A stretch of 64,000 nt of DNA from Massalongia carnosa (taxonomy: Eukaryota), in contig OZ287080.1 of NCBI GenBank assembly GCA_965645245.1, positions 806,001 to 870,000 on the forward strand, in the 5' to 3' direction. Below, one piece after another: positions 1 through 64,000 of this stretch (its first letter is position 1; every line of letters begins with the position of its first letter). The position numbers and the translations under genes were made by a program. The notes under the pieces were generated by a model, which was given only the letters and a program-made list of their open reading frames with translations, searched no databases and was not told where the DNA came from.

Positions 1-639
1 CTCACTGACTTTCAGGGTTTCAGGAGTTTTCATACAAGAGACCTCGTTCTTGCGTGATTCGACGGTTTTCAAGGACAGGGACGAAGCGGACTCAGGAGTC
101 CCTTCAGATGGATCAGGAAGGCCAAGAATGACAAGAGGGACGTGTTTATTCTCTAAACACTCCTGGAAACAGTACGTGGACGAGAAGGTCAGGGTATTTT
201 CAGTCCAGCTGACGGAGGGGTCATGAATTTGAAGCCACTTGACTCCCAGGACGACAGGATAATGACCCAGTTGGGTAACTAAGAACGAGCCTTGCTCGGA
301 ATGACGGTTTATTCGCATCCTTGACTTGATCAGATGAGTAAGTTTTCCGGCCGCCGCGGGGCGACCATCGACTACTTCGAGGATACGAGGACGGACAAGA
401 GGGGTGAAAGGCAGGGAATTTTTTCGCGCGAAGGATGAATCAATGAATGCGTAGCCCGAGGCACCGCAATCAATCAAAGCATGGGTGTGTATAACTCGAT
501 TTTCCACAGAGAGTGCTATAGATATGACACAATGTCTACCGTCTAACGAATCTTCTGAGAGAGAAAAGGCTGAAATCGACACAGGGACCCCTTCTGAACG
601 TCTTCGGGGGCGACTTAGCCCGAAGACGACGCGTTTTCC
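1..639 (-). CDS. pol: Pol N-terminus (aspartic protease), reached by -1 frameshift; truncated by window edge
   Basis: Minus strand near 421-490 reads THALIDCGASGYAFIDSSFARK; overlaps gag end at slippery GGAAAAC (633-639). Confidence 0.85.
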
Positions 640-1859
640 GAGACCTCAGCTAGAGAGGACTCGTTCAGCCGAGAGGTTCGCGGCTTGGTTTCTCCCTTTC
701 GAGGGCAGACGGCCGCAAAATGTCCTGACCCCCCACAGTAGCGGCACAACCCTTCGTTCATCCGACGGGTGACTTCTGCTTGAGGTAACTTACCTCTGTG
801 TGTGGCGGAGAGGTCCATTGGCTCGGCGGCCGGAAGGGGAGACGGGGAGGCGGCGGAAGAAGAGACGGATCGGGGGAGGGCGACTCCTCCCGACCGGGGG
901 TTATGAGGGGGGGTCCCCACACCAGAAGAAGGTGGGGTAGACCGGGGGGAGTATGGCTTCCGGAGGGAAGCATTGACATTCCGTTGGCGGGTGTCTAGCC
1001 GTTGGAGGAGGGTCACCAGTTCGTCGAGGTCCTCGGGAGTGATTTGGGTAACCATGAGCTGCTTCAGCTCGTCACTGATGCCTTCCAGCAGAGCTGAGCG
1101 CATTGCCTCCTCGTCAAAATTGGTATCCGGGGCAATACGCTGGAAGTCCGAGAGGTAGACATGGAATTCCTTGTTGGCCTGGCGCAGGGACCGCAGTTCC
1201 CGCTGTGCCGTGGCCTTTTTGTCCGGGTCCCCAAAGGCCCTCTCCAACATAGCCAATAACCCTGCCACATCGGGGATACTCACTTCGTTGTGAGACTTGA
1301 CGTAGGGTTGCACTTGCGCCATGGCACGACCCTCTAAGCGGCTGATGGCGTACAGAAGGCCGGCTTTGGGATTCGTGAAACGGTCTTGATTCACAAAGAG
1401 CTTCAGGTTAAGCTGGGTGACCCACTCGCGCAACTCGTCCTTCTTGCCCGAGAACTTCGGGATGTCCGGCAATTTCTCTGAGCGCGCCTCGCGCTGGGCG
1501 GCGGGATGATGATGATGGTCACTGATCTGCTGACGGAGGCTGGCGATGGTGGCTCGAGAGGCGATGTTCTCGTTATTGGAGGTCTGCAACTGGCTACGGA
1601 TATTATTATGCTCAGCTTCCAGAAAGTCATACTGATTTGATTTTTCCGTTAGAAAGCCCTGAAGGGTCGCTGATCGGTTGGCGGACTGAATGGCTTGATG
1701 ATACCATTCATGAGGGAATTTTTGGACCGATTGACTCCAGGCCTCAATAGATGCAACATGAGGGGCGAGAGAATCCTCCTCATCGAAGCTTGGGGGGGAA
1801 AGGCCAGGACTTGATTCGGAACGGGGCGTGGCTATCTTGGACGAGGAACTGGAAGCCAT
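615..1859 (-). CDS. gag: Gag (capsid domain and CCHC knuckle) of Gypsy-1
   Basis: Open frame from ATG 1859 (MASSSSSK) with retrotransposon gag motifs (LPDIPKFSG, LRSLRQ), EPMDLS and CRYCGGSGHFAAVC. Confidence 0.93.
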   Translation of the reverse strand: MASSSSSKIATPRSESSPGLSPPSFDEEDSLAPHVASIEAWSQSVQKFPHEWYHQAIQSANRSATLQGFLTEKSNQYDFLEAEHNNIRSQLQTSNNENIASRATIASLRQQISDHHHHPAAQREARSEKLPDIPKFSGKKDELREWVTQLNLKLFVNQDRFTNPKAGLLYAISRLEGRAMAQVQPYVKSHNEVSIPDVAGLLAMLERAFGDPDKKATAQRELRSLRQANKEFHVYLSDFQRIAPDTNFDEEAMRSALLEGISDELKQLMVTQITPEDLDELVTLLQRLDTRQRNVNASLRKPYSPRSTPPSSGVGTPPHNPRSGGVALPRSVSSSAASPSPLPAAEPMDLSATHRGKLPQAEVTRRMNEGLCRYCGGSGHFAAVCPRKGETKPRTSRLNESSLAEVSENASSSG

Positions 1860-1923
1860 ACAAAAGAGGTGAATGAGAAACGAGGAACGGAGCACCACCT
1901 GAACACGGGTGAGGTGTTCGTAA

Positions 1924-2176
1924 TGTGACGAGGCGGCAACGGGGGCCTATTCAGGTGGTGAAGGTGGTGGCATTGCTAGCTATGACTATACTAGATAGAC
2001 AAGACGAACACAAGGAAGAAAGCATCAATTGCTGCAGAGATTTTCCATGTAACTCCCGGAACCCATTTCCTTACCTGAATGCGGTTAGCTCCCCACTAAG
2101 GCTAACGCGATACCTAAAACATTTAGCGTGTCGGGAGGTATCGCTTAGCAGAGCATCTCGCGCTCACACCATGACA
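1924..2176 (-). repeat. 5' LTR of Gypsy-1 (253 bp)
   Basis: TGT...ACA termini, directly upstream of gag leader; outer flank resumes Gypsy-2 integrase. Confidence 0.8.
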
Positions 2177-4770
2177 CAAAGTGGCCCGCATTTGGGTCGT
2201 CATGATTCTGTCGCAGTAGCGCTTCTCTCAATATGCCTGAAGGTACGTACCATTTATTGTCTCTGCACAAAAGGCTGTCTTCTATATACCAAAGGTTTTC
2301 TTTGTCCTTATTATCTCCCCGTGGTTTCCCTTCCAATGCCAGGGTATCTACCTGCGAGTGACTTTGCATACCTTTATTGACTTCCAGCGTTCCGTACAAA
2401 CTCTCCCTCTTCTGTTGCTCCCTCTATGCCGACGAGGCGGCAAGGGGCCGTCTCTGCTGCACGAGTTGATCAGACTCTTGCATTTCCAGAAGGACATTGC
2501 GTAACTCGAGCGGTGGCGCAGTAAAGGCTGAGTCCTTCTCTGAAACTTCCTTTGATTGTTCTAGAGAAATTCGAGACTTCTTCTCGGATGTCTCCACGAG
2601 TTGGAACTCTGTAGGCTTCGAATCGGCCTTTCCCTCGTCCAGTTTAGGTAAAGACTTTCTCTTCTCCTTAACCCATCTTACTGCTCCAAGAACCTCGAGA
2701 GTTTCATTCTCAGTCCCTTCAGTAGCCAGCAAGGAACGCGCGCTTGGACCATTTTCCGTCTCATCAACGGAAGAGTCCCCTGATTCATAATCAGTTCCGT
2801 TAACAGATTCAGGTTCTATGAATCCATGCACAATTGTGCTATCAACAGTGGGCTCCCATTCCATAACATTTCCCCTAGGAGCAGTTACAGGGATGCCGGT
2901 TATCGACGCAACCACTTACTTCTTCGTCTCGAACTTTTCTTCGAGTTTCTCTGTCCCCTGTCGGATACCCAGAGGCTCCCCTGCTTCACTAGAAACTACT
3001 GCACCGACTTGATGAGACAAGTTGGGTTCATTTCCAGCATAGTCTGGACGTCTTGAAGGCCCGTCCGCAGGATTATAGCGCCCTAGTCGGTATTCAATTA
3101 CCAAGTCGAGACTAGAGAGTCTTTCCCATCATCGCGCTTCTCTTCGCGATAAGTTCTTAGTGGTGAGAAACGTACGAAGGTTGCAGTGATCGGTACACAC
3201 GAATGGGATGCATTGCCCCTTCAAGATAGTGTCGCCATTGCTTGCATGCTTCGACGATCGCTAACATCTCAGTTTCGCCCACTCCATAATTGAGTTCAGC
3301 TGGGGCCATTTTCCTTGACCAAAAGGCGATAGGATGCCAGCGTCCGGTTTCTTCGACTAACTATGATATAATTACAGAAATCGCGACTCCTGAGGCGTCC
3401 GTTTCTAATTAGATTTTCCTCTTCGGGTCGAAGTGCAATAGCATGGGAGCAGTCGTGAAAACAAGTTTTAATTTTTCGAAGGATTCCTTAGCTTACTTTG
3501 TGAACGTAAACTAGCCGTCGAATTTACCCCTTTTTCCTCCTTTGAGAAGGGTATTAAGGGTAGTTACTATCCGCGAAAATCCGTCTATAAATCGTCTATA
3601 AAAGTTCGCAAAACCCAAGAAGACTTGTACGTCTCTATGAATTTTGGGTTCTGGCCAGTTTATTATCGTCGTTATGCGAGAGGGGTCTATTCTTATGCAC
3701 GTTAGAGTCAAAATAAATCCTAAGTATTCAATCTCGGACTTATCGGAAAGGCATTTGGAGAGTTTCACATGCAGATTATATTTCCGAAGTTTCTCGAGTA
3801 TCATTCGAACGTGATTTGCATGCTCTTCGATTTTTTAGAAAACACCATAATATTGTCCAGATATACTACTACGAATACGTCCAGGTATTCCCTTAGAGCT
3901 TCGTGAATATAAGCCTGAAACGTGGCAGGTGTATTCGCTAACCCAAAAGGCATTACTAGATATTCTTAGTGACCGTACCTGTATCTGAACGCGGTCTTCC
4001 ATTCGTCGCCGGCTCTAATGTGTATAGAGTTGAAGGCGTCCCAAATGTCGAATTTGGTAAAGATCAGCGCTCCTATCAATACTTCAACTAATCCTTGAAT
4101 TAATAGGAGTGGATAACGGTTTTTAATCGTTACTGCATTAAGACCTCGATAATCGACACATAGTCGCAGGCCACCATCTTTTTTCTTCGCGAATAATATT
4201 GGTGCGCCAGCCGAGGAGTTGCTTTGAACTATATAACCTTTAGCTAATTGCTCGTCTAAATATTCACCGAGTGCATTTAATTCTGACAGCGATAAATTAT
4301 AAATAGACCCGAAGGGAATGTTTCCTTCGGTCTCAATCGCATGATCATAAGGTCCATGTTCCGGTAGTTTATGTGCTTTCTCTTTGGAGAACACATCACT
4401 ATAGTCGGCATATTTAGAAGGGATTTACGTTGGTACTTCAGTCACAGAACCAATTACTGTTCCCGTTTGGTCGAGATCTTAAAAATTTAGAAGAAATGCT
4501 TGTATTCCCTCTTCTACGCACAGCCTTCGTATCCCCTAAGAGTCCACTACCGCTATATCTGGATAACTATTGGAAGTATTACTTCGAGGGACTTGTGTCC
4601 GCTCGACTACAGGCTCACCAGTCTCAAGGTAATAGACCTCATGCAGACAAGCCTGACCGTCCTCGTTTTCCGATAGACGAATATAGAACAATTTGCGCTC
4701 ATGCCAGCGGATAACCGGGTCAACCTGATCTAGCCAGGGCATTCCCAGTATCATATCAACGCTAAACATG

Positions 4771-5004
4771 TGTAAGGTAGCTGTCGTCGATTCTTTTCAA
4801 CCGCTATTAAACTAAAATTTATCTACAAAGAAAGAAAAGAATTATTGTGCGCGACTCGCTAGAAATATCTGCGTCGAGTGTCGCGCTAGCCTCGCGCGAT
4901 CCCGTGATCCCTCTTTCTATCTCGGCTGGCGCTAAGCCTAACCGGTTACCTCGAACACCTCTAAGGTCAACCTTCTATCTCTATGTCAGGCTAGGACCCT
5001 GACA
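4771..5004. mobile_element. Solo LTR (234 bp) in Gypsy-2 pol
   Basis: TGT...ACA ends with 5-bp TSD ACATG (4766-4770 and 5005-5009). Confidence 0.85.
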
Positions 5005-5864
5005 ACATGTCAGCACCCACGAACGTTTAATCCGCTCGTACCTCTATACCCTTATCATCAACGACTCCAACTTGTAGAGTGTGATTATGATAAGTTTGTA
5101 GAGGCGTTCTATCTAATGTCTTCAACTCCGACGGCGATGGGGACTCGACAGGGATTCGTAAGGCAGCCTTCTTCACCTTTATTTGGGAAAGGAAATTCCA
5201 AGTAGAACCGCAGTCGATCATAGCGCGTATTTGCAGAAGTACCTTGTCAATGTATAATGTCACTACAGTAAATAGCTGTTTTACCGTTTCACCTCTTTAT
5301 CTGCGAGCCAAAACAATCGAGGCAACATCGATTGGCTCTAGGCTTTCCCCGAACTTCGAGATAGTGCTCTACACTCGGAGCGTTTATGACCTTTCTTGTT
5401 ACAATTCCAGCATGTAAATCTAGAGTTATCGTAATTTTCTTCACGAGGCCTCTTGGAATTAGGCCGAGTAACAACAGCCTATGTCGTGTTAGCGTTCTTG
5501 GGCTCATCGGTTTTAGAAGAAGTGGTTCTCATAAAGGTAGAGGATCGCCGGGCGTACGACGGCCGTGAGGATCTCTCTCTATTTTCAGAACGAGATTGTG
5601 TTCTAGTAGAGGTGGTGCGAAGAAAGTCGGGTATGGGCTCCACCCGCTCGGCCACTCGTGCTGCTTCGATCAACTCTACACGATTCTTACCCTATGAGTT
5701 GGCACGAATAATAGCTCGTTGCAAGTAGTCATATTGGGAATGTAAGAGGTTACTATACTTTTGTGACTACGAAGGCCTTTCCGGTAGTTGATCTCCGAGA
5801 GTTTCCAAGTAAGAAACCAATTTCCGAGACGGATTGACCCGGACGTTGTTTAAGCTTCTTTAAT

Positions 5865-6891
5865 TGTAATGGGCTACGAGATCAGTAAGCTAATCAAGAG
5901 CGATACTGATCTCGAAAGGGGAAATGCTCAGCGTGAGAGGTGGAAGATAGCTACTACGTGCTGGTCTCCGAGAGTATACGTGATCCAAAGAACTAATGGA
6001 TGTGGAAGTGCTCAGACCAAGAGATCTCGTCCGAGACCCAAACGTAGGTTGTTCATAGAATAAAGAATAATTGCTAACGAATACTACAGGATTCATTCTG
6101 GTATTTATCCTACTCACCCCAAGCCTATAGCCTTGGGAGCCTTGAAACCTTAGGAGCCTTGCAACCCACTTCTGACCTTATCGCCTTACATCTAACCATC
6201 CCTCAGGATCCATCTACGAACTCGGCGTTCGCTGGATCATCTAGTCAGCCTCGAGCAGCCTTCTAGACCTTCCCTTGCAAGGTAGAACACTTCTACCTCC
6301 GGCTAGATCCCTCACTACATTGCTAGCCTACCTCTAAACATAAAGTCTAGACGCCGAGGCTATGAAGCTTCATTTCGCCGTCACCACTACCAACGTAGCG
6401 ATGGAAGGTTACCTCCGACTGAATCTCTATCTACACTGCGGACCTGCCTCTAGACACAAGGTCTAGACCACAAGGTTATGTAGGTTCATTCAGCCGACAT
6501 CACTACCAACGGAGCAATAAAGGTGGAAGCTGAAGTTTACACCGGGGAGGCCGAGCTCATGCTGCGTCCAGCTAGCCGTGCCTCCTGCTACAACTCTTGA
6601 ACCATCAAGAGATCGAGTAGCTCCGAGTAGGCCATTAGATTCCATATAGAGTTCACGGCTTCTCCACAGGAGTTCGTCTTACTCCATAGCAATCTACCAC
6701 CACGGCCTCGACAGGTGTTTGATCTGTAAGCAGTCTAGAACGTAGTAACAACTAATTCGGAGTTGTGTGGCAAGGTGGCGTCGTGTCAACCTCGACGGCT
6801 GTGCGACTAAGTACTCCGGCCTGGCTCATGCTAGTTAATCCCGCAACCGCCGTAGGCGATCACGTATCCCTCTAGCGCTATCCGTATTACA
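5865..6891. mobile_element. Solo LTR (1027 bp) in Gypsy-2 gag; same family as 41635-42664
   Basis: TGTAAT...ATTACA ends, TSD TTAAT (5860-5864 and 6892-6896), end-to-end similarity with second copy. Confidence 0.92.
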
Positions 6892-7215
6892 TTAATTGAC
6901 CGCCGAAATCTAATAGTCGGAGGTGTTTGTATTTGAGTTTCTCCTGTAAAAAGTGAGTCATATGTTCCCACGTATAGGAGGGTTGTTCTGGGGTTGGTCT
7001 TTCGCGATGCCAGTCATGCGCCGGGTGCTGTCAATAAAGTTCTCAACATAGAGAATCTTTGCCCTGACAGTCGCATAAGTGATGGGTTTAGTCTCGAACG
7101 TCCGTTGACATTCTCTAATGAAGGCCTCATAGTCCTTCTGATTAGTACCCGTGTAAAGATTATGGTCAGCAACCGCGGGATGATACCCATGCGATAGTCT
7201 CAACCGGTCCAATCA

Positions 7216-7393
7216 TGTAATAGTAATTAGTTTGACGAAGGTGGCCTGATCAAGGTAAGGCTATAGGATAAAGAGCCCTTTGCCCACCTCTTTCGGAGGG
7301 CCACTGATCAATCTATTGATTACACTCCACCTAATGCTGTTCTATAGCGACTCCTATTGTATTGTCCTACCATTATAGAGCCATATAGTTACA
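7216..7393. mobile_element. LTR-like segment (178 bp) joining Gypsy-2 gag to a truncated piggyBac
   Basis: TGTAA...TTACA ends; flanks AATCA and CTGTT do not match. Confidence 0.55.
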
Positions 7394-9141
7394 CTGTTCG
7401 TACTTCGCCTCACACATATTTTCCTATCTATTTCACAAGCCATATCCCTCGTACGATTTCAACAAATCAAGAGATTCTTGAAGCTTAATAATAGACGTAT
7501 AAAACCTCCACGCATGGGCAAAGGAGTCAATTAGTGGAAGAAGTTGGAACCTCTTGCTACTGATTTTCGTCAGGCCTCGTTGAAGTACTATCAATCAGGA
7601 AGCATCATATCAATTGATGAGTAGCTTATTAATCACGTCATACTCTACAAATAACCCCAAAGCAGGCTGGGAAGGGGTTTGAAATATATAATCTTTGTCA
7701 GAATAACTACTTGATATATTTTTTTTTGCCTCCAAAGTCAGTATCTTTCTAAAAAATTTAATCTTATTTTCCTTTTTTGATCTCTGAATCGTGATCTCTT
7801 TTGGACAAAAATTCCATGAAACCTTGTGTTTTTGCTGTAAAAACCCTCTGTTTTCTGTCGCTTTTCCCAACATAAAGTGCAATGATTAACACGTATCAGG
7901 TCACAAAAACCAGTCAGTTGAAAACCTCTAGACAACTGGGCTTTTTAGCAAAGGATAGCCTTTCGGATACTGCTTTGCTGGTAATTCAGCTTTGTAAAAC
8001 ACTTCCTGAACCACTGAATTACACTCTTTTCTGCGACAACTTCTTTACCAGCACAAAGCTATTCAAAGTTCTTCGATTGCTAGGAATTGCTGCATGTGGG
8101 ACAGCTAAAAAAGGCTCTAGATTTCCCGCGAAGTCTTTGGCTCTGCGGGATGTGGCCATTAACTCCAAACATTGGGGACTTCGGGCCAGTACGACTATAG
8201 ATGAGGTGCTCTGTTTGGGATAGGTGGATAATAATACCGTTCAGTTGATGACTACTCGTCATCATCCTCGGGAGCTTGATGACTCGTATTATTTACATCC
8301 GCTTAAAAGGCATGAAATTCCAGAAGACTCCGTTCAGCTAATCATACCCATACAATACTATCCCTCAATATACGCTCGTATTATTTTACTGCCTGATCAA
8401 AAACCTTTATGGCCTTTAGGCCTACCGATTCCCGGACCAGTCAGAGAATATAATCTTCACATGGATAAGTCAGATAGAAATGCTCAGTAGAGAGCGGTTT
8501 ATTCTAATCAACGCCGAAGCGATCGGTATTGGTAGCAACTGTTCATTTTTTTGTTAGATGCTGCTGCGCTCAATGCATGCAAGTTTTATCTAATTGATGA
8601 CTTCAGAACTAAAGGAAAAAAACTCACTCGTACGGATTTTACTCATCATCTTGCCCTTAGTCTGATAAAGAATCCCGCTGGACAAACCCTACGACATGAG
8701 TTAAAGATAAGGATTAAGGCCAACTCTGAGCCTTTAGTTTCTACCCCCGAGCACCATTATATTTATCTGGAGAAGAAGCGGAAATGCGAGCCCTACAATT
8801 TCAATAAAACAAGGCCCTCCAAAAGAAAAGGGGAGCCTTTGACTGAAAGAGACGCTAATAGCAGGAAAAGAAAGCGGCGAGGTTCTCAAACAAAATAGGC
8901 GTATGGAGGAGGTCATCTAATAAGACCTTGTAGTAAAAATCAGGCCTGCTGGTCGGTAATACATTTGAACCGAAAGAAGTAGACAGAGTTAAAATAGATA
9001 GTAATTGATTGGGCAATTCTTAAAAAGGCTCAGAAAGAGGTAGCAAGCCGCTTATTTGATTGGTAGATATTTAAGGTTTCGGGAGCTACAAACTATCTTT
9101 AGCTAGTGCGTGAGGGGGGTGCCAATTCACCAGCGAGAGGG
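7394..9141 (+). mobile_element. 5'-truncated, decayed piggyBac-like transposon (PB-1)
   Basis: RFQQIKRFL, LFCDNFFTSTKLF and EYNLHMD fragments collinear with PB-2 transposase; right TIR ...CAGCGAGAGGG ends at 9141 followed by ATAT. Confidence 0.9.
7737..7899 (+). other. Predicted spliceosomal intron (163 nt) in PB-1 transposase
   Basis: GTCAGT donor, ATTAAC branch-like site, CAG acceptor; removal gives ASK|VTKTSQLKT, matching ASKSSRISELKT of PB-2. Confidence 0.75.
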
Positions 9142-9703
9142 ATATAAATTAATGATCAAGCACTTCTAGCATTTAGTCTACCCTTTGACCCGACCCTACC
9201 TATTTGTACCTCTATTTTGATTATCAAGTTGTGTAGCCTCTGTGGATCCCGTCTTCCAGTAGCAAATGCCTGCTTGGAGAAGGTCTTACCGTTTCAAATA
9301 TATTATCGAATTTAGAAAAAACGATATAGATTTTTTCGAATAGTTTAAACTCGATAAAGGATAATAACGCGTAATTAGAATATTACATAATTCAGATTAG
9401 TGATTATTACTTGCATATATATTTCTTTCAATAGTATACGGGCTATACATAAGTCATTAATCTTAATATCGATATCCAAGGGCGAAAATAAATTTATTCA
9501 ATCAGTAAAACGCGTTCTTGAATGAACATATGGAAAAGGAGGAGAGCTTGCGTGAGAAAATCAAGGAGTGTCTTGATCGTATAGGCACTGTAGTTGACCC
9601 GGTGGCGTTAAAGTTGCTGAAAAATTCAGCGGAGCTTTGCAAACGCAAAAGCAGATCGACGGCGAAGTCGCAAAGGCGCCCAATATCCTTAATGACACTC
9701 TAC

Positions 9704-10274
9704 TATGACGAAGCGAGATAGTGAATAAATTTCTACCATTGCGCCACCTGTCCTTCCCGACCAAAAGGCACAATACTTAGTCCATAGACCAAGCTCTATT
9801 CTACTATAACTGGGACTCCTGCTATGTTCGCTGTAGGTCCTGCCGTCCGCACCACGCTTAGTTGAACCGTTATACTACCGCCCATCTAGCTGCGGCTAGC
9901 CCCTAGCCGCTTCCAGTTATAGTTAGCCCCGAAGAATGGGCTCTTCTTAACGTACGGCCCTCGCCGATCCGACTTAGAGAGTTTTCATCCAACGCTTTCC
10001 CGTTTCGTCCTAGCTTTAGTCCGTCGAAGCAAGGCGGAAAAGCGAGGAACTCAGGTCAGGAATCGAACTCATGACTAATACACCGATTGATGACTAAGTG
10101 TTCTGTGACGAAGCGAGATAGTAAACAGATTTCTACCATTGTGCCACCTGTCCTTCCCGACCAAAAGGCACAATACTTAGTCCGCAGACCAAGCTCTATT
10201 CTATTATAACTGGGACTCCTGCTATGTTCGCTGTAGGTCCTGCCGTCCGCACCACGCTTAGTCGAACCGTTACA
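9704..10274 (-). mobile_element. TRIM-like non-autonomous LTR element (171-bp LTR, 229-bp core, 171-bp LTR)
   Basis: Direct repeats 9704-9874 and 10104-10274, PPT-like AGATGGGCGGTAG, PBS complementary to own LTR; removal restores LINE-X ORF1 (TLQSIQQILTR). TSD degenerate (TCTAC/TTAAC). Confidence 0.7.
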
Positions 10275-13200
10275 TTAACAATCTATTCAACAAATACTGA
10301 CACGCATATAACGGAAGGATACAACTCCCTAAAGCTACGCAGCTGCCGCCACGGGGCGAGGTCGTGATAGACCAGCACCCCAGCGAACAAAAATGTCAAG
10401 TCCCAACCGACTTCAAAGGAAAAAACACCTATACCGAAGGAAGCGCGACGCGCTCGAGAAATCACTGTTCATATAACGGAGAATGCAGATAAGGAAAAAT
10501 TATAGCTGATGCCCACCAAAGAGCTGGTAGAAAAATTGCAATATGGAGCGGAAGGAATACGAGAAGTGTCGCGCTTGTTAAATGACGATATAAGGATTCA
10601 CATGGAGTAATTGGAGGCAAAGAAAATTTTGCAGGAAAAGACCGACTAGACCCGCATGATTGCCGCCTCCGCAGCGGTGAATACTCGTACCTTCACGGTA
10701 AGGGCAAATGGAATCAGGGTAGAAAATATCAAAGTATCCAATCAATCAATTGCTATCGCGTACCTGCAGGCTGCCAACGCACGCCTGCATCCTGACCTTA
10801 AGATTATCAAAGTTGCTTAGTCCGTCAAGGCTATCAGGGAGAAGAAATTATACTCCATGCTACACATTGAGGTCGCTACCGCCGAGATGGCCAACCGGCT
10901 CATCACCGAGGGCCTGATAGAGGACTACGAAATAAAATACTGTGAGCGTTTAACACGCGGTTGCACCATGACCTAATGCTTTAATTGTCAGAAATATGGC
11001 CACATAGGTAGATCATGTCGCAATCCCCCCGCTTGAGGTCACTATATCGGTAGGCATCAAAGTAAAGAATGCAACTTAGAGACAACGGGGCAATACCGTC
11101 GATATTCCGTATGCGGAGAGAAGGCAAACGAGGCGTGGTCTATAGCATGAAAATCAGAAAGGCTGAAAAGCGAAAAACTGAAATTGCTATGTAAAATCGC
11201 GCTCCACTATGCAATATCGAGTCATAATCGCCCTCATTCTAGTTTCAAGGAGGGCCGACACTCGCAGCTACATAAACGAACGAAGTTTCGTCAACATAGA
11301 TAATTTTAAACGGCGACAGAAGAAAAATGCACAACGCGGGGCTCTCAGCCGATTTATCACTGGGCTTCCCCCGAGGAGAGCAAGTATCAACCTGGGCTAT
11401 ATAGGTATTATAAATCCTGAAAACATGATCAAAGCCTTAGCAAAACCAGCGTTAGGTAGACCCCGCGCAGAATCCGTAGTAACAACAGGTACCCAGGCCA
11501 CCCTAGTCACAGTAGTCGAAACCATGAAAATCCTATGAGGGACACAAATCCATCTCGATATTAAAGTTTAATGTCAAAAAAAAGAGTTAGTACTATGATA
11601 CCTATCTTAGCAGACACAAACACCCAGGACTATGATATCATTGCAATACAGGAGCCGTGGCACAACCTATCCGCCCCCGTATCGCTCAGTTTACATTAAA
11701 GTGGCTTTCACCTTCTATACCACCCAGGAGGCGACACCAGAGTATGTTTCTACATCAACGATGCAATAGACACTAATAGCTGTAAAGTAGAATTTCTCCC
11801 GGCCGACATATGCACGCTAAAAATCGAAAAATGCACCGAAGGCGTAGCGGAAGTGATCTATATATACAACGTATACAATTCCTCCCCTGTCTCCTATTCG
11901 TCTACTGACAGCCCCTCCACTCTATCGGCCGCTCGGAGCATGCTAACCCAACGCGTACATCATATCCTGCTTGGTGATTCCAATCTGCATCATTATTTTG
12001 GAATGCTCCTTCAAGACCTACACAACATGCTACAGCTGATCAATTGTTAGATATTATCGATGAATTCAATCTCTCGCTAACCTCCCCGAAAGGCACCTTA
12101 ACCTTGGAAGAAAGAAACACGTTTAGCACGATCGATCTAGTTTTCATGTCAGACTATCTAGTTGAAAGACTTGAACACTGCATAACCAGACAAGAATTAA
12201 ATCAATCGTCCGATCACGTACCAATATCAACCCGCATCCTACTCGGTAGTGAGTCGCAACCAAAAAGTAAACGCAGGGCATGGAAACTCCTGAATTTGGA
12301 AAAATTGAGGGAAGCCGAGCACCACGCACCTCTACCGCCGTCTCTATACACACCTGCCGAGATCGATACGTATACAGAATCGATTCAAAAATTCCTACAA
12401 AATACATCAATGCAGCCGTTCCATGAGCGAAACCTAGCGGATATGCTAAGCCTTTCTGGACAGAAGAATGCAAAATTGCCACCAAAGCCACACCAAAATT
12501 ACGCCGCATTTGGTCTGACACACGAGATCCAGCGGACTTGTCCAACTACATGAAATTGAATGACAAGAAACAGAAAATTATCCAAAAAGTTAAAAAGAGT
12601 AATTTTCGTCAAGAGATTAGTAAAACTATCGAAACGCCACAGGGTCTGTTGCGGCTAGCGAAATAGGCCACAGACAAAAGTTATTCAGCAAGAGAAGTAC
12701 CAAAAATGCCGACTTTAAAGTTCAATGATCAAATAGCAGACACGTTTAATGAGAAAGCCAAAATGCTGAAAAGCATTTTCTTTCCTGCACCACAACCGGC
12801 CGACTTAAGAGATATAGAAGGATCCTTCTATCCAGCATCGCCGCACTGTCCAATAATTATCACTAAGTCAGAAGTTTCGAAGGTCCTGCAACGGCTCAGG
12901 CCCGATAAAGCACCGGGTTCTGACGGCATACCTAATAGAGTACTCAAGGCATGCGCGAAAATACTTGTTGAATGAACTATTAATACCTCTGTTTCAGGGA
13001 TGCGTTACACTTTCGTACCATCTACGAGCCTTTATAATAGCAAACACAATAGCATTAAGAAATATAGACAAAGGGAATTAAACCACTCCTAAGGCTTATC
13101 GACCAATTGCATTACTCAAAACGATCAGCAAAGTAATTTTAATCTATTATAGGATCAAAAATAATCTATTTAGCGGAAACACATCGGCTCCTACCCGATA

Positions 13201-14269
13201 TACACATGGGAGCGAGAAAGTGCATATCTACAGAGTCAGCTCTGGAGTTGTTAACCTAACATGTTCACACGATTTAGGGAAAAGGAAAAGATAAAGTAGC
13301 CATACTTTTAAGCATAGACGTCACCGGCGCGTTTGAACCAGTTTTACATCAAAGACTAACACAAAATCTACGTAAAAGAAAAATCCCGAAATAGATTACC
13401 GATTTGTAAAACAGGTTTTGGAATAATTGTAACACAACTCTAGCTATAAATCGAAGAGCGACCGGACGATTCGCGGTGAGAACTGCCATACAACAGGGCT
13501 CCCCTCTCTCATCCATTATTTATCTATTCTATAATGCAGACCTATTGGAAATATGTGAGTGACCAAGTACAAATACGAGTGCCATAGAATTTGTAAACGA
13601 TGCCAACATTTTGGCATACGGAAAAAGTACAGAAGAGAATTGCAAGACTCTGGAGTCAATACACAGACAATGCGCAAATTAGGCTTCCCGACACGGATCT
13701 CTATTCGCTCCGACGAAGTACGAACTCATTTACTTGTCTAGAAATCCCAAGATATTCAATATGGATCCATCTATCAACATTGCAAGCACCGAAATTGAAC
13801 CAAAAACGGACATTAGAATCTTAGGCTTGCAAATTGACACCAAATTGAAATGGGGACTACATGTTCGCAAAACGCAAATAAATATGGTTATACAATCTAT
13901 GGCATTGACAAAAATCTCCACATCGACTTGGGGTACCATCTTGACCAAAGCAAGGCAAGTTTACAGCGCCGTAGTTACGTCTAGTCATGACATACGGGTC
14001 AACCGTATGGCACATGTCTAAAGAAGTCAAAAAGTCAAAAACGTCAGCTAGCAAGCTTTCCGTTATACAAAACAACTGCCTTCGAGCCATATCCGGTATC
14101 TTTAAAGCTACTCCCATTCCAGTTCTTAAAGCGGAGACATATATAGCACCTATAGATTTATACCTCGACACGCTACAGGCGCTGACCAGATATCGACTCC
14201 GAGCCGGAGGTCAATCGAATGTCATTTCTTCCGTATACAGCAAAATAGTTAACAAACTTCAAGGCAAGG

Positions 14270-14440
14270 TATGACGAAGCGAGAGAGTGAATAGATTTCT
14301 ACCATTGCGCCACCTGTGGTTCCCGACCAAAAGGCACAATACTTAATCCGCAGACCAAGCTCTATTCTACTATAACTGGGACTCCTGCTATGTTCGCTGT
14401 AGGTCCTGCCGTCCGCACCACGCTTGGTCGAACCGTTATA
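14270..14440 (-). mobile_element. Solo LTR (171 bp) of the TRIM-like family
   Basis: Matches the 9704 and 10104 repeats; perfect TSD CAAGG (14265-14269 and 14441-14445). Confidence 0.9.
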
Positions 14441-15112
14441 CAAGGCAGGTCGTAAACGACTTCAAAAACCCATTCCGGGAGAGCTGAAGCATACCTGGGC
14501 CAAAAACCTACTGATCGACGCAAAAATAGTTCAACTACCTAAAGCATACCCATAATGGTCCGACCCCTCCCCAGCGCCTCTCCGCGAAGTCTCCGTAGTA
14601 GCGTTCGCTCGTCAAAAACAAATGCAGAAAATTAAAGCACGACAGCTGAAAGTCTGGAACAACTCGTGGAGCATATATCGAAATCGCGTCACCGAACCCT
14701 CTATAGCGCAATCAGTCCCACTGAGCAAAAAACGACTGAAAATACAACGCTGCTAAAAAAGGCAGAAAGCGCCCAGAAAACACAGATCCGTACCGGTAAG
14801 ATCGGACTAGCTAATTTCATCTACCAGCGACGGATCCCCGCCGTCACCTCACCGGCCTGCCCATGTGGTTGGCACAGACAAACTCCAGAACACGTAATTA
14901 TGTTCTGTAGACTTATTGACAATAGAGAAAAGATGTTTTGCGCTGGCACGAACAACTATCAACAGTTGACCGAAAGATCAAAAACTCTAAAGATATTTAC
15001 TACCTGGCTAATGAAAACAGGTCTAGTGACCCAATTCTTACTGGTATCTAAAATTTTGTACAATTAACAGTAATTTCACTTCTCTTTTCCTTCTATCTTA
15101 AAAGGCGTCACG

Positions 15113-16206
15113 AAAAACTTTCGCAATAGATTCTACCCATCTTTCTCATTCATTTGAGCCTCTCTTGAGTAAAAACGCACAAGAATTGGGTACGGTAGAG
15201 CTCCTTTAAGGCTCCTGCAGAGTTTTTCTGCTGGTCGCATTATTCCAACTCACTCCAAAAAACGCCACCTAAAATTTACAAAAAAAAATCAAAAAACATC
15301 TACGATTCCATCGAAAATCGCTCAATTTTCGATATCTCTTCGATTTTATTGTCGCATAGATCTTATTTATTATCACTGAAATCATCAACAAAAAACACTT
15401 ACTGTCGCGTTACTGTATACCTGTTGTCGTCGTGTCAAAATCTTTGAAGTTCATTTTCATATTTAAGGTTTCTGGTACCTGCGCAAGCAGTATATTACTT
15501 GCATATTCAGTGCATATTTCGTGCAAAAGTTTATTTTAGGTTTTCTTGTTTACTATCGAACGGCCAGACCAACAATCTACTTTTGGATATCCATTTCTCA
15601 ACATTTGACGACCTGCTGAAAGGAAGGGGAAAAAAGTCTGGAATAGGGTTATATCAAAGGCCCTACTTCAGCCTAATCAGAATAGGAGGTCCCTATTTTC
15701 TATATCGTACTTGATTTTATTTTTGATTAAAAAGTACTAAAATTATCCTATTTGATTAAAATTTTCATTATTTTCAACTACAGTAGTGTATGGTAAAGGG
15801 TTAAATCAGACTTAATGCCTAAGCGAGGAACGGTCTACTTTAACCCGATTAGGATTTATTTGACTTGTTATTGTCAATTAAATAGGAATAGGAAAGAAAG
15901 AGTTATTTGACAAGTAAATCGGTATAATATCTATTTTGACTAGTACGTCTGGGGAACGTCAGAATAAACTATTTGGTGGTGATAAAAGAGATTTAGAAAA
16001 GGCATGTTCAACCAGGTAATCAACCCGGTAGCACACTCGGCACTCCCTAGAACTAGACGATTATTGGCGAGACCACCCCCCGAGGCCCCCCACCTAGAAA
16101 TTTATCGGCCCGCCCAAGTCCCCCCCCGGGTCCCCCCCAAAACGACTCTCCCGCGCCATCTTCAGTAGCCATGATTGGGAGCTCACCCCCATCCGAGGAG
16201 TTTATA
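15113..16206 (+). mobile_element. TAATG-family LINE copy C: 5' UTR and ORF1 start
   Basis: Similar to reverse complement of the leaders at 25152-26027 and 42861-43757; ORF1 SSPPSEEF continues as IESMDQSGKFSS at 44677. Confidence 0.88.
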
Positions 16207-16586
16207 CAGTCCCGTGCCAAAAGTCTGTGGCCCAACCCGTAATTTTCGTGCTTTCGCGTTTTCAACTCATCAACCCCCTATCTTCCACCTTATCATTTCA
16301 CCATGCTTCGTGCTTCTTTGACCCCCATAAGTGGTAATCGGCCTCGTAACACTGAATTGACGCCATATCAACGTGGTATGATTGTTGGGGCCCAAGCGTT
16401 GGGGCAAACACCGACCGAGATTGGGAAGACTCTTAATTTCACTAAATCGACCGTGCAGAGCACCATTCAGATGCATTCAATTCGCAACGACGGCGTGTCT
16501 AAATCACGTTCTGGACGGCCTGAAGTGCTGTCAGAACGCGATCGACGTTATATCATCAAGCATGCACGAATCAATCCACGAATCAC

Positions 16587-16968
16587 ATTTTATTCAATAC
16601 CAAAATTGGAAATGACATTTTGATAAAGTTTATTGCCAAAAACAAAATCGCTACTAGAAAATGGATACTAGGTCAGCTAGAAGACGAAATTGTCGAAACG
16701 GGAGGTTGGGGAGAGATCGAACAGTAAAATCAGAATTGATTTATGCTGAAACACTTACGAACTTTACAAAGACAAATTGTAAAATCGAAAATTCGATTAC
16801 TATAGGTTTTTACTAATACGGAGTAAAAACGGGGAAAAATTGAAGATTCATAGATGGGTTATAAAGGGTTGATTTATTTGTATTATAGAAATATATCTTA
16901 AAATAGTTTAGTGTCATAACCTTAGGTTGAATACACTCAATGAATAAATAGATAAAAAATAATAAAAA
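16587..16968 (+). mobile_element. 5'-truncated TAATG-family LINE (3' end only)
   Basis: ETGGWGEIEQ stop, 3' UTR, A-rich tail; 14-bp TSD AATCCACGAATCAC (16573-16586 and 16969-16982). Confidence 0.93.
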
Positions 16969-19482
16969 AATCCACGAATCACTTATGCACAAATTATACT
17001 AGAAGTGGGGCTCTGCTACAGTCGTACGACCATTTATCGGGCACTCAAACTGTATATTTTTTTTATTTATTCATTAAGTGTATTCAACCTAAGGTTATGA
17101 CACTAAACTATTTTAAGATATGGTTTTATTTTACAAATAAATCAACCCTTTATAACCCAACTATGTATCGTCAATATTGCCCCGTTTTTACTCCGTGTTA
17201 GTAACAACCTTTAGTAATCGAAATATCGATTTTAAAATTTGTTTTTGTAAAGCTCGTAAATATTCCAGCATAAATCATTTCTAATTTTACTGTTCGATCT
17301 CTCCCCAACCTCCCGTTTCGATATTTTCGTCATCGAGCTGACCTAGCATCCATTTTCTAGTCGCGATTTTGTTATCAACAATAAATTTAATCAAAATATT
17401 ATTTCCGATCCTAGTATTAAACAACATTTTTAAAGTAATTGTTGTATCGATATTTTGTTTCATGTTTAGGATTTCATTTGAATAATGTATGCAATTCATC
17501 AATAAGTGTTCTGGCGTTTGACGTTCGTTGCAGCGCCCTGTGCATTTTGACGAATTATAATCTTACAATCGGTGCAGATATGATCGAAAATAACCGTGTC
17601 CGAATTTCATTTGCATAATAGTTGCAAATATTAATTTAGAACAATTATTCGACAGATAATAAAAACTCGATTTGCCCGGCTGCATTTCGAATTTCTCATA
17701 GTATTTGCCTTTTGACTTGCATTGTTGCCATTGATTCGCCCATGTGGCTAACATATTTCGATTTATTTGACCCTTCACATAATCAAATGTTATTATCGAA
17801 GACTCGACTAGGATTCGACTATGTCCCGCTTTTGCTGCTTTATCTGCAATTTCATTTTCGACGATTTTCGAATGACTAGGAATCCATTGTAGAACCACCT
17901 GATAATTGTTTCCGAATAAGCATTTCGAGAATTTTCGAATTTGTTTTGCGTAAGTATGATTTGTCAAGTTCTGAATTTCGTTTATCGCGTTTATGCTATC
18001 GGAAAAAATCCAAATCGTTTTTTCCAAATTGAAGAGAATATTCGCAATTGTCAATTTGTATGCCCATTTTATTGCTTGTAGTATCGCATACAGTTCAGCG
18101 TTTTTAACGCTTAACTGTTTGTTTAATTTCCAGCTTTTCGAAATCGTATGATGTTTGAGGAGACAATCTTTTTCGATAAAACGATTGAAGTTATCGGTGA
18201 GATTGTTCCAATTTCGCGTAATTGGTGCAAATGTGACAGCGGAAGTTGAAAACTCGGTTTTTGATCCATCGGTATAGAGTAAAATTTGCGATTTATTGGC
18301 GTTTATAGATTGAATTTTTGATAAAGTCGAATAATAACTTGACTTTGCTGTTTCTTTTGATCTTTCGATTTGGAACTTGATTTTACAAGACGGCTTCCAT
18401 GGTTTGATGAAATTATTTACTGATTCCAATTCATCAGTTTTGTGAACTATATCCGAAACGGAATGAAGAATACGGATAAGCTGACTAGGATGAGGTTTAC
18501 TCGATTTTTTCTCGTCTTCGTTCCATTCAACATATCTGTTGTTCCATAAACTAGTGTCAAAACCGATGTTTTCAAATTTCACCGTATAGGTACTGGGAAT
18601 TCTTTGAAAAATAGGATTATTTTCGGCAATCTTCAATAATCGAATTGCGTATTTTTGATTTTTCATCAACAATCGTAGCTTGGCTGGTAAAATATGCGAT
18701 TCAATTTCCATCGCCTGAACAGGCGTCGTTTTGAATGTGCCTAAAATCTTTCGAATCATTCGATTTTGCAGCTTCTGAAATAGCTTTTCATATTTCTTTT
18801 GACCGTTATACCAGATTTCTGAGCCATAGTCCGAAATAGGAATAATGCATGACAAATAGAGCTGTCTGCATGCAGTTGGCTTTAGTCCCCATTCAGACTT
18901 CATCAAATTTGGAATTGCGAAAAACGATCGATTTGCAGAAGCAATTCGCGTTTCGACGTGTTTTTTGTAATTTAGTTTTCGGTCTAACCAGACTCCTAAC
19001 CATTTGACAGAATTTTTCGGTTCTAGTATTGTCCCGTTTGGTAATTGCACTTTGTCTTTTGATGCATTTCTTGACTTTTCGAAGTGAATCAACTCAGATT
19101 TGTCGTCAACAAATTTGACATTATTCGTTGCGGCCCAATCAAAAGCTGTTTTGACGATAATTTCGATTTCTTTGCAATTCTGTGTGGCAGTTTTATTTTC
19201 GACATATATTGCAACATCGTCTATAAAGCTAGGTGAATGAGCATTGTTTATTTTTTTTTATTTATTCATTAAGTGTATTCAACCTAAGGTTATGACACTA
19301 AACTATTTTAGGATATGTTTCTATATTACAAATAAATCAACCCTTTATAACCCATCTAAGTATCGTCAATTTTTCCCCATTTTTACTCCGTGTTAGTAAC
19401 AACCTATAGTAATCGAAAAATATCGATTTTACAATTTATCTTTGTAAGTTCTTAACTGTTTCAGCATAAATCGTTTCTGATT

Positions 19483-22400
19483 TTACTGTTCGATCTCTCC
19501 CCAACCTCCAGTTTCGAAAATATCGTCATCAAGCTGACCTAGTATCCATTTTCTAGTCGCGATTTTGTTATTGACAATGAATTTAATCAAAATGTCATTT
19601 CCGATTTTTGTATTAAACAACATATTCAAGTTGATCGTAGTATCGATGGTTTGTTTCATGTTTTGAATTTCATCGAAATAGTGAATGCAATTCAATAACA
19701 AGTGTTCTGGCGTTTGTCGTTGATTGCATCGATTTGGGCATTTTGACGAATTATAATCTTTCAATCGATGTAAATATGATCGAAAATAGCCGTGTCCGAA
19801 TTTTAATTGCATAATAGTAGCAAATATCAATTAGGAACAGTTGTTTGATAAATAATAAAATCTCGATATGGCAGGTTTCATTTCGAATTTCTCGTAGTAT
19901 TTGCCTTTTGATTTGCATTGTTGCCATTGATTCGTCCATGTGGTTAGCATATTTTGATTTATTTGATCTTTTACATAATCAAATGTTATAGCCGAGGACT
20001 CGACTAGGATTTGATTATGGCCCGTCTTTGCTATTTTGTCTGCAATTTCGTTTTCGGTAATATTCGAATGACTCGGAACCCATTGCAAAATCACCTGATA
20101 ATATCTTTCAAATAAGCGTTTTGCGAGCTTTCGAATTTGTCTTGCGAAAATATGATTTTTCAAGTTCTGAATTTCGTTTATCGCGTTTATACTATCAGAA
20201 AAAATCCAAATCGTTTTTTCCAAGTTCGATAAAATAATAGTATTAGACAATTTATAGACCCATTTCATTGCTTGTAAAATTGCATGCAGTTCAGCATTTT
20301 TAATGCTTGACTGTTTGCTTAATTTCCAGCTTTTCGAAATCGTATGATACTTGATCAGACAATCTTTTTCGATAAATCGATCAAAATTATTGATAATACA
20401 ACTCCAATTCCTCATAATTGGCGCAAATGTGACTGCAGACGTTGCAAATTCGATTTTTGATCCATCCGTATAAAGTAAAACTCGGGATTTATCGGAGTTC
20501 ATTGATTGAATTTTGGATAAGGTCGAATAATAACTTGATTTAGCAGATTCCTTTGTATTTTCGATTTGAAATTCGATTTTGCACGGCGATTTCCAAGGTT
20601 TAATAAAATGATTTGATTGTTCAAACTCATCAGTTTTGTGAACTATGTCGGAAACGGAATGAAGAACGCGAATGAGCTGACTAGGATGTCGTTTATTTGT
20701 TTGTTTTTCGTCTTCGTTCCATTCGGCATATTTGTTGTTCCATAAACTAGTGTCAAAACCGATGTTTTCGAATTTTATCGAATATGTATTTGGAATTCTT
20801 TGACAAATAGGGTTATTTTCGGCAATCTTCAATAATCGAATTGCGTATTTTTGATTTTTCATTAATAATCGAAGTTTAACTGGTAAAACATGTGATTCAA
20901 TTTCCATCGCCTGAATAGGTGTGGTTTTGAAAGTTCTTAAAATCTTTCGAATCATTCGATTTTGTAGGTTCTGAAATAGTTTTTCATATTTCTTTTGACC
21001 ATTATATCAAATTTCTGAGCCATAGTCCGAAATAGGAATAATGCATGACAAATAGAGCTGTCTGCATGCGGTCGGTTTCAGACCCCATTCGGATTTCATC
21101 AAATTCTGAATTGCAAAAAACGATCGATTCGCAGAAGAAATTCGCGTTTCGACGTGTTTTTTGAAATTCAGTTTCCGGTCTAACCAGACGCCCAACCATT
21201 TGACTACATTTTTCGGTTCTAGTACTGTCCCGTTTGGTAATTCCAATGTTTTCGATACATTTCTTGTCTTTTCGAAGTGAATCAGCTCGGATTTATCGTC
21301 ATCAAATTTGACATTATTCGATGCGGCCCAATCAAAAGCTGTTTTGACTATGATTTCGATTTCTTTGCAATTTTGTTTTGCAGTTTTATTTTCGACATAT
21401 ATTGCAACATCGTCAATAAAACTGGGAGAATGTGCATTAAATTTCATTCTTATTTTCGGAAACAAGTGACGAATGTAAATCAGAAATAGAATAGGCGAGA
21501 TTGGTGAACCTTGTGGAATTCCTGATTCGACATAATATGTTTTGCTTTTGTTTTCATCGAATATCAAATTGATCGATCGTTTTGTCATGAAATGCTTGAC
21601 CCATTGAATTATTATGCGAGATAATTTCAGCTTTTTCATGACATTTAGCAGTTGATTAATCGAGACAAAGTCAAATGCGCCTTTGACATCGAGTAATAAA
21701 CAGGATAGAACTCTTTTATTTCGATTCGCAATTTCGATATCATGAACGACGTTCATTACTGCGTCAATTGCAGAATGATTTTTGCGTCCGCCCATCTGTT
21801 CGATATCTAGTAAATTCGAATTTTCGCCGAAGTAGGCTAGTCGATTTGTAACGATTTTCTCAGCAATTTTACCAAGACAATTTAGTAATGTGATAATTCG
21901 ATATGATTTTGGTAGCGAATAGTCTGATTTATTAGGTTTTTTCAGAACTGCACCGAGTCCGGTCCGCCAGCATAACGGGTGATAACCGATTCGAATGAAT
22001 TTCGAATAAATCATGAAAAACACGTTTTTCAACGATTGAAACGATTTTTGAACAATTGTAAAATTGATTGCATCAGGTCCACATGCTTTCTTCGGATTAA
22101 ATAAACTAATCGCATTTTTCAACTCGTTTTCGGTCAAATCTGGCCAATTATCATCATTTACGCTGTCTTGATTTGATAAATCTTCCTCATTATCGTCAAT
22201 AAATGGGTTTTTTGTATACATTGCTGACACAAATGCATCGCATTTGTCATCAAACTGAACATTTAGCTTGTTTTCATGTAGAATCGGCGGTATTTTTTCG
22301 AATATTCGCGGTTTAGTGTATTTATACGCGGTAAATACATCTTTATTTGCTGCATTTTCAAGAAAAGTCAACCATGTTTGTTGTTTTGCTTTTCGAATTG

Positions 22401-23493
22401 CATGAAAATACTCGATTCGACTATGTTTAAACGTCCGATGACTAAAATCGGACGGATAATTCTTCCATTCTCGACGATGTCTGCACATGGTTTTTCGAAG
22501 TTCAGTTAAATCATGCGACCACCAATTTTTCGATTTTGCACAAATTTTCGTTTTCGGAATAAACATTTCAGCCGCGTTTTTGATAACGTTTTGCAAATAT
22601 ATCGCTGATTCGTCGAATTGATGATTATTCAATAAACTTTGAACTTGTGATTCGTAGATGGTTGAATTTTCGTCTAGATACTTCGCGAATTTATTCCAAT
22701 CAGCTTTATTGCAATTGTATTTATTCGATAATGCGGTTGCATGTGACGTCAAGTTTTTGAAAGATGCGATTAGTTCAAATCGGATGACTTCAGGATCAGA
22801 ACCTGTGACTGCGTTTTCATCGATTGACCAATTTGTAATTGCATTTTCGATTTTAGAATTTGCAAAAGTTAAATCAATAACAGATGAAGAACTTCCAGAA
22901 TGGGCGTAGTATGTACATAAGTCAGGTGTGTTTATCAAGCTACACCTGTTTAATTTCAACCATTCGACAAGATTTTCTGATCGAATTGCTTGTTGAATTT
23001 TCGAATTCCACCAGTTATGATGTGCATTGAAATCTCCACAGATGACGAATTGATCAGTTGATTTTGGTTGTAATTGGATTAAAAGTCGATCGATCGTGTA
23101 TGTTTCTCGATCACTTTGACTTTTTTCGTTATAAATATTGAAAATCTGCACTTTTCGAACTTCATCAATTGTAATTTCAATAATTTGCATATCGGAATCG
23201 TCAATAAGATCCGTTCTAGGCGTGCATTGCAGTTTGGAATTGCCATTTGTGACAAATATAGCTACTCTCGAGCGATAAGTCGCTATTTTTGGCATAATAC
23301 ATGTAAATGACGGATGTGATATTGTTTTTTGATCTCGTGTCCATGGTTCCTGAAACAAAACAATATCAATTTGATTTGATAAAGCATATTCCAAACACGA
23401 TATCATTGCATTTGTTGACTTTGCACAATTATGTTGAATAAATTTAACATTTTGTGTATTTTCGATGTTTGTCAACGAATGCTGTCCTGCCAT
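19483..23493 (-). pseudogene. LINE A1 ORF2 (APE, RT, RNase H, zinc finger) with two in-frame stops
   Basis: QEPW, GDFNAHH, QGSPISP, FIDD, YTDGS, WVPSH; stops at 21007-21009 and 19831-19833 in one frame. Confidence 0.93.
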
Positions 23494-25151
23494 TACAAAG
23501 CGGCTAATTCGTCAGTCGATTTTCGAACATTTAACGATATAACCATTTCACAATTTTCATCATTGGATTGATGATTCTTGTTGCAATTCGCGCATTTGAC
23601 GACGGCGTGTGCACAAGCAATTTTTGACTTGCATGTTGTGCATTCATGATTGCGTGTTTCATGGTTTTGAGCACATATGCTGCATTTCGCTTGACTTTTG
23701 CATTGATAATGCTTGTGTCCAAATTTTTGACAATTAATGCATTGTGTGTTTGGACGAACGGAGGTAAATATTTCCGTGTCACAATGTCGGCCCGCGATAT
23801 TGACTCCTTTTAACGCGTTCAAGGCCATATTTCGATCATTGAATGTCAAAACAACGGATGATTTGATCTTGTTATGACGATCACGTGCTAGCCATCTGGG
23901 AACATCGCATAATTGCATGTTCGAATTGAACTTTTGAATTTCGTCTTGCAAATATTGCATGTTTTCATCAAATGTTGCAATATTTACACCGTGTGCGATG
24001 ACTTTGAACCACGATTCGTCCTTTCGAACTGTTCGTGGGTCGAATAAATGCTCCCATATTGATTTATTGTTCAATAAATCTTCAGCAGTGTTATCAGGAC
24101 TAGTAGTCAGAACGATGTTTTGACCCGTTTTGGACTTTTCGACCGTGTTAACAACGATAGTCAATTTCGCGTCTTTAAAAAGCGAATTGATTTGGTTTCG
24201 AAGCAACAGTGAATCGATATCGCCGATTTGAGCTTTCGGTGTGATTATCAATCGTCGAGATTTGATCGCCTTGAAATCGTCAGTATTATCGAATTTATTC
24301 GCATTCGAATTATTGTTGTTGTTCTTGTTTGTTTTTTTGGATCGAGGAACGGTAGTCCAATTTTCGGAATTGACAGTCGCTTTTCCGAGCATTTGGCTCC
24401 ATGTTCTAGCTGTATCGTTGACCTGCGGCCCTGGGACTCCGGCGGTTTCGCTCCGAATTTCTGGGTTGACGTTTTGAGTCAAATTCGAATTTCCATTTGA
24501 ATTTCCCTTCGATTTTGTCTGTATAGGATGCACCGATTGTCTCTTTGTTTCTGGAATTTGGCTAGTTTGTTCTAGCACCCTATTCAATTTCCAATCAATC
24601 ATTTCTAACGTTGCTTTTGGCTTGATCGATTTCTTTGCCAGTAGAGAATTGACGTGATCGATGACCATAGCCGTTTCGGGGTTTTGATCTATTACGAATG
24701 ACTCTAATAATGCATTTTTTGCCGTATTCAATAGTTGAATCGATTTTGATCGATTGATGACTTCTTGACTCTCAATCGAATGTTCGTCAAATGTTCGTCT
24801 TTTGTTGCGTTTAATTGGTGGACTCAGTCGAATATCAGAATTCAATGATGGCATGGGCAGATTGGTACTGAATTCACCAGATGGCGCGACAAAAGGTTTC
24901 GTTTTTGGGGTGGGTGTGGACGGTGCGGACGAAAATTCTCGCGTTTGGTCCATGGCCTCCGTGGATTCTACGGTTAGGGGGTTGCTCCCAATTATCGCTA
25001 CCGAAGATGGCGTGGGGGAGTCGGTTCGGGGGGGGCACGGGGGAGTACTCGGGGGGACCCATATATGTTGTGGAGGGGGGCCTGGGGGAGGAGTTGTTGG
25101 TATCAATCGATTTGGTCTATGACCTATCGGGTTAAATCTTCGATTGAGCAT
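23493..25151 (-). CDS. LINE A1 ORF1 (552 aa, gag-like, Cys/His knuckles)
   Basis: Intact ORF; Pro-rich N-terminus, CINCQKFGHKHYQC, CSICAQNHETRNHEC, CANCNKNHQS. Confidence 0.92.
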   Translation of the reverse strand: MLNRRFNPIGHRPNRLIPTTPPPGPPPQHIWVPPSTPPCPPRTDSPTPSSVAIIGSNPLTVESTEAMDQTREFSSAPSTPTPKTKPFVAPSGEFSTNLPMPSLNSDIRLSPPIKRNKRRTFDEHSIESQEVINRSKSIQLLNTAKNALLESFVIDQNPETAMVIDHVNSLLAKKSIKPKATLEMIDWKLNRVLEQTSQIPETKRQSVHPIQTKSKGNSNGNSNLTQNVNPEIRSETAGVPGPQVNDTARTWSQMLGKATVNSENWTTVPRSKKTNKNNNNNSNANKFDNTDDFKAIKSRRLIITPKAQIGDIDSLLLRNQINSLFKDAKLTIVVNTVEKSKTGQNIVLTTSPDNTAEDLLNNKSIWEHLFDPRTVRKDESWFKVIAHGVNIATFDENMQYLQDEIQKFNSNMQLCDVPRWLARDRHNKIKSSVVLTFNDRNMALNALKGVNIAGRHCDTEIFTSVRPNTQCINCQKFGHKHYQCKSQAKCSICAQNHETRNHECTTCKSKIACAHAVVKCANCNKNHQSNDENCEMVISLNVRKSTDELAAL

Positions 25152-26044
25152 AGTGTTTTTGCCTTTGCAATATCCCTTTTATCGCCACCAAATAATTTAT
25201 TCTGACTTTCCCCGGACGTACTAGTCAGAATAGAATTTACACCTGTTTGTTTACTGGTCAAATGACTCTTTCTTTCCTATCCCTATTTATTTGACTATAA
25301 CGCGTCAAATAAATCCTAATCGGGTTAAAATAGACCGTTCCTCGCTAAGGCAGTAAGTCTTATTTAACCCTTTACCAGACACTACAATAGGTGAAAATAA
25401 TGAAAGTTTTTTTTTTGCTTTTTTCAATAAAGATAAATTTTAATGCAATGTAAGACAATAGGAGACTTCCTATTCTGATTAATCTGAAACAGGACCTTTG
25501 GTATAATCCTATTCCAGACGTTTTTCCCCTTCTTTTCAGTGATCTGTTGACCGGCCGTTCAACGAAGATCTATAAAGCCGAAAATGGAATGTGCAAAAAT
25601 TATACGTGAAATATGCTATGAAAATTTGTGCTTGCGGAAGTTCCCGTAACCTTAAATGAGGAATGAACTTTAGAAGACTCTGACGTCGCGACAGTTGTTG
25701 TACAGTCCCGCGAGAGTAGATAATTTTTGTAGATAATTTTTATAGTAATAATTGAAGGTCATGCGACAACAGAACAGAAGAAAACAAGAAAAAAGAGCGA
25801 TTTTTGGTGAGGTTGTTGGTATTTGCTGTTTTTTCCAACTTCTAGAGCGCGCTTTATCACGTCGGTCGCGTGCGACCAGCAGAAAAACTCTGCTGGAGCT
25901 TTGCTAGATCTCTCCTACACTCAATCTGAGAGCGTTTTAACTCTGGAGGAGCGCAAATGACTGAGAAATAGAGGCTCAATTGACTGTTAAAGTTATAGTG
26001 TATCAAAAGTTGCGGTACTTGTGTTTCTTGTTGTTCAGGCCTTC

Positions 26045-26956
26045 GATAATTTTTTGCAAATGTATCGCTGATTCGTCGAATTGATGATTATTCAATAAAC
26101 TTTGAACTTTTGATTCGTAGTTGATTGAATTTTCGTCTAGAAACTTCGCGAATTTATTCCAATCGGCTTTATTACAATTGTATTTATTCGATAATGCGGT
26201 TGCATGTGACGTCAAATTCTTGAAAGATGCGATTAGTTCAAATCGGATGACTTCATGATCTGAACCTGTGACTGCGTTTTCATCGATTGCCCAGTTTGTA
26301 ATTGCATTTTCGATTTTGGAATTTGCAAATGTTAAATCAATAACAGATGATGAACTTCCAGAATGGGCGTAGAATGTGCATAAATCAGGTGTGTTTATCA
26401 AACTACATTTGTTTATTTTCAACCATTTGACTAAATTTTCTGATCGAATTGCATGTTGAATTTTCGAATTCCACCAGTTATGATGTGCATTGAAATCTCC
26501 ACATATGATGAATTGATTAGTTGATGTAGGTTGCAATTTGATTAAAAGTCGATCGATCGTGTATGTTTCTCGATCATTTTGACTTTTTTCGTTATAAATA
26601 TTGAAAATCTGCACTTTTCGAACTTCATCAATTGTAATTTCAATAATATGCATATCGGAATCGTCAATAAGATCCGTTCTAGGCGTGCATTGCAGTTTGG
26701 GATTGAATTTTGTGACAAATATAGCTACTCTCGAGCGATAAGTTGCTATTTTCGGCATAATGCATGTAAATGACGGATGTGATATTGTTTTTTTATCTCG
26801 TGTCCATGGTTCCTGAAACAAAACAATATCAATTTGATTTGATAAAGCATATTCCAAACACGAAATCATTGCATTCGTTGACCTTCCACAGTTGTGTTGA
26901 ATAAATTTGACATTGTGAGTATTTTCTATATTTGCCAACGAATGCTGTCCTGCCAT
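26045..26956 (-). pseudogene. LINE A2 ORF2, endonuclease part only
   Basis: MAGQHSL...GDFNAHH...GSDHEVI; homology ends near 26045 where A1 begins. Confidence 0.9.
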
Positions 26957-28530
26957 TATAAGGCGGATAATTCGTCAGCCGATTTTCGTGGATTTAATGC
27001 AGTAAACATTTCACAATGTTCATCATTTGATTGATGATTTTTATTGCAGTTTGCACATTTCACAACAACGTGTGCACACGCAGTTTTCGATTTGCATGTT
27101 ATGCATTCATGATTACGTGTTTCATGATTTTGTGCACAAATATTGCATTTTGATTTGTTTCGACACTGATAATGCTTGTGTCCGAATTTTTGACAATTAA
27201 TACATTGTGTATTCGGACGAACGGAAGTAAATATTTCCGTGTCACAGTGTTTTCCCGCGATATTTACGCCTTTTAACGCGTTTAAGGCCTGATTTCGATC
27301 GTTAAAAGTCAAAACGACCGAAGAATTGACTTTATTTTCGCGATCTCGCGCTAGCCATCTGGGTAAATCGCACAATTCCATGTTAAGGTTGAATTTCTGG
27401 ATTTCATTTTGCAAATATTGCATATTTTGATCAAACGTTGCAATATTTACTCCATGTGCGATCACTTTAAACCAGGATTCGTCTTTTCGAATTCTTTGTG
27501 CATCGAACATATGTTCCCATATAGATTTGTTTTCCAACAATTCTGCAGCAGTGTTTTTCGAACTAGTAGTGAGGACGATATTCTGACCGGTTTTCGATTT
27601 TTCGACCGTGTTGATTACGATATCTAACTTCGCGTTGCTGAATTGCGCGTTGATTTGATCTCGAAGTTTCAATGAGTCGATATCGCCGATTTGAATTTTT
27701 GGTGTAATTATCAGTCGTCTGAGTTTGATTGCATTTAATTCGTCGGTTTTGTCGAGTTTGTTCGAGGTTTGAGTCGAATTTTTCGATCTGGAAACAGTGG
27801 TCCAATTTTCGGAATTCGCAGTTGCTTTTCCAAGCATTTGACTCCAGGATGGAGGCGTGTTATTGACCTTTGTACTCGTAACCCCGGCGGTTTCCTTTCG
27901 TGCGTTCGTGTTGGCGACTTTATTTGGATTTTCAGTCATATTGACTTGTTGAACCCGAGTCGATTTTCGCGTTGTTTCTGAGGTTCGATTACTAGTCTGA
28001 TCAATTACCTTGTCCAATTTCCAATTCATCATGTCTAGTGTTGTTTTGATATTAATTGATTTTTTTGTCAATAAGGAATTGACATTATCAATGACTATTG
28101 CTGTTTCTGGATTTTGATCTAAGATAAATGACTTCAATAACGCGGTTTTAGCCGTTTTGAGTAATCCAATCGATTGTGCTCGATTGATTGCTTCTTGGCT
28201 TTCCTCTACTCGTTCGTCGAATGTTTTTCGTTTGTTACGTTTGATGGGCGGGCTTAATTCTATATTAGAATTTAACGATGGCATGGGTAGATTGGTAGTA
28301 AATTGTCCAGATGGGAATTTGGTTGCTTTTGGGGTCGGCGTAGTCGGGGCGGACGAATATTCATGTGATTGATCCATAGGCTCGTCAAGTACAGGCGATT
28401 TTTCTATAAGTCCTACTGACGAAAGCCCCGGAGATTCCATTTGGGGAGGGTTTTGAGGAGAACTCGGGGGTGTTCCCGGGGAGGCTCTCGATATAATTCG
28501 TCGAGTCCTAGGGAGTACCGGATTGAACAT
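26956..28530 (-). CDS. LINE A2 ORF1 (524 aa)
   Basis: Intact ORF homologous to A1 ORF1 with the same Cys/His knuckles; TAATG junction to ORF2. Confidence 0.92.
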   Translation of the reverse strand: MFNPVLPRTRRIISRASPGTPPSSPQNPPQMESPGLSSVGLIEKSPVLDEPMDQSHEYSSAPTTPTPKATKFPSGQFTTNLPMPSLNSNIELSPPIKRNKRKTFDERVEESQEAINRAQSIGLLKTAKTALLKSFILDQNPETAIVIDNVNSLLTKKSINIKTTLDMMNWKLDKVIDQTSNRTSETTRKSTRVQQVNMTENPNKVANTNARKETAGVTSTKVNNTPPSWSQMLGKATANSENWTTVSRSKNSTQTSNKLDKTDELNAIKLRRLIITPKIQIGDIDSLKLRDQINAQFSNAKLDIVINTVEKSKTGQNIVLTTSSKNTAAELLENKSIWEHMFDAQRIRKDESWFKVIAHGVNIATFDQNMQYLQNEIQKFNLNMELCDLPRWLARDRENKVNSSVVLTFNDRNQALNALKGVNIAGKHCDTEIFTSVRPNTQCINCQKFGHKHYQCRNKSKCNICAQNHETRNHECITCKSKTACAHVVVKCANCNKNHQSNDEHCEMFTALNPRKSADELSAL

Positions 28531-29003
28531 GATTTAATAAATAAATCGATATGCCTTTTCAATATCCCTTTTATCACCACCAAATAATTTATTCTGATGT
28601 TCCCCGGACGTACTAATCAGAATAGAAATTTACACCAATTTATAGGTCTAACGACTCTTGCTTTCCTATCCCTATTTATATGACAATAACTCGTCAAATA
28701 AATCCTAATCGGGTTAAAATAGACCGTTCCTCGCTTAGGCAGTAAATCTTATTTAACCCTTTACCAGACACTACAATAGTTGAAAATAATGAAAGGTTTT
28801 TTTTTGCTTTTTTGCGATAAAAATAGATCTAAGGCAAGGTAAGATAATAAGAGACTTCCTATTCTGATTAATCTGAAATAGGATCTTTGGTATAATCCTA
28901 TTCCAGACGTTTTTCCCCTTCTTTTCAGTGATCTGTTGACCGGCCGTTCAATTGAGATCGATAAAGCCTAAAATGGTATATGCAGAAATTATACGTGAAA
29001 TAT

Positions 29004-31169
29004 CCCTCTCGCTGTCATTCTAGCACCCCCCCCCCAAGCTAATCTATATTGGACTAGCTTCCGCACCGATGAGTCATCAGAACATTAGTTTTCTCTAGAG
29101 TGTTTGCGCGTTTGTTTACTTTTCAAAGAATACTATTCGGTCATTCAATCAGAATAAATCACATAAATTACTATTCTTCTAGCTTCGGAATTGATATTAT
29201 AAGTATGACGATCAATGAAGAAGAAATCCCGAGTGTATCAGACAAATCTCCCATTTCAGCGAAGCAACATAAAATAAATCGCAAAAGAAGTGTTCGGGAT
29301 ATTTTAATCGACCTTCCCCCTATTTCCTCAAAATATACCCCCATTCGGGTTGAAAACAGGCCTTTTGTTCCGCTCGTTGAAAACGATTCTCGAAATCCTT
29401 TGGGATTATTTCGGTTATTTATAACAAGGCAGCATTGTCGTATCATCGCAAATCATACCAATATCAAGGCAAATAACTACATGGAAAAGGAGAAGGAGAA
29501 CAATCATCGGGTTTGGACTGACACTACTGACTCGGAAATTGAGGTTTTTTTGGGCATATTAATTCTTATGGGACTCGATCATCTACCTGCTACAGAGGAT
29601 TATTGGAATCAACGTCCTGACAAACCAGTTATCATGCCTATTCTGTCCGCGATGTCGCTTGGTCGATTTCAACAAATCAAACGATTTTTGAAAATCTATA
29701 ATGGACAGACTGAGCCTATCGGACTTGGTCAAGGACCTGATTGGTGGAAGAAACTGGAACCGTTGGCTACTGATTTCCGAAAGACTTCATTGAAACATTG
29801 CAGACCAGGAAGTATGATATCTATAGATGAACAGCTGGTGTTATTCAAGGGCCGTTCTCGACATACCTTGCAGATTACTACAAAAAGTGCCCATAAAGGA
29901 TTTAAAATCTACAGTCTCTGTCAGGATAATTATCTGTTGTCATTTATGTTTGCCTCGAAGAGTAGCAGAATAAGTGAATTGAAAACAGTCAGACAATTGG
30001 GATTTTTGCCAAAAGATAAACTAACTCCTAGTGCTTTGCTAGTGATTCAGTTATGTAAAGAACTTCCATCCTCACTGAATTATCATCTTTTCTGTGATAA
30101 TTTCTTTACTAGTACGAAATTATTCAAGGCACTTCGATCAATCGGAATAGCTGCCAGTGGAACTGCTAAAAAGGGCTCGGGCTTTCCAGAAGAATTGTTG
30201 GCCATACGGGACGTCACTTCAAAAGGAAAAGACTGGGGTCTTCAGGCCCATATGGTGGTCGACGATAAGGTGCTTTGTATGGGCTGGGTGGATAATAATG
30301 GTGTGCAGTACATGACCACCGGTCATTCTCCTCAGGACTTGTACGAAATGCACTATATAAATCCGCACAAGAGATATGGAATTCCCGAGACCTCTCTTTA
30401 ACCTATTGTATCGTATTTCCCATCAACTCTGGCTCACTCCATTCCCTTGCTCAATCAAGAGGTTCAACGGCCCTTAGGATTACCGATACCAGCCCCAATC
30501 AAAGAATATAATCTTCATATGGGGGGATCGGATGGAAACGCTCAGCAACGAGCGATTTACTCATACAATCGTCGAACGGATCGTTACTGGTGGCCTTTGT
30601 TCATTTTTATTTTAGATGCAGCCGGATTGAATGCCTATAAACTTTACTCGCTGAACTCTTTCGATTCCGAGGAGATAAAATTTACTCGTTCTGAATTTCT
30701 TCGTCGGATTGCTCTTGAACTGATATCAAATCAAGCGGGCATCAGGTCCGGCCCATCAAAGATAAGCATCAATACCACGATTGATGCTTTAGTACCATCT
30801 CCCATTCATCATTCCGTTCGTCTTGAAGGCAGAAAAAGATGTGTGCAATGTAACGCCGAGAAAAAACGACCTTCAAAGCGGAAGGGAGAGCCACTGGCTG
30901 AAATAAGTGTCGATGGGCGTAAAAGAAGGCGAAGGGGTGCTCAGACTATATGGGCTTGTGGAGGATGTAATCCAATCAGGCCCTGCTGTAAGAAAGCCAG
31001 CTGTTGGGAAGCTATTCATATGATAGGGGACGAGTAAATAGGTATCTGATACTCCGTACAACTTCTTGTGAATAGGAATAACATTGATTGGTCAAAAGTT
31101 TAAGGTTTAACGCTTTCTAACCAACAATGGTTTAGCTTGGGAGGGGGTGCTAGAATGACAGCGAGAGGG
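29004..31169 (+). mobile_element. Complete piggyBac-like transposon (PB-2, 2166 bp) in the A2 5' UTR
   Basis: TIRs CCCTCTCGCTGTCATTCTAGCACCCCC and GGGGGTGCTAGAATGACAGCGAGAGGG; flanks ATAT and ATAC; LINE leader continues on both sides. Confidence 0.95.
29205..31037 (+). pseudogene. piggyBac transposase with one premature TAA (30399-30401)
   Basis: SIDEQ, FCDNFFT, HMGGSD catalytic motifs and Cys-rich C-terminus; the two ORF halves share a frame; PB-1 has Gln at the stop position. Confidence 0.9.
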
Positions 31170-32897
31170 ATACTGTGAATATTTGAGCTTGCGGAAGTTC
31201 CCGTAACCTTAAATGAGAAATGAACTTCAAAAAAGTTAGTCGTCGCGACAGTTGTTGTACAGTACCGCGACAGTAGATATTTTTTGTAGATAATTCTTGT
31301 AGTAATAATTGAGGGTAATGCGACAACAGAACAGAAGAAAGTGAGAAAAAAGAGCGATTTTTGGTGATATTGTTGGTATTTGTTGTTTTTTATAACTTCT
31401 TGAGCGCGCTTTATCACGTCTGTCGCGTGCGACCAGCAGAAAATCTCTGCTGGAGCTTTGCTAGAGCTCTCCTACACTCAATCTGAGTCCGTTTTTGCTC
31501 TGGAGGAGCTCAAATGACTGAGAAAGAGATGTTCAATTGACTGTGAAAGTTTTAGAGTATCAAAAGTTGCGGTACTTGTGTTTCGATAGGTGGTCTTTGG
31601 TGTGAGCGGTGTGAATGAGCATTGAATTTCATTCGTATTTACGGAAATAAGTAACGAATATAAATCAGAAATAGAATTGGCGAAATAGGTGAACCTTGTG
31701 GAATTCCAGATTCGATAGAGTACGTTTTGCTTTTGTGTTCATCGAATATCAAATTGATCGATCGTTTTGTCATAAAATGCTTGACCGATTGAATAACTAT
31801 GCGAGATAAATGCAGCTTTTTCATGACATTTATCAATTGATTAATCGAAACAAAGTCAAATGCTCCTTTGACATCGAGTAATAGACATGATAAAACGTTT
31901 TTGTTTCGGTTTGCGATTTCGATATCATGAACGACGTTCATTACCGCATCGATTGCAGAATGATTTTTACGTCCGCACATTTGTTCGGTATCTAACAAGC
32001 TCGAATTTTCGCCGAGGTAGGCTAGTCGATTAGCAACTATTTTCTCCGCAATTTTACCAAGACAATTCAGTAAGGTAATAATTCGATATGATTTTGGCAG
32101 CGAGTAGTCTGGTTTATTAAGTTTTTTTAAAACAGCACCGAGTCGTGTTCGCCAACATAACGGGTGATAACCGATTTGTATAAATTTAGAATAAATAGTA
32201 AAAAACACGTTTTTCAACGGTTGAAACGATTTTTGAATTATTGTGAAATTGATTGCATCAGGCCCACATGATTTCTTTGGATTAAACAAACTAATCGCAT
32301 TTTGCAATTCATTTTCGGTTAAATTCGGCCAATTGTTGTCATTTTCGCTGTCTTGATTCGTTAAATCTTCAATATTATCATCAGTGAACGGGTTTTTTGT
32401 GTACATTGCTGACACAAACGCATCGCATTTGTGATCGAATTGAACATTTAACTTATTTTCATATTTAATAGGTGGTATTTTTTCGAACATGCGCGGTTTA
32501 GTGTATTTATAAGCTGTAAATACGTCTTTATTCGCTGCGTTTTCGAGGAAAGCCAACCAAGTTTGCTGTTTCGCTTTTCGAATTGCATGAAAGTACTCGA
32601 TTCGACTATGTCTAAATGTTTGATGACTAAAATAGGACGGATTATTCTTCCATTCTCGACGATGTCTACACATGATTTTTCGAAGTCCGGATAAATCTTG
32701 CGACCACCAATTTTTCGATTTTGCGCATATTTTTGTCTTCGGAATAAACATTTCAGCCGCGTTTTTGATAACGTTTTGCAAATATAACGCTGATTCATCA
32801 AATTGATAATTGTTCAATAGACTTTGTATTTGGGACTCGTAGTTTACTGCATTTTCGTCTAGAAACTTCAAGAATTTATCCCAATCGGCTTTATTGG

Positions 32898-33426
32898 TAT
32901 AAGAGGGACAGTAGACACTAGTCCTTATGGGTTAAAATGCTCAGTGTGACTGCTAATAGATTGGTAGGTGCTAAAGCTAAAAGCTGATTCCCTGAAGATG
33001 GGAATCGAGCTTTCTATATACCCCTTGGGGTCCTATTTACTAACTACTTGTCTGGTTACCTGTCTGCCTTGTTGCCTTCAGCTGAGGTCTAGTAGATAGC
33101 CTTGCTGCCTTCAGCTGAGGTCTAGCAGATAACCTTGTTGCCTTCAGCTGAGGTCTAGCAGATAGCCTTGTTGCCTTCAGCTGAGGTCTAGCAGATAGCC
33201 TTGTTGCCTTCAGCTGAGGTCTCCTAGGCGTCCCAGGCCTCCCATGAGATCGAGGCTTATCTGAATAGCTTCAGTTGCTGCCTAATAAACTGGTAAGGCT
33301 GATTGCTGATGGCTTAGTATTGCTATCCGCCTTATCATGACTAAGCATCCGGATTATCAGTCACCCGGTCTTCTTGGGTGAGTCATCTCAGGAGCTAGCG
33401 CAGTCCTGTATTGCCGCGCTATTACA
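32898..33426 (-). repeat. 3' LTR of Gypsy-3, with a 33-bp tandem repeat at 33066-33222
   Basis: Direct repeat of 38934-39462; unit GCCTTGTTGCCTTCAGCTGAGGTCTAGCAGATA, about 4.75 copies. Confidence 0.95.
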
Positions 33427-33803
33427 ATTACCTCCCTTCTAGTAATGAGCTCCTGCGAAATTCATCCCAGGTAGTTCGTGCGTTCAGCCCATCATCGCGT
33501 GGTAATTGCAAGCGGTTAATCGTGCCGATGGCTTTAACGTCGATGGCCGCTTGAATGCAGGCTAGCAAGAGTTGGGATTTGTAAGAGCTTGGAAGATATT
33601 AGGATAACATAACTTGATGCTCTGGCTCAGCCTCATTAAAAACCTCCCACCTCCCTTCTAGGGAAGGTGCTAGGAAAAGAGCTACTGGCCTGGATGGAAT
33701 CGAGCATGACGTTACTGCAACACATTGCTGAGCTCCTAGCGCAGCCTCATTAAAAACCTCCAACCTTTTTTCGTGGGCAGGTGGTAGGAAAAGAGTGCTG
33801 GCC

Positions 33804-36800
33804 TTATTTAGTCCTCTTTGTGCGTCGTCCTGTTTCTTTCGCTACTGAGGGAGTCCTAGTGGCCTGAGGGGTGGACTTTGCTGTTGGCTTGGTAGGATTT
33901 TTCTCATGAAATTCCCTCAATAGCTTTCGTAGATGTTTGACGCCGGCGACGGGCTCCCATGTGTCTTCCGCGTCGGGATAACCTTTCCAATGCACTAGAT
34001 AATATAATCCAGCCGGTCGTCCGTCTTCTGCTTCTTTTGCATAGACTGCACTATCTCGTATGCACTCTACTTCATACTCTTGCATGTCATCGTCTTCGAA
34101 TTCAAGCTGTTCAGCCATTTGTTCGTCTACTACCTCCCTTCTAGTGGTGTCTCTTTCCAGCAGAGACACATGAAAGACTGGGTGTATTTTCCAACTTTTC
34201 GGAAGTTCTAGCTCGTAAGCTTGAGTGCCTACAGGCCTCTACACCTTAAAGGGACCCAAGAACTTATGCTCAAGCTTCTTGTTCCTTTTCGTCTTAATAT
34301 GTTTGCTGTTTAGCCAAACCATTTCATCGGGAGCGTAGCAACGTTCTTTCACCGTTCTATTGTGATATTTGGCTTGATTGTCTTGGGCTAATTGCAGGTT
34401 ATTTTTCAACTCTGCTAACAAATCGCGTAGATTTTTAGCCTGTTCCTCAGCTGTCTTCGACTTCGATCGAGGGTCTTGGTTATCTTCATAACTCATCCTT
34501 GGGTGGTAGCCTATATTAGCCTCGAACGGGGTGAGCTTGGTGCTTGAATGACGGGTGTTATTGTATGCAAATTCAGCGGTAGGGAGCCATTGCACCCAGT
34601 CATCTTGCTCGAAACGGCAGTAAGACCTAAGGTAAGCTTCCATGGTACTATTTTGACGTTCTGTCTGACCGTCTGTTTGTGGATGGAAGGCTGTGCATAG
34701 CCTACGCTTTATCTTCATGTAATAGCATAGGGATGACCAGAAGTTTGATGTAAATAGCGAGCCCCGATCGGTGACTATGGAGTCAGGTAGGCCGTGATAC
34801 TTGAACACGCAGTGCCTTAGCACTTCAGCTAACTGTTCAGCAGTCAGCGTTTTCTTCACTGCCTCATAGTGCACCATCTTGGTGAGCCTATCAACGACGA
34901 CTAGGATGGAGTCATAATCAACTCCCCTCCAGTCCTTACTCTTAGGTAAGCCAGTGACGAAGTCCATCGTAATGTCCTTCCACTTATGAGTTGGTATAGG
35001 CAACGACTGCAAGTTTCCATAAGGCTTATGCCTCGTAGCTTTGCTACTCATGCAGACGTCGCAACCCTCTACATAGCGTGCTATGTCTGACTTCATCGAT
35101 GGCCAGTAGTACTTTCTACTCACTAGCTCAATCGTCTTGTCTTTCCCGAAGTGCCCTGCCAGCGGATCATCATGATTTAACTCAAGAATTTCTCCTCGTA
35201 AGGAGGCTGGGATGTAGGCCTTTCCTTCATGGAATAGACAGTGGTCCGAGTCCGACCATGGCTCGCTGGAGGGCGCCACCTCCTGTGTCCCCGACACGTC
35301 ACTGTCTTTCAAGGTAGCTAACCTTTTCCGAACAGTGATAGCGACCTCGTCAACCTGTTGCAACTCAGGAAGACGCTCTAATACTCCCCTAGAAGCGGGT
35401 TGAGTATAAGGTGACTCGCGCTGTGCGAGAGAGTTTCGCAATGAACTCCAGTATGCCTTCACCTTCGGAACAACCAATGTTCCGCATGTTATGATCTTCC
35501 ATATTTCACCGTGGTGAGACCCCGTCGGGCCAGAAGCATCATCTAACGACTCCCCTGACATTGCCCTCATTAGACAAACGCGTGCGTTCTTATCTGCTAG
35601 GGATGTCTGCAAAAGGTGGAGCGTTTTGCGGTTTTCAACCAGCACTTCGCCATCATCATCGCCAGCGGTAGGAGGTCTTGACAGCCCATCGGCTGGGTTC
35701 CTCTTACCCTGACGATAATCGATGCGGAAATTATACCTGGAAAGCTCTTGAGCCCACCTTACTTGCCTGCCGCTTAGGCGCTTGGTATCCATAAACCTCG
35801 TAAGGTTATTGTGATCAGTCAACACGAGAATTTCGTGAGACGACCCCTCAAGGTAATGTCTCCAAATTTTGAAGGCCTCGACTATCGCTAATAGTTCAGC
35901 ATCATGGGTCTCGTAATTACGCTCAGCCGGTAGCATCTTGCGTGAGTAATAGGCAACAGGGTGCCATTGTCCCTCGTCATCTTGCTGAGCCAATATGCCG
36001 CCAATAGCATAACCTGACGCATCGGTTTCCACGCGTACTGGTTTACTAGCATCGTAATGCCTTAGTACCGGGGCCTCTATGAACGACTTTTTCAGCTTCT
36101 CAAAAGCCTCTAGAGCTTCCTCCGTAAGGAACTCGCTTTCGACACCCTTAGGTGCTTTCTGTCTATGATTAGCGGGCTTTGTTTTCAGCATAGCGGTAAG
36201 TGGCCCTGCTATTTTACTGAACCCACGAATGAATCGTCTATAGAAATTCGCGAAGCCTATGAACACCTGTACATCGCGTACGCATGTGGGCCGTGGCCAA
36301 TTTTGCACTGCTTGGATGCGATCTTTTCGCATATAAACACCCTTAGGATTGATGACATAGCCTAGGAATTCGACTTCGTCGGTGCTGAATCGGCATTTTT
36401 GTAAGTTACAAAATAAGCCATGCTTGCGGAGTTGTTCTAACACCCATCGCACAGCATCTTCATGGGCCTTACCCTTCTGTTCGGTATAGATCAGTATATC
36501 ATCCAAATAAACGATGCAGAAGACATCCAGTTTTAGTGCCAACGCTTTATTAATATAAGCTTGGAAGGAGGCGGGAGCATTGGATAATCCGAACGGCATG
36601 ACGCAGTATTCGAAATGGCCATATCGGGTGCGAAAGGCTGTCTTCCATTCGTCGCCTTTCTTAATTCTGATGCGATTATAGGCTGCAGTCAAATCCAATT
36701 GGGTGTATTGTTTGGCCCGTCCTAGTCGATCTAAAGACTCGCCTACTAATGGTAGCGGGTAGCGATTTTTAACTGTCAAATTGTTCAGACCCCTATAATC

Positions 36801-37691
36801 CACGCAGAGCCTCAGGGTACCATTTGCCTTAGGCACGAAGAGAATAGGAGCTCCAGCTGGTGAGGTAGATGGCCGGATAAACCCATTAGCCAGGTGAGCA
36901 TCGAGGTAGGCCCTTAGCACTGTGAGCTCTGTTTCTGATAGGCTATAAATAGGTCCATATGGAGGCTGCTTTCCATCCACGAGGTCGATCGCATGATCAT
37001 GTAGCCCGTGCTCTGGTAGCTTGGCTGCACTATCTTCCGAAAAGACATCTGCGAAATCCGTATAAGCCTCAGGGACCTTGATTTCTTGTACCTTCACTGA
37101 GGCTATTCTAGCTCGACGGCTCGAATGGATGTTATCTACACCTAGCGCCTTAGCATGGACCACGTAGGTCGGTGTATCTTCTGATAACGCCTCTTCTATG
37201 AAGACTTCTGGTTCTATAATCTCTATCCGATGAGTAGTCATCAGGGCCGATAGAACGCTTAGTTCTCGCCAATTCAGGGTCCTTGCTGACCAATCGATAT
37301 CGGGATTGGCTAGCTGCAGGAATGGCATGCCCAACACGATATTATGAGGTATATCTGCTATTAGGAATGTTTCCTCAAAGAAACGTTGCTGACCTAATTG
37401 ATCAGTTACCCCGAACACCAACAGACCCATGCCATGTGTCATGACTTGCTGGTGATTAATAGCTTCCAAACTGACGCTGGAGTGTAACACTGTCAGAGCG
37501 CATATATTTGCGTAAGCTCTAGAAATAATGTTAACTTCACTTCCGCTGTCAATTAGTGCTTTTGCTGTTTCTTTAGCGTGTGTTATTTCGTACTCTATGC
37601 AGGGTGCGACTTCCAATGTCTTAGGACTTGCCGATGCCTCTTTGATAGTAGTCGCCGGTAGGGAGGCAGCAGCGGCGACTATGCTTTTTTT
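33804..37691 (-). pseudogene. pol: Pol of Gypsy-3 (PR, RT, RNase H, IN, chromodomain) with one TAG at 34239-34241
   Basis: LIDSGS, YLDD, ETDAS, HDDPLAGHFG...CDVC, GQTERQN; frame continues past the TAG as RPVGTQAYELELP...IHPVFHVSLL then chromodomain YEVE...YLVHWKGY...TWEP. Confidence 0.93.
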
Positions 37692-38833
37692 GGATGGGGA
37701 CAGTCTTTTACCCAATGTTCGAGGGATCCACAATTATAGCAGCTATTTTTGTTATTGTCTTGTATCTCGGTCACAGTGCCTAGCGGAATGGCATTGCTAT
37801 TGGTCGACGGCGCGCTAGTACCAGCCGGAGCCGCATTCCTGCCGCCTCGGCCTCTTCCGCCTCTATTGCCTCTTCCGTGGTGACTACCTCGATGACCTCT
37901 TCCGCCTCGACCTCCGCGATGATTAGTTGGATATGGTTCTCGGCGGCCCTGATCGTTAGAAGCCGGGGCACCTTGCTCCCGCTTGGAGTAGCCTCTACCT
38001 GTTGATGATGGCAAAACAGCCGCTCCCTCAGCTAGTTGTGCATCACTGATGAATTCCGCTATGGTAGCGGGATGTCGATGACCTAGTGCTAAGGAATTCC
38101 GAATTATTGGTATGACTCCCGTACGAAGCTTCTGGACCATCTGTTCTTCGGTAATAGGATGTTCCGGATCTGCATCGGCTAATATTGTTCGTAGGCGTTG
38201 TAAGTAGGCCGCAAAGGATTGAACAGTATCATTGGGACGTTGTTGTGCATGATAGTACTGCATCCAGGTTCGATCTTTGAAAACTTCTGTAGAGCCTAGT
38301 TGATTCATGAGGTTCTTTTTGAACTCCTTCCAGGTAAGATTCAGATGACCCCCTCGTGATAGTATCTCATGCCAATTGTCGCTAGGGGTGTCTCGAAGGT
38401 AGCTGCCTGCATAGGCTATACGACGATCTTGTTCCGTTTCAGGCATGCCACTAGTGTTAAAGACAGCCTCGCATTGTCTGGTGAATTCGAACAAGGTCTT
38501 ATGGTCCTTGCCATAATACGGGTCGGGCGACTTAGCTTTGAGGTTATACCTGACAGATCGTTCCATGGAGCGAGGACGACGAGACTCTCTTTCCTCGTGC
38601 AGTCGTTCTAATTCCCTTTCATTGGCAGCGAGACGGGTACTTTGCTGAGTCAACAAGGTGGCCTGGGCCTGCATGGCTGCTGTCTGTTCGGTCAAATGGG
38701 CCTGCATGGCTCTAATCTCGTCGATTAGCTGGTTTGGTGGTGTTTGTTCCAGCGTATCGTAGTCCAGTAGGTCATCACCCTGATTGGACGTGGGATTGGC
38801 CGAATTCTGGCCGCTTCGTCCTCGTGTGTTCAT
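37679..38833 (-). CDS. gag: Gag of Gypsy-3 (384 aa)
   Basis: Intact ORF with capsid motifs, RGG-rich region and CYNCGSLEHWVKDC. Confidence 0.95.
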   Translation of the reverse strand: MNTRGRSGQNSANPTSNQGDDLLDYDTLEQTPPNQLIDEIRAMQAHLTEQTAAMQAQATLLTQQSTRLAANERELERLHEERESRRPRSMERSVRYNLKAKSPDPYYGKDHKTLFEFTRQCEAVFNTSGMPETEQDRRIAYAGSYLRDTPSDNWHEILSRGGHLNLTWKEFKKNLMNQLGSTEVFKDRTWMQYYHAQQRPNDTVQSFAAYLQRLRTILADADPEHPITEEQMVQKLRTGVIPIIRNSLALGHRHPATIAEFISDAQLAEGAAVLPSSTGRGYSKREQGAPASNDQGRREPYPTNHRGGRGGRGHRGSHHGRGNRGGRGRGGRNAAPAGTSAPSTNSNAIPLGTVTEIQDNNKNSCYNCGSLEHWVKDCPHPKKA

Positions 38834-38933
38834 GTTGACGATAAATAGGTTGAATTGTTTGGACGGTAGGTGTGATAGGATTGAACTATCAACAGTCGGA
38901 CCAAGCTATCCTAAGATATGGAGCTTTTAGAAT

Positions 38934-39462
38934 TATAAGAGGGACAGTAGACACTAGTCCTTATGGGTTAAAATGCTCAGTGTGACTGCTAATAGATTGG
39001 TAGGTGCTAAAGCTAAAAGCTGATTCCCTGAAGATGGGAATCGAGCTTTCTATATACCCCTTGGGGTCCTATTTACTAACTACTTGTCTGGTTACCTGTC
39101 TGCCTTGTTGCCTTCAGCTGAGGTCTAGTAGATAGCCTTGCTGCCTTCAGCTGAGGTCTAGCAGATAACCTTGTTGCCTTCAGCTGAGGTCTAGCAGATA
39201 GCCTTGTTGCCTTCAGCTGAGGTCTAGCAGATAGCCTTGTTGCCTTCAGCTGAGGTCTCCTAGGCGTCCCAGGCCTCCCATGAGATCGAGGCTTATCTGA
39301 ATAGCTTCAGTTGCTGCCTAATAAACTGGTAAGGCTGATTGCTGATGGCTTAGTATTGCTATCCGCCTTATCATGACTAAGCATCCGGATTATCAGTCAC
39401 CCGGTCTTCTTGGGTGTGTCATCTCAGGAGCTAGCGCAGTCCTGTATTGCCGCGCTATTACA
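38934..39462 (-). repeat. 5' LTR of Gypsy-3
   Basis: Upstream of gag; TATA-like box at 39051-39056; one mismatch to the 3' LTR seen by eye (33381 vs 39417). Confidence 0.95.
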
Positions 39463-41634
39463 ATTGGAGTTGTATTTATTCGATAATGCGGTTGCGTGAG
39501 ACGTCAAGTTCTTGAAAGACGCGATAAGTTCAAATCGAATAACTTCATGATCTGAACCCGTGACTGCGTTTTCATCGATTGACCAATTTGTAATTGCGTT
39601 TTCGATTTTAGAATTTGCAAATGTTAAATCAATAATAGATAAAGAGTTTCCTGAATGAGCAAAAAATGTATATAGATCAGGCGTATTTATCAAACTACAT
39701 TTGTTTAATTTTAACCATTTGACTAGATTTTCTGATCGAATTGCATTTTGAATCTTCGAATTCCACCAGCTATGATGTGCATTGAAATCTCCACATATGA
39801 CAAATTGATCAGTTGATATAGGTTGATATTTAACTAAAAGTCGATCGATTGTATATGTTTCTCGATCGTTTAGACTTTTTTCATTGTAAAGGTTAAAGAT
39901 CTGCACTTTTCGAACTTTATCAATTGTAATTTCGATAATTTGCAGATCAGTATCGTTTATAAGATCCGTTCTAGGCGTGAATTGTAATTTTGGATTGCAT
40001 TTTGTAACGAATATAGCTACTCTCGGCCGATAAGTCGCTATTTTCGGCATAATACATGTGAATGACGGATGGGAAATTGTGTTTTGATCTCGCGTCCATG
40101 GTTCCTGAAATAAAACAATATCAACACGATTTAATACTGCATATTCCAGACACGAAATCATTGCATTCGTTGACTTTGCACAACTATGTTGAATAAATTT
40201 GACATTTTGTGTATTTTCGATATTTGTCAACGAATGTTGTCCCGCCATTAACCAGGCATTAATTCATCATTCGATTTTCTAGGATTTAGCGAGATAAACA
40301 TTTCGCAACCTATATCGTTCGATTGATGATTTTTGTTGCAATTGACGCATTTCAGAATTGCATGTGCGCATGCGATTTTAGACTTGCATGTTGTGCATTC
40401 ATGATTATGCGTTTCATGACTTTGTGCGCATATATTGCATTTTGCCGGACTTTTGCATTGATAATGCTTATGTCCAAATTTCTGACAATTAATACATTGC
40501 GTGTTTGGACGAACGGAAGCAAATATTCTCGTGTCACAATGTCCACCCGCGATATTCACGCCTCTTAACGCGTTTGACGCTTGATTTTGATTATTGAAAG
40601 TAAAAACTACCGACGACGTGAATTTGTTTTGACGATCCCGAGCAAGCCATCTTGGTAAATCGCATAGTTGCATATTCGAATTGTATTTTTCGATTTCGGT
40701 TTGCAAATATTGCATGTTATTATCGAATAACGAGATATTTACTCCGTGTGCTATGACTTTAAACCAGGATTCGTCTTTTCGAATTCTTTGTGATTCGAAA
40801 ATGTGTTCCCATGAAGATTTATTTTTCAACAATTCTTCGGCATTGTTGTCAGGGCTAGTGGTGAGAACGATATTCTGACCGGTTTTGGACTTTTCAACAG
40901 TATTGACGATGTTGTTTAAATTTGCGTTTTTTAATAGCTCGTTAATTTGATCACGCAGCTTCACAGAGTCGATTTGAGCGTCAGGATTTTTCGGTGAAAT
41001 TACGAGTCGTCTGGCCTTGATTGCATCAAATCGATCGACTTTGTTCGAATTATGATTCGAACTTTTCCTTTGAATAATAGTCCAATTTTCGGAGTTTTCG
41101 GTTGCTTTTCCAAGCATTTGACTACATGTACCGGTTGTGCTAACATTGTTACCAGAGACCCCGGTGGCTCCTTTGCGAATGGTCTGATTTTCGATAATTG
41201 AATTTTCGTTCAATTTAACAACAGGTTTTTGGATTTTTGGACTATTCTGTAGTGGAGTCGTTTGTTGTTGTGACGTTTTTGAGGAAAGATGACTAGTTTG
41301 ATCAAGTACTATGCCCATTTTATAGTTAATCATATCTAAGGATGTTTGTAAATTGATTGATTTTTTCGAAATCAACGAATTAACGTTGTCAATTACGATA
41401 GCCGTTTGTGGATTTTGTACAAATGATTACAATAATGCTTTTTTGGCCGACTTTAGAAGCTCAATTGAATTTGCCCGATTGATCGCTTCTTGGCTATCTC
41501 TCGAATGTTCGTCAAATGTGCGTCTTTTATTTCGTTTGATTAGTGGGCTTGATCCAATGTTTAAGTTCAATGAAGGCATCGGCAAGATAGTGGAAAATGG
41601 ACCCGATGGGAATTTCGTTGCCTTTGGTGTCGGT

Positions 41635-42664
41635 TGTAGTGGGCTACGAGACCAGTAAGCTTATCACGAGCGACACTGATCTCGAAAGGGGAAATGCTCA
41701 GCGTGAGAGGTGGAAGATAGCTACTACGTGCTAGTCTCCGAGAGTATACGTGATCCAAAGAACTAATGGATGTGGAAGTGCTTAGACCAAGAGATCTCGT
41801 CCGAGACCCAAACGTAGGTTGTTCCTAGAATAAAGACTAATTGCTAACGAATACTACAAGATTCGTTCTGATATTTATCCTACTCACCCCAAGCCTATAG
41901 CCTTGGGAGCCTTGGAACCTTAGGAGCCTTGCAAGCCTTGGGAGTCTTGCGAGCATTACAGCCTTGCAATCCACATCCGACTTTATCGCATTACATCCAA
42001 CCATCCCTCAGGATCCATCCACGAACTCGGCGTTCGCTGGATCATCTAGTCAGCCTCGAGCAGCCTTCTAGATATTCCCTTGCAAGGTAGAACAATTCTA
42101 CCCCCGGCTAGATCCCTCACTACATGCCTCAGGCTATGTAGCTTCATTTCGCCGTCACCACTACCTAGTGATAGAAGGTTACCTCCGACTGAATACCTCG
42201 CTACACTGCGGACCTGCCTCTAGACACAAGGTCTAGACAACGAGGTCATGTAGGTTCATTCAGCCGACATCACTACCAACGTAGTAATAAAGGTTGAAGC
42301 TGAAGTTTACACCGGGGAGCCTAGCTCAAGCTGCGTCCAGCGAGCCGTGCCTCCTGCTACCTCTCTTGAACCATCAAGAGATCCAGTAGCTCCGAGTAGG
42401 CCAGTAGATTCCATATAGAGTTCCTTGGCGTCTCCACAGGAGTCCGCCTTACATTCCATGGCAATCTACCACCACGGCCTCGACAGGTGTTTGATCTGTA
42501 AGTAGTCAAAAACGTGATAACAATAACTCCGAAGTTTCGGGGCAAGATGGAAGTTTGTCAGCCTCGACGGCTTATGCGACTTCGTACTACGGCATGGTCC
42601 ACGCTAGTTAATCCCGCAACCGCCATAGGCGATCACGTATCCCTCTAGCGCCATCCGTATTACA
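41635..42664. mobile_element. Solo LTR (1030 bp) in B1 ORF1
   Basis: TGTAGT...ATTACA, TSD TCGGT (41630-41634 and 42665-42669); homologous to 5865-6891. Confidence 0.93.
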
Positions 42665-44676
42665 TCGGTGTGGACGGGGCTGATGCATATTCGCGAGTTT
42701 GATCCATAGGTTCAAGACGGGGAGAGCTCCCTATCAACGCCACCGGAGATGGTCCGGGGGAGTGTCGGGGGGGGACCGGGTAGGGGGTCGATAGGGGGAC
42801 GGGACCGGCTGGGGGTGGTGTCCTTGGTATATTCCTGCGGTTCATTACCGCGTTAAACATGGATTTATAAATAAATCGATGTTGCCTTTGCTATATCCCC
42901 TTTATCGCCACCAAATAATTTATTCTGACGTTCCCCGGACGTAATAGTCAGAATAGAGTTTTTACGCCGATTTACTGGTCTAAAGACTCTTGCTTTCCAA
43001 ACCCTATTTATTTGACAATAACAAGTCAAATAAATCCTAGTCGAGTTAAAATAGACCGTTCCTCGCTTAGGCAATAGATCTTATTTAACTCTTTACCTTG
43101 ACACTACGATATATGGAATATAATAAGAATTTTACGATCGAACAGAAAAAATTTTTTTTTTTTTTAAAAAATGTTTTTGATCCAGAAATAAAAATCAAGT
43201 ACAATGAGAGAGAGGAGACTTCCTATTCTGGTTAGCCTGAAACAGGGCCTTTGGTTTAACCCTATTTCAGACGTTTTTCCCCTTCGTTTCAGCAGATTGT
43301 TGGTCGGCAGTTCAACGAAAATCGAAAAAACCCAAAATGGAATAGTGTATACGGTACCGGTAACCTTAAATTTCAAATGAACACCAAGAAGTTTTGTTGT
43401 CTCGAGAACAGGTTGTACAGTTACGCGACAGTGATGATATTTTGTAGATAATTTTTGTGATAATAGATGAGATCTATGCGACAATTAAACCGAAGAAATA
43501 TCGAAAATCGAGCGATTTTTGACGTTGTTGTTGGTGTTTTTGTGTTTTGTAGATTTTTTGGACGCGCTTTTTGGTGAAGGGGTCGACAGACCGCGAGGAA
43601 AACTCTGCAGGAGCAGTGGAAGAGCTCTCCTGTACCCAATTCTGATGGGTTTTAGCTTCTGGTAGGCTCAAATGAATGAGAAGAATGAGGAGAATAAGTT
43701 GGGAAAGTTTCAGTATATCAAAATATAGGGTACCGATGTTTTGGTGGTTGGCTTTTTGCTGATGACGCGTTTGATGACTCAAACTGTATAGTTTAACTAA
43801 CTGGGTGGCTAAAAAAACGACCTTTATTGACGCCTGAGGTGGCCAAGAAACGATTGGATTGGTGCATGCTGCGGCGTGAGTAGACTTTTGAGCAGTGGTT
43901 AAGAGTTATATGGTCAGATGAGTGCTCGGTAGAAAAGAGGTCAGGAAAACAGCGTCTGTGGGTGTTCAGATTGCCGAAAGAAAAATGGAATAAAGAGATG
44001 ATACAACCTGTGCCCAAAGGCAAAGGAGTCAGTGTCATGGTCTGGGCAGCTTTTTGGGGAGATGACAGGTCAGATCTTTACAAATTAGCTCGTGATTTTG
44101 CTGTGAAGAAGATGGGGTATTCGGCGAACTCATATATGGAATTATGGAACGATAATCTGCTTGTAATTTGGCAACCGGCCTCATTTTCATGCAGGATAAG
44201 GCACCTATACATAAGGCTAAAAAGGTGATGGAGTGGTTCAAAGAGAGCGGCATAGAGGTCATCGATTGGCCCCCCTATTCACCTGATTTAAATCCCATCG
44301 AGCACGTTTGGTATGTGCTCAAAAAACTCGTCTATCAAGTCAACCCGAACATAGATTTAGTGATCGGCAGTGATGAAACTGTTCGTGAGGTACTTGGGAA
44401 AGCGTTAGAAGAAGCCTGGACGTTGATAGATATGAAAATTAGGAGGAGGTTAATAGAGAGCATGAATAGGAGGATAAAAGCGTGTATAGCGTCGGAAGGA
44501 TGGTATACTAAATATTAAAAATCGGTTTTTGGGGGAGTTCTAGTTTAGTATGTATGTAATCATTATGTAAAGTTTCAAGATATTTCAGCAATCGTGACGT
44601 GGTTGATTGTTGATTGAATAGAATGATTGAAATGTTGGTGGGGTGCGGGGCCGCAGACTTTTGGCCTAGTACTATA

Positions 44677-45433
44677 GAATCTATGGACCAGTCAGGGAAA
44701 TTTTCGTCCGTACTTTCTACACCGACCCTTAAAGCGAAAACCTTCATTGCTCCATTTGGTGAATTTACTACTAATTTACCTATGCCGTCATTAAATTCGA
44801 ATATTAGACAAAGCCCGCTAATCAAACGCAATAAAAGATAAACATTTGACGAGTATTCGATTAAAAGTCAAGAAATTATCAATCGAGCGAAATCAATTCA
44901 ACTACTGAATACGGCTAAAAACGCACTATTGGAGTCATTCATACTAGATTAAAATTCCGAAAGGGCTATTGTCATTGATAACATCAATTCTCTTCTAACA
45001 AAGAAATCAATCGAGCCTAAAGCAACGCTAGAAATAATTGATTGGAAATAGAATAGGGTGCGTAAAACATAGAGTCAAATGCTCGGAAGAGCAACTGCTA
45101 ATTCCGAAAATTGGACCACAGTTTCTCGAACCAAAAAATCAAATAACAAATCTAAACCGAATTCGATAATACAGAAGATTTTAACGCGATTAAATCAAGA
45201 AGATTTATAATTACACCGAAAGCTCAAATCGACGATATCTATTCACTGTTGCTTCAAAACCAAATCAATTTGCTTTTTAAAGACGCGAAATTGACTATCG
45301 TTGTCAACACGGTCGAAAAGTCCAAAACGGTTCAAAATATAGTTCTGACTACTAGACCTGAAACACTGCTGAAGATTTATTGAACAATAAATCAATATAG
45401 GGGCATTTATTTGACCCACGAATAGTTCAAAAG
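44677..45433 (+). pseudogene. LINE copy C ORF1, middle part
   Basis: GEFTTNLPMPSLNS...IKRNKR...HLFDPRIVQK, homologous to A1 ORF1, with stops. Confidence 0.88.
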
Positions 45434-47377
45434 ATAGATAGATATATAGATAGATAGATATATTCATACGCCGATATGTCACCGGCCGAAGGCCGGCCCA
45501 TGCGGGATAGACTACTATGGTACAGGAAAACCTTTAAGAGGAATAAAAACCCATTGCCAACGCTGCGCGTACGAGGTCCCAACGGCATCCAGCTGTGCTG
45601 CTCGTGTGCTTTTTCGATGAGTCCCTGGAATGAAAAGAAAGTTATTGCTTGTATAGCAAGCTTGCCGTTAAAGAAAATTGCGCCAAAACGCCAGCTTCGA
45701 TAATCTATCTCGTTACCTGTTTCATTTTTTTGGAAGTTTCGATTATCGTACGATACTCGTTGGTATTTATACGCCGAAACAGCTCTTGTCTTCCCGTCAT
45801 TAATGGGTAGTGCATGATTACGTGTTTGGCCGTTTGCTGGGGCCAACCACAGCTGCAGGCCGCCGTCGTCAAGTTGGGAAGTCGTCGTTTAAATAGAAAA
45901 CTCGCCAGACCTATTTTTCCGTGCGAATTTTTTTTTTTTTTTTTTTATTCATTAAGTGTATTCAACCTAAGGTTATGACACTAAACTATTTTAGGACATG
46001 TTTCTATATTACAAATAAATCAATCCTTTATAACCCATCTATGTATTGTCAATTTTTCCCCATTTTTACTCCGTGTTAGAAACAACCTATAGTAATCGAA
46101 GAATATCGATTTTAAAATTTGTCTTTGTAAGTTCGAGAATGTTTCAGAATAAATCGTTTCTGATTTTACTGTTCGATCTCTCCCCAACCTCCAGTTTCGA
46201 AAATCTCGTCATCAAGCTGACCTAGTATCCATTTTCTTGTCGCGATTTTGTTATTGACAATGAATTTAATCAAAATGTCATTTCCGATTTTTGTATTAAA
46301 CAACATATTCAAGTTGATCGTAGTATCGATATTTTGTTTCATGTTTTGAATTTCATCGACATAGTGAATGCAATTCAATAACAAGTGTTCTGGCGTTTGT
46401 TGTTGATCGCATCGATTTGTGCATTTTGACGAATTATAATCTTTCAATCGATGTAAATATGATCGAAAATAGCCGTGTCCGAATTTTAATTGCATAATAG
46501 TAGCAAATATCAATTTGGAACAGTTGTTTGATAAATAATAAAATCTCGATATGCCAGGTTTCATTTCGAATTTCTCGTAGTATTTGCCTTTTGATTTGCA
46601 TTGTTGCCATTGATTCGTCCATGTGGTTAGCATATTTTGATTTATTTGATCTTTTGCACAATCAAATGTTATCGCCGAGGACTCGACTAGAATTTGATTA
46701 TGGCCCGTCTTTGCTATTTTGTCTACAATTTCGTTTTCGGTAATATTTGAATGACTCGGAATCCATTGCAAAATCACCTGAAAATTGCTTTCAAATAAAA
46801 GTTTTGCGAGCTTTCGAATTTGTCTGGCGAAAATATTATTTGTCAAGTTCTGAATTTCGTTTATCGCGTTTATACTATCAGAAAAAATCCAAATCGTTTT
46901 TTCTAAGTTCGATAAAATATTAGTATTCGACAATTTATAGACCCATTTCATTGCTTGTAAAACCACATGCAGTTCACCATTTTTAATGCTTGACTGTTTG
47001 CTTAATTTCCAGCTTTTCGAAATCGTATGATACTTGATCAGACAATCTTTTTCGATAAATCGATTAAAATTATTGATAATATTACTCCAATTCCTTATAA
47101 TTGGCGCAAATGTGACTGCAGACGTTGCAAATTCGATTTTCGATCCATCTGTATAAAGTAAAACTCGGGATTTATCGGAGTTCCGTGCGAATTTGGGTAG
47201 CTAACGCGCTTTCTACTTTTGCCAGATTATCGTGTATTTTGATTATTCCTTTGGCTAAGGAAGCGCGCTGTGCTTCGGTGGGAAAGGGTGCGCGATCTTG
47301 ATATGCTTTCCAGGCTGTCTGCAATTTCGTTTTGTAATGCGCTTTTATGACTTTCGTGTGAGCGCTGCGATTCATCC
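45432..47377 (-). mobile_element. 3' end of another Tad1-like LINE family (LINE-D) with (TATC)n tail, split by an insertion
   Basis: ESALATQIRTE (to 47181) continues as KIGLASFL...CSCGWPQQTAKHVI (from 45916); GATA repeats at 45432-45460. Confidence 0.85.
45931..47180 (-). mobile_element. 5'-truncated subfamily A LINE
   Basis: Poly(T) tail, RNase H to C-terminus; TSD TTCCGTGCGAATTT (45917-45930 and 47181-47194). Confidence 0.92.
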
Positions 47378-50300
47378 TTTTTATTTTTTTATTTATTCAT
47401 TAAGTGTATTCAACATAAGGTTATGACACTAAACTATTTTAGGATATGTTTCTATATTACAAATAAATCAACCCTTTATAACCCATCTATGTATCGTCAA
47501 TTTTTCCCATTTTTACTACGCGTTAGTAACAACCTATAGTAATCGAAGAATATCGATTTTACAATTTGTCTTTGTAAGTTCGTGAATCTTTCAGCATAAA
47601 TCGTTTCTGATTTTACTGTTCGAACTCTCCCCAACCTCCAGTTTCGAAAATCTCGTCATCAAGCTGACCTAGTATCCATTTTCTAGTCGCGATTTTGTTA
47701 TTGAGAATGAATTTAATCAAAATATCGTTTCCGATTTAGTATTAAACAACATATTCAAGTTGATCGTAGTATCGATATTTTGTTTCATGTTTTGAATTTC
47801 ATCGAAATAGTGAATGCAATTCAATAACAAGTGTTCTAGCGTTTGTCGTTGATTGCATCGATTTGTGCATTTTGCCGAATTATAATCTTTCAATCGCTTT
47901 AAATATGATCGAAAATAGCCGTGTCCGAATTTTAATTGCATAATAGAAGCAAATATCAATTTGGAACAGTTGTTTGATAAATAATAAAATCTCGATATGC
48001 CAGGTTTCATGTCGATTTTCTCGTAGTATTTGCCTTTTGCTTTATTTATTTATTTATGCATTAAGTGTATTCAACCTAAGGTTATGACACTAAACTATTT
48101 TAAGATATGTTTTTATTTTACAAATAAATCAACCCTTTATAACCCAACTATGTATCGTCAATATTGCCCCATTTTTACTCCCTGTTAGTAACAACCTTTA
48201 GTAATCGAAATATCGAATTTACAATTTGTTTTTGTAAAGCTCGTGAATATTCCAGCAAATATCATTTCTAATTTTACTGTTCCATACCTCCCCAACCTCC
48301 CGTTTCGATATTTTCGTCATCGAGCTGACCTAGCATCCATTTTCTAGTCGCGATTTTGTTATCAACAATAAATTTAATCAAAATATTATTTCCGATCCTA
48401 GTATTAAACAATATTTTTAAAGTAATTGTGGTATCGATATTTTGTTTCATGTTTAGGATTTCATATGAATAATGTATGCAATTCATCAATAAGTAATCTG
48501 GAGTTTGACGTTCGTTGCAGCGCCCTGTGCATTTTGACGAATTATAATCTTTCAATCGGTGCAGATATGATCGAAAATAACCGTGTCCAAATTTCATTTG
48601 CATAATAGTCGCAAATATCAAATTCGAACAATTATTCGACAGATAATAAAAACTCGATTTGCCCGGCTGCATTTCGAATTTCTCATAGTATTTGCCTTTT
48701 GACTTGCATTATTGCCATTGATTCGCCCATGCGGCTAACATATTTCGATTTATTTGACCCTTTACATAATCAAATGTTATTATCGAAGACTCGACTAGAA
48801 CTCGACTATGTCCCGCTTTTGCTGCTTTATCTGCAATTTCATTTTCGACGATTTTCGAATGACTAGGAATCCATTGTAGAACCACCTGATAATTGTTTCC
48901 GAATAAGCATTTCGAGAATTTTCGAATTTGTTTCGCGTAAGTATGATTCGTCAAGTTCTGAATTTCGTTTATCGCGTTTATGCTATCGGAAAAAATCCAA
49001 ATAGTTTTTTCCAAATTGGAGAGAATATTCCCAATTGTCAATTTGTATGCCCATTTTATTGCTTTTAGTATCACATACAGTTCAGCGTTTTTAACGCTTT
49101 ACTGTTTGTTTAATTTCCAGCTTTTCGAAATCGTAGAGGAGACAATCTTTTTCGATAAAACGATTAAAGTTATCGGTGAAATTGTTCCAATTTCGCGTAA
49201 TTGGTACAAATGTGACAGCGGAAGTTGAAAACTGGGTTTTTGATCCATCGGTATAGAGTAACATTCGCGATTTATCGGCGTTTATGAATTGAATTTTTGA
49301 TAAAGTCGAATAATAACTTGACTTTGCTGTTTCTTTTGATCTTTCGATTTGGAACTTGATTTTACAAGACGGCTTCCATGGTTTGATGAAATTATTCACT
49401 GATTCGAATTCATCAGTTTTGTGAACTATATCCGAAACGGAATGAAGAATACGGATAAGCTGACTAGGATGAGGTTTACTCGATTTTTTCTCGTCTTCGT
49501 TCCATTCAACATATCTGTTGTTCCATAAACTAGTGTCAAAACCGATGTTTTCGAATTTCACCGAATAGGTACTGGGAATTCTTTGACAAATAGGATTATT
49601 TTCGGCAATCTTCAATAATCGAATTGCGTATTTTTGATTTTTCATCAACAATCGTAGCTTGGCTGGTAAAATATGCGATTCAATTTCCAACGCCTAAACA
49701 GGCGTGGTTTTGAATGTACCTAAAATATTTCGAATCATTCGATTTTGCAGATCCTGAAATAGCTTTTCATATTTCTTTTGACCGTTATACCAGATTTCTG
49801 AGCCATAGTCCGAAATAGGTTTTGCCTTTTGATTTGCATTGTTGCCATTGATTAGTCCATTTGGTTAGCATATTTTGATTTATTTGATCTTTTACATAAT
49901 CAAATGTTATCGCCGAGGACTCGACTAGGATTTGATTAAGGCCCGTCTTTGCTATTTTTTCTGCAATTTCGTTTTCGGTAATATTTGAATGACTCGGAAC
50001 CCATTGCAAAATCACCTGATACTTGCTTTCAAATTAGAGTTTTGCGGGCTTTCGAATTTGTCTGGCGAAAATATGATTTGTCAAGTTCTGAAGTTCGTTT
50101 ATCGCGTTTATAATATCAGAAAATATCCAAATCGTTTTTTCTAAGTTCGATAAAATATTAGTATTCGACAATTTATAGACCCATTTCATTGCTTGTAAAA
50201 TCGCATGAAGTTCAGCGTTTTTAATGCTTGACTGTTTGCTTAATTTCCAGCTTTTCGAAATCGTATGATACTTGATCAGACAATCTTTTTCCATAAATCT

Positions 50301-53300
50301 ATTAAAATTATTGATAATATTACTCCAATTCCTTATAATTGGCGCGAATGCGACTGCAGACGTTGCAAATTCGATTTTCGATCCATCTGTATATGGTAAA
50401 ACTCGGGATTTATCGGAGTTCATTGATTTAACTTTGGATAAGGTCGAATAATAACTTGATTTAGCAGATTCCTTTGTATTTTCAATTTGAAATTCGATTT
50501 TACACGGCGATTTCAAAGTTTTGATAAAATGATTTGATTGTTCAAATTCATAAGTAATGTGAACTATGTCGGAAACGGAATGAAGAACGCGAATAAGCTG
50601 ACTAGGATGTCGTTTAGTTGTTTGTTTTTCGTCTTCGTTCCATTCTGCATATTTGTTGTTCCATAAACTAGTGTCAAAACCGATATCTTCGAATTTTATC
50701 GAATATGTGTTTGGAATTCTTTGACAAATAGGGTTATTTTCGGCAATCTTCAGTAATCGAATTGCGTATTTTTGATTTTTCATTAATAATCAAAGTTTAA
50801 CTTGTAAACAATGTGATTCAATTTCCATCGCTTGAATATGTGTGGTTTTGAAAGTTCCTAAAATCTTTCGAATCATTTGATTTTGTAGGTTCTGAAATAG
50901 GTTTTCATATTTCTATTGACCATTATACCAAATTTCTGAGCCGTAGTCAGAAATAGGGATAATGCATGACAAATAGAGCTGTCTGCATGCGGTCGGTTTC
51001 AGACCCCATTCGGATTTCATCAAATTCTGAATTGCAAAAAACGATCGATTCGCAGAAGAGATCCGCGTTTTGACATGTTTTTTGAAATTCAGTTTCCGGT
51101 CTAACCAGACGCCCAACCATTTGACCACATTTATTGGATCTAATACTGTTCCGTTTGGTAATTCTAATGTTTCTTTCGATACATTTCTTGTCTTTTCGAA
51201 GTGAATCAGCTCGGATTTATCGTTATCAAATTTGACATTATTCGATGCGGCCCAATCAAAGGCTGTTTTTACTATGATTTCGATTTCTTTGCAATTCTGT
51301 TTTGCAGTTTCATTTTCTACATATATTGCAACATCGTCAATAAAACTGGGAGAATAAGCATTGAATTTCATTCGTATTTTCGGAAACAAGTGACGGCGGT
51401 AAATCAGAAATAGAATAGGCGAGATTGGTGAGCCTTTTGGAATTGCTGATTCGACATAATATGTTTTGCTTTTATTTTTATCAAATATCAAATTGATCGA
51501 TCGTTTTGTCATGAAATGCTTGACCCATTGAATTATTATGCTTGATAATTTCAGCTTTTTGATAACATTTAGCAGTTGATTAATCGAGACAAAGTCAAAT
51601 GCGCCTTTGACATCGAGTAATAAATATGATAAGACGTTTTTATTTCTATTTGCAATTTCAATATTATGAACAACGTTCATTACTGCGTCAATTGCAGAAT
51701 GGTTTTTGCGTCCGCCCATCTGTTCGATATCGAGTTAATTCGAATATTCGCCGAAGTAGGCTAGTCGATTTGCAACGATTTTCTCAGCAATTTTACCAAG
51801 ACAATTTAGTAATGTGATAATTCCATATGATTTTGGAAACGAATAGTCTGATTTATTAGGTTTTTTCAGAACTGCACCGAGTCCTGTCCGCCAGCATAAC
51901 GGGTGATAACCGATTCGAATGAATTTTGAATAAATCATGAAAAACACGTTTTTCAACGATTGAAACGATTTTTGAACAATTGTAAAATTGATTGCATCAG
52001 GTCCACATGTTTTTTTCAGATTAAATTAACTAATTGCATTTTTCAACTCGTTTTCGGTCAAATCTGGCCAATTATCATCATTTTCGTTATCTTGAATTGA
52101 TAAATCTTCCACATTATCGTCAATAAATGGGTTTTTTGTGTACATTGCTGACACAAATGCATCGCATTTGTCATCAAACTGAACATTTAGCTTGTTTTCA
52201 TCTAGAATCGGCGGTATTTTTTCGAATATGCGCGATTTAGTGTATTTATACGCGGTAAATACATCTTTATTTGCTGCATTTTCTAGAAAAGTCAAACCTG
52301 TTTGTTGTTTTGCTTTTCGAATTGCACGAAAATACTCGATTCGACTATGTTTAAACGTCCGATGACTAAAATCGGACGGATAATTCTTCCATTTTCGACG
52401 ATGTCTGCACATGGTTTTTCGAAGTTCAGTTAAATCTTGCGAACACCAATTTTTCGATTTTGCTCAAATTCTCGTTTTCGGAATATACATTTCAGCCGCG
52501 TTTTTGATAATATTTTGCAAATATATCACTGATTCGTCGAATTGATGATTATTCAATAATCTTTGAACTTGTGATTCGTAGATGGTTGAATCTTCCTCTA
52601 GATACTTCGCGAATTTATTCCAATCTGCTTTATTGCAATTGTATTTATTCGATAATGCGGTTGCATGTGACGTCAAATTTTTGAAAGATGCGGTTAATTC
52701 AAATCGGATGACTTCATGATCAGAACCTGTGACTGCGTTTTCATCGATTGACCAATTTGTAATTGCATTTTCGATTTTAGAACTTGCAAATGTTAAATCA
52801 ATAACAGATGAAAAACTTCCAGCATGGGCGTAGTATGTATATAAGTCAGGTGTGTTTATCAAACTATACCTGTTTAATTTAAACCATTTAACAAGATTTT
52901 CTGATCGAATTGTTTGTTGAATTTTCGAATTCCACCAGTTATGATATGCATTGAAATCTCCACAGATGACGAATTGATCAGTTGATTTTGGTTGTAATTG
53001 GATTAAAAGTCGATCGATCGTGTATGTTTCTCGATCACTTTGACTTTTTTCGTTATAAATATTGAAAATCTGCACTTTTCGAACTTCATCAATTGTAATT
53101 TCAATAATTTGCATATCAGAATCGTCAATAAGATCCGTTCTAGGCGTGCATTGCAATTTAGGATTGCCTTTTGTGAAAAATAAAGCTACTCTCGAGCGAT
53201 AAGTCGCTATTTTTGGCATAATACATGTAAATGACGGATGTGATATCGTTTTTTTGATCTCGTGTCCATGGTTCCTGAAACAAAACAATATGAATTTGAT

Positions 53301-53625
53301 TTGATAAAGCATATTCCAAACACGATATCATTGCATTCGTTGACTTTGCACAGTTATGTTGAATAAATTTAACATTTTGTGAATTTTCGATGTTTGTCAA
53401 CGAATGCTGTCCTGCCATTACAAAGCGGCTAATCCGTCTGTGGATTTTCGAACATTTAACGATTTAACCATTTCACAATTTTCATCATTGGATTGATGAT
53501 TCTTGTTGCAATTCGCGCATTTGACGACGACGTGTGCACAAGCAATTTTTGACTTGCATGTTGTGCATTCATGATTGCGTGTTCATGGTTTTGGGCACAT
53601 ATGCTGCATTTCGCTTGACTTTTGC
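47378..53625 (-). mobile_element. Decayed subfamily A LINE (A3): 3' tail, ORF2 and end of ORF1
   Basis: Collinear with A1 (19247 to about 23700); TAATG at 53416-53420; stops and frameshifts. Confidence 0.92.
48040..49820 (-). mobile_element. 5'-truncated subfamily B LINE inside A3
   Basis: TSD TTTGCCTTTTG (48029-48039 and 49821-49831); matches B1 17057 to about 18840. Confidence 0.9.
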
Positions 53626-53707
53626 TTTTTTATTTTTTATTTTATTTATTAATAAAGTGTATTCAACCTAAGGTTATGACACTAAACTATTTTAAGATAT
53701 GGTTTTA

Positions 53708-53891
53708 ACAAATTGTAAAATCTATATTTCTAAAGGTTGGTACTAACACGGAGTAAAAACGGGGCAATATTGACGATAGATAGTTGGGTTATAAAGGGTT
53801 GATTTATTTGTAAAATAAAACCATATCTTAAAATAGTTTAGTGTCATAAACTTAGGTTGAATACAATTAATGAATAAATAAAAAATAAAAA
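53708..53891 (+). mobile_element. 184-bp LINE 3' end inserted antisense in the B2 3' UTR
   Basis: Reverse complement of the B 3' UTR with A-rich tail; TSD AAGATATGGTTTTA / AAGACATGGTTTTA (53694-53707 and 53892-53905). Confidence 0.88.
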
Positions 53892-54191
53892 AAGACATGG
53901 TTTTATTTTACAAATAAATCAACCTATTATAACCCAACTATGTATCATCAATATTGCACCGTTTTTACTCCGTGTTAGTAACAACCTTTAGTAATCGAAA
54001 TATCGATTTTACAATTTGTTTTTGTAAAGCTCGTAAATATTCCAGCATAAATCATTTCTAATTTTACTGTTCGATCTCTCCCCATCCTCCCGTTTCGATA
54101 TTTTCGTCATCGAGCTGACCTAGCATCCATTTTCTAGTCGCGATTTTATTATCAACAATAAATTTAATCAAAATATTATTTCCGATCCTAG

Positions 54192-54754
54192 TATTAACCA
54201 ACATTTTTAAAGTAATTGTGGTATCGATATTTTGTTTCATGTTTAGGAATTCATTTGAATAATGTATGCAATCATCAATAAGTGTTCTGGCGTTTGACGA
54301 TCGTTGCAGCGCCCTTTGCATTTTGACGAATTATAATCTTTCATTCGGTGCAGATATGATCGAAAATAACCGTGTCCGAATTTCATTTGCATAATAGTCG
54401 CAAATATTAATTTCCAACAATTATTCGACAGATAATAAAAACTCGATTTGCCCGGCTGCATTTCCAATTTCTTATTAAACAACATTTTTAAAATAATTTT
54501 GGTATCGAAATTTTGTTTCATGTTAAGGATTTCATTGGAATAATGTATGGAAATCTTCAATAATTGTTCTGGCGTTTAACGTTCGTTGCAGCGCACTGTG
54601 CATTTTGACGAATTATAATCTTTCAATCGGTGCAGAAATGATCGAAAATAACCGTGTCCAAATTTCATTTAAATAATAATGGCAAATATCAAATTTCGAA
54701 CAATTATTCGACAAATAATAAAAACTCGATTTGCCCGGCTGCATTTCGAATTTC
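54192..54754. repeat. About 280-bp tandem duplication in B2 ORF2
   Basis: 54192-54471 and 54472-54754 both cover the MQPGKSSFYY...MLFN region. Confidence 0.8.
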
Positions 54755-57700
54755 TCATAGTATTTGCCTTTTGACTTGCATTGTTGCCATTGATTCGCCC
54801 ATGTGGCTAACATATTTCGATTTATTTGACCCTTTACATAATCAAATGTTATTATCGAAGACTCGACTAGGACTCGACTATGTCCCGCTTTTGCTGCTTT
54901 ATCTGCAATTTCATTTTCGACGATTTTCGAATGACTAGGAATCCACTTTAGAACCACCTGATAATTGTTTCCGAATAAGCATTTCGAGAATTTTCGAATT
55001 TGTTTTGCGTAAGTATGATTTGTCAAGTTCTGGATTTCGTTTATCGCGTTTATGCTATCGGAAAAAATCCAAATCGTTTTTTCCAAATTGAAGAGAATAT
55101 TCGCAATTGTCAATTTGTATGCCAATTTTATTGCTTGTAGTATCGCATACAGTTCAGCGTTTTTAACGCTTTACTATTTGTTTAATTTCCAGCTTTTCGA
55201 AATCGTATGATGTTTGAGTAGACAATCTTTTTCGATAAAACGATTGAAGTTATCGGTGAAATTGTTCCAATTTCGCGAAATTGGTGCAAATGTGACAGCG
55301 GAAGTTGAAAACTCGGTTTTTGATCCATCGGTATAAAGTAACATTTGCGATTTATCGGCGTTTATTGATTGAATTTTTGATAAAGTCGAATAATAACTTG
55401 ACTTTGCTGTTTCTTCTGATCTTTCGATTTGGAACTTGATTTTACAAGACGGCTTCCATGGTTTGATTAAATTATATACTGATTCGAATTCATCAGTTTT
55501 GAGAACTATATCCGAAACGGAATGAAGAATACGGATAAGCTGACTAGGATGAGGTTTACTCGATTTTTTCCCGTCTTCGTTCCATTCAGCATATCTGTTG
55601 TTCCATAAACTAGTGTCAAAACCGATGTTTTCGAATTTCACCGAATAGGTACTGCGAATTCTTTAACAAATAGGATTATTTTCGGCAATCTTCAATAATC
55701 AAATTGCGTATTTTTGATTTTTCATCAACAATCGTAGCTTGGCTGGTAAAATATGCGATTCAATTTCCATCGCCTGAACAGGCGTGGTTTTGAATGTGCC
55801 TAAAATCTTTCGAATCATTCAATTTTGCAGATTCTGAAATAGCTTTTCATATTTCTTTTGACCGTTATACCAGATTTCTGAGCCATAGTCCGAAATAGGA
55901 ATAATGCATGACAAATAGAGCTGTCTGCATGCAGTTGGCTTTAGTCCCCATTCAGACTTCATCAAATTTTGAATTGCGAAAAACGATCGATTTGCAGAAG
56001 CAATTCGCGTTTCGACGTGTTTTTTGTAATTTAGTTTTCGGTCTAACCAGACTCCTAACCATTTGGAAGATTTTTTCGGTTCTAGTATTGTCCCGTTTGG
56101 TAATTGCACTTTGTCTTTTGATGCATTTCTTGACTTTTCGAAGTGAATCAACCCAGATTTGACGTCATCAAATTTGACATTATTCGTCGGCCCAATCAAA
56201 AGCTGTTTTGACGATAATTTCGATTTCTTTGCAATTCTGTTTGGCAGTTTTATTTTCGTCATATATTTCAACATCGTCTATAAAGCTAGGTGAATGAGCA
56301 TTGAATTTCATTCGTATTTTCGGAAATAAGTAACGAATATAAATCAGAAATAGAATTGGCGAAAATGGTGAACCTTGTGGAATTCTAGATTCGATATAGT
56401 ACGTTTTGCTTTTGTGTTTATCGAATATCAAATTGATGGATAGTTTTGTCATAAAATGCTTGACCCATTGAATAACTATGCGAGATAAATGCAGCTTTTT
56501 CATGACATTTAGCAATTGATTAATCGAAACAAAGTCAAATGCTCCTTTGACATCGAGTAATAGACATGATAAAACGTTTTTGTTTAGGTTTGCGATTTTG
56601 ATATCATGAACGACGTTTATTACCGCATCGATTGCAGAATAATTTTTGCGTCCGCCCATTTGTTCGGTATCTAACAAGCTCGAATTTTCGCTGAGGTAGG
56701 CTAGTCGATTAGCAACTATTTTCTCCGCAATTTTACCAAGACAATTCAGTAAGGTAATAATTCGATATGATTTTGGCAGCGAGAAGTCTGGTTTTTTAGG
56801 TTTTTTTAAAACTGCACCGAGTCCGGTTCGCCAACATAACGCGTGATAACCGATTTGTATAAATTTAGACTAAATAGTAAAAAACACGTTTTTCAATTGT
56901 TGAAACGATTTTAAAATTATTGTGAAATTGATTGCATCAGGTCCACATGATTTCTTTCGATTAAACAAACTAATCGCATTTTGCAATTCATTTTCGGTTA
57001 AATTTGGCCAATTGTTGTTATTTTCGCTGTTTTGATTCGTTAAATCTTCAATATTATCATCCGTGAACGGGTTTTTAGTGTACATTGCTAACACAAACGC
57101 ATCGCATTTGTGATCGAATTGAATATTTGACTTATTTTCATATTGAATAGGTGGTATTTTTTCGAACATGCGCGGTTTAGTGTATTTATAAGCTGTAAAT
57201 ACGTCTTTATTCGCTGCGTTTTCTAGGAAAGCCAACCAAGTTTGCTGTTTCGCTTTACGAATTGCATGAAAGTACTCGATTCGACTATCTCTAAATGTTT
57301 GATGACTAAAATAGGACGGATTATTCTTCCATTCTCGACGATGTCTACACATGATTTTTCGAAGTCCGGTTAAATCTTGCGACCACCAATTTTTCGATTT
57401 TGCGCATATTTTTGTCTTCGGAATAAACATTTCAGCCGCGTTTTTGATAACGTTTTGCAAATATAACGCTGATTCATCAAATCGATAATTGTTCAATAGA
57501 CTTTGTATTTGGGACTCGTAGTTAATTGCATTTTCCTCTAGAAACTTCGTGAATTTATTCCAATCGGCTTTATTGCAGTTGTATTTATTTATTCGATAAT
57601 GCGGTGGCGTGTGAGATCAAGTTCTTGAAAGACGCGATAAGTTCAAATCGAATAACTTCATGATCTGAACCCGTGACTGCGTTTTCATCGATTGACCAAT

Positions 57701-60700
57701 TTGTAATTGAGTTTTCGATTTTAGAATTTGCAAATGTTAAATCAATAATAGATGAAGAATTTCCTGAGTGAGGGAAAAATGTATATTGATCAGGCGTATT
57801 TATCAAACTACATTTGTTTAATTTTAACCATTTGACTAGATTATCTGATCGAGTTGCATTTTGAATCTTCGAATTCCACCAGCTATGATGTGCATTGAAA
57901 TCTCCACATATGACAAATTGATCAGTTGATATAGGTTGATATTTAACTAAAAGTCGATCGATTGTATATGTTTCTCGATCGTTTAGACTTTTTTCATTGT
58001 AAAGGTTAAAGATCTGCACTTTTTGAACTTCATCAATTGTAATTTCGATAATTTGCAGATCAGTATCGTTAATAAGAACCGTTCTAGGCGTGCATTGTAA
58101 TTTTGGATTGCATTTTGTAACGAATATAGCTACTCTCGGCCGATAAGTCGCTATTTTCGGCATAATACATGTGAATGACAGATGGGAAATTGTTCTTTGA
58201 TCTCGCGTCCATGGTTCCTGAAATAAAACAATATCAACACGATTTTATACTGCATATTCCAGACACAAAATCATTGCATTCGTTGACTTTGCACAACTAT
58301 GTTGAATAAATTTGACATTTTGTGTATTTTCGATATTTGTCAACGAATGTTGTCCCGCCATTAACCAGGCATTAATTCATCATTCGATTTTCTAGGATTT
58401 AGCGAGATAAACATTTCGCAACCTATATCGTTCGATTGATGATTTTTGTTGCAATTGACGCATTTCAGAATTGCATGTGCGCATGCGATTTTAGACTTGC
58501 ATGTTGTGCATTCATGATTATGCGTTTCATGACTTTGTGCGCATATATTGCATTTTGCCGGACTTTTGCATTGATAATGCTTATGTCCAAATTTCTGACA
58601 ATTAATACATTGCGTGTTTGGACGAACGGAAGCAAATATTCCCGTGTCACAATGTCTACCCGCGATATTCACGCCTCTTAACGCGTTTGACGCTTGATTT
58701 TGATTATTGAAAGTCAAAACTACAGACGACGTGACTTTATTTTGACAATCCCGAGCAAGCCATCTTGGTAAATCGCATAGTTGCATATTCGAATTATATT
58801 TTTCGATTTCGGTTTGCAAATATTGCTTTTATTATCGAATAATGAGATATTTACTCCGTGTGCTATGACTTTAAACCAGGATTCCTCTTTTCGAATTCTT
58901 TGTGATTCGAAAATGTGTTCCCATGAAGATTTATTTTTCAACAATTCTTCGGCATTGTGTCAGGACTCATGGTGAGAACGATATTCTGACCGGTTTTAGA
59001 CTTTTCAACAGTATTGACGATAATGTTTAAATTTGCGTTTTTTAATAGCGCGTTAATTTCATCACGCAACTTCATAGAGTCGATTTGAGCGTCAAAATTT
59101 TTCGGTGAAATCACGAGTCGTCTGGCCTTGATTGCATCAAATCGATCGACTTTGTTCGAATTATGATTCGAACTTTTCCTTTGAATAGTAGTCCAATTTT
59201 CGGAGTTTTCGGTTGCTTTTCAAAGCATTTGACACCATGTACCGGTTGTGCTAACATTGTTACCAGAGACCCCGATGGCTCCTTTGCGAATGGTCTGATT
59301 TTCGATAATTGAATTTCATTCAATTTAACAACAGGTTTTTGGATTTTTGGACCATTCTTTCTGTAGTGGAGTCGTTTGTTGTTGTGATGTTTACGAGGAA
59401 AGATGACTAGTTTGATCAAGTACTATGCCCATTTTATAGTTAATCATATCTAAGGATGTTTGTAAATTGATTGATTTTTTCGAAATCAACGAATTAACGT
59501 TGTCAATTACGATAGCCGTTTGTGGATTTTGGTCGAGTACAAATGATTGCAATAGTGCTTTTTTGGCCGACTTTAGAAGCTCAATTGAATTTGCCCGATT
59601 GATCGCTTCTTGGCTATCTCTCGAATGTTCGTCAAATGTGCGTCTTTTATTTCGTTTGATTAGTTGGCTTGATCCAATGTTTAAGTTCAATGAAGGCATC
59701 GGCAAGGTAGTGGAAAATGGACCCGATGGGAATTTCGTTGTCTTTGGTGTCGGTGTTGACGGGGCTGATGCATATTCGCGAGTTTGATCCATAAGTTCAA
59801 GACGGGGAGAGCTCCCTATCAACGCCACCGGAGATGGTCCGGGGGAGTGTCGGGGGGGGGCCGGGTGAGGGGTCGATAGGGGGGCGGGACCGGCTGGGGG
59901 TGGTGTCCTTGGTATATTCCGGCGGTTCATTACCGCGTTAAACATGATTTTATAAATAAATCGATGTTGCCTTTGCTATATCCCCTTTATCGCCACCAAA
60001 TAGTTTATTCTGACGTTCCCCGGACGTACTAGTCATAATAGAGAGTTTTTACGCCGATTTACTGATCTAAAGACTCTTGCTTTCCAAATCCTATTTACGA
60101 GTTAAAATAGACCGTTCCTCGCTTAGGCAATAGATCTTATTTAACTCTTTACCTTGACACTACGATATTTGGAATATAATAAGAATTTTACGATCGAACA
60201 GAAAAAATTTTTTTTTAAAAAATGTTTTTGATCCAGAAATAGTACAATGAGAGAGTAGGAGACTTCCTATTCTGGTTAGCCTGAAACAGGGCCTTTGGTT
60301 TAACCCTATTTCAGACGTTTTTCCCCTTCGTTTCAGCAGATTGTTGGTCGCCAGTTCAACGAAAATCGAAAAACCCAAAATGGAATAGTGTATACGGTAC
60401 CGGTAACCTTAAATTTCAAATGAACTCCAAGAAGTTTTGTTGTCTCGAGAACAGGTTGTACAGTTACGCGACAGTGATGATATTTTGTAGATAAATTTTG
60501 TGATAATAAATGAGATCTATGCGACAATTAAACCGAAGAAATATCGAAAATCGAGCGAATTTTGACGTTGTTGTTGGTGTTTTTGTGTTTTGTAGATTTT
60601 TTGGACGCGCTTTTTGGTGAAGGGGCGGACAGACCGCGAGGAAAACTCTGCAGGAGCAGTGGAAGAGCTCTCCTGTACCCAATTCTGATGGGTTTTAGCT

Positions 60701-60815
60701 TCTGGTAGGCTCATATAAATAAGAAGAATGAGGAGAATATGTTGGGAAAGTTTCAGTATATCAAAATATAGGGTACCGATGTTTTGGGGGTTGGCTTTTG
60801 GGCGACGTGTTATTG

Positions 60816-62096
60816 ATTTTCTTTGGCCGACTTTAGAAGCTCAATTGAATTTGTCCGATTGATCGCTTCTTGGCTATCTCGCGAATGTTCGTCAAATGTT
60901 CGTCTTTAATTTCGTTTGATTGGTGGGCTTGATCTAATATTTAAATTCAATGAAGGCATCGGCAAGATAGTGGAATATTGACCCGATGGGAATTTCGTTA
61001 CCTTTGGTGTCGGTATTGACGGGGCTGATGCATATTCGCGAGTTTGATCTTTAGGTTCAAGACGGGGAGAGCTCCCTATCAACGCCACCGGAGATGGTCC
61101 GGGGGAGTATCAGGGGGGGACCGGGTAGGGGGTCGATAGGGGGGCGGGACCGGCTGGGGGTGGTGTCCTTGGTATATTCCGGCGGTTCATTACCGCGTTA
61201 AACATGATTTATAAATAAATCGATGTTGCCTTTGCTATATCCCCTTTATCGCCACCAAATAGTTTATTCTGACGTTCCCCGGACGTAATAGTCAGAATAG
61301 AGAGTTTTTACGCCGATTTACTGGTCTAAAGACTCTTGCTTTTCAAACCCTATTTATTTGACAATAACAAGTCAAATAAATCCTAGTCGAGTTAAAATAG
61401 ACCGTTCCTCGCTTAGGTAATAGATCTTATTTAACTCTTTACCTAGACACTAAGATATTTGGAATATAATAAGAATTTCACGATCGAACAGAAAAAATTT
61501 TTTAAAAAATGTATTTGATCCAGAAATAAAAATCAAGTACAATTAGAGAGTAGGAGACTTCCTATTCTTGTTAGCCTGAAACAGGGCCTTTGGTTTAACT
61601 CTATTTCAGACGTTTTTCCCCTTCGTTTCAGCAGATTGTTGGTCGGCAGTTCAACGGAAATCGAAAAAACCCAAAATGGAATAGTGTATACGGTACCCGT
61701 AACCTTAAATTTCATATGAATACCGAGAAGTTTTGTTTTCTTGAGAACAGGTTTTACAGTTACGCGACAGTAATGATATTTTGTAGAGAATTTTTGTGAT
61801 AATAGATGAGATTTATGCAACAATTAAACCGAAGAAATATTGAAAATCGAGCGATTTTTGACGTTGTTGTTGGTGTTTTTGTGTATTGTAGATTTTTTGG
61901 ACGCGCTTTTTAGTGAAGGGGCGGACAGACCGCGAGGAAAACTCTGCAGGAGCAGTGGAAGAGCTCTCCTGTACCCAATTCTGATGGGTTTTAGCTTCTG
62001 GTAGGCTCAAATGAATGAGAAGACTGAGGAAAATAAGGTGAAAAGTTTCAGTATATCAAAATATATTGTACCGATGTTTTGGGGGTTGGCTTTTTG
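60816..62096 (-). mobile_element. Subfamily B 5' fragment (B3): 5' UTR and ORF1 start, directly upstream of B2
   Basis: Near duplicate of about 59560-60800; ORF1 ATG at 61205. Confidence 0.9.
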
Positions 62097-62704
62097 AATG
62101 GTCGTGGGCAAATGGAAGAGCTTGATGGATAGTCCTTGTTAACGGACTGGCTTGAACTGGTGTTTGGTTTTACCAGATTCCGACGGATTGCTATTATATG
62201 TTGCTTGGTTACTTGGTTCTGGCTCTTAGATCGAAAGGATCACAGTCGCTGGGCGTTTCTAGGTCCGACTTTGATGTGGACTGACCGGGAGTGACTGGAG
62301 GCTAAGGGATGATAGTACAAAGCAATCCAATTTTGATTGATCTGAGTTATCCTCTAAGAGAAAAGCAACGATTTCCGCACTAGCCGCCTGAAATGTATGT
62401 TTTGAATCCCTTTCAAGCCTTGTTGCCGGCCTATTATTTAGTTAAGGCTCTGAGAGTCATTGGATCTCGGCAAGAGTGCCACGTAGTAATAGGTCAGTGA
62501 TTGATATAACAGATCTAAATGCAGAAGCAGATTCAGGTGCAAAGATTGATTTGAGGCGTTTAGATGTGCCTTTGGGATTGATAAATCGAGAGCGTTTTTT
62601 GTTTTTCGAAGCCAAAATAATCCTACAGTCTTATAACTGATACGCAGATGCTGACAATGAATAGAGGGCAAAATCGATGGCAGGGAGATTTGGTTTAATC
62701 CCAA

Positions 62705-63030
62705 TGGATGTCACATTCCCGGTTTTTTGTTGGGAACGTGGATTATCCGAGACATCTGGATGTCAAAATCCCGGTTTTTTATTGGGAATGTAGATCATCC
62801 GAGATATCGAAGTAAATATCACATATCCGGTTTTTTATTGGAAATGTAGATCATCCGAGACACCTGGATGTCACATTCCCGATTTTTTGTTGGGAATGTA
62901 GATCATCCGAGACATCAAAGTGAAGTGGATGTCACATTCCCGGTTTTTTATTGGGAACGTAGATCGTCCGAGAAATCTGGATGTCACATTCCCGGTTTTT
63001 TGTTGGGAATGTAGATCATCCGAGACATCG
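62705..63030. repeat. Six-unit tandem array (52/56/52/61/52 bp spacing) of hairpin-forming units
   Basis: Units start at about 62705, 62757, 62813, 62865, 62926, 62978; consensus TGGATGTCACATTCCCGGTTTTTT(A/G)TTGGGAATGTAGATCATCCGAGACATC. Confidence 0.9.
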
Positions 63031-63283
63031 AAACGAAGTGCGAGGAGGTGCCTGTTAAAATATTTGTTAGCGTTCGTTTAGTAATGGGCAAAGAAGAATC
63101 CGGGCGCCCGATAGTTGTGCTTAGCCATCTCAAACACTGCCGACTGTTTCATATGTGTCGATTAGTGTCGGATTTTCTGTAGGAGATTATTCGCGATGGT
63201 AATTGTTTGCGACGGTAAGGAGGCTTATGTTAGGGCAGGTAAAGTAAGACAAGCAAACACATGTAAAGAGGTGCCCTGAGGCC

Positions 63284-63492
63284 GGGCTCATAACCTATCA
63301 AAAGGTAGTATAGTAGATAGAGGATAGAACGCTTGCTATTGTTCTATATAGTGGGAATAGCTAGATTTATAGACAATGTACGGTATGCTAGTATTAGACT
63401 AACGATACGTCTAGCAGTTAGCGTGCGCCATACTCGTGCCGTAGAAGGTGAGTGCGGCTGAAATGAAGTAGCCTGATTTGTACATTCTAACA
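63284..63492 (-). mobile_element. Ty1/Copia-type 5' LTR (63296-63492) and PBS (63284-63295)
   Basis: Minus strand TGTTAG...TGATA followed at once by GGTTATGAGCCC, the PBS typical of fungal Copia; outer flank resumes LINE C ORF1. Confidence 0.75.
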
Positions 63493-64000
63493 GGCTAGCA
63501 AGTGATCGTCATAACAACATTAAACCATCAGCTGTTTTGAAGTTCAATGATCGAAATATAGCTTTGAACGCGTCGAGAGGTGTAAATATCGCGGTATGAC
63601 ACTGTGACACGGAAATATTTACATCCGTTCGTCCGAATACGCAATACATCAAATGCATAAAATTTGGATAAAAGCATTATAAATGCAAAAATCAAGCGAA
63701 ATACAATATGTTCACAAAATCATGAAACTCAAAATCATGAATGCACAACTTGCAAATTCAAAAACGCGTGTGCACATGGCGTCGTCAAATGCGTCAATTG
63801 CAATCAAAATTATCAGTCAAAATGATGAACGATGTGAAATGATTGCATCGTTAAACGTTCGAAAATCGACTGACGAGTTATTCGCTTTGTAATGGCAGGA
63901 CAGCATTCGTTGACAAACTTTGAAAATACACAAAATGTCAGATTTATTCAATACAATTGTACAAAGTCAACGAATGCAATGATTTCGTGTCTGGAATATG
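63493..64000 (+). pseudogene. LINE copy C: ORF1 end and ORF2 start
   Basis: LASDRHNNIK...RKSTDELFAL, TAATG at 63890-63894, then MAGQHSLT. Confidence 0.88.

Follow-up and report, generated by a model that had tools for sequence, protein, structure and literature searches.

The 5' untranslated regions (UTRs) of R2 elements are reported to form HDV-like ribozymes, and in the same account the R2 5' RNA is described as holding a conserved pseudoknot and as regulating integration through binding of the R2 protein (PMC12203849). The leader analysed here is comparable, in that a structured, conserved and putatively cis-acting RNA lies 5' of the coding region of a non-LTR element. Unlike R2, the present LINE is a two-ORF element with a 5' terminus of its own, and its leader is free of AUG and seemingly scanned; neither sequence or Rfam similarity nor a ribozyme was found. 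The LINE L1Tc of Trypanosoma cruzi is reported to carry an HDV-like ribozyme (L1TcRz) in its first 77 nt, and this segment, Pr77, is described as combining promoter and ribozyme (PMC3185411, PMC3383444). Pr77 is presented there as a cis-acting element, conserved at the 5' end of a LINE and working at the level of RNA, which the present locus may parallel; the domain described below begins ~450 nt into the leader, is ~420 nt long and, unlike Pr77, matches no ribozyme model.

Two further comparisons come from elements with a Gag protein. The HIV-1 leader is described as long, structured and directly upstream of the gag AUG, yet scanned by ribosomes (PMC3130279). The Psi leader is the functional analogy that we favour, several hairpins with conserved loops lying in both cases beside a Gag or Gag-like ORF; a LINE has no capsid packaging step, primer-binding site or TAR, and the analogy is limited to RNP nucleation. 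Psi hairpins bind Gag. The structured 5' region of Ty1 RNA is reported to be cis-acting and to control replication of this fungal retroelement (PMC3592414). The parallel lies in a structured RNA that acts in cis in a retroelement of a fungus, but Ty1 is an LTR element, its structure is located in the coding sequence of GAG and has its role in the priming of reverse transcription, and its sequence is unrelated. The human LINE-1 5' UTR is similar in length (~900 nt) and in position upstream of ORF1, is best known for internal promoter activity in both sense and antisense directions, and was reportedly found by Dmitriev et al. in 2007 to be translated cap-dependently by scanning despite its length. 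It has no homology with the present leader, and we know of no conserved multi-hairpin domain described beside its ORF1. In the open-access papers searched, we found no account of structured domains within the 5' leaders of fungal or Tad1-like LINEs.

The leader and its copies

The region at 25152..26027 was identified as the leader of a LINE copy, A1, of which the RNA sense is the minus strand, reading from 26027 to 25152. It had been recognised as a LINE 5' leader in an earlier sequence-only reading, and ORF and Pfam analysis together with the copies found by blastn confirmed this; the sequences quoted in that reading were all located at the coordinates given, as letters of the plus strand. 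The ORF2 product matched Exo_endo_phos_2 (1.4e-18), RVT_1 (2.4e-35) and RNase_H (3.5e-11) in Pfam. The ORF1 product, the frame of which is open only from 25178, had no Pfam match, and its nearest Atlas clusters, with scores of 0.93-0.95, were of hypothetical proteins and 'Gag-like protein' from Ascomycota. The element, in which a Gag-like ORF1 is followed by an ORF2 for apurinic-type endonuclease, reverse transcriptase and a C-terminal RNase H, is a LINE of the APE+RT+RNase H (I/Tad1-like) type; it is probably fungal-type, and Tad1 is the probable clade name.

Six leader copies were found within the 64-kb window (the whole stretch of DNA analysed), and these fall into two subfamilies, A and B, which are ~70% alike (Table 1). 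The six copies represent ~four lineages only. As the leader is present at six loci with a common 5' terminus, it belongs to the retrotransposed RNA. Junction analysis placed A1 within ORF2 of copy A2. In run X1, contigs with loose ends at 26027 and 26035 carried on into the ~16 nt that also lie ahead of this point in A2, indicating that A1 lacks the initial ~16 nt of the leader of its family.

Table 1. Positions of the leader copies and of the predicted structural features of A1
Feature	Positions	Strand	Details
Leader of copy A1	25152..26027	-	blastn, junctions, ORF/Pfam
ORF1 start codon	25149..25151	-	ATG on minus strand; ORF listing
Junction sequence beside A1	26028-26041		Outside A1 leader
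Copy A2 leader, ORF1-proximal part	28552..29003	-	~90% identical to A1
Copy A2 leader, remainder	31170-31584	-	Past piggyBac-like insertion at 29004-31169
Copy B1 leader	42882..43741	-	~71% identical to A1
Copy B2 leader	15142..16004	+	Opposite orientation; 5'-truncated or diverged; decayed
Copy B3 leader	59967..60705	-	31-nt deletion takes out S3
Copy B4 leader	61226..62021	-	blastn
Structured domain	25171..25591	-	RNAalifold; two long-range closing helices
Helix H1	25171-25181 with 25580-25591	-	RNAalifold; long-range, spans ~400 nt
Helix H4	25185-25192 with 25535-25542	-	RNAalifold; long-range
Hairpin S1	25198..25232; arms 25198-25206 / 25224-25232	-	9 bp; 17-nt loop with near-invariant UACGUCCGGGGAA
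Hairpin S3	25285..25314; arms 25285-25295 / 25304-25314	-	11 bp; variable 8-nt loop
Composite hairpin S2, outer stem	25322-25329 / 25363-25370	-	8 bp
Composite hairpin S2, inner stem	25332-25336 / 25356-25360	-	5 bp
Composite hairpin S2, tip	25340-25342 / 25348-25350	-	3 bp
Hairpin H7	25380..25402	-	RNAalifold; small, 6 bp
Hairpin S5	25482..25519; 25482-25496 with 25505-25519	-	15 bp; 8-nt loop; 4-5 G·U pairs
Helix H5 around S5	25460..25530; 25460-25465 with 25525-25530	-	RNAalifold; AGGGGA/UCUCCU

The leaders (855-904 nt) contained 0-2 ATG triplets on the sense strand against 8-16 expected, and 11-15 CAT triplets (antisense ATG) against 13-15 expected, so the depletion is confined to the sense strand. 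The several upstream AUGs or upstream ORFs of a leader not meant for scanning were not found. Since it is nearly AUG-free, the ~880-nt leader is probably traversed by scanning ribosomes, a classical IRES is unlikely and the domain would not be there for internal ribosome recruitment. Across the structured domain no conserved open frame was detected (the longest stop-free stretch was 27-76 codons and differed among copies). ARAGORN found nothing that might point to a tRNA-like origin, and the sole tandem array of monomer type was a 13-nt repeat of 2.7 copies at 25716-25749.

Predicted fold and its conservation

The fold and its coordinates were obtained as an RNAalifold consensus on the six-copy alignment, and all structure referred to here is predicted folding. 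The ORF1-proximal ~420 nt of the leader are predicted to form a closed multi-hairpin domain, lying 480-860 nt inside the transcript from the 5' terminus (which is at or beyond 26027) and ending ~20 nt before the ORF1 AUG in A1 and ~35 nt before it in A2 and the B copies. Five inverted repeats of 8-15 bp with spacers of 8-33 nt occur within these 420 nt. The composite hairpin S2 encloses the invariant AGCGAGGAACGGUC, and the near-invariance of enclosed motifs claimed from sequence was upheld, GACCGTTCCTCGCT being unchanged in 6/6 copies and CCCCGGACGTA in 5/6. A local hairpin on the 3' side, AAUAGGA/UCCUAUU, is an alternative to H5, and the two are mutually exclusive. The S5 hairpin (25482-25519), which is the best of the sense-specific ones, the long-range closing helices and the near-absence of AUG had all been missed by the sequence-only reading.

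The consensus fold was more stable than those of randomised alignments, at -70.9 kcal/mol against -38.7 +/- 4.4 in 100 column shuffles (z -7.3) on the sense strand; the antisense consensus reached -45.2 (z -3.9). A1 folded alone (25152-25560) gave a z of -3.67, and none of 100 dinucleotide shuffles was equally stable. Over the distal 475 nt of the leader, structure was not in excess (z -0.25). The proposal of a conserved RNA domain with several hairpins is thereby borne out, but for the ORF1-proximal half of the 876 nt and not across the entire ~900-nt leader.

Within the consensus structure 97.3% of 552 cells were paired, and the 15 unpaired cells were all in single copies, six of them in the decayed B2. 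Fixed differences between A and B were found in 13/154 paired columns as opposed to 33/184 unpaired columns, and pairing was kept in 13/13. Of the pairs predicted from A1 alone, B1 breaks 14, where 24.7 +/- 3.3 breaks would be expected (P = 0.0006). Such cross-validation of single-sequence folds was significant for A1/B1, B1/A2 and A2/B1, was weak for A1-A2 (P = 0.075), gave no signal with B2 (P = 0.13-0.82), and was not strand-specific (antisense P = 0.0016). The S3 stem was perfect in A1, B1 and B4 with a varying loop, as had been noted from sequence; one mismatch was present in each of A2 and B2, and the stem was mostly lost in B3.

Primary sequence was also conserved. The S2-S3 core was 94% identical over 96 nt in five copies from both subfamilies, B3 being left out owing to its deletion. 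Between A1 and B3, identity was 56-70% in the distal leader and 56-75% over the opening ~1 kb of ORF1. The conserved block is broken in the alignment by a highly variable A/U-rich linker. Among the 40 listed of 60 common variants in run X1 (2697 contigs), 4 fell in 25152-25545 and 35 in 25563-25953; the four comprised two S3-loop positions (25296, 25302), a further position outside any pair, and a C>U on the sense strand that faces G. Runs X9, X10 and X11 (2-5 contigs each, covering parts of the leader only) added no linked pair information.

Paired substitutions had been the principal observation of the sequence-only reading. The S1 arms, TATTCTGAC/GTCAGAATA in A1, are TATTCTGAT/ATCAGAATA in A2 (28590-28598 / 28616-28624), a C-G pair becoming U-A in A2 and U-G in B2, and being broken in B3. 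The outer arms of S2, GGGTTAAA/TTTAACCC in A1, are GAGTTAAA/TTTAACTC in B1 (43043-43050 / 43084-43091), with G-C replaced by A-U in B1, B3 and B4 and GGG/CCC retained in B2; B3 and B4 share the change of B1, which therefore represents one event. The inner stem of S2 varies only via C-G and U-G on the sense strand. The letters and the pairing were thus as described for S1 and S2. A third proposed case, GATC/GATC becoming GATT/AATC, did not hold, as the letters are present but the 3' arm lies one column over in B, the stem is of 4 bp and is absent from the RNAalifold consensus.

Five pairs were changed on both sides, at five separate places on the tree of the copies: in S1 (A2), S2 (B1/B3/B4) and S5 (A versus B), and two in H1 (B2). 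With the structure held fixed, 1.7 such pairs were expected, five were reached by 1/500 shuffles and the covariation score by 0/500. When the shuffled alignments were re-folded they yielded 4.8 +/- 2.3 double-sided pairs (P = 0.51; six sequences are too few for R-scape). Covariation is therefore weak and not clearly above chance, and the earlier description of the leader as covarying does not stand as statistical evidence. A RIP-like mutation bias was considered as a source of false 'compensatory' transitions and was rejected, run X1 showing 26 transition against 23 transversion places.

For S5 the predicted sense-strand energy was -13.6 to -21.5 kcal/mol, and that of the antisense strand -5.7 to -11.8; this G·U-rich hairpin is predicted to form on the sense strand only. 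Of its 15 pairs, 7 never vary, 5 vary on one side, 1 is changed on both sides and 2 are broken in single copies. A strand-symmetric count with G·U forbidden gave, from few events, 5 to 6 of G·U type versus 2 of A·C type.

Possible roles of the domain

Relatives of the leader were sought outside the window. A leader profile (nhmmer) that recovered 6/6 window copies at E < 1e-126 had no match in 80 metagenome loci with ORF2 relatives (32-52% identity), and a covariance model of S2+S3, applied to the relatives' loci and the window, recovered the six window copies only (next best E 1.1). Motif scans of viral contigs and of metagenome contigs gave 0 matches each. A 22-nt match in an Enterococcus contig, from the scan of genome contigs, had no flanking similarity and was attributed to chance (~0.1 expected). 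A second LINE family (L013/L049/L016/L017) proved to have its own structured core, unrelated in sequence (z -6.7, 15/86 pairs double-sided), which in L013 lies ~400-640 nt upstream of the ORF1 AUG. Rfam returned nothing at gathering score across the whole window, in agreement with the earlier impression that no known family is matched; the best match, RT-14, was seen in A1 and not in B1, and its 26.6 bits (E 0.32) fall short of the gathering score of 48.1.

We would give an even chance to the reading that the ORF1-proximal domain is an RNA platform that is specific to the family, acts in cis and most likely serves RNP assembly. The two long-range helices would close a multi-branch fold holding S5, H7, S2, S3 and S1 with nearly invariant loops, and the proteins of the element itself, the Gag-like ORF1p and/or ORF2p, would dock on the domain by recognising its sequence and shape. 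Docking would nucleate an RNP on the RNA encoding those proteins, in a Psi-like or R2-5'-RNA-like role. The fold in vivo, the binding of protein and the identity of the partner are what we infer; an element-encoded rather than a host partner is suggested by the family-specific leader (0/80 relatives), by the second family with its unrelated core and by the Gag-like ORF1p.

Translational control is the rival that survives best, and we consider it doubtful. Hairpins near the ORF1 AUG would in that case throttle or tune scanning, promote shunting or act as an IRES, and the partner would be the host machinery. The domain ends close to the AUG (~20 nt in A1 to 35 nt in A2 and B), the stable S5 hairpin, at -18 to -21.5 kcal/mol, would slow 43S scanning and the AUG depletion shows that translation shapes the leader; an AUG-free 880-nt leader is, however, what scanning predicts, which argues against the IRES form. 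The distant core of the sister family would indicate that closeness to the AUG is not required, and a family-specific domain is not what would be expected of host machinery common to families.

Constraint on DNA or on primary sequence, from an internal enhancer or promoter module or protein-binding DNA in which the inverted repeats are incidental or palindromic sites, is in our judgement unlikely as the whole explanation of the domain. The stems are kept in sequence far beyond the need of pure pairing, a single double change separating A from the B1/B3/B4 group across the 28 bp of S1, S2 and S3, and such constraint could explain much of the signal; Watson-Crick helices are identical on both strands, and the antisense strand also scored by z (-3.9) and by cross-validation (P = 0.0016). 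Five inverted repeats in 420 nt with a z of -3.67 would nevertheless be unexpected for clusters of transcription-factor sites, S5 needs G·U pairs available to the sense strand only, and the long-range H1 carries two compensatory changes. The domain is moreover 480-860 nt downstream of the element's 5' end, and the internal promoters known in such LINEs sit at the 5' end.

That the domain has no function, its hairpins and few paired changes being chance in a slowly evolving or recently shared (e.g. recombined) segment, we regard as improbable. The z of -7.3 against column shuffles, the halved rate of fixed differences in paired columns and the density of listed X1 variants, far below that of the distal leader, all speak for constraint, and the variable linker inside the conserved block is against simple recent transfer of one segment; set against these are the re-folded shuffles with as many double-sided pairs, the limit of six related copies, and inter-subfamily recombination, which could make one segment look conserved. 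A self-cleaving ribozyme (HDV-like, hammerhead or other) processing the transcript, an option raised from sequence, has the precedent of R2 and L1Tc alone and is highly improbable, given that lenient Rfam searches (E <= 10) of 25000-26200 (A1) and 42800-43850 (B1) returned no ribozyme family, that the element has its own conserved 5' terminus and the domain is internal rather than at the very 5' end of the RNA, and that internal cleavage would strip the 5' 480 nt, which are retrotransposed along with the rest.

Implications for LINE biology

If the domain reflects sequence conservation only, the finding is an ordinary one. As a putative platform for RNP assembly, a conserved, family-specific domain beside ORF1 of a very high-copy LINE would be a concrete candidate, amenable to mutation, for a 5' signal in RNP assembly or control, and the AUG-free leaders across the clade yield a simple, testable statement on ORF1 translation. 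Two sequence-unrelated families, that of the window and L013/L049/L016/L017, show a structured leader domain. With little confidence, we extend this to the proposal that LINEs of the APE+RT+RNase H type (probably fungal, Tad1-like) generally carry long, AUG-free, scanned leaders, each with a family-specific structured domain that would serve for Psi-like nucleation and would co-evolve with the Gag-like ORF1p, itself fast-evolving. The usual account of LINE cis-preference, the choice by LINE proteins of their own RNA, invokes co-translational binding alone, and the specific RNA signals known are chiefly those of R2 and of the 3' end of 'stringent' LINEs. If the proposal is true, cis-preference would gain a sequence-specific RNA component and would not be purely co-translational.

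The host LINE and its leader copies

The window is eukaryotic DNA densely packed with transposons, several of them nested. Stop-to-stop open reading frames and Pfam matches identified a minus-strand LINE (Table), probably a fungal element of the I/Tad1 type, a clade name that we infer; the language-model clusters closest to its ORF1 were of Ascomycota proteins, 'Gag-like' or hypothetical (scores 0.93-0.95). The ORF1 ATG lies at 25151-25149 on the minus strand, therefore 25152-26027 is the 5' UTR and the minus strand is the RNA sense. ORF1 shares 19 nt (23493-23511) with the ORF2 frame, so ORF2 is presumably reached via frameshifting or reinitiation. The start of ORF1 (25000-25100), G-run-rich on the plus strand and C-rich in sense, encodes the low-complexity ORF1p N-terminus and is the least conserved 100-nt stretch near the start between A1 and B3 (60% identity, 20 gaps).

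Six leaders, in subfamilies A and B, were located by blastn. A homologous 5' terminus is common to A2, B1, B3 and B4. Contigs from sequencing run X1 that extend beyond 26027 match A2 for a further ~16 nt before diverging, therefore A1 is without the first ~16 nt of the leader. The whole leader belongs to the copied unit and is thus part of the RNA. In X1, 2697 contigs matched the leader (25100-26060; summed word depths 1e5-1e6), so the family is very high-copy in that sample; leader parts were also present in 16 runs from 13 studies with differing organism labels, one a lichen metagenome. At the insertion of A1 into A2 ORF2 (26028-26042, 19245-19260), ~1.1 kb of A2 is absent (A1 coordinates 3464-4603), and the 5' junction of A1 (26028-26042) holds 14 nt of non-assigned sequence.

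Features of the window, predicted leader helices (RNAalifold) and the second-family core
Feature	Position	Strand	Remarks
ORF1	23493-25178	-	no Pfam family
ORF2	21007-23511	-	Pfam: AP-type endonuclease, reverse transcriptase
RNase H frame	19831-21006	-	Pfam
A1 leader	25152-26027	-	reference copy; nested in A2 ORF2
A2 leader	28552-29003 + 31170-31584	-	~90% identity to A1; split by piggyBac-like element
B1 leader	42882-43741	-	71% identity to A1
B2 leader	15142-16004	+	71% identity to A1; decayed
B3 leader	59967-60705	-	68% identity to A1
B4 leader	61226-62021	-	70% identity to A1
H1, long-range closing	25171-25181 with 25580-25591	-	11 bp
H4, long-range closing	25185-25192 with 25535-25542	-	8 bp
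S1	25198-25232	-	9 bp
S3	25285-25314	-	11 bp
S2, composite	25322-25370	-	8 + 5 + 3 bp
H7	within 25380-25402	-	6 bp
S5	25482-25496 with 25505-25519	-	15 bp
piggyBac-like DNA transposon	29004-31169		DDE_Tnp_1_7 transposase frame 29073-30401; inverted ends
Ty3/gypsy-type LTR element	34239-38905		zinc-knuckle gag; pol carrying RT, RNase H, integrase
Second retrotransposon gag frame	615-1946		
Second-family core, 1-kb upstream stretches	L013 ~260-600; L049 ~90-410; L016 ~210-430; L017 ~210-430		

Predicted fold, conservation and covariation

RNAalifold was applied to the six ORF1-proximal leader halves (545 alignment columns) and gave a consensus fold of 94 pairs, a predicted fold resting on six copies in about four lineages. 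The sense consensus energy was -70.9 kcal/mol, against -38.7 +/- 4.4 in 100 column shuffles with gap and conservation classes preserved, a z of -7.3; in antisense it was -45.2 against -28.8 +/- 4.2 (z -3.9). A1 alone (25152-25560) gave z -3.67 in sense, with none of 100 dinucleotide shuffles as stable, and z -2.96 in antisense. Stability of this ORF1-proximal half is clearly above chance, so the structure that the sequence-only reading had extended over ~900 nt is supported here but not in the distal 475 nt, where predicted stability did not exceed that of shuffles (z -0.25).

Conservation is likewise above chance. The S2-S3 block (96 nt) is 94% identical in five copies; between A1 and B3, identity is 56-70% in the distal leader and 56-75% over the initial kilobase of ORF1. 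Fixed differences between A and B occupy 13 of 154 paired columns versus 33 of 184 unpaired, pairing being kept in 13/13, and the 15 unpaired cells in the alignment are each private to one copy, six of them in the decayed B2. Among the 40 common variants listed for the X1 contigs, 4 fall in 25152-25545 versus 35 in 25563-25953, a contrast that sets a lower bound on the uncertainty rather than a precise ratio, as twenty further places lie outside this list. Two of the four are in the S3 loop, one is at an unpaired position and one is a sense C>U opposite G.

The strings quoted in the sequence-only reading were all found in place, and two of its paired changes were confirmed: C-G to U-A in S1 of A2 (U-G in B2, broken in B3), and G-C to A-U in the outer stem of S2 in B1, a change common to B1, B3 and B4 and hence one event. 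The S3 arms, described as kept around a variable loop, are perfect in A1, B1 and B4 but carry a single mismatch in each of A2 and B2, and S3 is deleted in B3; its loop does vary; of the enclosed motifs called near-invariant, one is present in 6/6 copies and the other in 5/6. The GATC/GATC stem, put forward as covarying, was rejected: it is 4 bp, with a 3' arm one alignment column off in B; it overlaps a better long-range helix and is absent from the RNAalifold fold.

Covariation in the domain is weak. Both partners changed in five pairs, against 1.7 +/- 1.0 for partner shuffles in the fixed structure (the count was reached by 1/500, the covariation score by 0/500), but re-folded column-shuffled alignments yielded 4.8 +/- 2.3 (P = 0.51). 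Pairs predicted from A1 by itself were broken in B1 14 times versus 24.7 expected (P = 0.0006); the antisense gave a nearly equal P = 0.0016, and the test was not significant with B2 or within A. A strand-symmetric count comprised very few events. Paired changes are cheap to find because the six sequences are related and many columns share the same A/B split. A mutational artefact as the source of the transitions was rejected, X1 having 26 transition and 23 transversion places.

S5 contains 4-5 G·U pairs and is more stable in sense (-13.6 to -21.5 kcal/mol) than in antisense (-5.7 to -11.8). Its loop ACCAAA (sense, 25497-25502) is complementary to the invariant UUUGGU of H4 (25187-25192), so a loop-to-strand pseudoknot is a possible candidate in the predicted fold; the positions are invariant in all copies save a C>U in B2, which would give U·G.

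Relatives and AUG depletion

Eighty metagenome loci encode ORF2 relatives (32-52% identity), and a homologous leader was found in 0/80. Leader motif scans gave no match in the viral or metagenome collections and one, judged chance, in the genome collection; no tRNA, monomer repeats or conserved open frame were found in the leader. In a second LINE family from metagenomes (L013, L049, L016/L017) the leader holds a different conserved core, with clear hairpins and numerous compensatory changes (alifold -64.8 against -32.4 +/- 4.8, z -6.7; 15/86 pairs vary compatibly on both sides), to which blastn found no sequence similarity from the window domain.

The six window leaders (855-904 nt) contain 0-2 ATG; a first-order Markov model predicts 8-11 and base composition 14-16. 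Antisense counts are normal (11-15 versus 13-15). Upstream of ORF1 in distant metagenome relatives (499-1000 nt) there was none in L001, L014, L017, L049 and L058, one each in L016 and L018, and two in L013; together, window leaders and these eight have 0-2 sense ATG versus 4-16 expected in 500-1000-nt leaders, with normal antisense counts. In L016 and L017 the ORF1-proximal ~450 nt consists of a long tract of imperfect short repeats of the CTATT/TGCTATT type, still without ATG. Sense-specific avoidance is predicted by cap-dependent scanning across the whole leader and argues against a classical IRES. The human L1 5' UTR is scanned in this cap-dependent manner. From these sequences, long AUG-poor leaders look like a clade-wide trait pointing to cap-dependent scanning.

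Role of the leader domain

The data support a domain of the sense RNA that is structured and conserved, and such a functional RNA domain probably exists. Translational tuning by the domain appears unlikely; in L013 some 400-640 nt separate the second-family core from the ORF1 AUG downstream, and this lack of adjacency also favours a docking platform. Somewhat less likely is a DNA-level or sequence constraint. Absence of any function, beside which stand the weak covariation and the conservation and stability above chance, is improbable. The ribozyme suggested earlier is very improbable: Rfam scans with lenient cut-offs gave nothing credible in A1 or B1 (the best match, RT-14, was confined to A1 at 26.6 bits versus a gathering score of 48.1), the whole window had no match at gathering score, and the domain is internal, with 480 nt upstream copied with the element, whereas R2 and L1Tc ribozymes are 5'-terminal (PMC12203849; PMC3185411, PMC3383444).

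Retroelement leaders are well known to carry structured RNAs that act in cis, and no description of such a domain in fungal or Tad1-like LINEs was found in the open-access literature searched. Its nearest analogues are the R2 5' RNA (PMC12203849) and the scanned and structured HIV-1 leader (PMC3130279). Sequence conservation in both loops and stems suggests specific recognition. The favoured role of the domain, at about even chances, would be to dock proteins encoded by the element itself or to nucleate their assembly; its family specificity would be expected if the partner were the fast-evolving ORF1p rather than shared host machinery.
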